A stretch of DNA of 52,043 bases from Spirochaetota bacterium. GTDB lineage: Bacteria > Spirochaetota > Spirochaetia > Treponematales > Rectinemataceae. This document shows, piece after piece, positions 1 through 52,043 of this stretch. The notes under the pieces are model-generated. The model made no database searches. It was not told the origin of the DNA and worked only from the letters and a program-made list of their open reading frames with translations. Numbering within the stretch: the first letter of the stretch is position 1; each line of letters opens with the position of its first letter. The stretch covers positions 1 through 52,043 of the forward strand of contig VKGY01000014.1 of the NCBI GenBank assembly GCA_008080685.1, read 5' to 3'. The translations under genes and the position numbers were made by a program.

Positions 1-323
1 ATCAGGCTTCGAATTTCAAAAAGCTCCGAGGGCCTGAATGTCTCGTCCAGGCTTCCCACCGAGGCGATGAGGCCCGAGATGGCTTTGGTCCCTAGGCCCG
101 CTACGATGGTCCCCTTCTGGGGCAGGGTTTCTATCAGGCCGTAATGCTCCAGCTTGGCTAGCGCCTTGCGGACATACCCCCGGCTCACGCCCAGGTCGGC
201 GCAGAGCGACCGCTCGGAAGGCAGCTTTGTCCCCGCCTTGAGGGCCCCTCCCACGATCTGGTCCCTGAGGTAGTTGAGCACGACTAGGTCGTCGCCGACT
301 CCGTCGCTTCTCCTGCCGTTCAT
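1..323 (-). CDS. GntR-family transcriptional regulator, N-terminal wHTH part (gene runs off the window start)
   Basis: Own translation of the minus strand from ATG at 323-321 gives MNGRRSDGVGDDLVVLNYLRDQIVGGALKAGTKLPSERSLCADLGVSRGYVRKALAKLEHYGLIETLPQKGTIVAG... This is the classic GntR winged-helix signature (LPSER.L...LGVSR..VR.AL..L...GLI). It is missing from the ORF track because it is open at the window edge. Confidence 0.8.
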   Translation of the reverse strand, partial: MNGRRSDGVGDDLVVLNYLRDQIVGGALKAGTKLPSERSLCADLGVSRGYVRKALAKLEHYGLIETLPQKGTIVAGLGTKAISGLIASVGSLDETFRPSELFEIRSL

Positions 324-336
324 CCTTGCCGCCTCT

Positions 337-374
337 CGCGCCCTTGTCCGGCCGCGCCCTTGTCCGGCCGCGCC
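337..374. repeat. Tandem direct repeat, 16 bp x 2.4 (CGCGCCCTTGTCCGGC)
   Basis: CGCGCCCTTGTCCGGC occurs at 337-352 and again at 353-368, followed by a partial CGCGCC at 369-374. It lies 14 nt upstream of the GntR start codon. Confidence 0.9.
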
Positions 375-393
375 GGCATTAGGATGCGCCACC

Positions 394-418
394 CTGGTTA
401 CCAATAGTGGTTAACCAG
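394..418. promoter_or_regulatory. Near-palindromic candidate GntR operator (CTGGTTACCA-ATAG-TGGTTAACCAG)
   Basis: The arms CTGGTTACCA and TGGTTAACCAG are near reverse complements of each other. The site sits ~70 nt upstream of the GntR gene at 1-323. GntR-family operators are typically short palindromes with GT..AC cores. Confidence 0.4.
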
Positions 419-503
419 TTATAGAGTATTCACCCAATAGGCGAATTTGTCAAATGAAATTTTCGCCTGAGGGCGGAAGGCGGGTAGGGCAAGTAAGAAT
501 ACG

Positions 504-536
504 GACATGATAACAGGATGATCAGGATCTACAGGA
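504..536 (+). repeat. Dispersed intergenic repeat, copy 1 (GACATGATAAC..GATGATCAGGATCTACAGGA)
   Basis: Shares the consensus GACAnGATAAC-rATGAT(TTT)-CAGGATCyACAGG with copies at 662-692, 781-816 (reverse) and 32024-32076, and with a partial copy at 20590-20603 (reverse). Confidence 0.7.
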
Positions 537-661
537 GCGCCCACCCCAAGGTCTCGCTAAATCAGGAAGCTGCCGCCGCCGCATAGAGCCATCTCCAGCC
601 TGCACAGGTTGTCTTTCGCTATCGTGAGATCTTTCGTTCCACCGCCTTAGGGTAGTGGTGA

Positions 662-692
662 GACATGATAACGATGATTTTCAGGAAGATCT
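662..692 (+). repeat. Dispersed intergenic repeat, copy 2
   Basis: GACATGATAACGATGATTTTCAGGAAGATCT aligns with copies 1, 3 and 4. Confidence 0.7.
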
Positions 693-780
693 AAAAGCGC
701 GGCGGGGGTACAGGCCGTTGTCGGAATTTTTCCTAGATTGAAGGCAGGGTGAGTCGGGGGGTGCTAGGCAGGGCCTGCCG

Positions 781-816
781 ATCCTGCCGATCCTGTGGAT
801 CATCGTTATCCTTGTC
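781..816 (-). repeat. Dispersed intergenic repeat, copy 3 (reverse orientation)
   Basis: The reverse complement reads GACAAGGATAACGATGATCCACAGGATCGGCAGGAT. The copy lies just downstream of the MATE stop codon. Confidence 0.65.
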
Positions 817-845
817 TTATTATCCTGCAAGATCACCCCGGGAGA

Positions 846-2192
846 TCATTCCCGGCCGAGGCGGCGGACCTCGCGGACAAGGAGGGTGCCGGTGACGGCG
901 GAGGAGAGAAGGTCGGCGAGGGGGTAGGATATCCAGACCCCATCCAGGCCGAAGAAACGGGGAAGGATAAGGATGAGAGGGATGAGGATGAAGAACTGAC
1001 GCGAAAGCCCAAGGACCACCGACTCCGTGGCCTTGCCGATGGCTTGGAAATAGGTTGCGCCGGCGATCTGGATCGCCGCCAAGGGAATGAACATCACCAA
1101 AATCCGAAGCACCTTGGCGCTTGAGTCGACCAGGGCGACGTCGGAAGTGAAAAGGCCCATGCCAACCCGGGGCAGAAGCATCATGAAGGCGTAGCCCACC
1201 CCGGCCAGTCCTGTGGCGGTGAAGATAGTAGTCCTTAGGGCGACCTTTACCCGGTCGTACCGCTTCGCGCCGTAGTTGTAGCCCGCGATGGGTTGGAAAC
1301 CCTGGACAATGCCAATGACGGGCAAGATCACGATCATGTTGAGCCTATGGATCATGCCGAAGGTAGTGATCGCCGGGTCCCCGCCGTAACGGCTCAGGGA
1401 AGTATTCACCAGCAGCATGAGAAGGCTCATGCCTGCGGACTGAATGAAGGCGGGAGTGCCCAAGAGAAAACTCTGGCCTAGGATCCTTGGCCTTATGCGG
1501 AATTCAGAAACCAATAAAGGGACAACCGTCTTTCCCCGCCCATAGAGCGAGAAGAGATAGGCTACCGATGCCACCTGGCTGATCACCGTGGCGATCGCCG
1601 CCCCCCTAACTCCCATGCCGAAGCCGAAGATGAAAATTGGATCCAGGATGGTGTTGAGACCAGCGCCCAGGAGCATACCCTTCATCGATGCCTTGGTGTT
1701 CCCCTCAGCTCGGACCAGGTTGGAGGCACACATGGAAAGGGCGAAAAAAAAGAATCCTGCGCCGACAATGCCCAAATACTCCATGGCGATGGGCATGATC
1801 TCCTGGCTTGCGCCGAAAAACGAAAGGATGGGCCTCATGAAGGCGAACAGAAGGGCCACCAGGATAGCGTTCACCAGGATGACCGTGGCGTAGGCAGTGC
1901 CCACAGCCCTCGCCGCGTCGGCGTGGCGCTTTTCCCCCAGCCGCCTGGAGACGATGGAAGCAGTGCCGATGCCCGTGGCCTGAGCCACGGAAGAGACTAT
2001 CATCTGGATGGGAAAGACTATCGACAAGGCGGCGATGGCCAGGGGCCCCACCCCCTGGCCGACGAAAATCGTGTCCACGATGTTGTACAGGGCGTTGACC
2101 ATCATGCCAACCGCGGCAGGGGCGCCCATCTTTATCAGCAGGGGGAATACTCTATCGTTTTCCAGGTAGGTGGTTCTATGGGAAGTGTCCAC
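846..2192 (-). CDS. MATE-family multidrug/toxin efflux transporter
   Basis: The ORF-track protein carries the typical MATE N-terminus, LLIKMGAPAAVGMMVNALYNIVDTIFVGQGVGPLAIAAL, and about 12 hydrophobic segments. The track ORF reaches 2411, but its first 73 codons are Gly/Arg-rich and overlap the TspO-like gene. I place the start at GTG 2192 (VDTSHRTTYLENDRVFPLLIK...). ATG 2129 is the alternative. Confidence 0.8.
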   Translation of the reverse strand: MDTSHRTTYLENDRVFPLLIKMGAPAAVGMMVNALYNIVDTIFVGQGVGPLAIAALSIVFPIQMIVSSVAQATGIGTASIVSRRLGEKRHADAARAVGTAYATVILVNAILVALLFAFMRPILSFFGASQEIMPIAMEYLGIVGAGFFFFALSMCASNLVRAEGNTKASMKGMLLGAGLNTILDPIFIFGFGMGVRGAAIATVISQVASVAYLFSLYGRGKTVVPLLVSEFRIRPRILGQSFLLGTPAFIQSAGMSLLMLLVNTSLSRYGGDPAITTFGMIHRLNMIVILPVIGIVQGFQPIAGYNYGAKRYDRVKVALRTTIFTATGLAGVGYAFMMLLPRVGMGLFTSDVALVDSSAKVLRILVMFIPLAAIQIAGATYFQAIGKATESVVLGLSRQFFILIPLILILPRFFGLDGVWISYPLADLLSSAVTGTLLVREVRRLGRE

Positions 2193-2959
2193 CCGGGTAT
2201 ATGCCCCGCCGCGCCCGCCACCAGAACCTCCGAGTCCCCGCCCGAGCCGGCGACCTGTAGCCGCTTGAGCACGATTCCCGCATAGGCCCAGACTACCACC
2301 AAGGGCGCGGCTACCTGGCGCTTCCACACAGAGAAGCCCAGCGCCACCGCCAACCCCGCGACGATCACAACCACAGTCCAAAACCCCTCGGAAAGCCCAA
2401 ACCCACCCCACCCCAGCTTCACTAAAAGGGCGGTGGCGTTCGCGATAGTCGCCACTGAAATCCAGCCCAGGTAGACCCGCAAAGGCACGGTGAGGGAAAA
2501 AGCCCTTGCCTTGGAAACCCCCGCAGAGGGATCAAGGACGCCGCCCGAGGAAAGCTTGGCTTGGTTCGCCTGCTCAAGGGCGATGAGGGTGGCCAGTATA
2601 CATAGCATCAAAACCATGGCAAGGCCCACGAGCCGCCAATGCCACGCGAAGATCCAAAGCACGTTGGCCGCCATGCTGAGGATGAAAAGCGTCCCGTCCC
2701 TGACAGTCCAGGCTGACCCTTGCCGACTCCCGAAAGCTTCCCGGATTATGGCCGCCGAGTACCCCGCCAGAAGAAGATAGATCAAACCCCAGATGGAAAA
2801 CGTGAGTCCCGCGGGCACAAATAGATTGGGAATTTCGTCCGAAAGCTGCCCCGTGTTCACCCCGTTGAGAGGCAAGGCATTGGCCAGACCGTTTATCGCC
2901 ACTACCACCAGAAAACCCAAGACCGCGATTATCGCAAGACCTTTTAAAACCCCTGCCAT
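2135..2959 (-). CDS. TspO/MBR-like tryptophan-rich membrane protein (long form)
   Basis: 274 aa with multiple TM segments. The motif LSDEIPNLFVPAGLTFSIWGLIYLLL and Trp-rich helices (ANVLWIFAWHWR) resemble the TspO/MBR family. This is assigned by eye only. Confidence 0.5.
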   Translation of the reverse strand: MAGVLKGLAIIAVLGFLVVVAINGLANALPLNGVNTGQLSDEIPNLFVPAGLTFSIWGLIYLLLAGYSAAIIREAFGSRQGSAWTVRDGTLFILSMAANVLWIFAWHWRLVGLAMVLMLCILATLIALEQANQAKLSSGGVLDPSAGVSKARAFSLTVPLRVYLGWISVATIANATALLVKLGWGGFGLSEGFWTVVVIVAGLAVALGFSVWKRQVAAPLVVVWAYAGIVLKRLQVAGSGGDSEVLVAGAAGHIPGWTLPIEPPTWKTIEYSPC

Positions 2960-3061
2960 GCCATTCCTCCAGGTTACTATATCTTATCTAACAAATGTAC
3001 CGAACTTTTGGGGACCGGACAACGAAAGGGGCGCGGAAACGGCAGCTCAGGCGCTTGGAGT

Positions 3062-3925
3062 TCAGGGCAGAAAAATCGCGTTGGCCGGATCGATCAGGGC
3101 ATAAACCTTCGCGCCCTCCTCGAAAACCGGAACGCCCGGATCGAAGGCTTGTTCGGCGGAAATCAAACCCAAGGAGCCCAGGTCGAGCTCATGCTCGACA
3201 TGGCAACCGATTAAATCCGCCACGAAAAGAGAACTTGGGTTGGCGTAGATTTCCTTCGGCGCGCCCACCTGCTCCACCTTGCCCTTATTCATCACCACCA
3301 CCCTGTCGGCCATGGTCAAAGCCTCGGCCTGGTCATGGGTCACGTAGAGGCAGGTGATTCCCAGCTTTTTCTGGATCTTGCGGATTTCCGTGCGCATGTG
3401 GATGCGCAGCTTGGCATCCAGGTTGGAAAGAGGCCCGTCCATGAGCAGCAGGGTTGGCTCCATTACAAGGACCCTGGCCAAGGCAACGCGCTGTTGTTCG
3501 CCCTCGGAAAGCTGGTTGGGAAACCTATGCCCCGTGGCGCCCAAACCCACCAGGTCCAGGGCTTTCTTGACTTTCGGCCAGATGGCCTCGTCCTTTTCGC
3601 CCCGAGACTTGAGGCCGTAGGCCACATTCTGGTCCACGCTCATGTGCGGGAATAAGGCGTAATTCTGAAATACAAATCCAATGCCCCGCTTGTTCACCGG
3701 CACCCTCGTCATATCCGCGCCTTGGATCGTCACGTTGCCCTGGCTAGGAAGCTCGAAGCCCACAACCGTGCCCGGCAGGGCGTAGTTGAGGAGGGCGGGG
3801 AATTCCAGGATCCGGCGGCAATGAAGACGGTGAGCCCCCAGAGTAGCCTGGCGAACTCCTACCTGGCCCCGCTTTTCCCCGTAACCATGACATAGCTTTT
3901 CTTTCCCACCGCGCAGATCGTACAT
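3062..3925 (-). pseudogene. Degenerate ABC importer ATPase (PotA/FbpC-like) with all catalytic motifs damaged
   Basis: The body is clearly an ABC ATPase (GIGFVFQNYALFPHMSVDQNVAYGL; ITCLYVTHDQAEAL). No Walker A (GxxGxGKS/T) is present, and HCRRILEFPALLNYALPG stands where it should be. The signature LSGGQ reads LSEGE, and Walker B/catalytic DE reads LLLMDGP. Confidence 0.7.
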
Positions 3926-4369
3926 CCCGGTGATTTGCAGATAGGCCTGGGTGGGCAGAACCAGAAAAGTATGGCCCCCAGAATGAGGGGCGTGGCGAAG
4001 TCAGCGAGGCTTAAGCCGAAAAGCAGGAGGATGACGTTGGCGATGCCGGGAATGGAAAGAGGCACGGTTACCGTTCGGAACATCCTGCCCGCCGAGGCCC
4101 CCTAAGGAGAGCGCCGCATCGGCTAGGCTGGCGTTCGAGCAGTTAGTTAGCCCTGCCCCCCCGGTGCTATAGTCGTTCCCATGGCAAATGCGGATACGCG
4201 CGCGGCCATTGCAGACAACGCCGCGAAGGCTGTGATGGGCAAAAGGAAAGCCCTGGCAAAAAGCATGGGCGGCTCCTTTAGGCGCATCCAGTGCACCCCG
4301 GAGCTCCCGCCTTCGGACGTAATGGGCTTCTCGGTTAACAACCAGAAATCCGGAACCTTTGTTTTCCAC
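3926..4369 (-). pseudogene. C-terminal remnant of the cognate ABC permease, frameshifted and 5'-truncated
   Basis: The frame of ORF 4001-4369 gives an EAA-loop-like ...NASLADAALSLGGLGGQ. After a 1-nt shift near 4083-4090 the reading continues in ORF 3859-4083 as MFRTVTVPLSIPGIANVILLLFGLSLADFATPLILG. Only about the last 130 aa of a permease are present, and nothing permease-like lies upstream before the 4560 gene. Confidence 0.6.
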
Positions 4370-4559
4370 CCCAGCCCGGTGATTCCCTACATCCTCCTGG
4401 CCGACAAGATCAACCGCACCATCCCCAGAGAATCAGCCCTGGCGCGCGCCGGGGGGAAGAAAATTGCGCAAGAGAACCTTCCTCGCCAAGAAATTCAACG
4501 AGAAATTCTAGAAGAAAACTTCGGTTCCTCGATAAGCTGAGCCGGGGTATACTCTCCCC

Positions 4560-7500
4560 ATGGCACTGGAAACAAAGGCCGCTTCGGCCAAGGCGATCCG
4601 CTTCAATACCTGGGAGGCGATCCAAGCCCAGCTGGAAAAAATCCGGCTGTGCGAGACCGAAGAGGGCAAGATCGAGTCCCTCATCGAACTCCTGGTCCAT
4701 TTGCGCCTCCTAGGCCAGGACCCCTGCATCCTCGACCAGCGGAACGCAAAAGGGGATATCGAAACCCTCTACGCCCAGATAGAGGCGGGCACCCGCGCCA
4801 TGCTCGACGCAGTGCGCAACCCTCAGGACCGCTTTATCTACTACGCCCGGGAAGTGATCAAGAAGCTTCCTGTCCGGCAGGGCGCCGAGGAAATGATAGA
4901 GCGCATCCGCGCCGACGCGGAAGCCTTCGAAGAAAGCAGGACAGAGGAAGACCCCTTGAGGTGCTTCGCCGGGGACCTGCGGAAAGAGGTCCACCGCAGG
5001 CTTTCGCCCCGGATCATAATGGCCTTCCTGGAGCCCTACATCGCCCTGGCGGTGCGGGGCGACCCCGAGCCGATGGTCAAAGCAGGCTACGTAGCCTTGC
5101 CCGCCCGCTTCGATCCTGCAGAGGAAGCCTCTTACTTCATCGACCTCGCCCAAGACCTCCTCAAGCGCCTCTCCTACCTCTGGGACTACGAATCCGGCGA
5201 CCTGGCCTCCGTCAAAAAAGGCCTGGCGGACAACCTCGACCTCTTCGAGCGCTGCTTCCTTAGGGCCGAGGTGGAGGGCTTCCTGGAACTCCTCACACCG
5301 GAAAACCTGAAAAAGACCCACCTCATCTTCGACCACCTCAAGCGCCTTGCAAGCTTCAAGCACTTCCTCAAGGAATCCTACCGGGAAGGCAGGATAGGCC
5401 TCTACGACCTCATCCTTGTGGACTTGGCCATAGGCCGCTTGGTTTTCCTCCTCGCCAACGACCTGACCAATGACCGATTCGCCGCCGTGACCCCGCGCAA
5501 CATTAGGGACGCCTTGGCCGTAATACTAGAACTCCTCAATATTTCCAGCATCAAGGGACTCTCGATCCGCGATGTCCAAAGACTCCAGTCTGACCTGGAA
5601 GCCCTGATCCGCTCCTCCACCTACGACTTCATCCGCACCAAGAGATGCCTGGGCGCCATCGGCCGGGAACTCCAGAGCTACCTCCAGGCGGACATCATCG
5701 ACGCCATGAGCGGCACCCTCAACCGCGCCCTGGAGACCTATGAGGCGCCGACCTCCAAGCTTTCCCAGATCAAGACCAGGTTTTTCAACAATTTCATCCG
5801 CCGGACCCAGATCCATGTCTTGAGCGAATTCACCGAGAAAGTCGCCTCGGCGGTGGATCGGGAGTTGGAGCGCCAGCGCCAGGAACGCCAGCTCCATTCC
5901 TGCCTGTCCCTGGCCGGGGATGAGGCCTGCGTCGAAGGCTTGGACACCCAGAACCTGGTGGCAGCCACTTGGAAGGACGTAGACCCCAAGGCCAGGGAGT
6001 ATTTCGGCGGCAAGGGAAACTCCATCCTCGACATGGCACAGCTCGGCCTGAATGTCCCTCCGGCCTTCATCCTGGGCTACCCCCTGTTTTCGCGCTTCGC
6101 CGATCCGAGGTTATCCAAGGACTTCGAAGCGCTAGTCTTCTCCCAGGTCGAAGAACTGGGGCGCCGGACCGGCCGGATCCTGGGAGACCCTGAAAGGCCC
6201 CTCATCGTATCCGTCCGCTCCGGAGCCCCCACCTCCATGCCCGGCGTCATGGCCACCATCCTCAACGTAGGCCTCACCCCCGAGGTGCGAAAGGCGCTGG
6301 AAAAACGCCGGGACCCGGCCCTCATCGAAGCCCTCTACGCGCGGTTTTTGGAGAATTGCCGCTCCGCCCTCGCGCTGAGATCCGAGGGCGACCAAGACGC
6401 CGAGGCCTTCTTCAGCCCCGAGTTTCTCACCGATCCCAAGTCCCAGCTTCTGGGCTGCATCCGCCTAGTCTACGAATCCCGGGGGTCCTTGGCGGTCAAG
6501 GCCTATTCCCAAACCTTGGCCACGGACGTGCGGGCCGAAACCGCCGTGACCGTCCAGCGCCTGGTCTTTGGCAATCTCAACGCCCGGTCCCTCTCCGGCG
6601 TCCTCATAACCAGGAACCCCATCACAGGGGAGGACGAGCTTTTCGGAGAGTTCAAGCGCCAAGCCCAGGGCGAGGAAGTGGTCATGGGAAGCGCCAACTG
6701 CCTGCCCATCGCGGCTATAGATCCCGAGATCGCCGCAAGCCTCGAACGCTGCAAGGCTATCCTAATCGCCAAATACCGCCAAGACTTGGACATCGAGTTC
6801 ACCGTGGAAGACGGGACCCTCTACCTCCTCCAAGCCCGGGCCGCCCGCCTCGGCGCCTTCGCGCACCTAGTGGCAGACACGGATCTCCTGTCCCGGGGCG
6901 TTCTGGATCTGGAGGAATACCGGGAGCGGCTGGATAGGCTTGAGATGGCTCACGGATCGGCCGCCCTTCCCCGGGCCGACTTCGGCGCCCGCCTTTGGAA
7001 TCCCCCCATCACCCGAGGGGTTCCCATCAACTCCGGCGTCGTATCCGGCACCCTGGTCTTGAGCCTGGAACGGCTCAAGGAAGCGGAAAATCGAAGGGAG
7101 AGCGTTGTATTCTTCGCCCATACCACCAAGCCCACGGACTTCGCCATCATGAACGGAGCCCATGCCATCGTCACGGTTTACCCAGGCCGGACCTCCCATG
7201 CGGCCATCACCGCTATGGCCATGAACAAACCCTGCATCGTGGGCTGCGCCGACGCCCACATCGACTACGAGAGGCGCCTGATCATCTTCGGGGATTCGGA
7301 AGGGGCGATAATCCACGAGGGCGAGCGTGTCACCGCGGACGGCAACACCGGAGCGGTCTACCGGGGGGTGGCCCCCATTTCCGAAACCTTCCTACCCATC
7401 GCGATGGTGAGCGCCGCAGTCCACCGAGCCACGTCCCCGGAAGAAGCGGTCGTTAAGGTTCGCGGCCTGATAGAATCCAAGAAGGCCATCGTGGACCGGG

Positions 7501-8666
7501 AGACCAACCTGCGAAGGAGAACCCTCAAATCCAGCGACCCCCTCGCCGGGAAGAATATCCTGGTGCGTATAGACGCCAACATCGACTTAAGGGCGAACGC
7601 CCAGCGGGATCCGGACAAGGCCAGGGTCATCCTCGCCGCCGGAGCCAGGAGAGTGGCCCAGGTAGCGCCCACACTGCGGGAACTCCTGGAAAGAGGGGCC
7701 ACGCCGGTGGTCTGCTCCCACCTGGGAGATCCCGGCGCAACCATGGACGCCCACCTTTCCCGGGAAAAAATCTACGCCGAATATTGCTTCGCCCCCTTCG
7801 CCTGGGAATTGGCCAAGTATGTGGAGGGGCGGCTAGTCTATCACGATACGAGCATCGGCTCCTCGGGCTTGCTCCTTAGGAAACAGGACATCGTGCCCGG
7901 GGCGGTGAACCTAGTGGAAAACCTCCGCTTCGCCACAGGGGAAAAGGACAACGACGAAACCTTCGCTCGATACTTGGCCGACCTCTCGGACGGTTGGTAC
8001 ATGAACGACGCCTTCAACGTATGCCTAAGGCGCCACGCATCCATAGTCGGCGCGCCCCGGTTCCTCGAACACCGCCTCGCCGGACCCCTGGTAGCCAAGG
8101 AACTGGAAGCCCTTGAGCTCCTCCTCGCCAACCCTCCCCGCCCCTTTGTAGCCGTGTTCTGCGGCAGGGAAGTGGAAGCCCAATTCGGCGTCATGGCGGC
8201 CATGCTACCCAGGGTCGACCGCCTGGCCATCCTCCTCGATGCCGAGCGGGACGATCAGCGCCCCGACAGTCGGCACGCCGCCGAGTCAATGATAGCCAAT
8301 TTCATGGACGCCTATCCCGACAAGGTCCGCCTCGCCTCGGAAGGCAAAAGGGATTCCATCGCCGGCCTCGCCGAAGACCTCTCGGGCTCCGGCACCATCC
8401 TCTGGTCAGGGCCGGCTGGCTTGGATGAGAAGTCCCTTTCCTGCCTTGAAACCCAAGCCTCGCCAGCCCCAAAAGACCCCCATGTCGCTGCCCTACACGA
8501 AGCCTTGTGCGGAGCCGCCCTCACCGTGGTGTGTAGCGAGGAGGAAAAACAATATTCGGAGCTGGCAGGTCCTGGAATCCATCTATCCAAGGGGCCAAGG
8601 GCGTTTTTGGAGTACCTGGAAAGGCTTTCCCTTCCCGGGATCACCGCCCTCGACCCGGCGCGCTAG
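4560..8666 (+). CDS. Chimeric 1368-aa phosphotransferase: helical N-domain + PPDK ATP-grasp + phospho-His swivel domain + PGK-like domain
   Basis: PPDK N-domain motifs: GGKGNSILDMAQLGLNVPPAFIL, IVSVRSGAPTSMPGVMATILNVGLT, AVTVQRLVFGNLNARSLSGVLITRNPITGE, DIEFTVEDGTLYLLQARAAR. Swivel domain: AIVTVYPGRTSHAAITAMAMNKPCIVGC, with His880 at nt 7197-7199. PGK-like motifs from about nt 7542: LAGKNILVRIDANIDL, VVCSHLGDPG, VENLRFATGEKDNDETF, YMNDAFNVCLRRHASIVG, TILWSGPAG, LEYLERLSLPGITAL. There is no recognisable SD; TATACT sits at 4548-4553. Confidence 0.85.
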   Translation: MALETKAASAKAIRFNTWEAIQAQLEKIRLCETEEGKIESLIELLVHLRLLGQDPCILDQRNAKGDIETLYAQIEAGTRAMLDAVRNPQDRFIYYAREVIKKLPVRQGAEEMIERIRADAEAFEESRTEEDPLRCFAGDLRKEVHRRLSPRIIMAFLEPYIALAVRGDPEPMVKAGYVALPARFDPAEEASYFIDLAQDLLKRLSYLWDYESGDLASVKKGLADNLDLFERCFLRAEVEGFLELLTPENLKKTHLIFDHLKRLASFKHFLKESYREGRIGLYDLILVDLAIGRLVFLLANDLTNDRFAAVTPRNIRDALAVILELLNISSIKGLSIRDVQRLQSDLEALIRSSTYDFIRTKRCLGAIGRELQSYLQADIIDAMSGTLNRALETYEAPTSKLSQIKTRFFNNFIRRTQIHVLSEFTEKVASAVDRELERQRQERQLHSCLSLAGDEACVEGLDTQNLVAATWKDVDPKAREYFGGKGNSILDMAQLGLNVPPAFILGYPLFSRFADPRLSKDFEALVFSQVEELGRRTGRILGDPERPLIVSVRSGAPTSMPGVMATILNVGLTPEVRKALEKRRDPALIEALYARFLENCRSALALRSEGDQDAEAFFSPEFLTDPKSQLLGCIRLVYESRGSLAVKAYSQTLATDVRAETAVTVQRLVFGNLNARSLSGVLITRNPITGEDELFGEFKRQAQGEEVVMGSANCLPIAAIDPEIAASLERCKAILIAKYRQDLDIEFTVEDGTLYLLQARAARLGAFAHLVADTDLLSRGVLDLEEYRERLDRLEMAHGSAALPRADFGARLWNPPITRGVPINSGVVSGTLVLSLERLKEAENRRESVVFFAHTTKPTDFAIMNGAHAIVTVYPGRTSHAAITAMAMNKPCIVGCADAHIDYERRLIIFGDSEGAIIHEGERVTADGNTGAVYRGVAPISETFLPIAMVSAAVHRATSPEEAVVKVRGLIESKKAIVDRETNLRRRTLKSSDPLAGKNILVRIDANIDLRANAQRDPDKARVILAAGARRVAQVAPTLRELLERGATPVVCSHLGDPGATMDAHLSREKIYAEYCFAPFAWELAKYVEGRLVYHDTSIGSSGLLLRKQDIVPGAVNLVENLRFATGEKDNDETFARYLADLSDGWYMNDAFNVCLRRHASIVGAPRFLEHRLAGPLVAKELEALELLLANPPRPFVAVFCGREVEAQFGVMAAMLPRVDRLAILLDAERDDQRPDSRHAAESMIANFMDAYPDKVRLASEGKRDSIAGLAEDLSGSGTILWSGPAGLDEKSLSCLETQASPAPKDPHVAALHEALCGAALTVVCSEEEKQYSELAGPGIHLSKGPRAFLEYLERLSLPGITALDPAR

Positions 8667-9697
8667 AATGAGATGGTGTAGGCGGCATTCAAGCGAATGA
8701 TCGCAGGAGGGGTCCTGAAAATCAGGTCGCCTCCTATCTGGACCGAGGAACCGCCGCCAAAATCATAGCGCAGGTAGGCGGTCGTGGAGAGCTCGTTCAC
8801 GTACCAGTTGAAGTAGTCGCCCAGATGGTAGGCCAGGGTAGCCCCCGCGAAGAGAGGAATCCCGAGGAATTCGTATTCGCCGTTGAGTTTGATCCCGAAA
8901 AAAAGGCTTCCGTTGCGATAGTTGACGTCCCCGAAGGCCCGCAGGATGAAGGCGGGGAATTTGTAGTAGCCGTCCACCAGGAGGTCGTGCTCTTTGGCGG
9001 CGTCGGCATAGCGGTAGCCCAGGTAGAGCTGGTAGTCAAGCCGATTGATCAATCCCAGGCCCAAGGCCAGCTCCTTGTTCATGAGGGTGGGATCCTTGGC
9101 GTCCTCCAGTTCTTCCATCCTGTAGGAAGCCTTGAGGACCAGGCGGTCGCCCCACAGGTATTCGACCCCAACGTTGATGTCGTCGAAGGTGGCGGAAAAG
9201 GTCGCGGACGCCACATCCACCGGAAGGAAAGCCCCTATGGACAAACCCGGTAGCGGATAGATCCGGGCCAAAAGGCCGGTCTTGCCGTTGGCTATCCTGG
9301 CGGAGAAACCGGTGGCGTCGAAGTTGGCGAATCGGTAGCCGCCGTCGTGCCAGACCTTTCCCATGTCCAGGCGCAGCTTCCCTCCGAAAAGGGCGAAGGC
9401 GGCGCTGTAGTCCCTTAGATTGCCCGGCACCAGCCAGTCGTCCCCGTCCCATTGCGCGGTCATGGTCCAGCCCACGTCCTTCCAATTCCAATTGAAGTTG
9501 AGGAAATTGTACACCCCCTTGTCCCCGCCCATCCAATCAGGGCCTATTCCCGTGGTCATGTCGTGGAAATTGAAATAGAAATTGCCGCGGTTCCACATAG
9601 AAAACTTTGGTTGGGGAGGGAGTTCCTGGGCAAAAATTGGCCCCGAGGCAAGGATTGCGAAGGCTGCGAGGATAAGGATTAAGGCAAGGCGTTTCAT
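8663..9697 (-). CDS. Putative outer-membrane beta-barrel protein (secreted)
   Basis: It has a signal peptide (MKRLALILILAAFAILASGPIFAQ). The sequence is aromatic/Gly-rich with an alternating pattern throughout. It ends in ...AAYTISF, the C-terminal Phe typical of OMPs. No specific family was recognised. Confidence 0.55.
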   Translation of the reverse strand: MKRLALILILAAFAILASGPIFAQELPPQPKFSMWNRGNFYFNFHDMTTGIGPDWMGGDKGVYNFLNFNWNWKDVGWTMTAQWDGDDWLVPGNLRDYSAAFALFGGKLRLDMGKVWHDGGYRFANFDATGFSARIANGKTGLLARIYPLPGLSIGAFLPVDVASATFSATFDDINVGVEYLWGDRLVLKASYRMEELEDAKDPTLMNKELALGLGLINRLDYQLYLGYRYADAAKEHDLLVDGYYKFPAFILRAFGDVNYRNGSLFFGIKLNGEYEFLGIPLFAGATLAYHLGDYFNWYVNELSTTAYLRYDFGGGSSVQIGGDLIFRTPPAIIRLNAAYTISF

Positions 9698-9728
9698 TGC
9701 GACCTCCGGTTCACATTCTTTATCGTCT

Positions 9729-11600
9729 CTATCTCAGTATCATCCGCGGGAGGATCCCGTCAACGAGCGGGCCGCCCAACATCCCGAACTGGGCTTCGTA
9801 GAGCTCGGCGTAATACCCGTTCAGGGCTAGCAATTCAGCGTGGGTGCCCCTCTCCCTGATTCCCTCATCGTCGATGTAGACTATCTCGTCCGCATCCCTG
9901 ATGGTGGAGAGCCTGTGGGCTATGACTAGGCTGGTCCTGCCCCGCATAAGCTCTTCCAAGGATCTCTGGATGGCTAGCTCCGTGGCGGTGTCCAGGGCGC
10001 TCGTCGCCTCGTCCAGGATGAGGATGGGGGGATTCTTGAGGAATATCCTGGCTATGCTGATCCGCTGCTTCTGGCCGCCGGAGAGGAGAACTCCCCTTTC
10101 CCCCACGAAGGTATCGTAGCCCTCGGGAAGGCTTATTATGAAATCATGGATGTTCGCCTGCTTGGCCGCTTGAATGATCTGCTCTTCTGTAGCGCCAAGC
10201 ATCCCGTATCTGATGTTTTCCCTGATGGTGTCGGCGAAAAGGAAGACATCCTGCTGGACTATTCCAATATTTTCCCTCAAGGAGGACAGGGTTATGTCCC
10301 TGATATCCACCCCGTCCAGGGTTATGGACCCCGCCTCAATCTCATAGAACCGGGGAATGAGCATACAGAGGGTTGTCTTGCCGCCCCCGGAAGGCCCTAC
10401 GATGGCAACCTTCTCTCCCGCCCTGATTTCCAGGTCCAGGTGCTCGAGCACAGCCACGGAGGAATTGTAGGAAAAGCTCACGTCCTTGAAGGCCAGGTCT
10501 CCCTTCACCAATCCAAGGTCAGCCGCTTGCGGCCTATCCACGATCTCGGGCTCCACCCGCATCAGCTCGATGAATCGCTCGAAGCCCGCCATGCCCACGG
10601 AGTACTGTTCGAAGAATGACACTAGGCGTTTTATGGGCTGGAGGAAAGCCGCCACATAGAGGGTAAAGGCGATGAGGTCTCCGTAGTCCATGGAGCCGCG
10701 CATGACAAAGTATCCGCCCAGTCCGATTACGATCACATTGAGGATAGAGGTGGCGAACTCCATTCCCCCGTGGAAAACCCCCATCGAGCGGTAGTATGAA
10801 CTCCGGGCTTCCCGATAGAGTCTGTTGCCCTCCAGGAATTTCTCCACCTCGTAGTCTTCGTTGGCGAAGGCCTTGGTAAGGCGGACGCCGGAAATGCTGC
10901 TCTCCAGGTTGGCGTTGATCCCCGCGGTTTTTTTCTTCACCTCCGTTGAGGCATGTGAGAGGGCCTTGCGCCGCCTGACGGTGAATATGATGACAAAGGG
11001 CACGAAAACCGCCAGGACCAGGGCGAGTGGCCACCAGATCAGGGTCATGGCGATAAAGGCTCCGACTAAGGTCACAAAGGAGATGAAGAGGTCTTCCGGG
11101 CCGTGATGGGCCAGCTCGACCACCTCGAAAAGATCGCTCACCACCCGGGACATGAGGTGCCCCGTCCTGGTTTGGTCGTAAAATCTAAAGGATAGTTTTT
11201 GGAGATGGACGAAGAGGTCCTTGCGGATGTCCGCCTCCATCTTGACACCCAGCACATGGCCCCAGTAGGTGACGATGTAATGCAATCCGCCTCGCAGGGC
11301 GAAGCCTGACGCCGAAAGGCCCACCAGGAGGATGAAGGCGCCCCAGGCTTTGTTCGGAATAAGCTCCTGGAGGGAGTAGCGGGAAATGATGGGAAACCCA
11401 AGGTCGATAAGGGAGATGAGGAAGGCGCAGCCCATGTCTAAAAGAAACAGCCTAAGGTGGGGTTTGTAGTATTCGGCGAATATGGAAAGCTTCGAGCGGG
11501 CGGCGAAGGGAACTGGGGCGGACACGGGTGTCAAGGAATCTTCCTCCGGGGGTTTCCCGGGATCATACATCGGACGCAGACATGAGGCAACTGCGCACAA
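9729..11600 (-). CDS. ABC exporter, fused permease-ATPase (MsbA/multidrug type)
   Basis: A six-TM N-terminal half is followed by Walker A GPSGGGKTT, signature LSGGQKQRISIAR and Walker B ILILDEATSALD. The start could instead be the internal ATG at 11570. Confidence 0.85.
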   Translation of the reverse strand: MCAVASCLRPMYDPGKPPEEDSLTPVSAPVPFAARSKLSIFAEYYKPHLRLFLLDMGCAFLISLIDLGFPIISRYSLQELIPNKAWGAFILLVGLSASGFALRGGLHYIVTYWGHVLGVKMEADIRKDLFVHLQKLSFRFYDQTRTGHLMSRVVSDLFEVVELAHHGPEDLFISFVTLVGAFIAMTLIWWPLALVLAVFVPFVIIFTVRRRKALSHASTEVKKKTAGINANLESSISGVRLTKAFANEDYEVEKFLEGNRLYREARSSYYRSMGVFHGGMEFATSILNVIVIGLGGYFVMRGSMDYGDLIAFTLYVAAFLQPIKRLVSFFEQYSVGMAGFERFIELMRVEPEIVDRPQAADLGLVKGDLAFKDVSFSYNSSVAVLEHLDLEIRAGEKVAIVGPSGGGKTTLCMLIPRFYEIEAGSITLDGVDIRDITLSSLRENIGIVQQDVFLFADTIRENIRYGMLGATEEQIIQAAKQANIHDFIISLPEGYDTFVGERGVLLSGGQKQRISIARIFLKNPPILILDEATSALDTATELAIQRSLEELMRGRTSLVIAHRLSTIRDADEIVYIDDEGIRERGTHAELLALNGYYAELYEAQFGMLGGPLVDGILPRMILR

Positions 11601-11666
11601 CCGCTACCGCACAACCGCCCGCCAACAGCCGCCTGCGCCAGACAGGCCCTTCCCGCCCAGCGCCCA

Positions 11667-13350
11667 TTACCTGGTCAGCATGAGCCTGATCCTATCGCTC
11701 CAGGTATCGGCCACATAAACCTTCCCTTGGCTTCCAGTCGCAAGGCCTTTCGGGCTGCTGAAGCTGTTCTCCTGCCCAGGCCCGTCCTGCCAGCCCGAGT
11801 ATCCGGAACCTGCCGTTGTTGTCACCTGCCCCTCGATTGTCGACGTGCGAATCTTATGATTCATTGAATCGGCCACGTAGAGATACCCCGAATCGCTCAC
11901 CGCCAGACCTCTTGGAAATCTGAAGGATGCCGCGGAGCCAAGCCCGTCCGCCGATCCTGGCGTGGAGTTGCCGGCCAGGGTGCTGACTGTAGCGGAGGAA
12001 GTGGCTGTTTCGATTCTTCTTATCCTATGATTCTGCGTATCAGCCACAAAGAGGGCCCCGGGAGCTAACGCCAGGCCGGTGGGAAACTTGAAGGAAGCGG
12101 CCGTTCCTACTCCATCAGTCCAGGCGGCGGTCCCGGATCCCGCGTAGGTGATCACCTGATCTCCCAGCATATAGACCCTGCGTATTTTATTGTTGTTCGA
12201 ATCCGCAATATAAATGTACGTGCCGCTGCTCGCCACCCCGGAGGGATAATTCAAACGGGCAGTGCCATTCAACCCAGAGGTGTTGGTGGTGCCTTCCGCA
12301 TCCCCAGGGGTGCCGTTGCCCACAATTGTCTGCACCTGGCCTATGGGGGTGATTCGACGGATCGCATGGTTGCCCGAGTCGGCTACAATGAGATTGCCGT
12401 TGGGCTCCACGGCTATCGCCGACGGCTCGTTGAAGGCAGCCTCGGTCATCATGCGTGATCATTCGTATTCGATTCGATAGTGTGTCAGCCACGTAGAGAT
12501 TCCCGTTTGTTCCAATGACCATATCGCCAGGGTCATTGAAGCTCGCCGCCGTGCCCAATCCATTCAACGAACCGCCTGCCCCGCTGCCCGCGAAGGTACG
12601 GGTTCCAGGTTCAAGGTTCAATTCCGCCGCAGTCAAGGGATATTCGCATCCCGTGGTCGCTCCTTCGGCTATGTACATCTCTTCCGAACCGCTCCACAGT
12701 GGGCCCAAGCCAAAGCTCCCGTCGGAGAGCCTCACTTCCAAGGAATAGAGCCCCTTGGGCACACGGCGGGAGCCCGAGGCTTCCGCGGAGGAATACGCCT
12801 TTGCAAAACTGACCCTGTATCGTTCCCCGGTTTGGGATATCAGATACGCCGTAGGCTCAGGCGCGCTCACCAAGCCCGCCGGCCAGGTAATCCGAAAGGC
12901 GTAATACCCATCCCCGTCCGGAGCCTCGCATATCAGCCTTGCCTAGGTGGTCTTGGCCTTGGTCAAAACCACTGCCGTGGCGGGAGATGTACCCAGGACC
13001 GTGCCTTCGGCGTTTTTGGCCGAAGCAAGGATTGTCCACTCCCCGGGCTCCAGGCCCGTCCGGGTAAAGAGGGTAGAAGCATAGCCGACAGCCGAGAACT
13101 CAGCCCCTCCGGGACCTGTCCCATTGATATCGTAGGCCGCGAGCGCGAGATCGAAATCGGGGTAAATGAGCCTTGAGCCCAGAGGGGGCTCGAGTTCCAG
13201 AACCAGGGTCGTTTGTTCCATGGCCAAAAGGCTTTCCATCAATCTGTCGTTTTCGCACGAGACAGCCGAAATCCCCAGGGCGGCTATCATCGCCGCAGCG
13301 ATCAGGAAACTCCCAGAGCGGTTCAATGCGCGGTTCACCAAGGCTTTCAT
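11667..13350 (-). pseudogene. NHL-repeat lipoprotein gene interrupted by an in-frame TAG and a frameshift
   Basis: Start ATG 13350 is preceded by GAGGAGG. There is a lipoprotein signal (MKALVNRALNRSGSFLIAAAMIAALGISAVSC). An in-frame TAG at 12945-12943 is followed by 23 more open codons in the same frame, leading into ORF 12187-12873. The frame then switches near 12452-12480 into ORF 11667-12452. NHL repeats (GNLYVADTLSNRIR, GNLIVADSGNHAIRRI, IYIADSNNNKIRRV, LFVADTQNHRIRRI, LYVADSMNHKIRT) span both downstream fragments. Confidence 0.7.
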
Positions 13351-13528
13351 GGCCCCTCCTCGATTAAAGATGGGTTTGTATGACTTTTTGCCCGAACCTA
13401 AGCGAAGGCTGCAACGCTCGGATTTATTATTATTCTCTGCTCCAACTATAAATCGCATCGCGAGATATGTAAATGAAGAAAATTCCTTGGCCAGAGGATC
13501 TTATTCCGGCGAACTGATGGTTGGGCAG

Positions 13529-13657
13529 GTAGCTATGTTTTAAGAACGGTGAGTTCGTAGTATCCTGAGTTCGACGGGACTCGGGAGCCGGTGCCTGGCA
13601 AATTGTGATCCGCAAGGCACCACTTCCACACTGCATTAGTTAGTAACCTTGATGACA
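13529..13657 (+). repeat. Inverted-repeat element, copy A (partner at 20463-20589)
   Basis: GTAGCTATGTTTTAAGAACGGTGAGTTCGTAGTATCCTGAGTTCGACGGGACTCGGGAGCCGGTG...ATCCGCAAGGCAC...GCATTAGTTAGTAACCTTGATGACA matches the reverse complement of 20463-20589 at roughly 87% by hand alignment. Homology continues patchily to 13690 (AGCATCAT, AGTAAGGAGGCGCGTAGGAA). Confidence 0.85.
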
Positions 13658-13905
13658 AGCATCATCTAAAAGTAAGGAGGCGCGTAGGAACACACCACCG
13701 AACATATCGCCTAGTACCGGTGAAACGCTAGGGGCAGTCTATTCTCATAGCTACAATTCCGGAAAAATCCCTGCTGCTGAACAACCTTTACACGAATTCT
13801 ATCGCAGCTGACTGCCATTAGCTCTCTTCCCTTTGAAATTCAACCTGTTTAAACACCACAATAGTCAGACTTTTGGCAAGAGTCTCACATATTTGAATTT
13901 CGCTC

Positions 13906-13934
13906 TTGACTTCCAAAAAACTGGATCTTACAGT
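13906..13934 (+). promoter_or_regulatory. Candidate sigma70-type promoter of the GntR-UROD-Tct operon (TTGACT-N17-TACAGT)
   Basis: TTGACT at 13906-13911, a 17-nt spacer, then TACAGT at 13929-13934. The operator follows immediately downstream. Confidence 0.45.
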
Positions 13935-13935
13935 C

Positions 13936-13962
13936 TTGGTATACTGGTATACCGGTATACCA
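13936..13962. promoter_or_regulatory. Candidate GntR/FadR-type operator: three GGTATAC(C) units including a perfect 18-bp palindrome
   Basis: The sequence is TTGGTATACTGGTATACCGGTATACCA. TGGTATACCGGTATACCA (13945-13962) equals its own reverse complement. It sits between the -10 element and the GTG start of the GntR gene. Confidence 0.6.
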
Positions 13963-13985
13963 CTTTATGGAAATGCGAGGTTTTT

Positions 13986-14741
13986 GTGTTCGATGACGCA
14001 ACCGAGCCTTTGGATCGCCTGAACCTGCCTGTGGAGAGCGCTCTCTCCCGCCAGGTTTTCCGCAAGATCCGACAATGGATACGGGAAGGGCGGCTGAAGG
14101 AGGGGGACCTTTTGCCCTCCGAACGGGAGCTCGCGAAGGTGTTCGAGACATCCCGGGTGCCGGTGAGGGAAGCCCTGAAAGTGCTGGAATTCATGGGAAT
14201 CGCCGAACGCGTCGCCGGCAAAGGTGTGTACTTGCGTCGCATAAGCGTTGGGAACCTAATAAGCAATATTGATTTCCTCCTGATGTCGTCGGCGCAGAAC
14301 CTTATGGATCTTTTTGAAGCCCGGGAATGTCTCGAGATCCAAGCAGCAAGACTTGCGGCAGCCAGGCGGACCGAAATTGACCTCTCGGATATCAAGGAAG
14401 CGCTTGAGGCGATGGAACAAAACCTTACCGCTGCCGCAGTTCCCCTGGGCGTATCCATGGATTTCCACGCCGCGGTCATCGCCGCATCGCACAATATGGT
14501 TTTGGGGGAGCTTAGCCTCTATCTGGCGGATTGGCTGAGGCTGGCCCGCGACCAATTCCTCGAACTCTCAAAGGTCCATGAGAGGGGGATGAGCGACCAT
14601 AGGGCCATATACGAGGCCATCCGCGAATCGGACGGCGAAAGAGCCGCCCAAGCGATGCGGACGCATCTTACCCGAACCAGGACAGTCATTGAGGATGCGT
14701 TGAAGGCACAACTTGATTCTCGGGAAGGCGGGGCCAGATGA
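13986..14741 (+). CDS. GntR-family (FadR/FCD-type) transcriptional regulator
   Basis: The wHTH reads LPSERELAKVFETSRVPVREALKVLEFMGI, followed by a helical C-terminal domain. The track ORF begins at 13833, but those codons cover the promoter and operator. In-frame GTG 13986 is preceded by GAGG with a 5-nt spacer and gives a typical 251-aa protein. Confidence 0.8.
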   Translation: MFDDATEPLDRLNLPVESALSRQVFRKIRQWIREGRLKEGDLLPSERELAKVFETSRVPVREALKVLEFMGIAERVAGKGVYLRRISVGNLISNIDFLLMSSAQNLMDLFEARECLEIQAARLAAARRTEIDLSDIKEALEAMEQNLTAAAVPLGVSMDFHAAVIAASHNMVLGELSLYLADWLRLARDQFLELSKVHERGMSDHRAIYEAIRESDGERAAQAMRTHLTRTRTVIEDALKAQLDSREGGAR

Positions 14742-15721
14742 CCCTGAAGGAAGCCAGGATACGGAGCGCCTTGGCCGGAGAAAAGACCGAGGTCCAGCCA
14801 TTCAGTCTCTGGACCCATTTCCCGGAAATCGACATGGATCCCCAGGCCTTGGCCGAACATACCTACCGGTTCTACAAAGATTTCGATCTGGATTTCATAA
14901 AGAACATGCCCAACGGGATGTTCTCCGTGGAAGATTGGGGCTGCGCCTGCGACTATTCGGCCATCCCAAAAGGGGGCGTGGCGGAAGTGACGCGCTTCGC
15001 CGTCGAAAGCTCGAAGGATTGGAACTTCCTATCCCGGCCTAAGCCTGGCGTGGGAGCCATGGGACGGGAACTGAAATCCTTGAGGATGTTGGCGGAAATG
15101 ACAAAGGGCGAGGTGCCCATCGTCGCAACAATATTCAGCCCTGTTACCACCGCTGAAAAACTCTCCGGGATCCCTCTGGCGGATTCGGCGCTGGAAAACC
15201 CCGAAGGATTCAAGGACGCCCTCGGAGCCATAGCCGATGTGACCGCAGAATTTGCGCTGCAGGCTGTCGAAGCGGGTTGTGCGGGCGTTTATTTCGCGAG
15301 CCAAGTCTCCAGCTACCAAGCCTCAACCAGGGACTTCTATCGGGAATTCGGCGTTCCTTTTGACAGGGACGTCCTTACCGCCCTTCCCGGCGAGTCTTGG
15401 TTCAATGTCATGCATCTTCATGGAGACGACATCATGTTCGATCTTACAAAGGACTATCCGGTGCAGGCGATCAGTTGGCATGTGTGGGAGACAGCGCCAA
15501 GCCTCGATGAGTTCCTTAGGCAAGCGCCGAATCGGTGCATAGTAGGCGGTCTCCGCCGCTTTAGAATTACGGCCGGGGATCGCGAGGCCTTGGATCAGGA
15601 TATTCGGCTGACTCTGGAGGCTACAGGAAGCCGCAAGGTAATCCTGGCTCCCGGATGCGTCATCCGATACCCCTTCGACACTGCTACCCTGCGTTATGTC
15701 AGGGATTCAATCAGGAGGTAG
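14738..15721 (+). CDS. Uroporphyrinogen-decarboxylase (URO-D) family protein, function unknown
   Basis: 327 aa. Its overall pattern resembles the URO-D/MtaA-type fold family (assigned by eye). Its ATG overlaps the GntR stop codon (ATGA at 14738-14741). Confidence 0.5.
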   Translation: MTLKEARIRSALAGEKTEVQPFSLWTHFPEIDMDPQALAEHTYRFYKDFDLDFIKNMPNGMFSVEDWGCACDYSAIPKGGVAEVTRFAVESSKDWNFLSRPKPGVGAMGRELKSLRMLAEMTKGEVPIVATIFSPVTTAEKLSGIPLADSALENPEGFKDALGAIADVTAEFALQAVEAGCAGVYFASQVSSYQASTRDFYREFGVPFDRDVLTALPGESWFNVMHLHGDDIMFDLTKDYPVQAISWHVWETAPSLDEFLRQAPNRCIVGGLRRFRITAGDREALDQDIRLTLEATGSRKVILAPGCVIRYPFDTATLRYVRDSIRR

Positions 15722-15724
15722 GCG

Positions 15725-16195
15725 ATGGCAAAGGCGGAAGCGTGGAAACCTACGCTAAGCCCAGGATTCTGGGGCTCCCTCGCCGTGATGGGAGTTGGGA
15801 TTGTATTTTTCATCTACTCGCTGCAGTTCCCCTACACCAGCGAGATCGGGCCTGGGCCGGGTTTTTTCCCCCGGTGGCTTTCTGGATTCCTCATCGTCCT
15901 AGGCGTTCTGTATATGTCCAACAGCATCAGGGGAAAGGATAAAAGCGAAAAACTGCCCTCCGAGAAGGGCCTTTCATCCATACTTTTTATCTTAGGATCG
16001 ATGGTGGGCTATGTGGCGCTCATCGGGTTCCTGGGATTCATCACCACCAGTGCCGCCTTCCTTTTCCTTCTGCTTCGCAAAGCCTACCGCTGGTACGTAT
16101 CCTTGGCGATTTCCGCCATCGCATCCCTCTTCCTGTATGCCTTGTTCGCCCTCTTCCTGAGAGTCCAGCTTCCCATGAACGGCTTGGGTTTCTAG
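15725..16195 (+). CDS. tctB: Tripartite tricarboxylate transporter small membrane subunit TctB
   Basis: 156 aa with four TM segments. It lies immediately upstream of the large TctA-type subunit, which is the canonical Tct arrangement. Confidence 0.7.
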   Translation: MAKAEAWKPTLSPGFWGSLAVMGVGIVFFIYSLQFPYTSEIGPGPGFFPRWLSGFLIVLGVLYMSNSIRGKDKSEKLPSEKGLSSILFILGSMVGYVALIGFLGFITTSAAFLFLLLRKAYRWYVSLAISAIASLFLYALFALFLRVQLPMNGLGF

Positions 16196-16199
16196 GAGG

Positions 16200-17711
16200 T
16201 TGGCTATGGATTCCCTATCTTTATTGATGCAAGGTTTCGCCACGGCGCTGACCTGGAACAACCTCATATTTTGTCTCATCGGCGTTGGCGTGGGCATGTT
16301 CATCGGAGTCCTGCCGGGCCTAGGGCCTGTTGCCGGGACGGCTATCTTGATTCCCCTCACCTTCGGGCTTGAGCCTACGCCGGCGATCATCATGCTGGCC
16401 GGAATCTTTTACGCCGCCATGTACGGCGGTACCATCACCTCGGTTCTCATCAACACCCCAGGGGAGAGCGCCTCGGTCATCACCTGCATCGACGGCTACC
16501 AAATGGCGCGCCAAGGCCGGGCCGGCGCAGCCTTGGGCGTGGCGGCCATCGGCTCCTTCATAGGCGGAATTGTCGCCATACTGTCCCTCACCTTCATCGG
16601 ACCTACCCTAGCCCGGTTTGCCATCAAGTTTGGTCCTCCGGAATTCTTATCAGTCATGATGTTTGGCCTCCTTCTCATCGTTGGACTTATGGGAAAGTCC
16701 ATAGTGAAGGGATTGATAGCCGTGGTGCTGGGACTGCTCTTGGCGATGATCGGCCAAGACCCCGGCTCAGGCGCCTCCAGGTTCATCTTTGGACAGATCA
16801 TGCTATTGGACGGCATTGATTTCGTCGTCCTCGCCATGGGGCTTTTCGGCGTCTCTGAAATTTTGCTCAACGCCGAGAAAAACATGGAAACCGAAACCCC
16901 TCCCAAGGTCAAAGGCCTCATCCCGCCCCGGGAGGAGTGGGCTCCCGCTGCCAAGGCTATCGGCCGCGGCACCGCCTTGGGGATGCTTCTGGGCCTCATT
17001 CCCGGAGCCTCCGCTTCCATTGCCTCCCTTCTTTCCTATTCGTTCGAAAAGCGGGTGGCGAAAGATCCCAGCCGATTCGGCAAAGGTGCCATCGAAGGGG
17101 TGGCTGGACCAGAGACCGCCAACAATGCGTATGCCGGGGCGGCCCTGATTCCCCTGTTCACACTGGGCATACCCAGTTCTCCCACGGTGGCGATCCTTTT
17201 GGGCGCCTTCACCATGCACGGCCTCATCCCCGGGCCCCTGCTGTACGAAAGGAATCCTGATTTCCTATGGGCCGTCATCGCCAGTATGTTCATTGGCAAC
17301 GTCATGTTGCTGATCATGAACCTGCCCTTGGCCAACCTGTGGGCTAAGGTCGCGAGGATCCCCTATAAGCTCCTCGCTCCCCTCATCCTGCTCATCTGCA
17401 TGCTTGGCGTATTCAGCGTGAACCGCAGCGTGTGGGATGTGGGGCTTTTGGTGTTCTTCGGCATAGTTGGATATTTTTTGAAAAAGCTGGAGATACCCGC
17501 CGCGGCTCTCCTATTGTCCTTCGTGCTGGGAAACAACATTGAATTCACGATGATACAGACATTGTCGCTTTCCGCCAGTGGGCTTTTGTATCTCTTTCAA
17601 CGGCCGATCTCGGGGGTACTCATGACCTTATGCATCCTGATCCTTGCCTTGAGCATTTACAGTTCCATTAAGAAGAAGCGGGGTCAGCTTGCCGACGACG
17701 CCGAGGTCTGA
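16200..17711 (+). CDS. tctA: Tripartite tricarboxylate transporter large permease TctA
   Basis: 503 aa, polytopic. It has TctA-like segments (GVLPGLGPVAGTAILIPLTF, YGGTITSVLINTPGE, GLIPGASASIASLLSY). Confidence 0.8.
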   Translation: MAMDSLSLLMQGFATALTWNNLIFCLIGVGVGMFIGVLPGLGPVAGTAILIPLTFGLEPTPAIIMLAGIFYAAMYGGTITSVLINTPGESASVITCIDGYQMARQGRAGAALGVAAIGSFIGGIVAILSLTFIGPTLARFAIKFGPPEFLSVMMFGLLLIVGLMGKSIVKGLIAVVLGLLLAMIGQDPGSGASRFIFGQIMLLDGIDFVVLAMGLFGVSEILLNAEKNMETETPPKVKGLIPPREEWAPAAKAIGRGTALGMLLGLIPGASASIASLLSYSFEKRVAKDPSRFGKGAIEGVAGPETANNAYAGAALIPLFTLGIPSSPTVAILLGAFTMHGLIPGPLLYERNPDFLWAVIASMFIGNVMLLIMNLPLANLWAKVARIPYKLLAPLILLICMLGVFSVNRSVWDVGLLVFFGIVGYFLKKLEIPAAALLLSFVLGNNIEFTMIQTLSLSASGLLYLFQRPISGVLMTLCILILALSIYSSIKKKRGQLADDAEV

Positions 17712-17788
17712 CCTTCCAGGCGCCGTCATTGAACCAGGTTCCAGCGCGGTTTCATGGAAGCCGCCTAGCGTTTTGAAGGAGGAAAGAT

Positions 17789-18772
17789 ATGGTAGGAAAA
17801 AACATGTTCCGCCGCACGCTTCTGGCGTTCTTTATCGTCACTGTTGCGTTTTCCCTCGCGGTTCCATCAATGGCCTTCGCCCAGGATTATCCTAGGAAAC
17901 CCATCACCGCAATCGTAGCGTTCAATCCCGGTGGCGGCACCGATGTTGCCGCCCGCGTCATCCTTAAGTTTGCGGAAAAGTACATCGGCGGCCAATTCGT
18001 GGTGGAAAACAAACCCGGCGCCGGCGGCGCGGTTGGCTTCACCGCCATCGCCATGGCTCCCAAGGACGGCTATACCATTGGGATGATCAATCCTCCCACG
18101 GTACTTCTCAAACCCATCCAGGAAGGCAATCTAGTCAAGTACTCCCTGTCGGACTTCGAGCCAATCGCCAACTTTGTGTCCGATCCCGGCGCCCTGGTGG
18201 TTCCTCCCGACAGTCCCTTCAAGACGATGATGGACGTGGTGGAGGCTGCCAAGGCGAAACCGAACACCATCCGGATGGGTTACGGCGGCCCTGGGACTTC
18301 CGAAGCCCTCACTCTGCGAAATTTTGAAAACGCCTTCGGGATCAAGGTCCGGAAGGTCCCCTTCGAGGGTACCGGCCCCCAGCTTACCGCCCTCATGGGC
18401 AAAAACATCGACGTGATGTTCACCAACGCCTCGGAGATTGTTTCGCAGTATAAAGCCAAGACAGTCAGGGTCATCGCCGTGGGCGCTCCCAAGCGAATCC
18501 CCATGATGCCAGACGTCCTGACGTACAAGGAATCGGGATTCGACACCATCCAGTTGGCCATGCGCGGCCTGGCTGCTCCCAAGGGCATCGATCCCAAACA
18601 CCTCCAAATCCTCTCCGACGCCATGGCCAAGGTATTCAACGATCCCGATTTCCAGAAGCGCGCCGACGAATTGTCCTTGCCTCTGGATTACATGGGGCCG
18701 GCGGAGTACAAGAAGTTGTTGCAGGAATTGGATGCATTCTACCGGGCGGAGTACGCGAAGAATCCCTGGTAA
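17789..18772 (+). CDS. tctC: Tripartite tricarboxylate transporter substrate-binding protein TctC (Bug family)
   Basis: It has a signal peptide (FSLAVPSMAFAQ), then DYPRKPITAIVAFNPGGGTDVAARV...ENKPGAGGAVG, the characteristic Bug/TctC N-terminal motif. Confidence 0.8.
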   Translation: MVGKNMFRRTLLAFFIVTVAFSLAVPSMAFAQDYPRKPITAIVAFNPGGGTDVAARVILKFAEKYIGGQFVVENKPGAGGAVGFTAIAMAPKDGYTIGMINPPTVLLKPIQEGNLVKYSLSDFEPIANFVSDPGALVVPPDSPFKTMMDVVEAAKAKPNTIRMGYGGPGTSEALTLRNFENAFGIKVRKVPFEGTGPQLTALMGKNIDVMFTNASEIVSQYKAKTVRVIAVGAPKRIPMMPDVLTYKESGFDTIQLAMRGLAAPKGIDPKHLQILSDAMAKVFNDPDFQKRADELSLPLDYMGPAEYKKLLQELDAFYRAEYAKNPW

Positions 18773-18801
18773 GCATTGGTCGCGGATCTGCGATGCGATT
18801 G

Positions 18802-18835
18802 GGCCGCGGCTATGCCGCGGCCTTTTGAATTTTTT
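18802..18835 (+). terminator. Intrinsic terminator of the Tct operon
   Basis: GGCCGCGGC-TAT-GCCGCGGCC forms a perfect 9-bp GC stem, followed by TTTTGAATTTTTT. It lies 30 nt after the tctC stop codon. Confidence 0.8.
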
Positions 18836-18844
18836 CCTAGGAGT

Positions 18845-20252
18845 ACGATACTGAACACTGAATCACGCTTTCTTCCCTATCGGAGGAATATTGTAGGCAT
18901 CGATGCCACGATTGTCTACGCGGACTGGACGGCCTCCGGTAGGCTGTATGGCCCAATCGAGGACTTCATACATCGCGAGGTAGGGCTTCTTGTTGCCAAT
19001 ACACACACCAAAACCACCTACTCCGGAGTAGCGATGACCCATGCGTACAATAACGCCCGGTAAATAATCCGCCGGGCTGTGAACGCGGCGGACGATGGCT
19101 CCGTGCTCTTCTCAGGTTTCGAAAGGACTTCGGCGATCAATAAGCTCCAAAGAATCATAGGTTTTAGGCAACCAGGTCGCCGACGCCTCCAAAACGCCGG
19201 GGGAAACCGTCCGCTGGTGCTTGTAACGCATGTGGAGCACTATTCCAACCAGATAACCTGGGAGAAATACAACGCCGACGTTCGCATTGTTCCCCGCGCT
19301 AAATCGACTAGCATGCAGGACTTGGAGTAGATGGAAAGGACATTGGTGGACAATGGAGACAGTCCGCTTCTCATTGGCGCTTTTACAGCCGCCTCGAATG
19401 TCACAGGTACCATGACAGACTACCGCGCCATGGCGGCGATCATGCATCGGCACGGGGGGCCTATGCTTCGTGGATTTTACCGCCGCAGCGCCTTACGTTG
19501 CCATAGACATGCATCCTACGCGAAAGGAAGAGAGGCTGGACACCATAACGTTTTCGCCCCATAAGTTCCTTGGCGAGCATCGGTCCTCGGGCATACTTAT
19601 CCTGTCCAATGCCCTGTATTCCCTGGAAACGCCAGATCATTCCGGCAGTGGTACCGTCAAATGGACAACGCCTTTCGGTACGCACCGATATGTGGACTCC
19701 AGTGAGGCGCGGGAAGATGGGGGCACCCATGGGTTTCTCCAGGCGATTCGGGCGGCTCTGACCTTGAAATTGAAGGAGTCTATGGGCATTGAGGCAATAA
19801 AGACAAGGGAAGAAGAACTGAAGTCGCTCTTCCTCGCCGAGATTGAGGGACTTGAGGAGCTTTAGTTGCTGGAATCGGAAAACCTGCGCTACCTTGGTAC
19901 TCTTTCCTTCCGTTGCCCTTTGATTCATTACAATTTAGTTGTCCGTCTATTGAACGACCGCTACGGAATCCAAATCCGGGGAGGCTGTTCCTGCGCAGGC
20001 ACCTACGGTCATGTTCTGTTCCACATAACCAAGCCAGAATCGCGGGCCATCACCGACCACATCGATTCCGGCGATGTTTCCTGGAAGCCCGGCTGGGTGC
20101 GCATCTCGCTTAACCCAACGATGACCAATCAGAAAGCCGTATTCGTCGCCAGGGCTATGCGTGAAACAGTGGCCATGGGAAACGATTGGGGTTCCGCCTA
20201 TGCGTTCGATCCCCACAGCAGCGCGTTCGTGCCTCGTTTTACTGCCGAGTAG
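18845..20252 (+). pseudogene. Class-V aminotransferase / cysteine-desulfurase-like PLP enzyme, shattered into about 5 fragments
   Basis: Consecutive ORF fragments are 18776-19063, 19079-19330, 19331-19564, 19470-19865 and 19866-20252. They are separated by stop codons ending at 19063, 19330 and 19865, plus a frameshift near 19470-19564. Family motifs are spread across the fragments: IVYADWTASGR, LVANTHT, AFTAASNVTG, FSPHKFLG (PLP lysine) and IQIRGGCSCAG. No usable start codon is present, and the 5' boundary is approximate. Confidence 0.75.
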
Positions 20253-20462
20253 CCCCCTATGTTTTGAGTCGAGATCGCCGCGGCTCCCAAAGAACCAAGC
20301 TTATAGAATCGCAATTTCCTACGCACCTTCTTACTGATAGACAAGGGAACCGGGAGACTTATGATGCTCTCACAGGTACGCGTGATCTCCTATTCGCGGT
20401 CACACCAGACTTTCGTCAATGCGCCGCACGGTAGATGTTCGATGGCCGGTTTAGGGTATACG

Positions 20463-20589
20463 TGTCATCAAGGTTACTACCTAATGCGGGGGCAGTAGTG
20501 CCTTGCGGATGACAGACTGCCTGCCACCGGCTTTCGAGTCCCGTCGAACTCAGGATACTACGAGCTCACCGTTCTTAAAACATAGCTAC
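20463..20589 (-). repeat. Inverted-repeat element, copy B (partner at 13529-13657)
   Basis: The reverse complement aligns with copy A over its full length. The inner flank keeps the A-like blocks ATGATGCT (20361-20368) and TTCCTACGCACCTTCTTACT (20316-20335), but ~94 nt are inserted at 20369-20462. The outer flank abuts a GACATGATAAC motif (20590-20603, reverse). Confidence 0.85.
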
Positions 20590-20687
20590 TTGTTATCATG
20601 TCCAATTATTCTAACACTGCTCGCGTTGCGCGACACATATAGTCCAAGGCCGGAGGCGGCGCCCCCTTCAAGCACCCGCAAGTCCCA

Positions 20688-21539
20688 TCAGGTAACCCAC
20701 GGCATGGGCACCGCCCCCTTGGGACCCAGTTCGAAAACCTGGAGCGTCTCGGCGATTTCCTTCTCCGGATCGGGAGGGGCCGGCCATTCGGCCACATAGC
20801 CCAGGCAAGGACACACAAACAAAGTCCGCCCCTTCAGCACACGGCGCCGGTAATGCACATGGCCGCAGACAGCGATCTCCGCCCCATAGCGTTGCGCGAT
20901 CTCGCCGTACTCAGGACTGCCCAGGAACGCATTGAAATATTTCCACATCGGCCCGGGCGGAGCCACGGTGAATTCAGGGATCTGGACCACATGGGTAGCG
21001 AAAAGAATCCGCCGGCCCTCGGCGGGCAAACCCGCTTCCAGGCGCTGGACGAAAAGCCTGTGCATATCGAGAGTCCCCCGGTCCCAGATGGACTTGACCT
21101 TGTCCTGCCATGTCCGCTCGCCGTACTTCATCCTCTCGAAATCCTCAAAGGAAAAGGACCCGTCCCCATAGCTGAAATCATACCAACCCAGATCCCCCGC
21201 CGCCGCCCACCCATCGCAAAGGGCCACAGGGCCGCGGGCCAGATTGCCCAGGTGCTCCAGCAAGGCATTGTACGCATCCCAAGCCTTGGCCTCGGGGTGG
21301 AATTCATTCCAGATGTCGTGGTTGCCCGGCACGAAGAGCACCCGGGCGCCGGAACCTTCCTCAAGCCGGGCCAAGGTGAGCAGGGTAAGCCGGTAGTCCG
21401 AGGAAATGTCCCCGGCGATGAGAAGGATATCCAGATTCCGACGGGCGGATTCCCGGGCGAGGAGATCTGTCACCAGATCCTCGCCCTTAATCCGATTCAA
21501 ATCGACGTGGATGTCGGAGATGAGGCCGACACGGGTCAT
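20688..21539 (-). CDS. Metallophosphoesterase (calcineurin-like)
   Basis: Motifs present: LISDIHVD, IAGDISSD, VPGNHD and VCGHVH. Its start overlaps the stop of the upstream permease (4-nt overlap at 21536-21539). Confidence 0.8.
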   Translation of the reverse strand: MTRVGLISDIHVDLNRIKGEDLVTDLLARESARRNLDILLIAGDISSDYRLTLLTLARLEEGSGARVLFVPGNHDIWNEFHPEAKAWDAYNALLEHLGNLARGPVALCDGWAAAGDLGWYDFSYGDGSFSFEDFERMKYGERTWQDKVKSIWDRGTLDMHRLFVQRLEAGLPAEGRRILFATHVVQIPEFTVAPPGPMWKYFNAFLGSPEYGEIAQRYGAEIAVCGHVHYRRRVLKGRTLFVCPCLGYVAEWPAPPDPEKEIAETLQVFELGPKGAVPMPWVT

Positions 21540-22366
21540 GAAGATCCCGTCAGCCTAGGATTGAGCCTTTCGGCCAAGGTATCACCGATGATGTTGAAGG
21601 CAAGGACGGTAAGGGCGAGGCAGAGGCCGGGATAGATGGCCATCCAAGGCGCCTGAACCAGATAGTTGCGGGCATCCTTGAGCATCAGGCCCCAACTCGC
21701 CGCTGGGGGCTGGGTGCCCACGCCGAGGTAGGACAGAGAGGCTTCTATGACAATCGATAGGGCGAAGATGATGGAACATTGGACCACAACCTTGCCCAGG
21801 AGATTAGGCACGATATGCTTGAACACGATCTTTACCATGGGAGTACCCAGGGCCCGCCCAGCCTCCACATAGCCTTCAGTCTTGATGGAGAGCGTCTCCG
21901 CCCGCACCAGGCGCGCGAGGATAGGACTGGAGATAATGCCCAGGGCGAGCATCACCTGCACCAGCCCGTAGCCCAGGAAGGACACCACCGTGATGGCCAA
22001 GAGAATGGTGGGGAAGGACAGGACCGAATCCATGAAGAGCATGAGGGCGCTGTCGAGATTCCTGGAACCCAATCCTGCCAGCAGCCCTATCGTCGAGCCA
22101 ATGACCAGGGCCAAGGAAACCGTCACAATGCCGACGATGAGGGCCGACCTAGATCCAAAGACGATGCGGCTCAGGATATCCCTGCCGTAGTTGTCAGTCC
22201 CCAGAAGATTCTCCAGGCTGGGGGCGTGGAAGCGCTTGGCGAGATACTGTTCGGTGGGCTTGTAGGGAGCCACCAAGGGAGCGGCTATAGCCGAGCCCAC
22301 CAGAACAAGGAGAAAAAGGACGGCGAGGGAAAACAGAACCCTCTGGGATTTCCTGAGCGCGATCAT
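21536..22366 (-). CDS. ABC permease, DppC/OppC type
   Basis: 276 aa with six TM segments. The N-terminus (LGTDNYGRDILSRIVFGSR) is typical of DppC/OppC permeases. Confidence 0.8.
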   Translation of the reverse strand: MIALRKSQRVLFSLAVLFLLVLVGSAIAAPLVAPYKPTEQYLAKRFHAPSLENLLGTDNYGRDILSRIVFGSRSALIVGIVTVSLALVIGSTIGLLAGLGSRNLDSALMLFMDSVLSFPTILLAITVVSFLGYGLVQVMLALGIISSPILARLVRAETLSIKTEGYVEAGRALGTPMVKIVFKHIVPNLLGKVVVQCSIIFALSIVIEASLSYLGVGTQPPAASWGLMLKDARNYLVQAPWMAIYPGLCLALTVLAFNIIGDTLAERLNPRLTGSS

Positions 22367-22379
22367 ACTACTCCCAATC

Positions 22380-23879
22380 TTACTTCAGTTCGGTCCAGCG
22401 GAAATCGAAGGTGTCGATATTCGGAGTCATCCTGAAATCGACCACGTTGCTCCGGGTTGCCACATAGCGGTAGGAGGTTCCCAGGTACACGAAGGGCACT
22501 TCCCTGGCCATGATTTCCAAGGCTTGGGTATACATCTTCTTCCGGGCCGCGAAGTCCGAGACGCCTACGGCCCTTTTGAGGAGGTCGGCCACCACAGGGT
22601 TCTGCCACTTCACGTACTTGCCCGCGCCGTAGCCCGCCAGGGTCCCGTCCGGGTCAAGCTTTCCCGTGTGGCCGATGACGGTGAAGTCATAGTTGCCACC
22701 GGAAAACACGCTGGACAGCCAGGTGGACCAATCCACCAGCTGGAGCTTCACGTTCATGCCCACTTTTTCAAGCATCTGCTGATAGAGCTCCGCCGCCTTG
22801 ACGTGGAGGGGATAGTTCTGGGGAACATGGATGGTAAATTCCTTGTTGCCCACGCCCGCTTCCTTCAACAGCTGCATGGCTTTTTCAGGATTGTAGGGAT
22901 AGAAGCTGGAGAAGTCGGTGTAATAGGCGTTGCCCGTGTCCAGGAAGGTGGAGCCCACCTTGCCGCCGCCGTAGGCGATGTCCAGGACAAGTTGCTTGTC
23001 GATGGCGTGGTTCACCGCCTGGCGGACCCTGAGGTCATTGAGCGGGGGCCGCGAGTTGTTCATGGCCATAACCATGATGAGAGAGGTCAGCTCTTTCTTG
23101 ACGGTGACCTTGGGATTGGCGTTGAGGATGGGCAGGTCTTCGGGATCGACGAATTCCACCGCCTCGATGGCGCCGGACATAAGTCCCTGGATCTGGACCG
23201 CCCGTTCGGGGACGATGTTGAACTCCACGCGGGCGAGCTTGGGAAGACCCTTGATCCAATACTTGTCGTTGCGGACCATGGTGATCTTGTTATCCCTGAC
23301 CCAGCGTTCAAACTTGAAGGGGCCGGTTCCCACGGGCTGGGCGGCGAAATTGTGGCCCGAGGCGATAAGGCCGGAGGGAAGGATGGCTCCCCAGCCGGAG
23401 GCGAGGGTTGCAAGGAATGGGGCGTAGGCAGACCCCAAGGAGAGGACCACGGTGAGGTCGTTCGGGGTTTCTATTTTCTTGATCGGCACGAATTCGCTGC
23501 GCTTGGGCGAGGCGAAGGCTTCGGCCTGGATCCTGTCCAGGGTAACCTTGACGTCTTTGGAGGTGAAGGTTTGTCCATTGTGGAAGACTACGCCGGCTCT
23601 CAGCTTGAAGGTCCACACCAGGCCATCTGCGGAAACCGACCAGGACTCGGCGAGGGCTGGAACTAGGTTGCCCGTTACATCAGGCTCGACCAAGGTGTCG
23701 TAGAAGCTTTTGAGAACCTGGAAGGTCAAGGTTCCCGAGGTTTTCTGTGGATCAAGGGTATCCGGGTTACCGGAAAGGCCGAAGTTCAATACTCCAGAAC
23801 CGCCTTGGGCGAATGCGACGCCGACCGAGGCGGTTAAAAGCGCCGCGGCGAGGAACATCGTAATAAAACGCTTCTTCAT
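22380..23879 (-). CDS. ABC substrate-binding protein, family 5 (peptide/nickel/opine type)
   Basis: Signal peptide MKKRFITMFLAAALLTASVGVAFAQ. About 500 aa with family-5 features (LDPQKTSGT..., LVEPD..G.LVPALAESW). I start it at ATG 23879, which is preceded by AAGGAG, rather than at 23906. Confidence 0.8.
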   Translation of the reverse strand: MKKRFITMFLAAALLTASVGVAFAQGGSGVLNFGLSGNPDTLDPQKTSGTLTFQVLKSFYDTLVEPDVTGNLVPALAESWSVSADGLVWTFKLRAGVVFHNGQTFTSKDVKVTLDRIQAEAFASPKRSEFVPIKKIETPNDLTVVLSLGSAYAPFLATLASGWGAILPSGLIASGHNFAAQPVGTGPFKFERWVRDNKITMVRNDKYWIKGLPKLARVEFNIVPERAVQIQGLMSGAIEAVEFVDPEDLPILNANPKVTVKKELTSLIMVMAMNNSRPPLNDLRVRQAVNHAIDKQLVLDIAYGGGKVGSTFLDTGNAYYTDFSSFYPYNPEKAMQLLKEAGVGNKEFTIHVPQNYPLHVKAAELYQQMLEKVGMNVKLQLVDWSTWLSSVFSGGNYDFTVIGHTGKLDPDGTLAGYGAGKYVKWQNPVVADLLKRAVGVSDFAARKKMYTQALEIMAREVPFVYLGTSYRYVATRSNVVDFRMTPNIDTFDFRWTELK

Positions 23880-23902
23880 GGGTTGCTCCTTGCGAATGCC
23901 GG

Positions 23903-24904
23903 TCATGTGCCGGCCTCTGTCTTAAAACACGACACGACGTGCCGTGAAGATATTGTATCGTCGCCCAATGACCTAAGGCCGGGAGCCCGGGAAGTGCACT
24001 CCCCGTCGCCGATTGGGCAGAACGGATAGTAGGGACATCCGCCCGAGCCTTGGCGCTGAGCTTTGCGGGCTTCTATTACTAGAACCGACTCTTCCTCCAA
24101 GCCCTTGCTCAGTCCGCGCTCTCCGAAGGCGGCGCCGGGGATCGAAGCCAGGAGGCGCCGCGTATAGGGATGAGTGGGATTGGACACCAAAAGATCAGTC
24201 GGCGCCTGTTCCACGATCTTCCCTTTGAACATCACGCCTACAGTATCGCACATGTAGGAAACCAAATTAAGATCGTGGGAGATAAAAAGATAGGTAAGAG
24301 AGAATTCCTTTTTCAAATCCGAAAGCAGGTTGATGATCTGCGCCTGGATCGACACGTCCAGGTTGGACACAGGCTCGTCCAATAAAAGGAAATCAGGCTC
24401 CATGGAGAGAGCCCTGGCTATGACGATGCGCTGTTTCTGCCCTCCGGAAAACTCGTGGGGATAGCGGTTCTTGTAGGCGTAGCTTATCCCCACCAGGTCC
24501 AAAAGGTCCTTGATGCGCCTGCCCCGCTCGTCCTTGTCGATCCTGCGGTTGATGAGCCCCTCGGAAAGGCTGTCGAAGATGCTCATCTTGGGATTGAGGG
24601 CCGAGTTGGGATCCTGGAAGACAATCTGCATTCTCTTGCGGAACTTCCTCAATTCCCTATGGCTCAAGGTCCCCAGCTCAACCCCATCGTAGCGAACGCT
24701 TCCCGAGCTAGGAGGGTCCAGGTATAGAAGAGTGCGGGCGAAGGTAGTCTTGCCGCAGCCCGACTCTCCCACCAACCCGAAGCTTGTCTTCTTGGCCACG
24801 GACAGATTGATCCCGTCCACCGCCTTGAAACCCCGCGCGGCGCCCGCCAGGCCCCTGCCTCGGTAGATTTTAACGATATCCTTGCACTCGATCAGTTGAT
24901 CCAT
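23903..24904 (-). CDS. ABC ATPase, OppF/DppF type
   Basis: Walker A GESGCGKTT, signature FSGGQKQRIVIARAL, Walker B LLLDEPVSNLD, and a C-terminal oligopeptide-type extension. Confidence 0.85.
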   Translation of the reverse strand: MDQLIECKDIVKIYRGRGLAGAARGFKAVDGINLSVAKKTSFGLVGESGCGKTTFARTLLYLDPPSSGSVRYDGVELGTLSHRELRKFRKRMQIVFQDPNSALNPKMSIFDSLSEGLINRRIDKDERGRRIKDLLDLVGISYAYKNRYPHEFSGGQKQRIVIARALSMEPDFLLLDEPVSNLDVSIQAQIINLLSDLKKEFSLTYLFISHDLNLVSYMCDTVGVMFKGKIVEQAPTDLLVSNPTHPYTRRLLASIPGAAFGERGLSKGLEEESVLVIEARKAQRQGSGGCPYYPFCPIGDGECTSRAPGLRSLGDDTISSRHVVSCFKTEAGT

Positions 24905-25893
24905 GACTCACCCGCCCTATGGCATGCCACCCTGTGGCCTTCCTCGAAATCGCCCAAACTCGGATTTTCCCGGGAACAACGCTCTATGGCCAAGGGACAG
25001 CGGGGATGGAAGGCGCAGCCTTCGGGAGTCTTGTCCGCATCCGGCACGCGCCCGGGGATGGTCGCCAGCCGCACGCCCCTCCGCTGGGCCGAGGGGATGG
25101 ACAGCATCAAGAGCTTGGTGTAGGGGTGGAGGGGATTTTCAAAGAGTTTTCCCTTGGTCGAAGTCTCCACGATCCTGCCGGCGTAGATCACCGACACGCG
25201 GTCCGCCACTTCCTTCACCACGCCCAGGTCGTGGGATATGAAAAGAACCGCCATGCCGAGGATATCCTTCAGCTTTTTTATCAATCTGAGGATTTGCAGC
25301 TGAAGGGTTACGTCCAATGCGGTGGTGGGTTCGTCGGCGATAAGGAATCCAGGGTCACAGGAGATGGCGATGGCTATCATGGCCCTCTGCTTCATGCCTC
25401 CGGAAAGCTCGTGGGGGTAGGAATCCAAGACCCTGCCGTCCTTACCCAGCCCCACCAAATCCAAAAGATGGACCGCCCTTTCCCGGGCCGCCTTCTTATC
25501 CAAGCCCAAATGCAGGATGAGCATTTCAGTGATCTGATCCCCAATCTTGAAGGCCGGATTGAGGTATTTCCCCGGCTCCTGGAACACCATGGCGATCTTC
25601 CGGCCGCGGTAGAGTCGCTTCTCCGGCTCCGGCAGGGGCACCATGTCCACGCCGTCGTAGACGATCTTGCCCGAAGTGATCTCTCCGGGCGGCGATTGCA
25701 ATAGACCCATGATGCAGGTGGAGGTCACGGTTTTCCCCGACCCCGACTCGCCCACCAAGCCGTGGATCTCTTCCTTAAAAAACTCAAGGTCGATGCCTCG
25801 GAGGGCATGGGCTTGCATAGCCCCGTGGGTAAAGCATACCCCCAGGTTTTCCACCGCCAGAAGCGGGGCTTTAACGGAACTTTTTGCTTCCAT
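24892..25893 (-). CDS. ABC ATPase, OppD/DppD type
   Basis: Walker A GESGSGKTV, signature LSGGMKQRAMIAIAI, Walker B LIADEPTTALD. Confidence 0.85.
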   Translation of the reverse strand: MEAKSSVKAPLLAVENLGVCFTHGAMQAHALRGIDLEFFKEEIHGLVGESGSGKTVTSTCIMGLLQSPPGEITSGKIVYDGVDMVPLPEPEKRLYRGRKIAMVFQEPGKYLNPAFKIGDQITEMLILHLGLDKKAARERAVHLLDLVGLGKDGRVLDSYPHELSGGMKQRAMIAIAISCDPGFLIADEPTTALDVTLQLQILRLIKKLKDILGMAVLFISHDLGVVKEVADRVSVIYAGRIVETSTKGKLFENPLHPYTKLLMLSIPSAQRRGVRLATIPGRVPDADKTPEGCAFHPRCPLAIERCSRENPSLGDFEEGHRVACHRAGESWIN

Positions 25894-26820
25894 CTATTCG
25901 ACCCTTATCTTCGGATTTACGATGCTGTAGAGGATGTCCGCCAGGAAATTCACCAGGGAGAATACGATGGCCACGAAAATGACTCCCCCTTGGATGAGGG
26001 GAAAATCCCTCTGGTAAATTCCGTAGAGAAAGAGCCGACCCAGTCCCGGAAGGGAAAAAACCTGCTCTATGATGATGGCGCCGCCCAGCATGTAGCCGAA
26101 CTCGATACCCGTGATGGTGATGATGGGAAGGAGGGCGTTCTTGAGGGCGTGCTTGTATTTGACCATCCGCTCCGTAAGGCCCTTTGCCCGGGCGGTGATG
26201 ATGTATTCCTTGGAAAGCTCCTCCACCATCGAAGCTCGGGTAAGCCGCAGGATTACCGCCGCCCTGGCGAATCCCAGGGATATGGCAGGCAGCACCAGGT
26301 GGGCAGCCGAATCGGCACCGAAGAGGGGGAATATCGGGAACCTCACTGCCAGGATCAGCAAGAGGAGGATTCCAAGCCAAAAACTTGGAATCGCCATGCC
26401 GAGCTGGGAAAACACCAAGCCGAAATAATCCCAGGCGGACCAGCGCTTTACCGCGGAAATCACGCCCAAGGGGACAGCCACGACTATGCCTATCGCAATG
26501 CCCAGCACGGCAAGGAGGAGGGTCAGGGGGAAGCGTTCCAGGATGAGGGTGAGGACAGGCTCCTCGGAAATTAAGGTGGTGCCAAAATCGAGGTGGACGA
26601 TATCCCAGAGCCAATCGAAGTATTGGATCACCAGGGAGCGGTCAGTTCCCAGCCTGGCCCTTATAGCCATGATGTCCTCGGGGCTGGCGTCCATCCCGGC
26701 TATGATCATCGCCGGATCGCCGGGAATGACTCGAACTACAAAGAAGACCAATGTGGAGATGATGAACACGGTCAGCAGCAGCCGGCAGAATCGCCTGGCT
26801 ATGAATCTCAGGACATCCAT
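25894..26820 (-). CDS. ABC permease, DppB/OppB type
   Basis: The N-terminus MDVLRFIARRFCRLLLTVFIISTLVFFVVRVIPGDPA is typical of DppB/OppB. Six TM segments. Confidence 0.85.
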   Translation of the reverse strand: MDVLRFIARRFCRLLLTVFIISTLVFFVVRVIPGDPAMIIAGMDASPEDIMAIRARLGTDRSLVIQYFDWLWDIVHLDFGTTLISEEPVLTLILERFPLTLLLAVLGIAIGIVVAVPLGVISAVKRWSAWDYFGLVFSQLGMAIPSFWLGILLLLILAVRFPIFPLFGADSAAHLVLPAISLGFARAAVILRLTRASMVEELSKEYIITARAKGLTERMVKYKHALKNALLPIITITGIEFGYMLGGAIIIEQVFSLPGLGRLFLYGIYQRDFPLIQGGVIFVAIVFSLVNFLADILYSIVNPKIRVE

Positions 26821-27620
26821 TGAAAGCTCCCTAGGCCGAGGGTCATATAGGTACTCGCCAGGCGGGCATCTCCCCCGAAGGCCTGGGTGGCTTGGGAAAG
26901 AAGGTCTGCGTGCACCCCGAAATGAGGCAGGTGCGTCGCCACCAGGGTTGAGATGCCCGCCCGCTTTGCCGTCTCACCGACCTCTCCGGCGCTCATGTGG
27001 CCGAAGATCTTTCCCCGATACGCATCGTAAAGGCTCGTCTCGCACAGAAGGATCTGGGCGCCCCGGGAAAACTCCACCAGGGTTTCGCTGGCCCCAGTAT
27101 CCCCGGAGTAAACCAGGGCTTTGGAATCCACGGTGCTATGGCCGGGTAGCCGCACGCCGATGGCATAGGAAGGATCGGGATGGACCATGGGGGCGAACTC
27201 AAAGGAAAACGGCCCGATTTCTATTTTGCAGGAGGCGTCGTATCCCTCGCCCTTCGCATATTCAAGATAGCTCAATTTATGGAATCCCGCAGATTCCTTG
27301 TGGCCGTACACCGCGAGGGGTTTCTTTCTGCGCCCTAGATCCATGTCGATCCGTGCGGCGTACTGAAGGCAGCCCAGGTCGGCGACATGGTCCGAATGGT
27401 AATGGGAAAGGATGACCGCGTCGATCTCATGAAGGGGCAGGATTCTTTGTAGCAGGGCCAGGGCCCCTGACCCGCAGTCCATGAGGACGGCGGAGCCCTC
27501 GGCCCGGAGGAGGTAGCATGATGTCGCCTCGCCCGGCCCCGGGTAAGCCCCCCAATGTCCGATCACCGTGAGGGAAGCGGGGTGTCCAGCATTGGCGTTG
27601 GCATGCGTCTTGTCGGTCAT
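26808..27620 (-). CDS. MBL-fold metallo-hydrolase
   Basis: It has the HxHxDH motif (LSHYHSDHVADLG) and a downstream His/Asp pattern. The start is set at ATG 27620 (MTDKTHANA...), which overlaps the HAD stop as ATGA. The longer track ORF to 27800 would overlap the HAD gene by 180 nt. Confidence 0.75.
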   Translation of the reverse strand: MTDKTHANANAGHPASLTVIGHWGAYPGPGEATSCYLLRAEGSAVLMDCGSGALALLQRILPLHEIDAVILSHYHSDHVADLGCLQYAARIDMDLGRRKKPLAVYGHKESAGFHKLSYLEYAKGEGYDASCKIEIGPFSFEFAPMVHPDPSYAIGVRLPGHSTVDSKALVYSGDTGASETLVEFSRGAQILLCETSLYDAYRGKIFGHMSAGEVGETAKRAGISTLVATHLPHFGVHADLLSQATQAFGGDARLASTYMTLGLGSFQWMS

Positions 27621-28333
27621 GCGGGACTCCCTCCTCTCTTGGCCAAGATCCCAGGGATCTCGGCTATGTCGCGGATTATCGTCATGCCTTTCAATTCTTC
27701 CACACCGAAGGTCCCAAACCGGTTGATGATAAGCGACTCCATGCCCACGGACGAAGCGCCGACCGCGTCGTCGTAATAATTGTCCCCTACATAGAGGCAT
27801 TGGAAAGCCGAGGTCTTGGCCGCGTCCAGGGCGATTTGAAAAATCCCTTTATCCGGCTTGGAAACGCCGACTTCGCAAGAAATGACAATATGTTCGAAAA
27901 ATCCTGCCAGACCGCAGCGCCGCAGGATAGGCTTTGCGCTGGGGTCCCAATTGGATATGACGCCCAGCTTCAACCCCAAGGCCTTGAGCGTTTCAAGGGT
28001 GGACGGGACGAAGGGATAGGCCTTCCATTCCATGTCCGGCTCGGCCCAGGCCTTGTCCCAGAGGCGCAGCAATCCACCTTTCTCGCAGTCCACGCCTAGG
28101 TGCGAACAGAGCTTTTCCATATAGCCGGGCATAAAATCCTCCGCCTGGCCTCCGAGCACCCCTGGGAAATCCCGCATATAGAGTTTGTCAACAAAATGGA
28201 ACCCTCGATCCACAGCCTCAATGGAAACGTCGAAGCCGAGGGAGGCGAGGGTTTTGGCGAACTTAGCTTCCCTTTCCCTATAAAGCAGAGTGTAGCCGAG
28301 ATCGAACCATATATATTCGAAAGGCACGCACAC
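27617..28333 (-). CDS. HAD-superfamily hydrolase (putative phosphatase)
   Basis: Motif I-like WFDLGYTL, KLGVISNW and motif IV YVGDNYYDD. It is the first gene of the minus-strand operon. Confidence 0.65.
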   Translation of the reverse strand: MCVPFEYIWFDLGYTLLYREREAKFAKTLASLGFDVSIEAVDRGFHFVDKLYMRDFPGVLGGQAEDFMPGYMEKLCSHLGVDCEKGGLLRLWDKAWAEPDMEWKAYPFVPSTLETLKALGLKLGVISNWDPSAKPILRRCGLAGFFEHIVISCEVGVSKPDKGIFQIALDAAKTSAFQCLYVGDNYYDDAVGASSVGMESLIINRFGTFGVEELKGMTIIRDIAEIPGILAKRGGSPA

Positions 28334-28412
28334 CTCCAGTTCTGATGATGATATTGGTATGCTGAGGAGGATGCCCGCCTTGGCGCGCTATCAAAACCTC
28401 TCCTGGATTTTC

Positions 28413-28440
28413 ACTTTACACTGTTTCAAGGTGAAGTCAA
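28413..28440 (-). promoter_or_regulatory. Candidate promoter of the HAD-MBL-ABC-phosphoesterase operon (TTGACT-N16-TGTAAAGT)
   Basis: On the minus strand, TTGACT lies at 28440-28435, followed by a 16-nt spacer and then TAAAGT at 28418-28413 preceded by TG (extended -10). This is about 80 nt upstream of ATG 28333. Confidence 0.35.
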
Positions 28441-28469
28441 TGCGATCCTTATGAGATTGTCGAGAATGT

Positions 28470-29576
28470 TTATTTAGCGAATGCACTGGGGAATTTGTCC
28501 TTGTAGCTCAGGACCGTGCCGATCGACTCGGCGTTGAGCATAGCGTGGACTATGGCCCGCGCCAAGGCGTCTGCCGCGGCGCTTCCCAATTTATTGACGT
28601 TAGCCGATGTATTGCCCCACACGGCTTGCTGCTTGAGGGTATCCAGGTCTAAGAGGCCGGTGCCCAACACGAATATCGTGTCGCCATCGAACATGGTGTG
28701 GGCGGGGCGGATAGCCCTGGCCATTCCGTCATGTGCCATTTCCGCGATTTTCTGCGCCTGGGCCTTGGTTAGTTTCACGTTCGTGGCGATACACGCGATG
28801 GTTGTGTTCTTCACCGGTTCCATATCTTCAAGCGAGGCCACGGAGAAGCCGCCGTTCAAGGCCGCCACAGGCTTGCCAAGGTTGCCGAACTCGCCGTTCA
28901 CTTCCAGGTACCGGGCGTAAAACTCTCCCGTGGCGGGATTCACCGTTGAGCCTCCGGCGTTGACCGCGACTATAGCGCCCACGAAAACCCCGTCTCCCAG
29001 ATTGACGCTGGCCGTTCCCAAGACTCCCTTCATGCCGCCGGCCACCGCCCCGGCTCCTGCGCCGACATTGCCCATCTTTACCGGCCCCGCGCTTGCCGCC
29101 TCGCATGCCTGATAGCCAAAGGCCGTGTCCGGCCTGTAGGTGAAGGCCCTGCCGAATCTTCCCGGATCGAAAAGCACCGCCGCGGGCACGATAGGCACTA
29201 CGTTGCCGCCGCCCACTGGCCAGCCTCGCTTGTGCTCCTCAAGCCACATCATGACCCCGTGGGCTGCCGCTAGGCCGTAGGCGCTTCCGCCGGTGAGCAC
29301 CACCGCATCAACCTTGTCCACCATATTGGTCGGTCTAAGAAGATCGGTCTCCCGGCTTCCCGGCGCCGATCCCCGCACGTCCACGCCACCCACGGCTCCC
29401 TTTGGAGCGAGTATCACCGTCGTGCCGGTGTTTTGGCTCTGATATTGTCCAACCTCGATGCCGGGAACATCGGTGATCGCGTTGAGCGGTCCGGTCAATA
29501 CGACTCCTTGGGCTCCAAGGCCGGCAATACCTAAGGCCGCGACACAGGCGGCCACGGCGAAGAACTTTCTTCTCAT
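28470..29576 (-). CDS. P1-family peptidase (DmpA / S58 L-aminopeptidase-like), secreted
   Basis: Signal peptide MRRKFFAVAACVAALGIAGLGAQG. Motifs: NAITDVPGIEVGQ, GTTVILAP, GGVDVRGSAPGSRETDLL and VDAVVLTGGSAYGLAAA. The start is ATG 29576, preceded by AAGGAGGAG. The track start at 29594 lies inside that RBS. Confidence 0.7.
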   Translation of the reverse strand: MRRKFFAVAACVAALGIAGLGAQGVVLTGPLNAITDVPGIEVGQYQSQNTGTTVILAPKGAVGGVDVRGSAPGSRETDLLRPTNMVDKVDAVVLTGGSAYGLAAAHGVMMWLEEHKRGWPVGGGNVVPIVPAAVLFDPGRFGRAFTYRPDTAFGYQACEAASAGPVKMGNVGAGAGAVAGGMKGVLGTASVNLGDGVFVGAIVAVNAGGSTVNPATGEFYARYLEVNGEFGNLGKPVAALNGGFSVASLEDMEPVKNTTIACIATNVKLTKAQAQKIAEMAHDGMARAIRPAHTMFDGDTIFVLGTGLLDLDTLKQQAVWGNTSANVNKLGSAAADALARAIVHAMLNAESIGTVLSYKDKFPSAFAK

Positions 29577-29708
29577 ACGCTCCTCCTTTCCCACAATGAT
29601 GTAGACGGAAAATATTCCGTTCCGCTAAAAGTCTGGAACTACCCCCGGAAGAAGTCAACCCAAGTCCGCCCCGCAGGGGCGAAAATTGAAGGCAAATTCA
29701 TTTTTTAT

Positions 29709-30704
29709 TCAACGTGCAATTCCAAGGGCCGAGGGCTCCCCCGCGATCTCCAGGCCGGCGAGGGGGGATGCGGTTTCATGCGCAGGCTCTCCTTGAATCG
29801 ATAAGCGCACTCGCAGCGTGGCGTCCACTGCCTCGGATATCCTCCGGGAAAGGAGTCCCGACACCGGGGCGCGCAAGATTCCTCCCCTGGTCCTCGTGGC
29901 TTCGATTTCAAGGAGGGCCGGCCGGCCGTTTCCGCCATATCCCCAAACCGCGCACTGCATTTTCGTATCGCTCAGCTTAAGTTCTTGGATGCGGGCTCGA
30001 TTGTAGGTTGTAAAGAGATATTTTCGCCCCCCAAGGACGGCGGCGCAGAGAAAGCCTCTGAACGAGGCGCCCATCCAAGGTATCTTCGCCACGGAAAGCA
30101 TCACCGAGTCGCCCGGGATGGAAAAGTCGTTCGACTGGGTCCAGATCCACGCCTCCGGCATGGACGTGCCCCAATCCTTCTCAATGTAGCCCCTCCCCGC
30201 ATGGAAGGCTTGGGTTTCACCCTCCGCACTTACCCAGCCATCGACCCTGTGGTCCATGCTCACCAAGCCGTGGTTGCATTCCATCCCCGGCGCGAAACTG
30301 AAAGGCCCCATGACCCCGGGGCTCCAAAAGGGAAAGCGGAAGGTTGAAAACCCGCCGTAGGCGAATTCGGCCTCGATGCGGGATTTTCCGTCAAAAAGAT
30401 CCACCCGCAGGCCCTGGGATGAAAACCTATTCTCCCCGACCCGTATCTCCAAGCCCCGTTCCGCGGCGAAGAATGCGTCCAGGGGATGCTGGAACCACCA
30501 GGACCGGCCTGTACGCCCCTGGATGGCTTGCACGAATGAGTAGCCTTCGCCATCTAGCCCGTAGGCGATGCCGGGGATGAAGGACCAAGCAGTAGATCCG
30601 GCGGATCCAGTAGATCCGGCGGTTTGCTTGAAATACCAGCCCTCGAAGTAGCTCCGCCTTTTGTTCTTTCCCTGAAAGGACTCGGGCGACCATAGGTTGC
30701 GCAT
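29709..30704 (-). CDS. Tocopherol-cyclase-like family protein (bacterial homologue of unknown function)
   Basis: The N-terminal RRSYFEGWYFKQ resembles the FEGWYF motif of the tocopherol cyclase family. 331 aa and soluble. Assigned by eye only. Confidence 0.45.
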   Translation of the reverse strand: MRNLWSPESFQGKNKRRSYFEGWYFKQTAGSTGSAGSTAWSFIPGIAYGLDGEGYSFVQAIQGRTGRSWWFQHPLDAFFAAERGLEIRVGENRFSSQGLRVDLFDGKSRIEAEFAYGGFSTFRFPFWSPGVMGPFSFAPGMECNHGLVSMDHRVDGWVSAEGETQAFHAGRGYIEKDWGTSMPEAWIWTQSNDFSIPGDSVMLSVAKIPWMGASFRGFLCAAVLGGRKYLFTTYNRARIQELKLSDTKMQCAVWGYGGNGRPALLEIEATRTRGGILRAPVSGLLSRRISEAVDATLRVRLSIQGEPAHETASPLAGLEIAGEPSALGIAR

Positions 30705-30791
30705 TCCTCATGGTCGCATGGGGCTGGCGCCGAGGCAACCCGTAGGCTCGTTTGCCGCCAGCCGCCCTTCCATTACTTTCATTCATGAAGT

Positions 30792-31982
30792 ATGCTGGAA
30801 CTGAAAATGGCAAGCAGTTCCAAACCCCTTCGCGTCTCGGATGTGAGGGAACGCAACGAAAAACTCGTCCTCAGGATCGTCCATTCCGCGGGCCTTTCCG
30901 GCATCTCCCAATCCGAGGTGGTGCAGGCCACGGGACTCAAGGCTCCCACCATTTTCCGGATCTTTTCTGCCCTGGAAGAAGCGGGGTACATCCAAGCCCT
31001 GGAGCGCGATTCCAACCCCCAGGAAGAGTCTGCCCGACAGGAACGCAAGGGCCGCAGGCCGGTTTCCTATGCGGTTCGGCAGGAAGCCTTCTATTGCGTA
31101 GGCATTGAATTTTGGGTTGAGCGCATTTCCATTGGAATTTTCGACTTCAGGGGAGCCTCGATCTACTCCCATACCTCATCCCTTTCCCGGACAGAAGATG
31201 CGGACCGAGTTTCAGACCTCATCGCAAGCCTGGTGAACCAGGCCATTGGGGATACCCAGGTTCCCCGAGATCGCATCCTTGGGGTGGGGATCGGAGCCCC
31301 CGGCCAGGTCAACGTGGGCAAACGCCTGGTAGCCTCCTATCCTAGGATTCCGGGCATGAAAAACTACCCCATTGCGGAGATTCTGGAGTCCAAGTTGGGG
31401 TTACCCGTATTGCTGCACAACAATTGCTCGGTCATCGCCCAGAGCGAGTTCCGATACGGCGGCCCTGAGGTCGAGGCTTCGATGTTCATGCTTCTTCTCC
31501 GCTCAGGAGTAAACGGCGCCTTCGTGGACTCGGGCAGGATGTTCCTGAGCCCCCGGGGTACCACCGTAGAGATGGGCCACATTTCTATAGACTACGACGG
31601 GCCCCTCTGCGTGTGCGGAGCCCGAGGCTGCCTGGAAGCCTTTATCACCTCCATGGACAGCGAAAACCTGCGCCGGGGCAACTGGCTCTTCGAAGGCCTC
31701 GATCCCTTCTCTCCATCCGCCGACCCCATCCTCACCGCCGCTGCGGCCTACATTTCCTCAGCCATCCAGACCGCCAGTCGGCTTTTCCGCCCCTCATCCT
31801 TCCTCATCGTCGCCTATTCCGACGAAATCGCCGCTGAGATCGCCCGACGAACCACCGAAAAACTCTCTCGAGAAACCTCGAGCTTCGACGAAACCAAACC
31901 GCTGATCCTCGGCCGAGCCTACAACCAGGGCCTTGCCCTGCGCGGCGCCGCCGACCTCGTCATCGACGCCTTCTTGTCCTGA
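30792..31982 (+). CDS. ROK-family transcriptional regulator
   Basis: An N-terminal wHTH (ISQSEVVQATGLKAPTIFRIFSALEEAGYI) precedes a ROK sugar-kinase-like body (GIGAPGQV) with the zinc motif GHISIDYDGPLCVCGARGCLE. The start may instead be ATG 30807. Confidence 0.8.
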   Translation: MLELKMASSSKPLRVSDVRERNEKLVLRIVHSAGLSGISQSEVVQATGLKAPTIFRIFSALEEAGYIQALERDSNPQEESARQERKGRRPVSYAVRQEAFYCVGIEFWVERISIGIFDFRGASIYSHTSSLSRTEDADRVSDLIASLVNQAIGDTQVPRDRILGVGIGAPGQVNVGKRLVASYPRIPGMKNYPIAEILESKLGLPVLLHNNCSVIAQSEFRYGGPEVEASMFMLLLRSGVNGAFVDSGRMFLSPRGTTVEMGHISIDYDGPLCVCGARGCLEAFITSMDSENLRRGNWLFEGLDPFSPSADPILTAAAAYISSAIQTASRLFRPSSFLIVAYSDEIAAEIARRTTEKLSRETSSFDETKPLILGRAYNQGLALRGAADLVIDAFLS

Positions 31983-32023
31983 TCAACTTTAGGGGTCAGA
32001 CCCCAAACATTGACTATTGTTTG

Positions 32024-32076
32024 ACAGGATAACAATGATTTTCAGGATCCACAGGGAAATCCTGTAGATCCTGTCG
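32024..32076 (+). repeat. Dispersed intergenic repeat, copy 4 (longest; contains a 13-bp-stem hairpin)
   Basis: The sequence is GACAGGATAACAATGATTTTCAGGATCCACAGGGAAATCCTGTAGATCCTGTC. CAGGATCCACAGG pairs with CCTGTAGATCCTG (one mismatch) around a GAAAT loop. Confidence 0.7.
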
Positions 32077-32182
32077 CCTCCCCTCCTCCATCGCATTACG
32101 CCGCACCTGCCGCAAATACCAGTTGACGAATCTCGATTTTTGATACTTACTTACAATAAGAAAATAATAGGGAGCGTAGGAT

Positions 32183-33362
32183 ATGAAACAACGCGTTCGC
32201 CTCGGCCTGGTCTGCCTGGCCAGGGAAACCTTCGATTACAAAGCCGCAGTGGAACTCTACGCCGGCATAATGAAGGACGTCGCCGCACTCGAAGCGGTGG
32301 ACTGGATCGCCATACCCAACCTAGTCATCTCCGTCGAGGATGCCAAGGCCGCAGCAGACGTCCTAGCATCCGCCAGGATAGACGGCCTAGTCTGCATTTC
32401 CGGCACCTTCCACCTGGGCCACCTGGTCCTCGAACTAAGAAAAGCTGCCCCCGCACCCATCCTCCTCTGGGGCCTGGACGAGCTTCCCTACAACGGCGGG
32501 AAAATCCGCCTCAACTCGGTCTGCGGCGTCAATCTCAACGCCTCCAACCTCTACAAGGCGGGAATCGACCAATACCGAGCCATCATAGGGCCAAAGATCG
32601 ACGAAACCTGGGTGGACGCCATAAGAGTCATCGTGGCGCTCCGAGACTCCCACGTAGGCCTGCTGGGATACCGCGCCCATGGCTTCTTCAACCTCTCTGT
32701 GGACGACCCCACCCTCTACGCCGCCACCGGAATCCTCGTGGACCACTACGAACTCTCGGACGTCCACAATTTCAAAGTCGAGGCCAGCGAAGTCGCCCGA
32801 AGAAAGGCCCAGCTCGGCCAGATCTTCGAGCTTTCCGGCGTGACCCAAGCCCAGGTGGACCGAGTCGCCGAGCTTTCCGCCAAGTTCGAAGGCTTCCTCT
32901 CGGCCAACAAGCTGGACGCCCTGGCCATCCGCTGCTGGCCTGAGTTCGCCCGGGACTTCGGCATCTCCCCCTGCGCCGCCATGTCCCTCCTCCAATCCGA
33001 AGGCAGAATCCTCGCCTGCGAAGGCGATGTGGAAGGCGCCATCTCCATGCTCGCCCACAAGGCCATCGGCGCGGAAACGCCCTATCTTTTCGACTTCTCC
33101 CAGGTCGACCTGGCCAACAACTTCGCCCTCTTCTGGCACTGCGGCGTGGCACCCTGCAACCTCTGGGACGGCTGCTCCGTCCGCTCCCTGGATACCTATT
33201 TCGCCGGTGGCAAAGGCGTTACGGCGGATTTCGTGCTCAAGTCAGGTCCTCGACCTCGTGGTGAACAACGGCGTCGCCCACCATGCCTCCGTGGTCTACG
33301 GAGACTTCATCCAGCCCCTAAGGCTCGCGGCCTCCATCCTCGGATGGGAAGTGATCGAGTGA
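32183..33362 (+). pseudogene. L-fucose/L-arabinose-isomerase-family protein with an internal deletion and frameshift
   Basis: The N-terminal ~350 aa resemble the FucI/AraA-like family (GLVCISGTFHLG, ILACEGDVEGAISML, FWHCG). The frame is lost near 33240-33246 (...GVTADFVLKSG). The family-like C-terminus QVLDLVVNNGVAHHASVVYGDFIQPLRLAASILGWEVIE continues in the frame of ORF 33027-33362 and ends 4 nt before the next gene. About 60-70 aa appear to be missing relative to typical family length (estimate from memory). Confidence 0.55.
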
Positions 33363-33366
33363 AACC

Positions 33367-34215
33367 ATGATCGATAAAACCGAACTCGCCCTCCTCGCTG
33401 AGGCGGCGAAGGAAATCAGAAAGAAAACCCTGGACATGATTGGCTTCCTGGGCGTGGGCCACATAGGCGGAGCCCTCTCCATCGCCGATCTTTTGGCAGT
33501 CCTGTACTTCCGGGAAATGAGAACAGATCCGGCCAATCCCCGCTGGGAAGGCCGGGACCGCCTCGTCCTCTCAAAAGGCCACGCGGGGCCGGCCCTCTAC
33601 AGCGCCCTGGCCATGAAAGGCTTTTTCCCCGAGGAGTGGCTCCATACTCTCAACCTGGGCGGATCCAACCTACCCAGCCACTGCGACAGGAATAAAACCC
33701 CGGGCATCGACATGACCACCGGCTCCCTGGGCCAGGGGATATCCGCAGCTTGCGGCATAGCCTTGGCCAATCGCATCGACCGGAGGGACGTCTTCACCTT
33801 CGCCATCGTGGGGGACGGGGAAACCAACGAAGGCCAGGTTTGGGAGGCGGCCATGTTCGCCGCCCACGCAGGCCTGGGCAAGCTCATCGCCTTCACGGAC
33901 AACAACAAGATGCAGATCGACGGCCTGACGGCCGATGTGTCGGGCATCGAATGCCTAGAGGCCAAGTGGTCGGCCTTCGGATGGGAAACCTCGAGGATAG
34001 ACGGCCACGACATTGGCGCTATAGTCCAAGCCATAGAAAAGGCCAAGGTCGGAGCCGAAGCCGCTGATGCAGGCGCGAAGGCCAAGCCCACCATGATCAT
34101 CCTGGACACGGTCAAGGGAAAGGGCGCGGCCTTCTGCGAAGGCCAGGTGGCCAGCCACAACATGAATTTCGACTACGAGACCGCGAAGAAAGCCATCGCG
34201 GACTTGGACCGCTAG
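33367..34215 (+). CDS. Transketolase, N-terminal (TPP-binding) subunit; SqwG/H-like
   Basis: Motifs: GHIGGALSIADLLAVLYF, SKGHAGPALY, GSLGQGIS and GDGETNEGQVWEAAMFA. This is the split-transketolase arrangement, with the next gene supplying the second subunit. Confidence 0.85.
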   Translation: MIDKTELALLAEAAKEIRKKTLDMIGFLGVGHIGGALSIADLLAVLYFREMRTDPANPRWEGRDRLVLSKGHAGPALYSALAMKGFFPEEWLHTLNLGGSNLPSHCDRNKTPGIDMTTGSLGQGISAACGIALANRIDRRDVFTFAIVGDGETNEGQVWEAAMFAAHAGLGKLIAFTDNNKMQIDGLTADVSGIECLEAKWSAFGWETSRIDGHDIGAIVQAIEKAKVGAEAADAGAKAKPTMIILDTVKGKGAAFCEGQVASHNMNFDYETAKKAIADLDR

Positions 34216-34228
34216 GAAGGAGCGTAAG

Positions 34229-35218
34229 ATGCCAGCCAAGGAAATGCGGGCGGTCTACGCCCAGACCCTGATAGAACTAGCCAAGGACGACCCCTCCATC
34301 ATGGTCGTGGAAGCCGACCTCATGCGCGCCACGGGAACCCAGCCCTTCAAGGCCGCCTATCCCGAAAGGGCGGTGGACGTGGGAGTGGCGGAGGCCAACA
34401 TGCTCGGCGTCGCCGCTGGCCTGGCCGCGGAGGGCAAGACCCCCTTCGCCGCCACCTTCGCCTGCTTCGCCTCCCGGCGGGCCTTCGACCAATTCTTCCT
34501 CTCGGGCGCCTACGCCAGGCTGCCCGTTAAGCTCGTGGGAACGGACCCGGGCATCACCGCCACCTTCAACGGTGGAACCCACATGCCCTTCGAAGATCTG
34601 GGCATCCTGCGCACTGTGCCGGGCATCGACATCGTCGAACCCTCGGACCCGGTTTCCTTGGCCGCCCTGGTCCCTCAAATCGCTAAATCCGGCAAGGTGG
34701 CCTACTTAAGGCTCCATAGGAAGGCGGTGGAGGAAATCTACCCCGCGGGCGAAACCTTCGAACTTGGAAAAGCTAAGCTCCTCCGGGAGGGAAACGACGC
34801 GGTGATCATCGCCCTGGGCGCCGTCATGGTCCCCGAGGCCCTGGCCGCAGCGGACCTTCTCAAGGCCGAGGGCATCGCCGCCGCGGTGATAGACGCCATC
34901 TCCGTCAAGCCTCTGGACGCCGAACTCATAGGCGCGTGGATCAGAAAAACTGGCGTCGCGGTGACAGCTGAGAACCACCAGAGGATCGGCAGCCTGGGCT
35001 CCGCGGTGGCTGAGCTCATGGCCGAGAACGGCTGGGAAGCTCCTGCGGCCGCATCGGGTTCCGGAAACCTGAGGCCCGCGCGCTTGGCAAGGATCGGCGT
35101 AGCCGACCAATTCGGCGAAGTAGGCACCCAGGATTGGCTCAAAGCAAGATTCGGCCTTACGGCCAGGGACATAGCCGAGGCGGTTAAAAGCCTCGTGCGC
35201 CAAAGGAAGGAACCATGA
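34229..35218 (+). CDS. Transketolase, C-terminal (pyrimidine-binding) subunit; SqwG/H-like
   Basis: Motifs: RAVDVGVAEANMLGVAAGLA and GGTHMPFEDLGILRTVPGIDIVEPSD. There is a short Ala/Gly-rich insertion near the C-terminus (WEAPAAASGSGNLRPA). Confidence 0.85.
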   Translation: MPAKEMRAVYAQTLIELAKDDPSIMVVEADLMRATGTQPFKAAYPERAVDVGVAEANMLGVAAGLAAEGKTPFAATFACFASRRAFDQFFLSGAYARLPVKLVGTDPGITATFNGGTHMPFEDLGILRTVPGIDIVEPSDPVSLAALVPQIAKSGKVAYLRLHRKAVEEIYPAGETFELGKAKLLREGNDAVIIALGAVMVPEALAAADLLKAEGIAAAVIDAISVKPLDAELIGAWIRKTGVAVTAENHQRIGSLGSAVAELMAENGWEAPAAASGSGNLRPARLARIGVADQFGEVGTQDWLKARFGLTARDIAEAVKSLVRQRKEP

Positions 35219-35688
35219 AAATCGCCATAGCCTCCGACCTCTCCGGATTTCCCCTCAAGGAAGAAATCGTCGCCCACCTCAAGACCAAGGAAGGGATCGA
35301 AGTCCTCGACCTTGGGATTCCCAGCGCCAACAAGCCCAGCCCCTACTTCGCCCAGGCTCCCCTGGTCTGCAAGGCGATCCAGCGCGGCGAGGCGGACAAG
35401 GGCATCCTGATCTGCGGCACCGGCCAGGGCATGGCCATCGTGGCCAACAAGCACAAGGGAATCTACGCCTGCGTGGTGGATGATGTCTTTTCCGCGGAAA
35501 GATCCAAGATAGTGAACAATGCCAACGTCATCACCTTAGGGGGCTGGATCACCGCCCCCTTCATGGGCAAGGAAATCGTGGACGCCTGGCTCGCCATGGC
35601 CTTCACCCAGAAGATGGAGTTCAAAAAGGACTTCCTCACCAACGCCTTCAACAAGGTGGTGGAGATCGAAGGGGAGAACTTCAAATGA
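35215..35688 (+). CDS. RpiB/LacA/LacB-family sugar(-phosphate) isomerase; SqwI-like
   Basis: MKIAIASDLSGFPLKEEI... and GILICGTGQGMAIVANK. 157 aa. 4-nt overlaps with both neighbouring genes. Confidence 0.8.
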   Translation: MKIAIASDLSGFPLKEEIVAHLKTKEGIEVLDLGIPSANKPSPYFAQAPLVCKAIQRGEADKGILICGTGQGMAIVANKHKGIYACVVDDVFSAERSKIVNNANVITLGGWITAPFMGKEIVDAWLAMAFTQKMEFKKDFLTNAFNKVVEIEGENFK

Positions 35689-37106
35689 GCCAGCAAGATC
35701 CCCAGGACAACGCCGCTCTCGTGGCTGGATTGGTATCCAAGGCCCGGGCCGCCCAGGCTGTGGCCGCTGGCTGGAGTCAGGAACGGGTGGACGAGGTGGT
35801 ATTCGCCGCAGGCTGGGCTGTTTACAAGGACGAGAATATCCAGAAGCTCGCCCGGGCCGCGGTGGACGAGACAGGCATGGGCGTCTACGAAGACAAGCTC
35901 ACCAAGCACAAGAACAAGGTCATGGGAGTCCTCAAGGACATCAAAGGCGTAAAGACCGTAGGTCTCATGGAAATAGACGAGGCGCGGGGCATCAGGAAGT
36001 TCGCCAAGCCCGTGGGCGTGGTGGGCGCCTTGGCCCCGGTCACCAATCCCACCGCCACCCCCGCGTCGAACGGCCTTTCCATCCTGAAAGGGGCCAACGC
36101 GGTCATCTTCGCCCCCCATCCCAAAGCTAAAAAAGCCACCAAGATGGCCTGCGACTTCATGCGCGCCGCCATCGCCGCCGCCGGAGGCCCTCAGGATCTC
36201 GTCCAGTGCATCGAGGAGCCCTCGGTGGAACTCACCGGCGAACTCATGCGCCAGGTGGACCTGGTCGTGGCCACCGGCGGCGGCGCCATGGTCAAGGCCG
36301 CCTACTCCTCGGGCACCCCCGCCTTCGGCGTAGGCCCCGGCAACGCCGTCCAACTCCTCTGCGAGGACGCGGATCCCCTGGACGCGGCGGCCAAAATCTC
36401 AATGTCCAAATGCTTCGACAATGCCACCTCCTGCTCCAGCGAAAATTCAGCCGTGGTCCATTCCTCGGTCTATCCGGCCTTCGTCGCCGCCCTGAAAGCC
36501 AAGGGCGGCCACCTCTGCAGCCCCGAGGAAAAAACTCTCCTGCGCTCCTATATATGGATCAAGGGCAAGAACGGCGCCGAGGGCCTCAATCCCGCCGTCA
36601 TCGCCCAAGGCGCCAAAAAGATAGCCCAGGGCGCCGGATTTTCAGTTCCCGAAGGCACACGCTTCCTCATGGTCCAGGGAGAGTCCGATATCGAAGGAGA
36701 CAAGTTCTTCCATGAGAAGCTATCCCCCGTCCTTACCCTCCTTTCCTGCTCCAGCTTCCAGGAAGGCCTGGACTTCGTGCGACGCATCACCGACGCCTGC
36801 GGCACCGGCCATTCATCGGGCATCTTCACCTTCGACGAAGGCTATGTAAGGACCATGGGCGAAACGATGAAATCCAGCCGCATCATGGTAAGGCAACCCA
36901 TGGTGGCGGGGAACGGAGGAGCCTTCTTCAACGGCATGCCTTCCACGGTCACCTTAGGCTGCGGCACCTGGGGCGGCAACATCACAACCGAGAACATCCA
37001 CTGGCGGCACTTCATCAACGTGACCTGGCTCTCCATGCCCCTGGAGCCCCGCCGTCCCACGGACGAGGAAATGTTCGCCGGGACCTGGGCCAAGTTTGGC
37101 CGCTAG
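35685..37106 (+). CDS. CoA-acylating aldehyde dehydrogenase (EutE/PduP type); SqwD-like
   Basis: 473 aa with the catalytic-Cys region CFDNATSCSSENSAVVH. It lacks the long-form ALDH termini. It sits next to an ADP-forming CoA ligase. Confidence 0.75.
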   Translation: MSQQDPQDNAALVAGLVSKARAAQAVAAGWSQERVDEVVFAAGWAVYKDENIQKLARAAVDETGMGVYEDKLTKHKNKVMGVLKDIKGVKTVGLMEIDEARGIRKFAKPVGVVGALAPVTNPTATPASNGLSILKGANAVIFAPHPKAKKATKMACDFMRAAIAAAGGPQDLVQCIEEPSVELTGELMRQVDLVVATGGGAMVKAAYSSGTPAFGVGPGNAVQLLCEDADPLDAAAKISMSKCFDNATSCSSENSAVVHSSVYPAFVAALKAKGGHLCSPEEKTLLRSYIWIKGKNGAEGLNPAVIAQGAKKIAQGAGFSVPEGTRFLMVQGESDIEGDKFFHEKLSPVLTLLSCSSFQEGLDFVRRITDACGTGHSSGIFTFDEGYVRTMGETMKSSRIMVRQPMVAGNGGAFFNGMPSTVTLGCGTWGGNITTENIHWRHFINVTWLSMPLEPRRPTDEEMFAGTWAKFGR

Positions 37107-37121
37107 CCTCAAGGAGGATGG

Positions 37122-38249
37122 ATGAAACTGTACGAACACCAGGCGAAGGACGTCTTCGCCAAGGCAGGGATCCCCATTCCCCGGGGCATCCTCGCCGTGG
37201 ACGAAGCCCAGGCCGAGGCCGCCGGAGAAACAATAGGCTACCCCTGCGTGGCCAAGGCCCAGGTCCTTTCCGGAGGACGGGGCAAGGCAGGCCTTATCCG
37301 CCTGGCGCGCGGCCAGGCTCAGCTCAAGGAAGCCGCCAAGACCATCTTCGCCGCCCCACAAAAAGTCAGACTCCTCCTTATCGAGGAGGCGGTGGACTTC
37401 GAGAATGAAATCTACCTGGCCGTGACCGCCGATCCCGCGGGAGGCGGAGCCTTGCTCCTGGCCTGCGCCGAGGGAGGAATAGACATAGAAGAACTGGCCC
37501 GCACGGCGCCGGAGAAAATCCTCAAAACGCACGTCCCCCTCTCGGAGAGCCTCATGCCCTTCCGCGCCCGGGACCTCGCCTATTCCCTGGGCTTCTCAGG
37601 CGAAAAAGCCAAGCAATTCGCCGCCATAGCCCAAAGCCTCTACGCCGTGTTCCGCGCCCAGGACGCGGAACTGGCGGAGATAAATCCCCTCTTCGCCGTA
37701 AAATCAGGCGGATTCGTAGCCGGTGACGGAAAGCTCTCTGTAGACGACAACTCCCTTAACCTCCATCCCGAATGGGAACCCCAAGCGGGTGACTTCGATT
37801 CCGAAACCGCTTTCGAAGCCTACAAGGAAGGCATTCCTTACCTCCAGTTCGACGGAGACATCAGCCTCATGTGCGCCGGCGCCGGCCTCACCACCACCGT
37901 GTACGACCTCATCGCCGACGCCGGGGGCACGGTGGCCAACTACCTCGAGTTCGGCGGTCCCAACTACCGCAAGGGCCTCAAGGCCATGGAACTCTGCGTA
38001 AGGAACAACCCAAAGGTTATCCTCATCGTCACCTTTGGCACCATCGCCCGGGCCGACGTCATGGCCGAGGGCATAGTCTCCGCCATGGCCGCCTTGAAAC
38101 CCCCCTGCCTCATCGTGACCTGCATCCGGGGCACAGGAGAGGAAGACGCAGCCAAGACCCTCGCGGCCGCAGGCCTCGATCCCCTGGTTGACACCGAAAA
38201 GGCGGTCAAGCGGGCTGTTGAATTCTCCCGATCCGGAGGTCGCCCATGA
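37122..38249 (+). CDS. ADP-forming acyl-CoA ligase, beta (ATP-grasp) subunit, SucC-like; SqwK/L-like
   Basis: MKLYEHQAKDVFAKAGIPIPRG... and CVAKAQVLSGGRGKAG are SucC-type ATP-grasp motifs. Confidence 0.8.
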   Translation: MKLYEHQAKDVFAKAGIPIPRGILAVDEAQAEAAGETIGYPCVAKAQVLSGGRGKAGLIRLARGQAQLKEAAKTIFAAPQKVRLLLIEEAVDFENEIYLAVTADPAGGGALLLACAEGGIDIEELARTAPEKILKTHVPLSESLMPFRARDLAYSLGFSGEKAKQFAAIAQSLYAVFRAQDAELAEINPLFAVKSGGFVAGDGKLSVDDNSLNLHPEWEPQAGDFDSETAFEAYKEGIPYLQFDGDISLMCAGAGLTTTVYDLIADAGGTVANYLEFGGPNYRKGLKAMELCVRNNPKVILIVTFGTIARADVMAEGIVSAMAALKPPCLIVTCIRGTGEEDAAKTLAAAGLDPLVDTEKAVKRAVEFSRSGGRP

Positions 38250-39148
38250 GCATCTTCATAGACAGGACAACCAGGGTCGTAGCCTTCGGCGCCACGGGCA
38301 GCGAAGGCTCCTTCTGGACCAAGCACATGGTGGAATTGGGCACCCAGGTGGTCGCGGCAGTGACGCCTGGCAAGGAAGGAGAAAAAGTCGAGCCGGAAAT
38401 CCCCGTCTTCCACAGCCTTAGACGGGCCCTGGCCCAGATTTCCACCGACGCGGCCATGCTCTTCGTGCCCCCGCGCTTCGCCAAGGACGCGGTCTTCGAA
38501 GCTTTGGACGGTGGCATCAGAAAAATCGTCGTGGTGGCGGACGGCATTCCCCTGCACGAAGCCCTCCAGATCCGCGCGGCGGCCCTATCCTGCGGCGCCC
38601 GCGTCATAGGCGGCAACACCTCGGGCGCCATAAGCCCCGGCCAAGCCATGATGGGCATGTTCCCCTATTGGATCCAAAGGGTCTACAAGCCCGGCAGGAT
38701 AGGCGTCATGACCCGCTCGGGAAGCCTGACCAACGAAGTAACCGCCATGGTAGTGGCCGGGGGCTTCGGCGTCTCCAGCCTCATCGGCGTAGGCGGCGAC
38801 TCGGTCCCCGGAACCCGCTTCGCCGAACTTCTGCCCGACTTCCAGGCCGACCCGGAAACCGACGCGGTGGTACTCATTGGCGAGCTGGGGGGAACCATGG
38901 AAGAGGAAGTGGCCGATGAAATCGCCGCCCAGCGCTTCACCAAGCCCATCGTAGCCTTCATAGGCGGTCGCCACGCTCCACCGGGAAAGCGCATGGGCCA
39001 CGCCGGCGCCATAGTTTCCGGAGGCAGAGGCTCTGCCCTGGACAAGATCGCCGCCTTGCAGAAGGCCGGCGCCTTGGTTGCGGAAAAGCCCCGTCTCGTA
39101 GGTGAATGTCTTCGAAAGGCTCTCGGGAGGATGTATGATCGGAATTAA
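38246..39148 (+). CDS. ADP-forming acyl-CoA ligase, alpha (CoA-binding) subunit, SucD-like; SqwK/L-like
   Basis: RVVAFGATGSEGSF and the phospho-His loop GHAGAIVSGGRGSA. 4-nt overlap with the beta subunit gene. Confidence 0.8.
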   Translation: MSIFIDRTTRVVAFGATGSEGSFWTKHMVELGTQVVAAVTPGKEGEKVEPEIPVFHSLRRALAQISTDAAMLFVPPRFAKDAVFEALDGGIRKIVVVADGIPLHEALQIRAAALSCGARVIGGNTSGAISPGQAMMGMFPYWIQRVYKPGRIGVMTRSGSLTNEVTAMVVAGGFGVSSLIGVGGDSVPGTRFAELLPDFQADPETDAVVLIGELGGTMEEEVADEIAAQRFTKPIVAFIGGRHAPPGKRMGHAGAIVSGGRGSALDKIAALQKAGALVAEKPRLVGECLRKALGRMYDRN

Positions 39149-40640
39149 GGCAAACCTCACCATCAGAAACCTTGGCTTCCTCGGCCTAGCCCTCGCGGCG
39201 TGTGTCTTTCTCGTCACCGCCATTCCTCCTGCTTCGCTAGTCGACACGATCGCCAAGGCCATCGACGCCGGAACAGGCAAACCTAGCTATCCAACTTCGA
39301 TGCTGTCGGGCCAGGCCGCCATGTCAGCCCTTGGCGTATTGGCTTTCTGCCTCGTCCTCTGGGTTACCGAAGCCCTGCCCTTCCACATCACCGGCATGAT
39401 TGCCCTTGCCCTCCTCACCTTCCTTAAAATCGGAAAATATAAAGACATCATCTCCACGGGATTCGGAAACGACATCGTCATTTTTTTTATCGGAGTCCTC
39501 ATATTGGGCGCCTTTATCACAAAATCCGGCTTGGGGAAAAGGATTTCTGCAGTAATCCTTTCGATTACCGGCAATGATACACGCCTCATTATCCTGGGCT
39601 TTCTTATCACCGGCGTCGTTCTTTCCATGTGGATCACCGACATGGCCGTCGCCGCGATGCTCATGCCCCTCGCCCGGGCGATTCTCCAGGAAGAAGCTGT
39701 CACGCCCATGAAATCAAATTTTGGCAAGGGGCTCATGATTTCGGTCGCCTGGGGAGCGCTTATCGGAGGCATCGGCACCCCTGCGGGCACAGGCTCCAAT
39801 CCCATAGCCCTGCAGTTCCTCTCCACCATGGCAGGCATCAACCTCAGCTTCCTGGATTGGATGGCCTATGGAGTGCCCTCCGCCATCCTCCTCATCGCCC
39901 CAGCCTGGGGGGTCCTCCTTCTTTTCTTCCCCCCTGAGATGAAACGCCTCAAGGTCTCCAGGGAGGACCTGAAAATTCAACTAAAATCCATGCCCGCAAT
40001 GCATCGGGAAGAAAAAATCACTCTCTCTATTTTCATTCTCACGGTTCTCGTATGGGTTTTCACTCCCCTTATCCAGGATCTTATCGGGATGCAGATAGAA
40101 ATTTCACTTCCCGCGCTCATCGCAGCCACCCTCTTTTTTCTGCCAGGAATGAGCCGGACCAAATGGAAAGATATAGAATCTGAGATCGACTGGGCGGGAA
40201 TCATCCTCATTGTCTCCGGGCTCTCCCTCGGAACCTATCTATATAAGACAGGCGCTGCGGAATGGCTTGCCGTCTCCCTTCTAGGCAGAATCGGTGAGGT
40301 ACCACTCTTTATGCAAATTTTCCTCGTCACCTTGAGCGTCTGCCTGCTTAAAGTGGTTTTCTCCTCCAACACCGTCACGGCCACCATACTCATTCCCCTC
40401 ATCATCGGCCTGGGGAAGGCCCTCAACATGGATGTCACGGCTATCACCCTGGCCGCGGGCCTCACCTCCAGCTTGGCCTTCATCCTGGTCACCACCACTC
40501 CCACGAACGTTATACCCTTCAATACAGGGTATTTCAGCATAAAGGACATGGCCAAGGCAGGCCTTGCCCTTACCGTGGTGGCTTCCCTGATCATCACCCC
40601 GGTTTTCATGGTCGTTGGAGCGCTCAGAGGAGGTTTCTAA
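39135..40640 (+). CDS. DASS/SLC13-family anion permease (putative organosulfonate/dicarboxylate carrier)
   Basis: About 500 aa and polytopic, with an internally repeated architecture and DASS-like segments (LWVTEALPFHITGM, GALIGGIGTPAGTGSNP, SSNTVTATILIPL). Start ATG 39135 is preceded by GGGAGG; the track start at 39102 is less likely. Confidence 0.65.
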   Translation: MIGIKANLTIRNLGFLGLALAACVFLVTAIPPASLVDTIAKAIDAGTGKPSYPTSMLSGQAAMSALGVLAFCLVLWVTEALPFHITGMIALALLTFLKIGKYKDIISTGFGNDIVIFFIGVLILGAFITKSGLGKRISAVILSITGNDTRLIILGFLITGVVLSMWITDMAVAAMLMPLARAILQEEAVTPMKSNFGKGLMISVAWGALIGGIGTPAGTGSNPIALQFLSTMAGINLSFLDWMAYGVPSAILLIAPAWGVLLLFFPPEMKRLKVSREDLKIQLKSMPAMHREEKITLSIFILTVLVWVFTPLIQDLIGMQIEISLPALIAATLFFLPGMSRTKWKDIESEIDWAGIILIVSGLSLGTYLYKTGAAEWLAVSLLGRIGEVPLFMQIFLVTLSVCLLKVVFSSNTVTATILIPLIIGLGKALNMDVTAITLAAGLTSSLAFILVTTTPTNVIPFNTGYFSIKDMAKAGLALTVVASLIITPVFMVVGALRGGF

Positions 40641-40653
40641 TGGATAAAACAGC

Positions 40654-41334
40654 ATGAGCATCGAACACATACGAAAGTGTAACCCATCGATCGACGTTAG
40701 GAGCCAGGATGACCCACTGCTAGGCGAATACGCCAGGCTCATCGATCCCAGACCCTTTGCCGGACTTGTCGCCCTCGCTGATCGAACAACAGCCATCGAT
40801 CCCGCTGTCAATCGTTACGTGGGAAGCTGTCCCGAACTCGAGGCTGATCCCTCATTTAGCCTGCTCGGCGAGTATTTTGGATTTGCGGATATTCAAGTGG
40901 GGTACTGCAACGGGCCAAACTCAAAATTAAATGCGGTGGAATGGCACAAGTCCTCGGAAATCGACATCGCCGTCACCGACATGATTTTACTGTTGGGAAA
41001 GCGAAGCGACATAGACTCAAAAGGCAATCTCCACTCTTCGCGATTGGAATGCTTTTATATCGCAAAGGGCGGTTCCCTTGAAATACTGCCTGAGGTATTG
41101 CATTTCTCTCCTTGCAAGGTCCATCCGGAAGGGTTCAAGAGCATAATCGTGCTTCCGAGAGGGACTAACGAAGCCCTCGATTCCCCAAAGACGAGCAATG
41201 CCGGGCCCGAATCGCAATTTCTGTTCATGAAAAACAAATGGCTCATCGCCCATCCCGAGCGCCTTCCCCTCGTTCAGAAAGGAGCCTATCCAGGGATCAT
41301 GGGAGAGAATATCGAGATTTTCTTGGAAGCCTAA
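40654..41334 (+). CDS. DUF4867-like protein (candidate sulfoquinovose isomerase, SqvD/SftI-like)
   Basis: 226 aa and soluble. The call rests on my recollection that DUF4867 proteins of this size act as SQ isomerases in Firmicutes sulfoglycolysis clusters, together with the gene context. Sequence-level support is weak without an HMM search. Confidence 0.4.
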   Translation: MSIEHIRKCNPSIDVRSQDDPLLGEYARLIDPRPFAGLVALADRTTAIDPAVNRYVGSCPELEADPSFSLLGEYFGFADIQVGYCNGPNSKLNAVEWHKSSEIDIAVTDMILLLGKRSDIDSKGNLHSSRLECFYIAKGGSLEILPEVLHFSPCKVHPEGFKSIIVLPRGTNEALDSPKTSNAGPESQFLFMKNKWLIAHPERLPLVQKGAYPGIMGENIEIFLEA

Positions 41335-41343
41335 GGCCGAAAG

Positions 41344-41377
41344 CCGGGGCGGAAGGCCCTAGGGCCTTTCGCCCCGG
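41344..41377. terminator. Long GC hairpin between convergent genes (possible bidirectional terminator)
   Basis: CCGGGGCG-GAAGGCCC-TA-GGGCCTT-T-CGCCCCGG is a near-perfect palindrome. It overlaps the last codons and stop of the GH31 gene. No clear U-tract is present. Confidence 0.35.
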
Positions 41378-43365
41378 TAGAACACAGGCGGTCTGCCCAA
41401 GGGGGCGTCCACCTCGACCGTAGAAGACACGTCGCCCTGGCGCGCAAGATCGCCGGACCAGAAGTCCCGCCATTCCCCGGCGGGGAAGCGCACAATCCTG
41501 GACCTCGCCCCTTCCACCATCACCGGAGCCACAAGGAGGTCGGGACCCAGCATGTATTGGTCGTCCATCGCACCAAAGCCCTCGTCCAGGGGAAATTCCA
41601 GGAACATGGGCCTCATCATGGGAATCCCGCGCTCCCTATTCTCCTGGGCAAGGCGCTTCAGGTACGGCTTAAGCCCCACATGGACCCTGCCCATGGCCGC
41701 CAGGTGGGCCAAGGTTTCCTCGTCGGAATCAAACTGCCAGTTGTCCTTGGGCCTGTTTCCCTCGTGGGTGCGCATCAAGGGGCTGAAGGCGGCCCAACGC
41801 ATGAAAAGCTCCTTGGTCCGCTTCATCCCGAAGAGGGTCGTATAGCCGCCTATGTCGCTGTGATGGACTCCGTGCCCGCTCATGCCCAGACTCAGCGCCG
41901 CCCGCACCGCGGAAGGAAGCCCGTCGTCGGCGGACCAATCCACGTTCTGGTCTCCCGCCCACATCATGGGGCACCACTTCTGGCTTCCCGTGAAGCCCGC
42001 GCGCATGAAGTAGAAAACCTCGGATTCGGCGCCAGCCTTCCGTAGCGCCTCAAAATTGCACTTGGCCCACAGAGCAGGCCACAGGTTGTGCGCCATCAAC
42101 GCGGAGGATCCGTCCCAAAGCACTGCGTCCGTGGGCAGGTATTCTCCGAAATCCGCCATCCATCCGCCTAGGCCAAGATCGACCATGTTCTTCTTCAGCG
42201 CCTCGGCGAACCAATCGAAGGCTTCGGGATTGGTCAGGTCGGGAATACCGGCGTAGAACTCGCCGAAATCCACATAATAGTCGTCCCCGGCCGAATCCTT
42301 GACCAGGTAACCCTTGGCCGCGGCCTCCTCGCAGAGGCTCCAGCCCTTTCCGACATAGCAGTTGGCGTAGCCCAGGAACCGAACTCCCTGGGCGCGCCAC
42401 CGGAGGACAGCCTCGTCCAAGGCCGGATATCGTTCCCTATTCCACACCCAGTCCCAGCGCAAACGTTGGCCGAAACTGGTCATGTTGATTCCTTCCCAGT
42501 CCTGGGCCCAGATTCCCGCCACCGGCACGCCCGCGGCCCGGGCCTTTTCAAGCTTGGCCTGGCACACATCGGTTCCGCCCTGGATGCCCAGGATCACGCC
42601 GTCGTAGGACCACTCCGGCATGGGAGGCTGGCGGCCGAAATACGCCGACTGGTCCGACAGAACCCCCTTGAGGCCCCTGGCCTCTCCGGCCCCGAACACA
42701 AGACGCGCCGGCGCCCCCCAGGCATAGAGCTCATGCCTGTCCGCCTTGCGGAAATCGAATACCGTGTAGGCTGAGGAATCGAAATGGCACCAATACCCCG
42801 CGCTGGAGACAAAAGAAGGCTGGGGGAAGAAGGTCCACCAGTAATCGCCCCCGGCGTTGTCCGCCAAGTCGGCTTCCAGAGTTATCCGGGTGGATTTGTT
42901 CCTTCCCACACCCTGTTCGCTGGTCCAGAGAGGAAACCGGCGTCCGCGGAGATCCAGATGCGAAAACTGTTCCCCTCCCCCGTAAACCCGCTCCCCAGGA
43001 TCGGCGGGCAGGCTGATCCTGAAGCGGTTCGCTTCCCTGGCGCCTTCTGCCTCGAACTCCACCCCCAGCCGACCATCTTGCGTCCTTCGCACTGATATCC
43101 GAATCGCATAACGCCCCGAATCGGAAAGGACAGCCCCAAAAAGCTCGCCGCCGCCCCTGGTGTCCTCTTTAAAATTGCGCAACGCACAGAGTTCCCGGAT
43201 TTCATCGCGTATGTCGAAATTCCCATGATGCATGGAAATCTCAGCCTCGCCGTTGCCCGCGTAGACCAAGGGATTCTCGGGACTGTGGCGCGCCACCACC
43301 CGATCGCCCAGGAAAATCTCAAACCCATCGCCCTGACGTTTGACTGACGGAAGAGGACCGCTCAT
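41359..43365 (-). CDS. yihQ: GH31 sulfoquinovosidase (YihQ family)
   Basis: It matches my memory of E. coli YihQ along its length: GEQFSHLDLRGRRFPLWTSEQGVGRNK, NAGGDYWWTFFPQPSFVS, GIWAQDWEGINMTSFGQRLRWDWVWN (sulfonate-binding R..W), GGWMADFGEYLPTD (nucleophile), MMWAGDQNVDWS (acid/base), HHSDIGGYTTLF and MRTHEGNRPKDNWQFD. The start is set at ATG 43365, which overlaps the permease stop as ATGA and gives 668 aa. Confidence 0.8.
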   Translation of the reverse strand: MSGPLPSVKRQGDGFEIFLGDRVVARHSPENPLVYAGNGEAEISMHHGNFDIRDEIRELCALRNFKEDTRGGGELFGAVLSDSGRYAIRISVRRTQDGRLGVEFEAEGAREANRFRISLPADPGERVYGGGEQFSHLDLRGRRFPLWTSEQGVGRNKSTRITLEADLADNAGGDYWWTFFPQPSFVSSAGYWCHFDSSAYTVFDFRKADRHELYAWGAPARLVFGAGEARGLKGVLSDQSAYFGRQPPMPEWSYDGVILGIQGGTDVCQAKLEKARAAGVPVAGIWAQDWEGINMTSFGQRLRWDWVWNRERYPALDEAVLRWRAQGVRFLGYANCYVGKGWSLCEEAAAKGYLVKDSAGDDYYVDFGEFYAGIPDLTNPEAFDWFAEALKKNMVDLGLGGWMADFGEYLPTDAVLWDGSSALMAHNLWPALWAKCNFEALRKAGAESEVFYFMRAGFTGSQKWCPMMWAGDQNVDWSADDGLPSAVRAALSLGMSGHGVHHSDIGGYTTLFGMKRTKELFMRWAAFSPLMRTHEGNRPKDNWQFDSDEETLAHLAAMGRVHVGLKPYLKRLAQENRERGIPMMRPMFLEFPLDEGFGAMDDQYMLGPDLLVAPVMVEGARSRIVRFPAGEWRDFWSGDLARQGDVSSTVEVDAPLGRPPVFYRGERP

Positions 43366-44195
43366 CCTTTCACGCCTCCCGCGGTGATGCCGCGGATAAG
43401 AAACTTCTGCATGCCCAGGGTAAAGAAGAACACCGGCACCAGCATCAAGGTTCCCGCGGCGCAAGCCTGCCCCCAGGTAAGGGTTTCGCCGCCCAACAGC
43501 CCGTTGATCGCGATGGGAGCGGTCTTGGCCTTCACTCCCGTAAGGATCAAGGCATAGAGGAATTCGTTCCAGGAATTGAGGAAGGCGAACACCGCAGCCA
43601 CCACCAGGCCCGGTGCCACGATGGGCAGGAAGATCCTGAAAAAGACTCCCCCTCGGTTGCAGCCGTCCACCATCGCCGCCTCCTCATACGCCTTGTCCAC
43701 GGCGGTGAAGAAAGGCAGCAGGAGCCAAATCACGTAAGGGACATTGAAACTCGTGTGGGCCAAGGTTATGCCCGCCACCGTGTCCCGGATGCCGACAAAG
43801 GAAAACATCAGGTACAAAGCAATGACCAAAGAGATCTGGGGGAGCATCCTGAAAACCAAAAAGCTGTACGCCAGACCGTTGCGCCAGGAGAATCTGAATC
43901 TTGCGATGCCGTAGGACGCCATGGCGCCTATGAGGACAGAAACGCCCGTGGAAAGAAGCCCCACGATGAGGCTGTTCCTCATGCCAAGCTGGAAGCCCTG
44001 GTTTTTCATGACCATCTCGTAGCTTTTCAAGGTGAGTTGAGAAAACTTGAAGGGCTGGCCGGAAAGAATGACAATGTCGCGCCTGAATCCGTTGATCACC
44101 GTGATCGCGATGGGATACAACTCGATAGCCAGCACCACGAAGGCGACCAGGGCGATTACGATGCTGGTCAAGGTTTTTTTCGTTCGCCGCTTCAT
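43362..44195 (-). CDS. Sugar ABC permease (MalG/CUT1 type)
   Basis: 277 aa with six TM segments. 4-nt overlap with the upstream permease. It sits between the SBP/permease genes and the sulfoquinovosidase gene. Confidence 0.8.
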   Translation of the reverse strand: MKRRTKKTLTSIVIALVAFVVLAIELYPIAITVINGFRRDIVILSGQPFKFSQLTLKSYEMVMKNQGFQLGMRNSLIVGLLSTGVSVLIGAMASYGIARFRFSWRNGLAYSFLVFRMLPQISLVIALYLMFSFVGIRDTVAGITLAHTSFNVPYVIWLLLPFFTAVDKAYEEAAMVDGCNRGGVFFRIFLPIVAPGLVVAAVFAFLNSWNEFLYALILTGVKAKTAPIAINGLLGGETLTWGQACAAGTLMLVPVFFFTLGMQKFLIRGITAGGVKG

Positions 44196-45136
44196 CCTGC
44201 CCCCGCCTTTTCCTCAAGGGAATCGAGGCTCATGTTTTTCCTCACCAGGGTGAGGGCGAATACAATTGAGATGCCCAGAAGGAAAATCGCCATGGCGGAG
44301 GCCATGCCCACCTTCTGGTAGCCGAAAGCCTGCCTATGGGTGTACAGCGAAAAGAGGGTCGTGGCAGATCCGGGCCCTCCTTCGGTCATCACGTAGACCT
44401 CGCTGAAAACGCGCAATGCGTCGATTATCCGCAATAGGACGGAGGTCAGGATGGTCGGGGTCAGCATGGGCACGATGATCGATCTGAGCTTGCGCCAGAA
44501 TCCCGCGCCGTCGATGTTGGCCGCCTCGATCATCTCCTGGGGAATCGCCGTCAGCCCCGCGTATAGGAGCATGAACATAAAGGGCCACATCCGCCAGATG
44601 TCCTGGACAATGATGGCCACGTAGGCCATGACCGGATGACCGAGCCAGGTGATCTCCGGCGCCCCAAGGGAAATAAGAAGAGAATTCAAAGGCCCATACC
44701 GGGGCTGGAGCATGAATCTCCAGGTCATGCCCGAAAGGATGGGCAGGAAGAATACAGGCAGAAGAAGAAGGCTGCGCACGATTCGGGCGCCGAAGAATTC
44801 TCGGTTTAAAAGAAGCGCCGCGGCGAAGCCAAAGAGAAGCTCGATCGGAATTGCGATAAATATGAAACCCAGCTGGAGCTTGAGGCTATTCCAAAATTCC
44901 GGGTCTCCAGAAAGGGAAAAATAATTGCCCAGCCCCACGAACTTCCGGGTTCCCGCGCCTTCGGAGAGCGGCCAATCGAACCCCGACACCACAAAGGAAA
45001 ACACGATCGGGAAGATCAGGACCGCGAACACCACAAGGAGGGCGGGCAACAGAAAAAGGAAAGGCGCGTGAGGCCGCGCCTTTCCTTCTTTTCGGATGAA
45101 TCGGGAGATTTCAATATCCCGCTTTCTTGAGGACAT
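44192..45136 (-). CDS. Sugar ABC permease (MalF/CUT1 type)
   Basis: 314 aa with six TM segments and an EAA-like region (EAANIDGAGFWRKLRSIIVPML). Confidence 0.8.
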   Translation of the reverse strand: MSSRKRDIEISRFIRKEGKARPHAPFLFLLPALLVVFAVLIFPIVFSFVVSGFDWPLSEGAGTRKFVGLGNYFSLSGDPEFWNSLKLQLGFIFIAIPIELLFGFAAALLLNREFFGARIVRSLLLLPVFFLPILSGMTWRFMLQPRYGPLNSLLISLGAPEITWLGHPVMAYVAIIVQDIWRMWPFMFMLLYAGLTAIPQEMIEAANIDGAGFWRKLRSIIVPMLTPTILTSVLLRIIDALRVFSEVYVMTEGGPGSATTLFSLYTHRQAFGYQKVGMASAMAIFLLGISIVFALTLVRKNMSLDSLEEKAGAG

Positions 45137-46283
45137 CGTTGGTCTCGTCGATTATCTTCTGGGTTGCCTGGTCTGTGGGCATCTGACCGGTGATTCCCAT
45201 GATCCAGTACTTCTTCACAATGTCGTGGACCTGGGCGACTTCCTTGAAGCGTGGCCTCTCGGCGGCGTACTTCATGGAATCGGCGATGGCGGCCAGCCAG
45301 GGCTTGGATTTGGCGAACTTGGGATCCGTCAGGGCGTCGATACGGGCGGGGACTGTGTTCTTTTCCACCAACCAGGAGGCGATTTCCTTCGAAGCCCACC
45401 AGTAGACGAATTCCGCTGCCGCGTCCTTGTTCTTGGACGAGGTGGGAATGTTCACCGCCCAGGTTCCGCGGACCGCGAAGCGGCCGGCAGGGCCGGCGGG
45501 AGGGGCGGAATAAAGGATGTTGCCCGCCACCAAGGACTTGTTTGGATCTTCATAGCTGGCGATCTGAGCCGGCCAGATGAACTGGGTAAAGACACCCTTG
45601 GGATCGGCGCAGAAGGCCGCCTGGCGTTCCACGTGGGCCATGGTCTCGGCGCCCTTGGGGGAGATCCCCATCAGGGTCTTGTAGGTTTCCATGCCCTGGA
45701 TGGCCTTGGCTTTGTCCAGGACTACCACGGGCTTTCCGCCCTTCCACTCGATAAATTTGGTTCCGTAGGACTCGTACATGAAGATCGCCTCGCCGAATAC
45801 GCCCGCGGGGCCGCCGTTGAAGGGGCCGAAACCACCGGAGACGACGCCGTTCTTCTGCAGGTAGGTGCCCATGTCGATCATCTGCTGGAAGGTCTGGGGA
45901 ACTCCGAGTTCATAGCCATATTGGGCCTTGAAACCCGCCTTGTGCTTCGGGTTTTCGACAATGTCCTTGCGGGTCATCCACACGTAAAGGTTGCCGTAGG
46001 GGAGCATGAGGGACGCGAAGAGAGGGATGTTGCCTTCGTCCACGCACACCAGGTCGTAGTCTGTCCTGTCCTTGGTGACACTCACCGAAGTCTTGGTGAA
46101 TACCTGGGGCGGCTGGAGAATCTCGAAGTTGACCTTGATTCCCGTGGCCTTCTCGAACTCCGGGATCCTCTCCATGAGGGTCCTGGGGTAGGCATCGTCC
46201 CAGAAAAGCACGTTGATCGTCTGCGCCGCGGCGCCGGCGACCACAGCAAGGGCGAGGACGAGCGCGATATACGCTTTCTTCAT
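45111..46283 (-). CDS. Sugar ABC substrate-binding protein (family 1), candidate SQ / SQ-glycerol binder
   Basis: Signal peptide MKKAYIALVLALAVVAGAAAQ, about 390 aa. Start ATG 46283 is preceded by AAGGAGGAG; the track ORF start at 46361 is upstream of that RBS. Confidence 0.75.
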   Translation of the reverse strand: MKKAYIALVLALAVVAGAAAQTINVLFWDDAYPRTLMERIPEFEKATGIKVNFEILQPPQVFTKTSVSVTKDRTDYDLVCVDEGNIPLFASLMLPYGNLYVWMTRKDIVENPKHKAGFKAQYGYELGVPQTFQQMIDMGTYLQKNGVVSGGFGPFNGGPAGVFGEAIFMYESYGTKFIEWKGGKPVVVLDKAKAIQGMETYKTLMGISPKGAETMAHVERQAAFCADPKGVFTQFIWPAQIASYEDPNKSLVAGNILYSAPPAGPAGRFAVRGTWAVNIPTSSKNKDAAAEFVYWWASKEIASWLVEKNTVPARIDALTDPKFAKSKPWLAAIADSMKYAAERPRFKEVAQVHDIVKKYWIMGITGQMPTDQATQKIIDETNDVLKKAGY

Positions 46284-46334
46284 TTTCTCCTCCTTAGTAA
46301 GATCCCGATCGGGGCTTTCCGCCCTGTCGAAATA

Positions 46335-46357
46335 TTTACTTTTCAAAAGAAAGTAAA
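46335..46357. promoter_or_regulatory. Perfect 8-bp inverted repeat TTTACTTT-N7-AAAGTAAA in a divergent promoter region
   Basis: It lies 52-74 nt upstream of the SBP start (minus strand) and about 90 nt upstream of the SDR start (plus strand). It is a candidate operator with no assigned regulator. Confidence 0.35.
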
Positions 46358-46446
46358 GCACGACTCCGAACCCTTGTCAACAAAATGCTTTTCCACAGAT
46401 GAAAAAAGAAGTATGATTCCAAAAATTCTGCTGTTCGGAGGTCGCA

Positions 46447-47205
46447 ATGAATTCTCTCAAAGGCAAAAACGCACTGGTCACGGGCGGAGGATCCGGAATT
46501 GGTAAGGCCATCGCCGAGGAACTCGCAGCCCAGGGAGCAAGCCTTATCATCCATTATTATAAAAGCGCCCAGCCCGCGGAAGCCGTTGCAGCGAAGATCC
46601 GCGCCGCCGGAGGAACCGCACGCACCATATGCGCCGACCTTTCCACCGAGGCAGGCGTGGAAAAACTCGCATCCTTTGCCTCGGCGCTGTGTGATAGACT
46701 GGATGTGCTGGTGAACAATACGGGCGACCTCGTGGCCAGAAGGACCTTGGACGGCGTGGACATGGAGCACTACCGTGCTGTGATGGCGGTGAACTTCGAC
46801 TCAGCCCTCTTCGTCACCAAGGCCCTCCTTCCCTTACTGAAAAAATCAGGAGCCGCCTCGGTGGTGAACCTTTCCTCCATCGCGGGCCGCAAGGGCGGGC
46901 GGAGCTCCCTTATCTACTCCAGCGCCAAAGGCGCCATGCTCACCCTAACCAGGGCCCTCTCCACAGAGCTGGCTCCCTTCGGAATCCGGGTCAACGCCCT
47001 TGCCCCAGGCCTCATCCTCGGCTCGGCCTTCCATGAAATCCACTCCACGCCTGAGTCGAAGCAGGCCATGATCAAAGACATCCCCCTAGGCCGCGCCGGC
47101 ACCTGCGATGATGTGGCCCGGGCTGCGGCCTTCCTGGCCAGCGAATACAGCGGATTCATCACCGGTGCCACCCTGGACATAAACGGCGGAAGCTACATGA
47201 TGTGA
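46447..47205 (+). CDS. Short-chain dehydrogenase/reductase (SDR), paralogue 1
   Basis: TGGGSGIGKAIA (cofactor motif), NNTG and YSSAKGA (YxxxK). About two-thirds identical, by eye, to the SDR at 50247-51008. Confidence 0.85.
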   Translation: MNSLKGKNALVTGGGSGIGKAIAEELAAQGASLIIHYYKSAQPAEAVAAKIRAAGGTARTICADLSTEAGVEKLASFASALCDRLDVLVNNTGDLVARRTLDGVDMEHYRAVMAVNFDSALFVTKALLPLLKKSGAASVVNLSSIAGRKGGRSSLIYSSAKGAMLTLTRALSTELAPFGIRVNALAPGLILGSAFHEIHSTPESKQAMIKDIPLGRAGTCDDVARAAAFLASEYSGFITGATLDINGGSYMM

Positions 47206-47241
47206 CCGCCCCGCGCGGGCCTCCGGCGGGGCCGCGTGGCG

Positions 47242-48525
47242 TCACTTCATGAACAAATTGGGCAGGAACTCCGTAAACCAAGGAATATAGGTCACTAAAA
47301 AGAGTACCACGAACATGGCGGGCCACAACGGCAGCAGCGCCCGGCTCGTCTTCTCGATAGTCGTCTTGCCCACCATGCATCCCACGAAAAGGCTCGCTCC
47401 CACAGGCGGCGTGGTGAGCCCTATCCCCAGGTTGAGCATGAGCAGAATTCCGAAGGTGATTTCGCTCATTCCCGCCGCCTTGATCACCGGCAAAAGGACG
47501 GGCGTGACTATGACGATGAGCGGTGCCACATCCATCACCATGCCTAGGAACAGCAGAAGCACATTCACCATGAGGAGGATGAGGAACTTGTTGGACGTAA
47601 GTCCCAGGAAAGCCCTCATGACCGCTGCGGGAATCTGCAGGTAGGTCATCATCCATCCGAAGGCCGAGGCGCAGCCGATGAGGAACAAGACGATGGCCGT
47701 GGTCTTGACTGACTCCATTAAAATCGGAACCAGGTCTTTGAGCTTCAGCTCCCTGTAGACCACAAAGCCCAGGAAGGCGGCGTACATCACCGCCACCGCC
47801 GAAGCTTCCGTGGCGGTGAAGATGCCCGCCGCGATGCCTACAACAATGATCAAAGCCGCCAGGAGGGCGAAAATTCCGTCTATGGTTATGCGCACACAGT
47901 CCTTGAGGGGCGGCCGCTTCTCGCAGGGGTATTTCCTTTTCAAGGCAATGAAGTAACAGGCGATGGAAAGGGATAGGCCCAGCATGATGCCCGGTATGTA
48001 GCCCGCCAGGAAAAGTTTTCCCACCGAGACGCCACCCGCCACCATGGCGTAGATGACCATGTTGTGGGAGGGCGGAATGATGATCCCTTGGCTCGCCGAG
48101 GCGACCGTCACCGCCACCGAAAAGTCCCGGTCGTATCCCTTCTGGATCATCATGGGAATCATAATCGTGCCCGTGGAGGACACGTCCGCCACCGCCGAGC
48201 CCGAAACGCCCCCAAAAAACATGGACTCTATGCAGTTGACGATCGCAAGGCCCCCGGGAAGGGGACCCACTAGGATGTAGGCAAAGTCCACCATGCGCTT
48301 AGCAACCCCGCCTCGGGCCATGATTGAGCCCGCAAGGATGAAAAGAGGTATGGCCAGCAGAGGAAAAGACTGCATGCTCGCCGCCACCCGTTGGGCGATG
48401 ATGGCCGGCCCCATTCCCGTGGCTAAAGCGGATAGCAAGGCCGAAATCCCCAGGCTGAAGGAAATTGGAATTCCAACTAGGATCATTAGTGCGAAGGAAC
48501 CGAGAAGGATAAGCTCAACGGGCAT
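47242..48525 (-). CDS. TRAP transporter large permease (DctM family)
   Basis: About 427 aa and polytopic. The start is at ATG 48525 (MPVELILLGSFALMILVGIPISFSLG), preceded by GGAAGGAGGG. Confidence 0.85.
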   Translation of the reverse strand: MPVELILLGSFALMILVGIPISFSLGISALLSALATGMGPAIIAQRVAASMQSFPLLAIPLFILAGSIMARGGVAKRMVDFAYILVGPLPGGLAIVNCIESMFFGGVSGSAVADVSSTGTIMIPMMIQKGYDRDFSVAVTVASASQGIIIPPSHNMVIYAMVAGGVSVGKLFLAGYIPGIMLGLSLSIACYFIALKRKYPCEKRPPLKDCVRITIDGIFALLAALIIVVGIAAGIFTATEASAVAVMYAAFLGFVVYRELKLKDLVPILMESVKTTAIVLFLIGCASAFGWMMTYLQIPAAVMRAFLGLTSNKFLILLMVNVLLLFLGMVMDVAPLIVIVTPVLLPVIKAAGMSEITFGILLMLNLGIGLTTPPVGASLFVGCMVGKTTIEKTSRALLPLWPAMFVVLFLVTYIPWFTEFLPNLFMK

Positions 48526-49033
48526 GCTTTCCCTCCTTCCGCTCCTTTCCCTTCGCCGAGGCATCGAGGATTTTGCCCGAAGCCCTCAGGGCTGCGAAGC
48601 CGATCATGAAGACCGCCGCTATGGGAAGCACCAGGTAGGTTATGCCCAAGGGCAGCTTGATGGTGGACATCCGGCTGGACCACATGGCTTGGGTAAGCAC
48701 TAGGCCGTGGCGGAATAAGAACAATGCGAAGGCACATATGGCCAGGTCTATGGCGACCTCCACCGCGACCCCCCAAGCTTCGGGCAACTTCTTGGTCACC
48801 AACTCGAGCCTCATGTGGTCGCCGGTCCACACCGCCGAGGCGGCGCCCAACAGCCCAATCCACATGATCGCCGTGACCGAGAACTCCTCAACCCAAATCG
48901 GGCTTTTCTGCAGCACATACCGCGCGAATACCTGCCAGCACACAACCACTGAAAGAGCGGCCATGACGATAGCAGCTATGGCCGTCAGCACCCTCTCGGC
49001 GCGGCCTACGATGCGCATAATCGCATTCCTCAT
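48515..49033 (-). CDS. TRAP transporter small permease (DctQ family)
   Basis: 172 aa with four TM segments, located between the DctP and DctM genes. Confidence 0.8.
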   Translation of the reverse strand: MRNAIMRIVGRAERVLTAIAAIVMAALSVVVCWQVFARYVLQKSPIWVEEFSVTAIMWIGLLGAASAVWTGDHMRLELVTKKLPEAWGVAVEVAIDLAICAFALFLFRHGLVLTQAMWSSRMSTIKLPLGITYLVLPIAAVFMIGFAALRASGKILDASAKGKERKEGKHAR

Positions 49034-49134
49034 TCAAACCTCCGAACGCCCGTCTTAATAATCCAAGGCGGACGCGGGCCTTCCGGCCTGCGTCCGCCCC
49101 ATGCATCATGCGAAATTGAGTAGACTTCTGTCTG

Positions 49135-50106
49135 TTACTTGGTGTTGACCACGGCGTCGATGAGATCCTTGCCCACGATTGACTCGAACTCCTTCCATAC
49201 GCCGCCCACCGCTTTTTGGAACTCCGTCACATCCCTTACCTCGTTGAACACCATGCCCTTGGCCTTGAGATCCGCTATGGTCTTGTCGATCATCTCGCCC
49301 CAGAGTTTGTTGTGTTTTTCCATGGCCTCAATTGCGGTCTGCTCAACCATCGCCTGGATATTCTTGGGAAGGCCGTCGAAAAGCCTCTTGTTCATCATAA
49401 GGAAGTCGGGGATGGAGGAGTGTCTGGTGTAGCTGTAGTACTTGGCCACTTCCTGCATATTAAAGGAAAGGACCGTGGGCTCGTTGTTTTCCCAGCCGTC
49501 GATGACCTTGGTCTGGAGAGCCGAGTAGACTTCGGACTGGCCCATAGGAACTGCGTTTCCGCCCAGGGCGTTCACCGTGTCGATGAGGGGCTTAGACTGC
49601 ATGACCCTTATCTTGAGTCCCTTCAAGTCTGAAGGAGAGTAGATGGGCTTGGTGGCGGTGATGGAGCGGAAGCCCGCGTCCATGAAGGCCAGGCCCTTGT
49701 AGCCGGCTTTGTCCAGGTCGGCCATGAGCCGTTTGCCCACCACGCCCTGAAGCACTTTGTGTTGATGGGCCAGGTTTCTCCAGATCAGGGGGAGGGAAAT
49801 GACCTGGAAGGTCGGGGCGTACTGACCCACGGGACCAGAGCTCACTTTGGCGAATTCGAGGGAGCCGATCTTGATGGCTTCGATATAGTCCTTTTCCTGG
49901 CCTAGCTGGCCGGCGGGGAAGAGGGTGAGCTTGATGTCCCCGTTGCTTTTCTTGGCGAGCTCATCGGCGAAGAAAACCAGGGCCTGGTGCACAGGATGGC
50001 TGTCCGGAAGGACCGAAGCTAGTTTCCAGTTGTACTTGGGAGTAGCAGATGCGAGGGCGACAGCCGCGAGCAATAGGGCGATCACAAACAAATTTCTTTT
50101 CTTCAT
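49135..50106 (-). CDS. TRAP transporter substrate-binding protein (DctP family)
   Basis: It has a signal peptide and then KYNWKLASVLPDSHPVHQALVFFADELAKKSNGDIKLTLFPAGQLG, a typical DctP N-terminal pattern. Confidence 0.85.
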   Translation of the reverse strand: MKKRNLFVIALLLAAVALASATPKYNWKLASVLPDSHPVHQALVFFADELAKKSNGDIKLTLFPAGQLGQEKDYIEAIKIGSLEFAKVSSGPVGQYAPTFQVISLPLIWRNLAHQHKVLQGVVGKRLMADLDKAGYKGLAFMDAGFRSITATKPIYSPSDLKGLKIRVMQSKPLIDTVNALGGNAVPMGQSEVYSALQTKVIDGWENNEPTVLSFNMQEVAKYYSYTRHSSIPDFLMMNKRLFDGLPKNIQAMVEQTAIEAMEKHNKLWGEMIDKTIADLKAKGMVFNEVRDVTEFQKAVGGVWKEFESIVGKDLIDAVVNTK

Positions 50107-50153
50107 GAATTCAGCCTCCTGGATAAATGATCTGAAGGAAAGCGTACGACGGC

Positions 50154-50182
50154 TTACCTAGGCTGTCAATGAAAACTATACT
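50154..50182 (+). promoter_or_regulatory. Candidate promoter of SDR paralogue 2 (TTACCT-N17-TATACT)
   Basis: TTACCT at 50154-50159, a 17-nt spacer, then TATACT at 50177-50182. This is about 65 nt upstream of ATG 50247. Confidence 0.3.
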
Positions 50183-50246
50183 TGAAGAAGGAACGGAACG
50201 TCCATAAAGTGACTCGTCTTTCCACAATATGGAATATGGAGGCATC

Positions 50247-51008
50247 ATGAAAGGCCTTGAAGGAAAAAACGCCCTAGTGACCGGCGGAGGATCGGGCATA
50301 GGCATGGCTATCGCAAGAGAGCTTTCAAGCATGGGGGCAAGCCTCATCATCCACTACCACCGCAGCGGGGAACCTGCCAAGGCCTTGGCCGCTGAACTCG
50401 CCGCCGCAGGAGGCTTCACCGAGGCGGTCCAAGCTGATCTTTCCACCCAAGAGGGGGCTGCTGGGCTCGCGGCCTTCGTTACTTCCCGCTGGAACAGGCT
50501 GGATGTGCTGGTGAACAACGCCGGAGACCTCATAGCCCGCCAGCGCCTCGAGGAATTGGACATGGATTATTACCGAAAGGTGATGGCCGTCAACCTGGAT
50601 TCGAATGTCCTTGTCACCAAGGCCATGCTTCCGCTGTTGAAGAAGGCGGGAGCCGCTTCGGTGGTAAACCTCTCCTCCCTGGCGGGCCGGAAGGGCGGCC
50701 ACGGAGGCTCGGCCTTCTACTCCACGGCCAAAGGGGCGATCCTCACCTTGACCCGTTCGCTTTCAACAGAACTGGCGCCCTATGGCATTCGGGTGAACGC
50801 CGTAGCGCCGGGGCTGATCCTGGGCTCATCCTTCCACCAAACCCATACCACCGAGGAATCCAAGCAGGCTACGATCGCCCAGATCCCCTTGAAGCGCGCC
50901 GGCTCTTGTGAGGACGTCGCCCGGGCCGTGGCCTTCCTGGCCAGCGAACTGGACGGCTTCATCACCGGAGCCACCTTGGACATCAACGGCGGCATCTACA
51001 TGATGTAG
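50247..51008 (+). CDS. Short-chain dehydrogenase/reductase (SDR), paralogue 2
   Basis: TGGGSGIGMAIA, NNAG and YSTAKGA. The start is set at ATG 50247 (MKGLEGKNALVTGG), preceded by GGAGG. This aligns with the MNSLKGKNALVTGG start of paralogue 1. Confidence 0.85.
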   Translation: MKGLEGKNALVTGGGSGIGMAIARELSSMGASLIIHYHRSGEPAKALAAELAAAGGFTEAVQADLSTQEGAAGLAAFVTSRWNRLDVLVNNAGDLIARQRLEELDMDYYRKVMAVNLDSNVLVTKAMLPLLKKAGAASVVNLSSLAGRKGGHGGSAFYSTAKGAILTLTRSLSTELAPYGIRVNAVAPGLILGSSFHQTHTTEESKQATIAQIPLKRAGSCEDVARAVAFLASELDGFITGATLDINGGIYMM

Positions 51009-51036
51009 GCGCCGCCGCCAGCCCATTTGCCGCGCC

Positions 51037-51795
51037 CTACTGGAGTTTGCGGATCCTCGTCTCCACGCCCTTCTCGCCTTCAAGTTGCTTGAGAAGGAGG
51101 TTGGTGTCTGTGTTGCCGAAGTGGTAGGGGTAGAGGATCGCTGGCTTCACCAGCCTTGCCGCCTCGGCGGTCTGCTCCGGAGTCATGGTGAAGGGAAGGT
51201 TCATGGGCAGGAAGGCTACGTCTATCTTGCCCAGGTTGGCCATCTCGGAGATGGGCTCTGTGTCCCCCGCCACATAGATCCTCAGATTGCCCACGGTGAG
51301 AACGTAGCCGTTGTCCTTGCGCTCCTTAGGATGGTAGTTGGTTCTACCCGCAGTGACGTTGTAGGCAGGAACTGGCCACACCGAGACCCCCGCGGCCTGG
51401 AAGTCTTTGTAATGCTCCAAAGTCTCGCCGTAGCCAAGCTTTTTCTGGGAGGAACCGTTGAGCGCGACCACCGTGCCATCCTTGCGCAGGGCGGCGATGG
51501 AGGATGCGTCCAGATGGTCTCCGTGCTCATGGGTCACTAGCACAAGGTCGGCCTTGGGGAACTTGGAGAAATCTCCGTATTGCTTCACCGGATCTATGTA
51601 GATGAGCTTGCCACCAAATTCGAAGACCAGGGTTGCGTGGCCCAGGAAGGTAATCTTGAGCTCTCCCCTCCCGGTGTTGAATACGTCGAACTCCTTCCCT
51701 TCCGCCCCTTCCAGGGCGAAGACCGCGGGGCCGGCCGCCAGGGCCAGGATCGTGGCCAGGGCCAGGGTCAGCGTGCTATATCCATTCCGTATCAT
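51037..51795 (-). CDS. Secreted MBL-fold metallo-hydrolase
   Basis: Signal peptide MIRNGYSTLTLALATILALAAGPAVFA and HxHxDH motif LVTHEHGDHLD. Start ATG 51795 is preceded by GGGAGG. Confidence 0.7.
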   Translation of the reverse strand: MIRNGYSTLTLALATILALAAGPAVFALEGAEGKEFDVFNTGRGELKITFLGHATLVFEFGGKLIYIDPVKQYGDFSKFPKADLVLVTHEHGDHLDASSIAALRKDGTVVALNGSSQKKLGYGETLEHYKDFQAAGVSVWPVPAYNVTAGRTNYHPKERKDNGYVLTVGNLRIYVAGDTEPISEMANLGKIDVAFLPMNLPFTMTPEQTAEAARLVKPAILYPYHFGNTDTNLLLKQLEGEKGVETRIRKLQ

Positions 51796-51927
51796 AAAAA
51801 CCTCCCGTTGCAAATCGAAATATCGTAGAAAATATATACGCCCCTCCCCGGCGGTCAAGGAAACCCCCTTCCCGCGCCCTATTGCCGTCCCTTTGCGCGG
51901 GCCAGAGAATCTGTTACCTTATCGCTC

Positions 51928-52043
51928 ATGAACACCCAGCAACGTGTAGCCCTAGGAGCCAAAGCCGCCAAAGCCATGCTCGGCCTAGGCGCCCATGCCA
52001 AGGATGCTGCCTTAGAAGCCATAGAATCCAGCCTTCTTGCGCG
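51928..52043 (+). CDS. proA: Probable gamma-glutamyl-phosphate reductase, N-terminal 38 codons (runs off the window)
   Basis: Own translation gives MNTQQRVALGAKAAKAMLGLGAHAKDAALEAIESSLLA. This resembles the ProA N-terminus (A..A..A...L......K..AL..IA..L). It is very short, so the call is tentative. Confidence 0.4.
   Translation, partial: MNTQQRVALGAKAAKAMLGLGAHAKDAALEAIESSLLA

What the first reader, a model, noticed from the sequence alone, without database searches (positions are those of the whole stretch)
4560..8666. PPDK ATP-grasp and phospho-His swivel fused to a PGK-like domain in place of the PEP/pyruvate barrel
What the sequence shows:
- It is one uninterrupted 1368-codon ORF.
- aa ~480-765 carry PPDK nucleotide-binding motifs: GGKGNSILDMAQLGLNVPPAFIL, IVSVRSGAPTSMPGVMATILNVGLT, FGNLNARSLSGVLITRNPITGE and DIEFTVEDGTLYLLQARAAR.
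- aa ~830-940 are the swivel domain, with the catalytic TSH (His880, nt 7197-7199).
- Where PPDK and PEP synthase carry the PEP/pyruvate TIM barrel, aa ~995-1368 are PGK-like instead: LAGKNILVRIDANIDL, CSHLGDPG, ENLRFATGEKDNDETF, NDAFNVCLRRHASIVG, TILWSGPAG and LEYLERLSLPGITAL.
- The PGK 3-phosphoglycerate basic patch looks mostly kept (R of VRID, H of SHLG, R of ENLRF, R of RRHAS).
- The Gly-rich nucleotide motifs of the PGK C-domain are degenerate (SKGPRA for STGGGA, VCSEE for GGGD).

Inference: ATP is processed by the PPDK ATP-grasp. Phosphate is then relayed by His880 to a 3-PG-like acceptor bound by a PGK-derived domain that no longer binds nucleotide. That would be an AMP-forming, dikinase-style route to an acyl or sugar phosphate.

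The first ~480 aa are all-helical and I cannot assign them to a family. I do not recognise this architecture as a characterised enzyme.
Basis: partly seen in the sequence, partly recalled or inferred. Interest (0 to 1): 0.85.

Follow-up and report, generated by a model that had tools for sequence, protein, structure and literature searches.

The report
PPDK-type dikinase fused to PGK
A real, conserved but unstudied 1368-residue bacterial protein joins the ATP-splitting and phosphate-carrying parts of pyruvate phosphate dikinase to a phosphoglycerate-kinase body that has lost its own ATP site, so it may link the 3-phosphoglycerate step of glycolysis to AMP and pyrophosphate, a reaction not known so far.

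Summary
Window 4560-8666 (+) is one 1368-codon ORF. It has PPDK_N (E 2.5e-20), the swivel domain with His880 in TSH (E 3e-18) and PGK (E 1e-44), and no PEP/pyruvate barrel. It is not a mis-join: about 78 protein clusters from independent assemblies share the architecture.

The family has two clades:
- Clade 1 (Spirochaetota, including the window) keeps the 3-PG-binding lobe. A conserved acidic/Cys/Pro set replaces the PGK nucleotide and catalytic motifs.
- Clade 2 (Riflebacteria, Elusimicrobiota) keeps a fully canonical PGK.

Both clades share a signature that the 110 nearest ordinary PGKs lack: Arg of SHLGRP changed to Asp/Glu, plus an SREE insertion. The N-terminal 470 residues form a confident all-helical domain with no PDB match, found only in this family and in one relative that lacks PGK.

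I found no conserved gene neighbours and no literature on this protein.

Best reading (about 0.4): a swivelling-His dikinase catalysing 3-PG + ATP + Pi <-> 1,3-BPG + AMP + PPi.

Rivals: a VadK-like regulatory phospho-His kinase with a PGK-derived sensor, or a dikinase whose acceptor binds the N-terminal domain or acts in trans.

No chemistry has been shown.

The parts
4560..8666 (+). Whole gene: 1368-aa N-helical / PPDK ATP-grasp / swivel-His / PGK-like fusion protein
   Evidence: One ORF from ATG to stop. Pfam PF01326, PF00391 and PF00162 match, and PF02896 does not. About 78 homologous clusters share the architecture.
4560..5969 (+). aa 1-470: family-specific all-alpha domain with invariant motifs (FAGDLRKEVHRRLSPRI at about 136-152; RFFNNFIRRTQxH at about 407-419)
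   Evidence: AF2 pLDDT 87, pTM 0.81, about 20 helices. Foldseek against PDB gives no hit below E 0.2. There is no Pfam or PDB sequence hit. Only 17 hits came from 1.84 billion representatives, all of them this family, its fragments or P0098. 17% of positions are invariant.
5970..6869 (+). aa 471-770: PPDK-type ATP-grasp (nucleotide-binding) domain
   Evidence: PF01326. Aligns to maize PPDK 20-142 and 198 onward. GGKGN, SVRSG, SMPGxMxTxLNxG, DIEFTVE and LQxR are invariant in 52 aligned members.
6870..7049 (+). aa 771-830: linker 1 between the ATP-grasp and the swivel domain
   Evidence: Aligns with the PPDK linker region. Helical in the model.
7050..7394 (+). aa 831-945: phospho-histidine swivel domain
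   Evidence: PF00391 at aa 847-931, E 3e-18. [YF]PGRTSHAAI is invariant in both clades.
7197..7199 (+). Codon CAT of His880, the predicted phosphocarrier histidine (TSH)
   Evidence: Position verified. Aligns with the catalytic His of PPDK. Invariant in the family.
7395..7541 (+). aa 946-994: poorly conserved linker 2 with a long helix, joining the swivel domain to the PGK module
   Evidence: Least conserved segment, 0% invariant positions. Helices at model residues 487-495 and 500-522. It occupies the position of the PPDK linker to the PEP/pyruvate barrel.
7542..8129 (+). aa 995-1190: PGK N-lobe (3-PG / 1,3-BPG binding) with D1005, N1007, R1031, H1054, R1123, R1157 and H1159
   Evidence: PF00162 profile 6-212, E 1e-44. 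Ligand residues are conserved in 46/46 and 28/28 clusters, except R1031 at 39/46. It has the fewest clade-specific switches, 3 in 196 positions.
7713..7769 (+). aa 1052-1070: CSHLGDPG plus the insertion ending in SRE(K). This is the family signature: Arg65 (human PGK numbering) changed to Asp1057, with invariant R1068-E1069.
   Evidence: D in 46/46 of clade 1 and E/D in 28/28 of clade 2; R1068 and E1069 are invariant. Of the 110 nearest ordinary PGKs, 109 have SHLGRP and 1 has SHLGKP, and almost all (108) show no such insertion.
8130..8663 (+). aa 1191-1368: reduced PGK C-lobe without nucleotide motifs, plus the conserved C-terminal helix (FLEYLERLSLPGI)
   Evidence: Only weak, collinear matches to the PGK C-lobe. 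The whole-chain PGK fold is retained, TM 0.64-0.70. Part of the lobe is deleted relative to PGK.
8169..8171 (+). Codon of Glu1204, replacing the catalytic Lys215 (human PGK numbering)
   Evidence: E/D in 44/46 clade-1 clusters and K in 27/28 clade-2 clusters.
8532..8549 (+). aa 1325-1330, CSEEEK: conserved Cys plus an acidic cluster in place of the GGGD loop
   Evidence: In clade 1: C 45/46, E/D1327 43/46, E/D1329 42/46, K/R1330 46/46. Clade 2 has GGGDSASAVK here.
8586..8603 (+). aa 1343-1348, SKGPRA, in place of the phosphate-gripping STGGGA loop
   Evidence: In clade 1: S 46/46, G 46/46, P 46/46, R 34/46. Clade 2 has STGGGA.

Best explanation
The protein is a swivelling-histidine dikinase of the PPDK lineage. 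The PEP/pyruvate barrel has been exchanged for a PGK module.

Proposed cycle:
1. The ATP-grasp (aa 471-770) binds ATP and Pi, and pyrophosphorylates and then phosphorylates His880. This releases AMP and PPi.
2. The swivel domain (aa 831-945) turns on its two linkers.
3. It hands the phosphoryl group to the carboxylate of 3-phosphoglycerate held on the PGK N-lobe (D1005, N1007, R1031, H1054, R1123, R1157).

Net reaction: 3-PG + ATP + Pi <-> 1,3-bisphosphoglycerate + AMP + PPi. From textbook free energies this is near equilibrium, roughly -5 to -8 kJ/mol in the ATP-forming direction. In a fermenting anaerobe it would most plausibly run glycolytically, making ATP from AMP + PPi as PPDK does at the pyruvate step.

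In the window's clade the PGK C-lobe no longer binds nucleotide. Its conserved Glu/Asp/Cys cluster may instead hold Mg2+ or dock the His domain.

What is shown: the domain anatomy, the conservation of all three sites, and the loss of the nucleotide site. What is inferred: His-to-3-PG transfer, Pi/PPi coupling, the direction of the reaction, and the role of the acidic cluster. The N-terminal helical domain has no assigned role in this scheme; it may be regulatory, an oligomerisation domain or an anion-binding domain.
For: - The PGK module sits directly after the swivel domain and a linker of about 50 residues, as the PEP/pyruvate barrel does in PPDK. No PF02896 is present.
- The catalytic motifs of the ATP-grasp and the TSH histidine are invariant across 52 aligned members at 40-83% identity.
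- The 3-PG ligand residues are invariant in both clades, and the N-lobe has the fewest clade-specific changes. In clade 1 the nucleotide and Lys215 machinery is gone in all 46 clusters. A substrate site is therefore kept under selection without its usual phosphoryl partner.
- The replaced C-lobe residues are themselves conserved: E/D1204 44/46, C1325 45/46, E/D1327 43/46, E/D1329 42/46, P1346 46/46. This argues for a new function rather than decay.
- A family-wide change beside the 3-PG phosphate site (Arg to Asp/Glu plus an SREE insertion) is absent from the 110 closest ordinary PGKs.
- The ATP-grasp and swivel score 205 bits against PPDK structures and 34 bits against PEP synthase.
- Dikinase modules with other acceptor domains are an established principle, for example rifampin phosphotransferase (PMC4844700).
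Against: - Clade 2 keeps every canonical PGK nucleotide and catalytic residue. The fusion therefore arose with a working ADP/ATP site, and a His donor is not obviously needed there.
- P0098 has the N-terminal domain, ATP-grasp and swivel but ends before any PGK. The core may have another acceptor.
- In PGK the 3-PG carboxylate faces the C-lobe, and that lobe is still present. Access for a 110-residue His domain is unproven.
- The AF2 model resembles the PPDK conformer with His at the ATP-grasp (TM 0.48, against 0.32-0.34 for the other conformers).
- Swivel-domain differences between the clades are all conservative. There is no sign that the swivel domain co-adapted to the altered C-lobe.
- Replacing the transition-state Lys215 with an acidic residue is not what simple phosphoryl transfer would need.
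- There is no conserved gene neighbourhood.
Confidence: 0.4

Rival explanations
1. Regulatory or sensor kinase. The ATP-grasp and swivel act as an autophosphorylating histidine kinase, like M. tuberculosis VadK. The PGK-derived module is a catalytically dead in the window's clade and senses 3-PG or 1,3-BPG, setting the phospho-His state. The N-terminal domain, or a partner protein, is the output. There is no net metabolic flux through the protein.
For: - VadK is a PPDK that lost its barrel. It autophosphorylates on His422 and regulates methylcitrate-cycle enzymes by binding them (PMC13400623).
- The best NCBIfam hit is the short, 534-position PPDK-like model NF004531 (305 bits).
- Clade 1 has the typical look of a pseudoenzyme: the ligand site is kept and the catalytic Lys and Gly loops are lost.
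- PGK fused to sensor domains, and 'dead' PGKs, are known in kinetoplastids (PMC7729029).
- The gene stands alone, with no pathway neighbours.
- The N-terminal domain is strongly conserved and has no role in the dikinase scheme.
Against: - Clade 2 keeps a full, apparently active PGK that is 47-50% identical to ordinary PGKs. That is not what a pure sensor needs.
- The conserved new acidic/Cys residues in the clade-1 C-lobe suggest chemistry or docking rather than a passive sensor.
- The score against NF004531 is below its cut-off (305 against 456) and about equal to the score for true PPDK (297).
- No partner gene is conserved nearby.
Confidence: 0.25
2. Dikinase with a different acceptor. The substrate phosphorylated by His880 binds the N-terminal helical domain, or is a separate protein or small molecule. 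The PGK module is an accessory: a local ATP supplier from 1,3-BPG in clade 2, reduced to an allosteric 3-PG site in clade 1.
For: - P0098 consists of the homologous N-terminal domain (hhalign probability 96.9%, E 1.8e-10 over 391 columns), ATP-grasp and swivel. It ends with a true stop before any PGK.
- Other PPDK-derived proteins carry long N-terminal parts and end with the swivel domain: P0102, and the enolase fusions P0082 and P0083.
- The N-terminal domain has invariant Arg/Lys/His-rich motifs (LRKExH, NxFxRxxxxH) that are partly kept even in P0098.
- Rifampin phosphotransferase shows that an acceptor domain need not be C-terminal.
Against: - No ligand or fold relative could be found for the N-terminal domain.
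- The PGK N-lobe is as conserved as the catalytic domains and carries family-specific changes at its substrate site. That is hard to explain for a mere accessory.
- P0098 is a single distant sequence whose N-terminus is cut off by the contig end.
Confidence: 0.2
3. Ordinary phosphoglycerate kinase, as public annotation calls it, or an assembly or gene-call artefact joining two genes.
For: NCBI names family members 'phosphoglycerate kinase'. In three MAG records only the last 394-406 codons are annotated.
Against: - In the window protein, Lys215, Lys219, the GGG, GGGD and STGGGA loops and Asn336 are all replaced, and only the first half of the PGK profile matches.
- The full reading frame is open in the records that have truncated annotation.
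- About 78 clusters from independent assemblies share the fusion.
- Composition is smooth across the junction.
Confidence: 0.02

Closest known systems
Pyruvate, phosphate dikinase (PPDK, EC 2.7.9.1; TIGR01828; structures 1kbl, 1vbg)
   Same: The ATP-grasp and the swivel phospho-His domain have all catalytic motifs (GGKG, SVRSG, MPG loop, DIEFT, LQxR, TSH), and the order ATP-grasp, linker, swivel, linker, third domain is the same. PDB sequence matches score 205 bits. Foldseek E is 1e-42.
   Different: There is no PEP/pyruvate TIM barrel (PF02896 absent). A PGK module takes its place, and there are 470 extra N-terminal residues. The score of 297 bits is far below the equivalog cut-off of 843.
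Phosphoglycerate kinase (PGK, EC 2.7.2.3; PF00162)
   Same: The two-lobe fold is kept (TM 0.64-0.70 to whole PGK chains). The N-lobe has the 3-PG ligands Asp, Asn, Arg38, His62, Arg122 and Arg170 (human numbering). In sister clade 2 the whole domain is canonical and 47-50% identical to free PGKs.
   Different: In the window protein the nucleotide and catalytic residues are replaced and part of the C-lobe is deleted. Arg65 is Asp, and there is an SREE insertion that 110 close free PGKs lack. It is fused behind a dikinase module.
VadK / Rv1127c-type truncated PPDK (PMC13400623)
   Same: It is a PPDK-derived ATP-grasp plus phospho-His domain without the barrel. VadK autophosphorylates on the equivalent His with ATP and Mg2+.
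   Different: VadK is about 490 aa, ends after the His domain and has no N-terminal helical domain or PGK. The window protein scores 305 bits on NF004531, below the cut-off of 456. That NF004531 is the VadK family is my recollection and was not tested here.
Rifampin phosphotransferase and other PEPS/PPDK-like dikinases with alternative acceptor domains (PMC4844700)
   Same: The working principle is the same: ATP-grasp, mobile phospho-His domain, and a non-homologous acceptor-binding domain. The RPH authors describe a large unexplored group of such enzymes.
   Different: The domain order differs (in RPH the His domain is C-terminal and the acceptor domain central), as do the acceptor (an antibiotic) and the products (RPH releases Pi). 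There is no sequence relation outside the two shared domains.
PGK fusion proteins (PGK-TIM of Thermotoga; PAS-PGK and PGK-CNB 'dead' PGKs of kinetoplastids; PMC7729029)
   Same: These are PGK domains fused to other modules, and some have lost catalytic residues.
   Different: None is fused to a dikinase module. They have different partners and occur in other organisms.

Membership tests
Pyruvate, phosphate dikinase (EC 2.7.9.1) | PPDK-type ATP-grasp nucleotide-binding domain with catalytic motifs | tested here: met
   PF01326 E 2.5e-20. Aligns to maize PPDK. The motifs are invariant in the family.
Pyruvate, phosphate dikinase (EC 2.7.9.1) | Swivel domain with the phosphocarrier His in a TSH motif | tested here: met
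   PF00391 E 3e-18. His880 is in PGRTSHAAI and is invariant.
Pyruvate, phosphate dikinase (EC 2.7.9.1) | C-terminal PEP/pyruvate-binding TIM barrel (PF02896) | tested here: not met
   No PF02896 hit at E <= 1. None of the 78 family clusters carries it. aa 995-1368 have the PGK fold.
Pyruvate, phosphate dikinase (EC 2.7.9.1) | Reaches the curated equivalog score (TIGR01828, 843 bits) | tested here: not met
   296.7 bits.
Phosphoglycerate kinase (EC 2.7.2.3) | N-lobe 3-PG binding residues (Asp23, Asn25, Arg38, His62, Arg65, Arg122, Arg170; human numbering, recalled from the PGK literature) | tested here: inconclusive
   Six of the seven are present and conserved. Arg65 is Asp1057 in all of clade 1 and Glu/Asp in clade 2. 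Binding was not tested.
Phosphoglycerate kinase (EC 2.7.2.3) | C-lobe nucleotide and phosphoryl-transfer residues (Lys215, Lys219, GGG, Asn336, GGGD, STGGGA) | tested here: not met
   All are replaced in the window protein and throughout clade 1. They are intact in clade 2.
Phosphoglycerate kinase (EC 2.7.2.3) | Full-length match to the PGK profile | tested here: not met
   Only profile positions 6-212 of 379 match in the window protein. In clade-2 P0058 positions 6-377 match, at 401 bits.
Phosphoglycerate kinase (EC 2.7.2.3) | Two-lobe PGK fold | tested here: met
   Foldseek TM (normalised to the target) is 0.64-0.70 to many PGK chains, E about 1e-19.
VadK-like truncated PPDK (NF004531) | ATP-grasp plus His domain, no barrel, with the protein ending after the His domain | tested here: not met
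   The first two points hold. However, a 420-residue PGK module follows and a 470-residue domain precedes. The score of 305 bits is below the cut-off of 456.
VadK-like truncated PPDK (NF004531) | ATP- and Mg2+-dependent autophosphorylation of the His | not testable with these tools
   Needs recombinant protein. Shown for VadK only.
Swivelling-His dikinases with alternative acceptor domains (RPH-type principle) | ATP-grasp, mobile His domain and a third, non-barrel substrate domain in one chain | tested here: met
   Precedent: PMC4844700.
Swivelling-His dikinases with alternative acceptor domains (RPH-type principle) | Phosphoryl transfer from the His to the substrate bound on the third domain | not testable with these tools
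   No model coordinates or assays were available. The AF2 model shows the conformer engaged with the ATP-grasp.

The most novel reading that the evidence does not exclude
The family catalyses a reaction that is not in the enzyme catalogue: 3-phosphoglycerate, phosphate dikinase (1,3-BPG + AMP + PPi <-> 3-PG + ATP + Pi). This would be a third PPi-linked step of glycolysis, beside PPi-phosphofructokinase and PPDK.

In clade 2, which also keeps the ordinary ADP/ATP site, the two half-activities on one bound phosphoglycerate would add up to ADP + Pi <-> AMP + PPi. That is a direct enzymatic link between the adenylate and pyrophosphate pools, and a candidate answer to the question of where PPi-dependent glycolysis gets its PPi.
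Probability: 0.3. Interest if true: 0.9.

Novelty: new variant of a known kind. Interest (0 to 1): 0.75.

Why it matters
If the relay is real, lower glycolysis has a PPi/AMP-coupled alternative to phosphoglycerate kinase, a step thought to be invariant. This would change ATP-yield accounting for energy-limited anaerobes (Spirochaetota, Riflebacteria, Elusimicrobiota). It would also give a tractable handle on how PPi-dependent glycolysis balances its PPi budget.

Whatever the chemistry turns out to be, three things stand:
- The family shows a central-metabolic enzyme (PGK) captured as the third station of a swivelling-His machine, with a natural before-and-after pair: clade 2 has an intact nucleotide site and clade 1 a rebuilt one.
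- It has a 470-residue domain of unknown fold.
- Public annotation calls these proteins plain 'phosphoglycerate kinase', and in three MAG records it cuts the gene down to the PGK part. Metabolic reconstructions of these organisms may therefore be wrong at this step.

Tried and rejected
- **Chimeric assembly or gene-call artefact: rejected.** About 78 clusters share the architecture, intact copies lie on Mb-size contigs, and GC content is smooth.
- **Hidden PEP/pyruvate barrel: rejected**.
- **Conserved operon partners: none.** The flanks differ in the window, L002, L003, L005, L006, L007, L009 and L012. A MoxR / unknown / DUF4129 trio lies upstream only in the two closest relatives and is reduced to a stub in the window.
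- **Identity of the N-terminal domain: nothing found.** I tried Pfam, NCBIfam, PDB sequence search, Foldseek against PDB, and an exhaustive HMMER search of 1.84 billion representatives. The only matches outside the full-length fusion proteins were short fragments of them and P0098. hhalign against the enolase-dikinase fusions and P0081 was negative.
- **Free-standing PGKs with the family signature: none real.** The candidates were truncated annotations (L012-L014) or a frameshifted copy (L015).
- **Co-adaptation of the swivel domain to the altered C-lobe: not seen.** Only conservative clade switches were found. The idea that Arg877 (PGRTSH) is a fusion-specific docking residue was dropped, because an ordinary PPDK (P0080) also has GGRTSH.
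- **Defence-system membership: none** (PADLOC).
- **Literature: nothing.** Seven searches for a PPDK-PGK fusion, a phosphoglycerate dikinase or a PPi-dependent PGK found nothing.
- **Could not be done.** The structure tool returns no coordinates, so I could not measure distances from His880 to the 3-PG site.

Full report
**1. The observation**

Window 4560..8666 (+) is a single ATG-to-stop ORF of 1368 codons.

- Pfam gives PGK (PF00162, E 1.2e-44, aa 995-1224, matching only profile positions 6-212 of 379), PPDK_N (PF01326, E 2.5e-20) and the PEP-utilising mobile domain (PF00391, E 3.1e-18, aa 847-931). There is no hit to the PEP/pyruvate barrel PF02896, even at E <= 1.
- NCBIfam places aa 474-941 on PPDK models: NF004531 at 305 bits and TIGR01828 at 297 bits, both below their cut-offs.
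- Against PDB sequences the first 949 residues score about 205 bits on PPDKs and only 34 bits on PEP synthases. Nothing matches aa 1-470.
- The last 419 residues match the PGK N-lobe strongly. They match the C-lobe only weakly, but in the right order.

**2. It is a real gene and a real family**

A search of 5.8 billion protein clusters returned about 78 clusters of 1300-1450 residues that carry the same three Pfam domains, at 40-81% identity.

- Intact copies lie on contigs of 3.19 Mb, 1.65 Mb and 0.51 Mb from independent assemblies.
- An 82%-identical copy is collinear through the junction.
- GC content is smooth over nt 7350-7600.

The mis-join worry is therefore settled without read mapping.

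Named sources are all MAGs: Spirochaetota (including Rectinema sp.), Elusimicrobiota, and Candidatus Riflebacteria / Ozemobacteraceae. They are annotated only as 'phosphoglycerate kinase' or '3-phosphoglycerate kinase/phosphohistidine swiveling domain-containing protein'.

**3. Anatomy**

- An AF2 model of aa 461-1368, built with a 52-sequence alignment, has mean pLDDT 85 and pTM 0.73.
- Foldseek aligns it to PPDK (E 1e-42) and, separately, to whole PGK chains (E about 1e-19, TM 0.64-0.70 on the PGK length). The C-terminal module therefore keeps the two-lobe PGK fold.
- The model fits the PPDK conformer with the His domain at the nucleotide site (1kbl, 1dik; TM 0.46-0.48) better than the other conformers (2r82, 1vbg; TM 0.32-0.35). 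AF2 therefore placed the swivel domain on the ATP-grasp.
- aa 1-487 fold confidently (pLDDT 87, pTM 0.81) into about 20 helices, with no PDB fold match (best E 0.2, TM below 0.2).

Conservation by domain:

| Segment | Fraction of invariant positions |
|---|---|
| Swivel domain | 0.28 |
| ATP-grasp | 0.24 |
| PGK N-lobe | 0.21 |
| N-terminal domain | 0.17 |
| PGK C-lobe | 0.08 |
| Linker between swivel and PGK | 0 |

**4. Two clades: the main new finding**

I aligned the PGK parts of 74 full-length members with a free PGK fetched in locus L004 and with yeast PGK. Two groups emerged.

Clade 1 has 46 clusters, is from Spirochaetota and includes the window.
- It keeps Asp, Asn, Arg38, His62, Arg122, Arg170 and His172 (human numbering). 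These are D1005, N1007, R1031, H1054, R1123, R1157 and H1159 in the window protein.
- Seven clusters have Ser at the Arg38 column, with an Arg one turn later.
- It has lost every nucleotide and phosphoryl-transfer element: Lys215 to Glu/Asp (44/46), Lys219 to mostly Gln, GGG to hydrophobic residues, Asn336 to Ser/Ala, GGGD to Cys plus a gap, and STGGGA to S-[ST]-G-P-[RS]-A. Part of the lobe is deleted.

Clade 2 has 28 clusters, at 40-43% identity to the window protein, from Riflebacteria and Elusimicrobiota.
- It keeps all of these residues.
- P0058 matches the PGK profile end to end at 401 bits.
- Its PGK part is 47-50% identical to ordinary 400-residue PGKs.

**5. The loss is not decay**

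In clade 1 the former phosphate site carries a conserved new set of residues:
- E/D1204, 44/46
- C1325, 45/46
- E/D1327, 43/46
- E/D1329, 42/46
- K/R1330, 46/46
- P1346, 46/46
- R1347, 34/46

Positions conserved within each clade but different between them are rarest in the PGK N-lobe (3 of 196). They are most frequent, relative to conserved positions, in the C-lobe.

**6. A family signature at the 3-PG site**

- In both clades the Arg of SHLGRP (Arg65) is acidic: Asp in 46/46 of clade 1 and Glu/Asp in 28/28 of clade 2.
- A roughly nine-residue insertion follows, with invariant Arg-Glu (SREE[IV]Y).
- Among the 110 closest free PGKs, 109 have SHLGRP, one has SHLGKP, and almost all (108) show no such insertion.
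- From memory of the yeast PGK mutagenesis literature, which I did not check here, Arg65 lies at the periphery of the cleft, contacts the 3-phosphate, and is not essential for catalysis.

**7. The N-terminal domain and a relative without PGK**

- An exhaustive HMMER search of 1.84 billion representatives with aa 1-470 found only 17 proteins. They are family members, their fragments, and P0098.
- P0098 is 1010 aa. Its N-terminus is cut off by the contig end. It carries the homologous helical domain (hhalign probability 96.9%, E 1.8e-10 over 391 columns), PPDK_N and the swivel domain. It ends at a true stop about 50 residues after the swivel, with a peptidase gene following.
- Other PPDK-derived proteins also end with the swivel domain after long, unrelated N-terminal parts: P0102, and the 2040-residue enolase fusions P0082 and P0083.

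**8. Context**

No neighbour is conserved across the family. The window has MatE, ABC transporter genes and unknowns around the gene, and the other loci differ.

The two closest relatives (L001, L005) have a MoxR / 412-aa unknown / DUF4129 trio directly upstream on the same strand. In the window only a 64-residue MoxR stub remains, at 4247-4438.

**9. Mechanism**

I favour the dikinase relay, with confidence about 0.4:
1. ATP (with Pi) is processed on the ATP-grasp.
2. His880 carries the phosphoryl group.
3. The swivel domain delivers it to 3-PG on the PGK N-lobe.

The net reaction is 3-PG + ATP + Pi <-> 1,3-BPG + AMP + PPi.

The arguments for it:
- The PGK module is placed exactly where PPDK has its third station.
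- All three sites are invariant.
- In clade 1 the 3-PG site persists without any nucleotide partner.
- The former nucleotide site has been rebuilt with conserved residues.
- The family signature lies at the 3-PG site.
- The ATP-grasp has PPDK character rather than PEP-synthase character.

Combining textbook values (my calculation, not a tool result) puts the ATP-forming direction at roughly -5 to -8 kJ/mol, so the reaction is reversible. The values used were about -19 kJ/mol for PGK in the ATP-forming direction and about +12 kJ/mol for AMP + PPi -> ADP + Pi.

A speculative role for the acidic cluster is to hold the Mg2+ that normally arrives with the nucleotide, by analogy with the Glu/Asp Mg2+ site of the PPDK barrel (recalled, not tested).

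The weak points:
- The nucleotide site is intact in clade 2.
- P0098 has no PGK.
- It is unproven that the His domain can sterically reach a carboxylate that faces the C-lobe.
- The swivel domain shows no sign of co-adaptation.
- I had no access to model coordinates.

**10. Rivals**

(a) A VadK-like regulatory histidine kinase with a PGK-derived 3-PG/1,3-BPG sensor, confidence 0.25. VadK (Rv1127c) is a barrel-less PPDK that autophosphorylates on His422 and regulates methylcitrate-cycle enzymes (PMC13400623).

(b) A dikinase whose acceptor binds the N-terminal domain or acts in trans, with PGK as an accessory, confidence 0.2.

(c) A plain PGK or an artefact, confidence 0.02. This is contradicted for the window protein.

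**11. Comparison with what is known, and novelty**

- It is not a PPDK: there is no barrel and the score is below the cut-off.
- It is not a functional PGK in the window's clade: the catalytic Lys and the nucleotide loops are absent.
- It is not a VadK-type protein: extra domains sit on both sides and the score is below the cut-off.
- It works, most likely, on the established swivelling-His dikinase principle, which is known to accept other third domains. Rifampin phosphotransferase is an example, and its authors describe a large unexplored group of such enzymes (PMC4844700).
- A review of PGK fusions lists TIM, PAS and cyclic-nucleotide-binding partners, and no dikinase (PMC7729029).
- Seven literature searches found nothing on this architecture or on the proposed reaction.

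I therefore rate it a new variant of a known kind. It is uncharacterised, and a new central-metabolic reaction is a plausible but unproven reading.

**12. Verdict**

- Interest is 0.75. This is high because the protein is real, conserved and unstudied, and could add a PPi-linked step to glycolysis. It is tempered because no chemistry has been shown and two regulatory or alternative-acceptor readings remain open.

Noticed in passing
window 4247-4438 (+), inside ORF 4181..4540: A 64-residue remnant of a MoxR-type AAA+ ATPase (Pfam AAA_3 profile 16-82 of 131, E 3e-17; 77% identical to aa 53-116 of the L005 MoxR) lies directly upstream of the fusion gene. In the two closest relatives (L001 3615-6971, L005 6442-10004) a complete MoxR / 412-aa unknown / DUF4129 trio occupies this position on the same strand. 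The window therefore carries a deletion scar. The trio is absent upstream in more distant family members.
   Followed up: yes
L012 4992-9218, L013 4992-9218, L014 2409-6635: In three NCBI MAG records (GCA_035402685.1, GCA_035352635.1, GCA_028691595.1) only the last 394-406 codons of the fusion gene are annotated, as 'phosphoglycerate kinase'. The preceding 3 kb or so is left without any gene call. The reading frame is nevertheless open, and collinear with the full 1409-residue protein. Public annotation therefore hides the fusion in these genomes.
   Followed up: yes
P0098 (JGI 3300050821, 4376-bp contig, gene 1-3033): This relative has the family's N-terminal helical domain, PPDK_N and the swivel domain, but has a true stop before any PGK module. 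A Peptidase_M18 gene follows. It is the only such protein found. It shows that the N-domain / ATP-grasp / swivel unit can exist without PGK.
   Followed up: partly
P0082, P0083 (2039 and 2047 aa; Acidobacteria MAG and JGI metagenomes): These giant proteins combine an enolase (Enolase_C at aa about 270-577, end of Enolase_N at about 755-788), about 740 unassigned residues, and a PPDK-type ATP-grasp plus swivel His at the extreme C-terminus, again without the PEP/pyruvate barrel. This is a second case of a glycolytic enzyme that binds a high-energy phospho-compound being fused to a dikinase module. P0102 (1373 aa) has 870 unassigned residues before the same module.
   Followed up: partly
L015 2859-7065: This is a copy of the fusion gene broken into at least five frames, called as separate 621-, 200- and 354-residue products. 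The contig also has fragmented GH4 genes, so this is most likely an error-prone assembly rather than natural gene fission.
   Followed up: partly
window 8663-9697 (-): This 344-codon ORF is convergent with the fusion gene and overlaps its stop codon by 4 bases. It has no Pfam or PADLOC match. Whether it is a real gene was not established.
   Followed up: partly
window 13833-18772 (+): A GntR/FCD regulator is followed by a URO-D-like protein and a complete TctB-TctA-TctC tripartite tricarboxylate transporter. This looks like a small uptake operon in which a uroporphyrinogen-decarboxylase-family enzyme of unclear role sits next to the transporter.
   Followed up: no
window 33367-38249 (+): A split transketolase (N-terminal and C-terminal halves as separate genes) is followed, after a 157-codon ORF at 35215-35688 that I did not scan, by an aldehyde-dehydrogenase-family protein and an ATP-grasp_2 / CoA-ligase (succinyl-CoA-synthetase beta-like) protein. 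Nearby are a ROK-family protein (30792-31982), a tocopherol-cyclase-like protein (29709-30704, -) and a GH31 glycosidase (41359-43464, -). No canonical glycolytic gene was seen among the ORFs scanned.
   Followed up: no

Follow-up and report, generated by a model that had tools for sequence, protein, structure and literature searches.

Described Systems and the Spirochaete Locus

The sulfo-TK pathway, by which bacteria degrade the plant sulfosugar sulfoquinovose (SQ), has been published (PMC12890257, PMC9594981, PMC11659671), and its core SQ isomerase is the FucI-like SqvD/SftI (PMC9594981). The variant forming sulfoacetate was, according to later papers, characterized in Acholeplasma sp. (Chu et al. 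2023, Appl Environ Microbiol 89:e00617-23, as cited in PMC12890257, PMC11659671), where the enzymes are given as SqvD, SqwGH, SqwI, SqwD, and SqwKL (Chu et al. 2023, cited in PMC12890257); a review also reports this variant in Spirochaetes (PMC12890257). For Clostridium sp. MSTE9, a reductive sulfo-TK pathway with SqvD, SqvB, SqwGH, SqwI, SqwF, and SqwE is summarized in a review (Liu et al. 2021, reviewed in PMC9594981), and SqvB/SftX is a sulfoglycolysis-linked cupin metalloprotein (PMC11968277). SauCD of Bilophila wadsworthia is a biochemically proven sulfoacetate-CoA ligase found with SauS in an ALDH-SucCD arrangement, and SauI, of the sodium:sulfate-symporter family, has been proposed as the sulfoacetate transporter, an importer in sulfoacetate degraders (PMC10413351).

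The window analyzed here is a stretch of 52,043 nucleotides from an uncultured Spirochaetota MAG (89% complete); near-identical sequence occurs in sequencing runs of groundwater and soil metagenomes. Its plus-strand operon (table 1) very probably encodes the sulfoacetate-forming sulfo-TK variant for SQ, as judged step by step from homology and gene context, and is a spirochaete counterpart of a bacterial pathway known from publications. As in the Acholeplasma variant, a FucI-like isomerase, a split transketolase, an RpiB isomerase, an acylating dehydrogenase, and an ADP-forming SucCD-like ligase are encoded together, with linkage to YihQ as well as to an ABC importer. Compared with an Acholeplasmataceae locus (L078), which may not be the characterized strain, identities were 58% for the N-terminal transketolase subunit (TK-N), 51% for its partner (TK-C), 43% for RpiB, 58% for the dehydrogenase (ALDH), 56% for SucC, and 67% for SucD; however, the isomerase was only 26% identical to the Mollicutes type. 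The carrier also differs: here it is a DASS protein encoded after the ligase, but in the Mollicutes locus a MatC/CitMHS-type carrier is encoded between RpiB and the dehydrogenase; the regulator is of the ROK rather than the GntR family, and SqvB is present here but was not seen in L078. By description, Clostridium sp. MSTE9 shares the route from SQ to sulfoacetaldehyde, SqvB and YihQ included; in contrast, the operon here lacks an SqwF-type reductase, a search of the genome returned no TauE-type exporter, and the predicted end products are sulfoacetate and ATP rather than isethionate.

Table 1. Features of the sulfoquinovose locus in window coordinates
Feature	Position	Strand	Evidence
ROK-family regulator, N-terminal winged helix, NagC/Mlc-like	30792..31982	+	PF00480 102.8 bits
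Sigma-70-like promoter match	32140..32168	+	TTGATA, 17-nt spacer, AATAAT
SqvD/SftI-type (FucI-like) SQ isomerase gene	32183..33370	+	NF048012, sole NCBIfam match
SqwG-like transketolase subunit, thiamine-diphosphate-binding half (Transketolase_N)	33367..34215	+	PF00456 181 bits
SqwH-like transketolase subunit with Transket_pyr (pyrimidine-binding) and Transketolase_C (C-terminal) domains	34229..35218	+	PF02779 122.6 bits, PF02780 95.2 bits
SqwI-like RpiB/LacAB-family isomerase	35215..35688	+	PF02502 140 bits
SqwD-like CoA-acylating sulfoacetaldehyde dehydrogenase	35685..37106	+	NF047625 (SauS) 496 bits
SucC-like subunit of SqwKL-type ligase	37122..38249	+	PF08442 161 bits
SqwL-like ligase alpha subunit (CoA-binding, phosphohistidine)	38246..39148	+	PF02629, PF00549
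DASS-family anion carrier	39135..40640	+	TIGR00785 238 bits, PF00939 176 bits
SqvB/SftX (DUF4867) cupin metalloprotein	40654..41334	+	PF16161 204 bits
YihQ-type GH31 sulfoquinovosidase	41359..43464	-	NF007746 893 bits
CUT1-type ABC importer	43362..46361	-	PF00528 twice, PF01547 once
Importer permease	43362-44195	-	
Importer permease	44192-45136	-	
Importer binding protein	45111-46361	-	

In the proposed pathway, the convergent ABC importer would take up SQ or its glycerol glycoside, from which YihQ would free SQ, and the SqvD/SftI-type isomerase, possibly aided by the cupin SqvB, would convert SQ to 6-deoxy-6-sulfofructose. The SqwGH-type transketolase would then transfer C1-C2 to glyceraldehyde 3-phosphate, giving xylulose 5-phosphate and 4-deoxy-4-sulfoerythrose; after the SqwI-type isomerase had made a ketose of the latter, a second transketolase round would leave sulfoacetaldehyde. 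This would be oxidized by the SqwD-type acylating dehydrogenase to sulfoacetyl-CoA and NADH, and the SqwKL-type ligase would release sulfoacetate with formation of ATP from ADP and phosphate. With export by the DASS carrier, a cell would excrete sulfoacetate and gain one ATP from SQ; the upstream ROK protein probably represses the operon.

Gene Organization and Conservation

Family searches support this assignment, as do conserved motifs and the synteny seen in about 80 other genomes, and on these grounds the initial annotation's main inference, a sulfo-TK operon with an SqwD/SqwKL branch, holds. The same gene order was found in relatives at 55-98% protein identity (72-98% in a subset of them), a recurrence that argues against chance. 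In particular, the core module of TK-N, TK-C, RpiB, ALDH, SucC, and SucD occurs in dozens of Spirochaetota genomes and also in YihQ-linked Mollicutes clusters (Acholeplasmataceae, Mariniplasma, and Izemoplasmataceae), the group to which the characterized Acholeplasma variant belongs. The ROK regulator and DASS carrier, previously regarded as distinguishing accessories, are both usual in the spirochaete form of the cluster.

The plus-strand placement of the operon genes was confirmed, as was the presence downstream of a convergent, minus-strand YihQ-type gene and a sugar ABC importer, which comprises two permeases and a binding protein. The genes had also been described as joined mostly by 4-nt overlaps; three of these are true ATGA overlaps (TK-C/RpiB, RpiB/ALDH, and SucC/SucD). 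Because the isomerase reading frame is frameshifted, its apparent 4-nt overlap with TK-N is an artefact; the intact frame would have its stop at 33360-33362, 4 nt ahead of the TK-N ATG. The SucD/DASS overlap is 14 nt, and three operon junctions have gaps of 13-15 nt with ribosome-binding sites. The DASS start is an ATG with a GGAGG ribosome-binding site, although the frame is also open from a GTG farther upstream, at 39102.

The Isomerase Gene and Its Missing Segment

The gene first taken for an accessory FucI-like relic proved to be the SqvD/SftI-type SQ isomerase, the first core enzyme of the pathway. The model NF048012 (sulfoquinovose isomerase), whose cut-off is 700 bits, gave 153 bits for the window product and 196 bits for an intact homologue, which is consistent with a divergent relative of the characterized SftI.

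As assembled, the gene is interrupted: exactly 137 nt are missing after 33246, and the frameshifted product would lose the conserved C-terminal 83 residues of its 438-residue homologues. The product equals the intact homologue P0248 over residues 1-355, and 38 further C-terminal residues, identical to P0248, are present in another frame. The operon might therefore be decaying in this strain, with a real deletion and an isomerase pseudogene that would block the first step unless another enzyme substituted. The frameshift in the assembly, the lack of a second SftI-like gene in our search of this 89%-complete genome, and the loss of 9 nt inside YihQ, which could mark a distinct sub-strain, all point that way. 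However, every other operon gene is intact, and two ENA assemblies encode the complete 438-residue isomerase. One of them, L088, is separated from the window by just two substitutions in 21 kb (99.99% and 99.90% identity in two aligned blocks) and has 137 additional nt at the gap. Among Logan contigs, those of three runs, which belong to two studies, likewise have extra letters at 33246, and the deletion junction was absent from all contigs checked among Logan contigs of public runs. The 9 nt (three codons) missing behind 41791, whose residues align with CDF of E. coli YihQ, are likewise present in L088 and in contigs of three runs. Both missing pieces are thus private to the window assembly, as expected of consensus or assembly errors. 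Since the gene looks broken only in this assembly, we concluded that the break is an assembly defect or a rare variant and no property of the species, and we consider decay of the operon unlikely.

The Predicted Sulfoacetate Branch

The dehydrogenase had NF047625 (acylating sulfoacetaldehyde dehydrogenase SauS) as its top NCBIfam match, at 496 bits below the 600 cut-off; the homologues of the Acholeplasmataceae and a Desulfovibrio locus scored 516 and 470 bits. Its catalytic Cys motif, FDN..SCSSE, carries Cys250. The SucC- and SucD-like proteins scored below the cut-offs of the SucC equivalog NF001913 (286 against 370 bits) and the SucD equivalog NF004230 (317 against 336 bits), and the latter protein has a GHAGA loop at residue 251. 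The dehydrogenase, ligase, and isomerase genes are each single-copy in the genome; the SucC- and SucD-like genes are the only such genes found, the former being the only ATP-grasp_2 gene. The SucC-like protein is 56-57% identical to those of Mollicutes SQ clusters and 56-61% identical to those of Desulfovibrio ALDH-SucCD triads, where the closest non-SQ ligase relatives are located.

The DASS carrier exceeds the 198.6-bit cut-off of TIGR00785, and of the 68 related loci with room for a homologue, 52 have one directly 3' of the SucD-like gene; we regard the carrier as a candidate sulfoacetate exporter, with substrate and direction of transport deduced from context. No Xsc above cut-off and no TauE-family gene were found in the genome, as would be expected if sulfoacetate is excreted and not desulfonated; because the genome is 89% complete, such absences are not proof.

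The dehydrogenase, ligase, and DASS carrier might instead run the opposite way, taking up and activating sulfoacetate like SauI, SauCD, and SauS of Bilophila. These reactions are reversible in principle, a carrier of the related sodium:sulfate-symporter family is the proposed importer of the Bilophila-type system, and the Desulfovibrio triads share 51-61% identity with the ligase and dehydrogenase here (in Desulfovibrionaceae triads, ALDH 48-55%, SucC 56-61%, and SucD 65-71%). However, translational coupling ties the module here to the transketolase and RpiB genes, and YihQ adjoins it. With no Xsc above cut-off, a single glycyl-radical enzyme that matches no equivalog, and no evident sulfoacetaldehyde-consuming step, uptake is very improbable compared with the formation of sulfoacetate. 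The systems differ further in that SauS and SauCD of Bilophila work in the degradative direction with the glycyl-radical lyase IseG downstream, whereas the enzymes here are coupled to a sugar-cleaving transketolase; the Desulfovibrionaceae loci showed no close DASS homologue within a distance of 10 kb.

YihQ, SqvB, and the Importer

The YihQ score lies far above the 553-bit cut-off of NF007746, and the match to E. coli YihQ (5AED) reached 802 bits. The motifs R-x-x-W (QRLRWDW), WMADFGE, WAGDQ, and HHSDIGGYT are kept, and the sulfonate-binding R-x-x-W and Tyr are present. The DUF4867-like protein (PF16161) is SqvB/SftX of sulfoglycolysis (PMC11968277), which is distinct from the isomerase. It scored 194 bits against B. 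megaterium SqvB (PDB 9GYY), retains the 2His-2Glu metal site (the E-x-H-x3-E motif and a His later in the sequence), and is proposed to be a mutarotase or ring-opening enzyme for SQ or SF. The importer genes are co-located with YihQ in seven loci (L006, L007, L010, L014, L030, L033, and L037) at 51-96% identity; the cluster has no ABC ATPase gene, and gene context suggests that the importer probably takes up SQ or sulfoquinovosyl glycerol.

The distance of the isomerase from characterized SQ isomerases, and an importer whose substrate is deduced from context, would also allow these enzymes to have some other anionic sugar as substrate, such as a 6-sulfo- or 6-deoxy-hexose other than SQ. This seems hardly credible given a YihQ above its equivalog cut-off with the sulfonate-binding residues specific for SQ glycosides, a sulfoglycolysis-linked SqvB, and an end module matching sulfoacetate enzymes; SQ is by far the more probable substrate.

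Transketolase and RpiB-Type Isomerase

The SqwG-like subunit has the thiamine-diphosphate motif GDG-X27-NN from residue 149. It is 56-58% identical to the transketolase of YihQ-linked Mollicutes clusters, and the SqwH-like subunit is 47-51% identical to its partner there. The genome encodes five other TK-N copies (three split, one full-length of housekeeping type, and one more) at 37-46% identity, the split copies at 39-46% and the full-length copy on C24 at 37%; by these identities, the operon transketolase is a dedicated paralogue within its genome. The RpiB-family protein has the CGTG motif with Cys67; in related loci its gene invariably comes after the transketolase pair, and the protein would convert 4-deoxy-4-sulfoerythrose to 4-deoxy-4-sulfoerythrulose as SqwI does.

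That an ordinary pentose-phosphate transketolase and a TCA-cycle succinyl-CoA synthetase lie beside sugar genes by chance, as generic Pfam domains and public annotations of homologues ("succinate-CoA ligase," "transketolase") might suggest, has a negligible probability, given SucC and SucD scores under curated cut-offs, the housekeeping transketolase elsewhere, and linkage to YihQ, DUF4867, and RpiB conserved across phyla. The initial annotation had named such enzymes without SQ linkage in relatives as evidence against its inference; we found instead that in many relatives the linkage to YihQ extends to the whole gene set.

Regulation

The promoter match upstream of the first operon gene agrees at 10 of 12 positions and is the top-scoring site in 30600-46600. 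Since promoter-like sites in the region are no more numerous than in shuffles, its position is what suggests an operon promoter candidate. The ROK protein showed weak MarR_2/HTH_24 matches at residues 22-68, and its top NCBIfam matches, NagC and Mlc, were both far below cut-off. A ROK homologue lies directly upstream of the isomerase gene in six other loci (L002, L004, L005, L009, L010, and L087), a position from which the protein is probably a repressor of the operon.

Organization of the Predicted Sulfoquinovose Gene Cluster

The published sulfo-TK pathway for sulfoquinovose (SQ) runs through SqvD, SqvB, SqwGH and SqwI, and then SqwF; the same reports also describe an oxidative variant, in which SqwD and SqwKL yield sulfoacetate and ATP, and state this sulfoacetate variant for Spirochaetes, Firmicutes, and Tenericutes (PMC12890257; PMC9594981; PMC11659671). 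A paper on SQ in the rumen (PMC13219744) mentions neither spirochaetes nor sulfo-TK. The initial annotation interpreted the operon as a sulfo-TK SQ operon with a sulfoacetate branch, and this main claim was upheld by family matches, sequence motifs, linkage to YihQ, and synteny; the gene row on which it was based was recovered on the + strand by open reading frame (ORF) listing and family searches (table). Judged by its sequence, the locus represents one more case of a pathway variant that is published and had been reported for Spirochaetes before, and it leaves the understanding of the pathway unchanged.

Genes of the predicted SQ operon and its flanks
Gene	Position	Strand	Basis or remark
ROK regulator	30792-31982	+	ORF listing, family searches
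FucI-like isomerase	32183-33370	+	ORF listing, family searches
Transketolase N-half (TK-N)	33367-34215	+	ORF listing, family searches
Transketolase C-half (TK-C)	34229-35218	+	ORF listing, family searches
RpiB-type isomerase	35215-35688	+	ORF listing, family searches
Acylating aldehyde dehydrogenase (ALDH)	35685-37106	+	ORF listing, family searches
SucC-like protein	37122-38249	+	ORF listing, family searches
SucD-like protein	38246-39148	+	ORF listing, family searches
DASS carrier	39135-40640	+	ORF listing, family searches
DUF4867 protein	40654-41334	+	ORF listing, family searches
GH31 YihQ gene	41359-43464	-	Convergent to operon
Two ABC permease genes and binding-protein gene		-	Convergent with operon

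Neighbouring genes of the operon share a genuine ATGA overlap at three junctions and overlap by 14 nt at another, and at three further junctions they are separated by 13-15 nt that include a ribosome-binding site; the start of the RpiB gene overlaps the stop of TK-C by 4 nt, and the operon end lies 24 nt from the convergent YihQ gene. A fourth ATGA overlap, between the isomerase gene and TK-N, is a product of the shifted frame of the isomerase only. The best promoter-like site in the region (32140-32168) is located directly before the isomerase gene, and only its position is notable, as promoter and terminator scans returned no more sites than in shuffled sequence. The intergenic region between the ROK and isomerase genes contains a palindromic element (32010-32080) in which GGATCC and ATCCTGT are abundant. 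The initial annotation listed it as a repeat family recurring elsewhere in the window; it may represent an operator or a mobile intergenic repeat. The tocopherol-cyclase-like and S58-peptidase genes that precede the ROK gene (28470-30704) keep their position in the related loci L005, L087, and L088, and have no evident link to the SQ operon.

The Isomerase Gene Is Broken in a Single Assembly

The isomerase product in the window has 395 aa, compared with 438 aa in its homologues, which it matches to residue 355 and from which it then diverges; the true C-terminus is encoded in another frame, ending at 33362. The intact homologue P0248, which clusters with the best match, is identical to residues 1-355 and to the out-of-frame C-terminus, and has 45 extra residues between the two parts. 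Two ENA assemblies, L087 and L088, encode this protein, and their gene order is that of the window. Across 22183-43353 the window was 99.99% and 99.90% identical to L088 in two aligned blocks, except for two pieces that it lacks: exactly 137 nt after 33246, in the isomerase gene, by direct count, and 9 nt behind 41791, corresponding to three YihQ codons whose aligned residues exist in Escherichia coli YihQ. The near-identical public assemblies and contigs also differ from the window by a synonymous A/C difference at 36815.

Both missing pieces were present, as in L088, in Logan contigs from three runs of two studies (groundwater and soil metagenomes), and none of these contigs showed the deletion junction. 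A drinking-water metagenome run gave only short, low-depth pieces that were uninformative on the 137-nt gap. Since the near-identical assemblies and the run contigs carry the missing pieces, the isomerase break is private to the assembly of the window. Thus, an intact allele exists in near-identical assemblies and the copy in the window is frameshifted, most likely through an assembly or consensus error; a rare sub-strain carrying the deletion is the less likely explanation. We found no repeat able to explain the 137-nt loss, and the microhomology at the junction was only 1 nt. The contig may hold other local consensus errors, and therefore other apparent pseudogenes in the window need the same check. 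The case is a caution that an apparent pseudogene of a key first enzyme can be missing sequence in one assembly.

Predicted Steps from Sulfoquinovose to Sulfoacetaldehyde

The YihQ product scored 893 bits against NF007746, over the equivalog cut-off of 553 bits, and could be aligned with E. coli YihQ from end to end; the sulfonate-binding R-x-x-W and Tyr and both catalytic Asp motifs are kept. The cluster is thus linked to a predicted YihQ, as expected of a sulfo-TK cluster.

The initial annotation treated the FucI-like gene as an accessory relic. However, the FucI homologue of the sulfo-TK nomenclature is the SQ isomerase SqvD (PMC9594981), and DUF4867 corresponds to SqvB/SftX, a cupin of putative role whose crystal structure did not settle its function (PMC11968277). 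The two assignments had therefore been mixed up, and this part of the interpretation did not stand. The sole NCBIfam match of the isomerase was NF048012 (SftI, sulfoquinovose isomerase), far below the 700-bit cut-off both for the copy in the window (153 bits) and for the intact full-length homologue (196 bits); the SftI-like isomerase of Mollicutes scored 430 bits. The isomerase was 26% identical end to end to that of the Mollicutes cluster, with which it shares the motifs ACE(G/A)D, FWHCG, and H..V.YGD, and a PDB search gave no sequence relative at E <= 0.01. The DUF4867 protein matched PF16161 (204 bits) and the solved Bacillus megaterium SqvB structure (PDB 9GYY, 194 bits); its 2His-2Glu metal site is kept, including the E-x-H-x3-E motif and the distal His.

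The transketolase is split, with PF00456, PF02779, and PF02780 spread over two adjacent genes, and contains the GDG-X27-NN motif. It was 53-58% identical to the transketolases of YihQ-linked clusters in other phyla but only 37-46% identical to the five other copies in its own genome, consistent with a thiamine-diphosphate transketolase of the SqwGH type dedicated to the cluster. The SqwI-type RpiB-family isomerase (PF02502, 140 bits) has the CGTG motif, and its position next to the transketolase is kept in related loci. Elsewhere, the genome carries one full-length transketolase and another three split pairs with identities of 39-46% to the operon pair. One of these pairs (G000:C112:1457-4937, on another contig of the genome) lies behind two genes for ABC sugar permeases; its identity to the operon pair is 46% for TK-N and 39% for TK-C, with one TGA inside the TK-N match, and its region may be another transketolase-based sugar operon. 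The other two split pairs are found on contigs C198 and C167.

The Predicted Sulfoacetate Branch and Its Physiological Context

The best NCBIfam match of the dehydrogenase was NF047625 (SauS, acylating sulfoacetaldehyde dehydrogenase) at 496 bits, below the 600-bit cut-off, which was also missed by the dehydrogenases of the Acholeplasmataceae-type (516 bits) and Desulfovibrio-type (470 bits) loci; the catalytic Cys motif is present. The following two genes together contain the ATP-grasp_2, CoA_binding, and Ligase_CoA domains, with the GHAGA phosphohistidine loop in the alpha subunit, and are 56-61% (beta) and 65-71% (alpha) identical to the corresponding ligase subunits in Mollicutes SQ clusters and in sulfoacetate-type triads of Desulfovibrio. 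They probably encode an ADP-forming two-subunit CoA ligase of the SqwKL/SauCD type acting after the dehydrogenase. A succinyl-CoA synthetase (SucCD) is disfavoured, because both subunits fell under the curated equivalog cut-offs (SucC model NF001913, 286 of 370 bits; SucD model NF004230, 317 of 336 bits). In Bilophila, SauCD and SauS were biochemically proven to be a sulfoacetate-CoA ligase and a sulfoacetaldehyde dehydrogenase, and SauI, a carrier of the sodium:sulfate symporter family, was proposed as a sulfoacetate transporter (PMC10413351).

The DASS carrier scored 238 bits against TIGR00785, over the family cut-off of 198.6 bits, and is a concrete candidate for the sulfoacetate exporter. 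If it exports the sulfoacetate dianion with Na+ or H+, end-product efflux could conserve extra energy besides the substrate-level ATP.

The genome, a metagenome-assembled genome (MAG) of 2.54 Mb and 89% completeness, encodes a single SucC-like gene, a single SftI-like gene, and a single such dehydrogenase; at this completeness, neither an Xsc passing its cut-off nor a TauE gene was detected. Its one glycyl-radical enzyme (763 aa), located beside its activase (G000:C189:37363-40585; L086:2364-5586), marks the organism as an anaerobe. This enzyme scored below every NCBIfam equivalog cut-off, with the best equivalog-level match to HpsG, the sulfopropanediol dehydratase model (241 bits, cut-off 1000). 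The gene content fits a fermentative anaerobe that would excrete sulfoacetate. An uncultured spirochaete lineage of groundwater and soil joins the predicted converters of SQ, a very abundant sulfosugar, to sulfoacetate, which is a substrate for sulfite-respiring bacteria.

Distribution and Diversity of Related Loci

Isomerase and ligase homologues came overwhelmingly from Spirochaetota MAGs. Species-representative genomes were scanned by alignment of the SucC-like protein, which gave 80 loci, and all proteins of the window were mapped onto these loci. The module of TK-N, TK-C, RpiB, ALDH, SucC, and SucD recurs in dozens of Spirochaetota, often with YihQ, the ABC importer, DUF4867, ROK, and the isomerase close by; among named genomes, the nearest is L006, a Spirochaetota MAG, at 77-98% protein identity. 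Because close ligase homologues were present in 25 of 69 species genomes (14 of 21 genera) of the window's own family, we suggest that the conversion of SQ to sulfoacetate is a common trait in this family.

The accessory genes had been regarded as peculiar to this locus, a view that did not hold: a DASS gene lies directly downstream of the module in 52 of the 68 loci with room for one, and ROK genes are often nearby in relatives. One reading, which we consider unlikely, sees in the spirochaete cluster a separate architecture for the known pathway, set apart by a ROK repressor, a DASS carrier dedicated to it, and a subfamily of deeply divergent FucI-like isomerases. Many Spirochaetota loci (L011, L013, L018, L020, L022, L024, L025, and L030) have the full module of TK, RpiB, ALDH, SucCD, and DASS, with no SqvD-like isomerase within 10 kb; in these loci, the isomerase is elsewhere or of another family.

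Loci of Mollicutes (Acholeplasmataceae, Mariniplasma, and Izemoplasmataceae) show the order YihQ, ABC importer, SftI-like isomerase, transketolase pair, RpiB, carrier, ALDH, and SucCD, with GntR regulators, and correspond to the published Acholeplasma-type cluster. In Desulfovibrio, the loci contain ALDH-SucCD only, which is the SauS/SauCD arrangement. No DASS homologue (E <= 1e-3) was detected within the flanks examined of the Desulfovibrio and Mollicutes loci. In spirochaetes the ligase is followed by a DASS carrier, whereas the Mollicutes clusters encode a MatC/CitMHS-type dicarboxylate carrier, located between RpiB and the dehydrogenase (L078:7334-8575 in Acholeplasmataceae; same position in the related loci L048, L058, and L076); therefore, two anion-carrier families have been recruited to the same pathway end.
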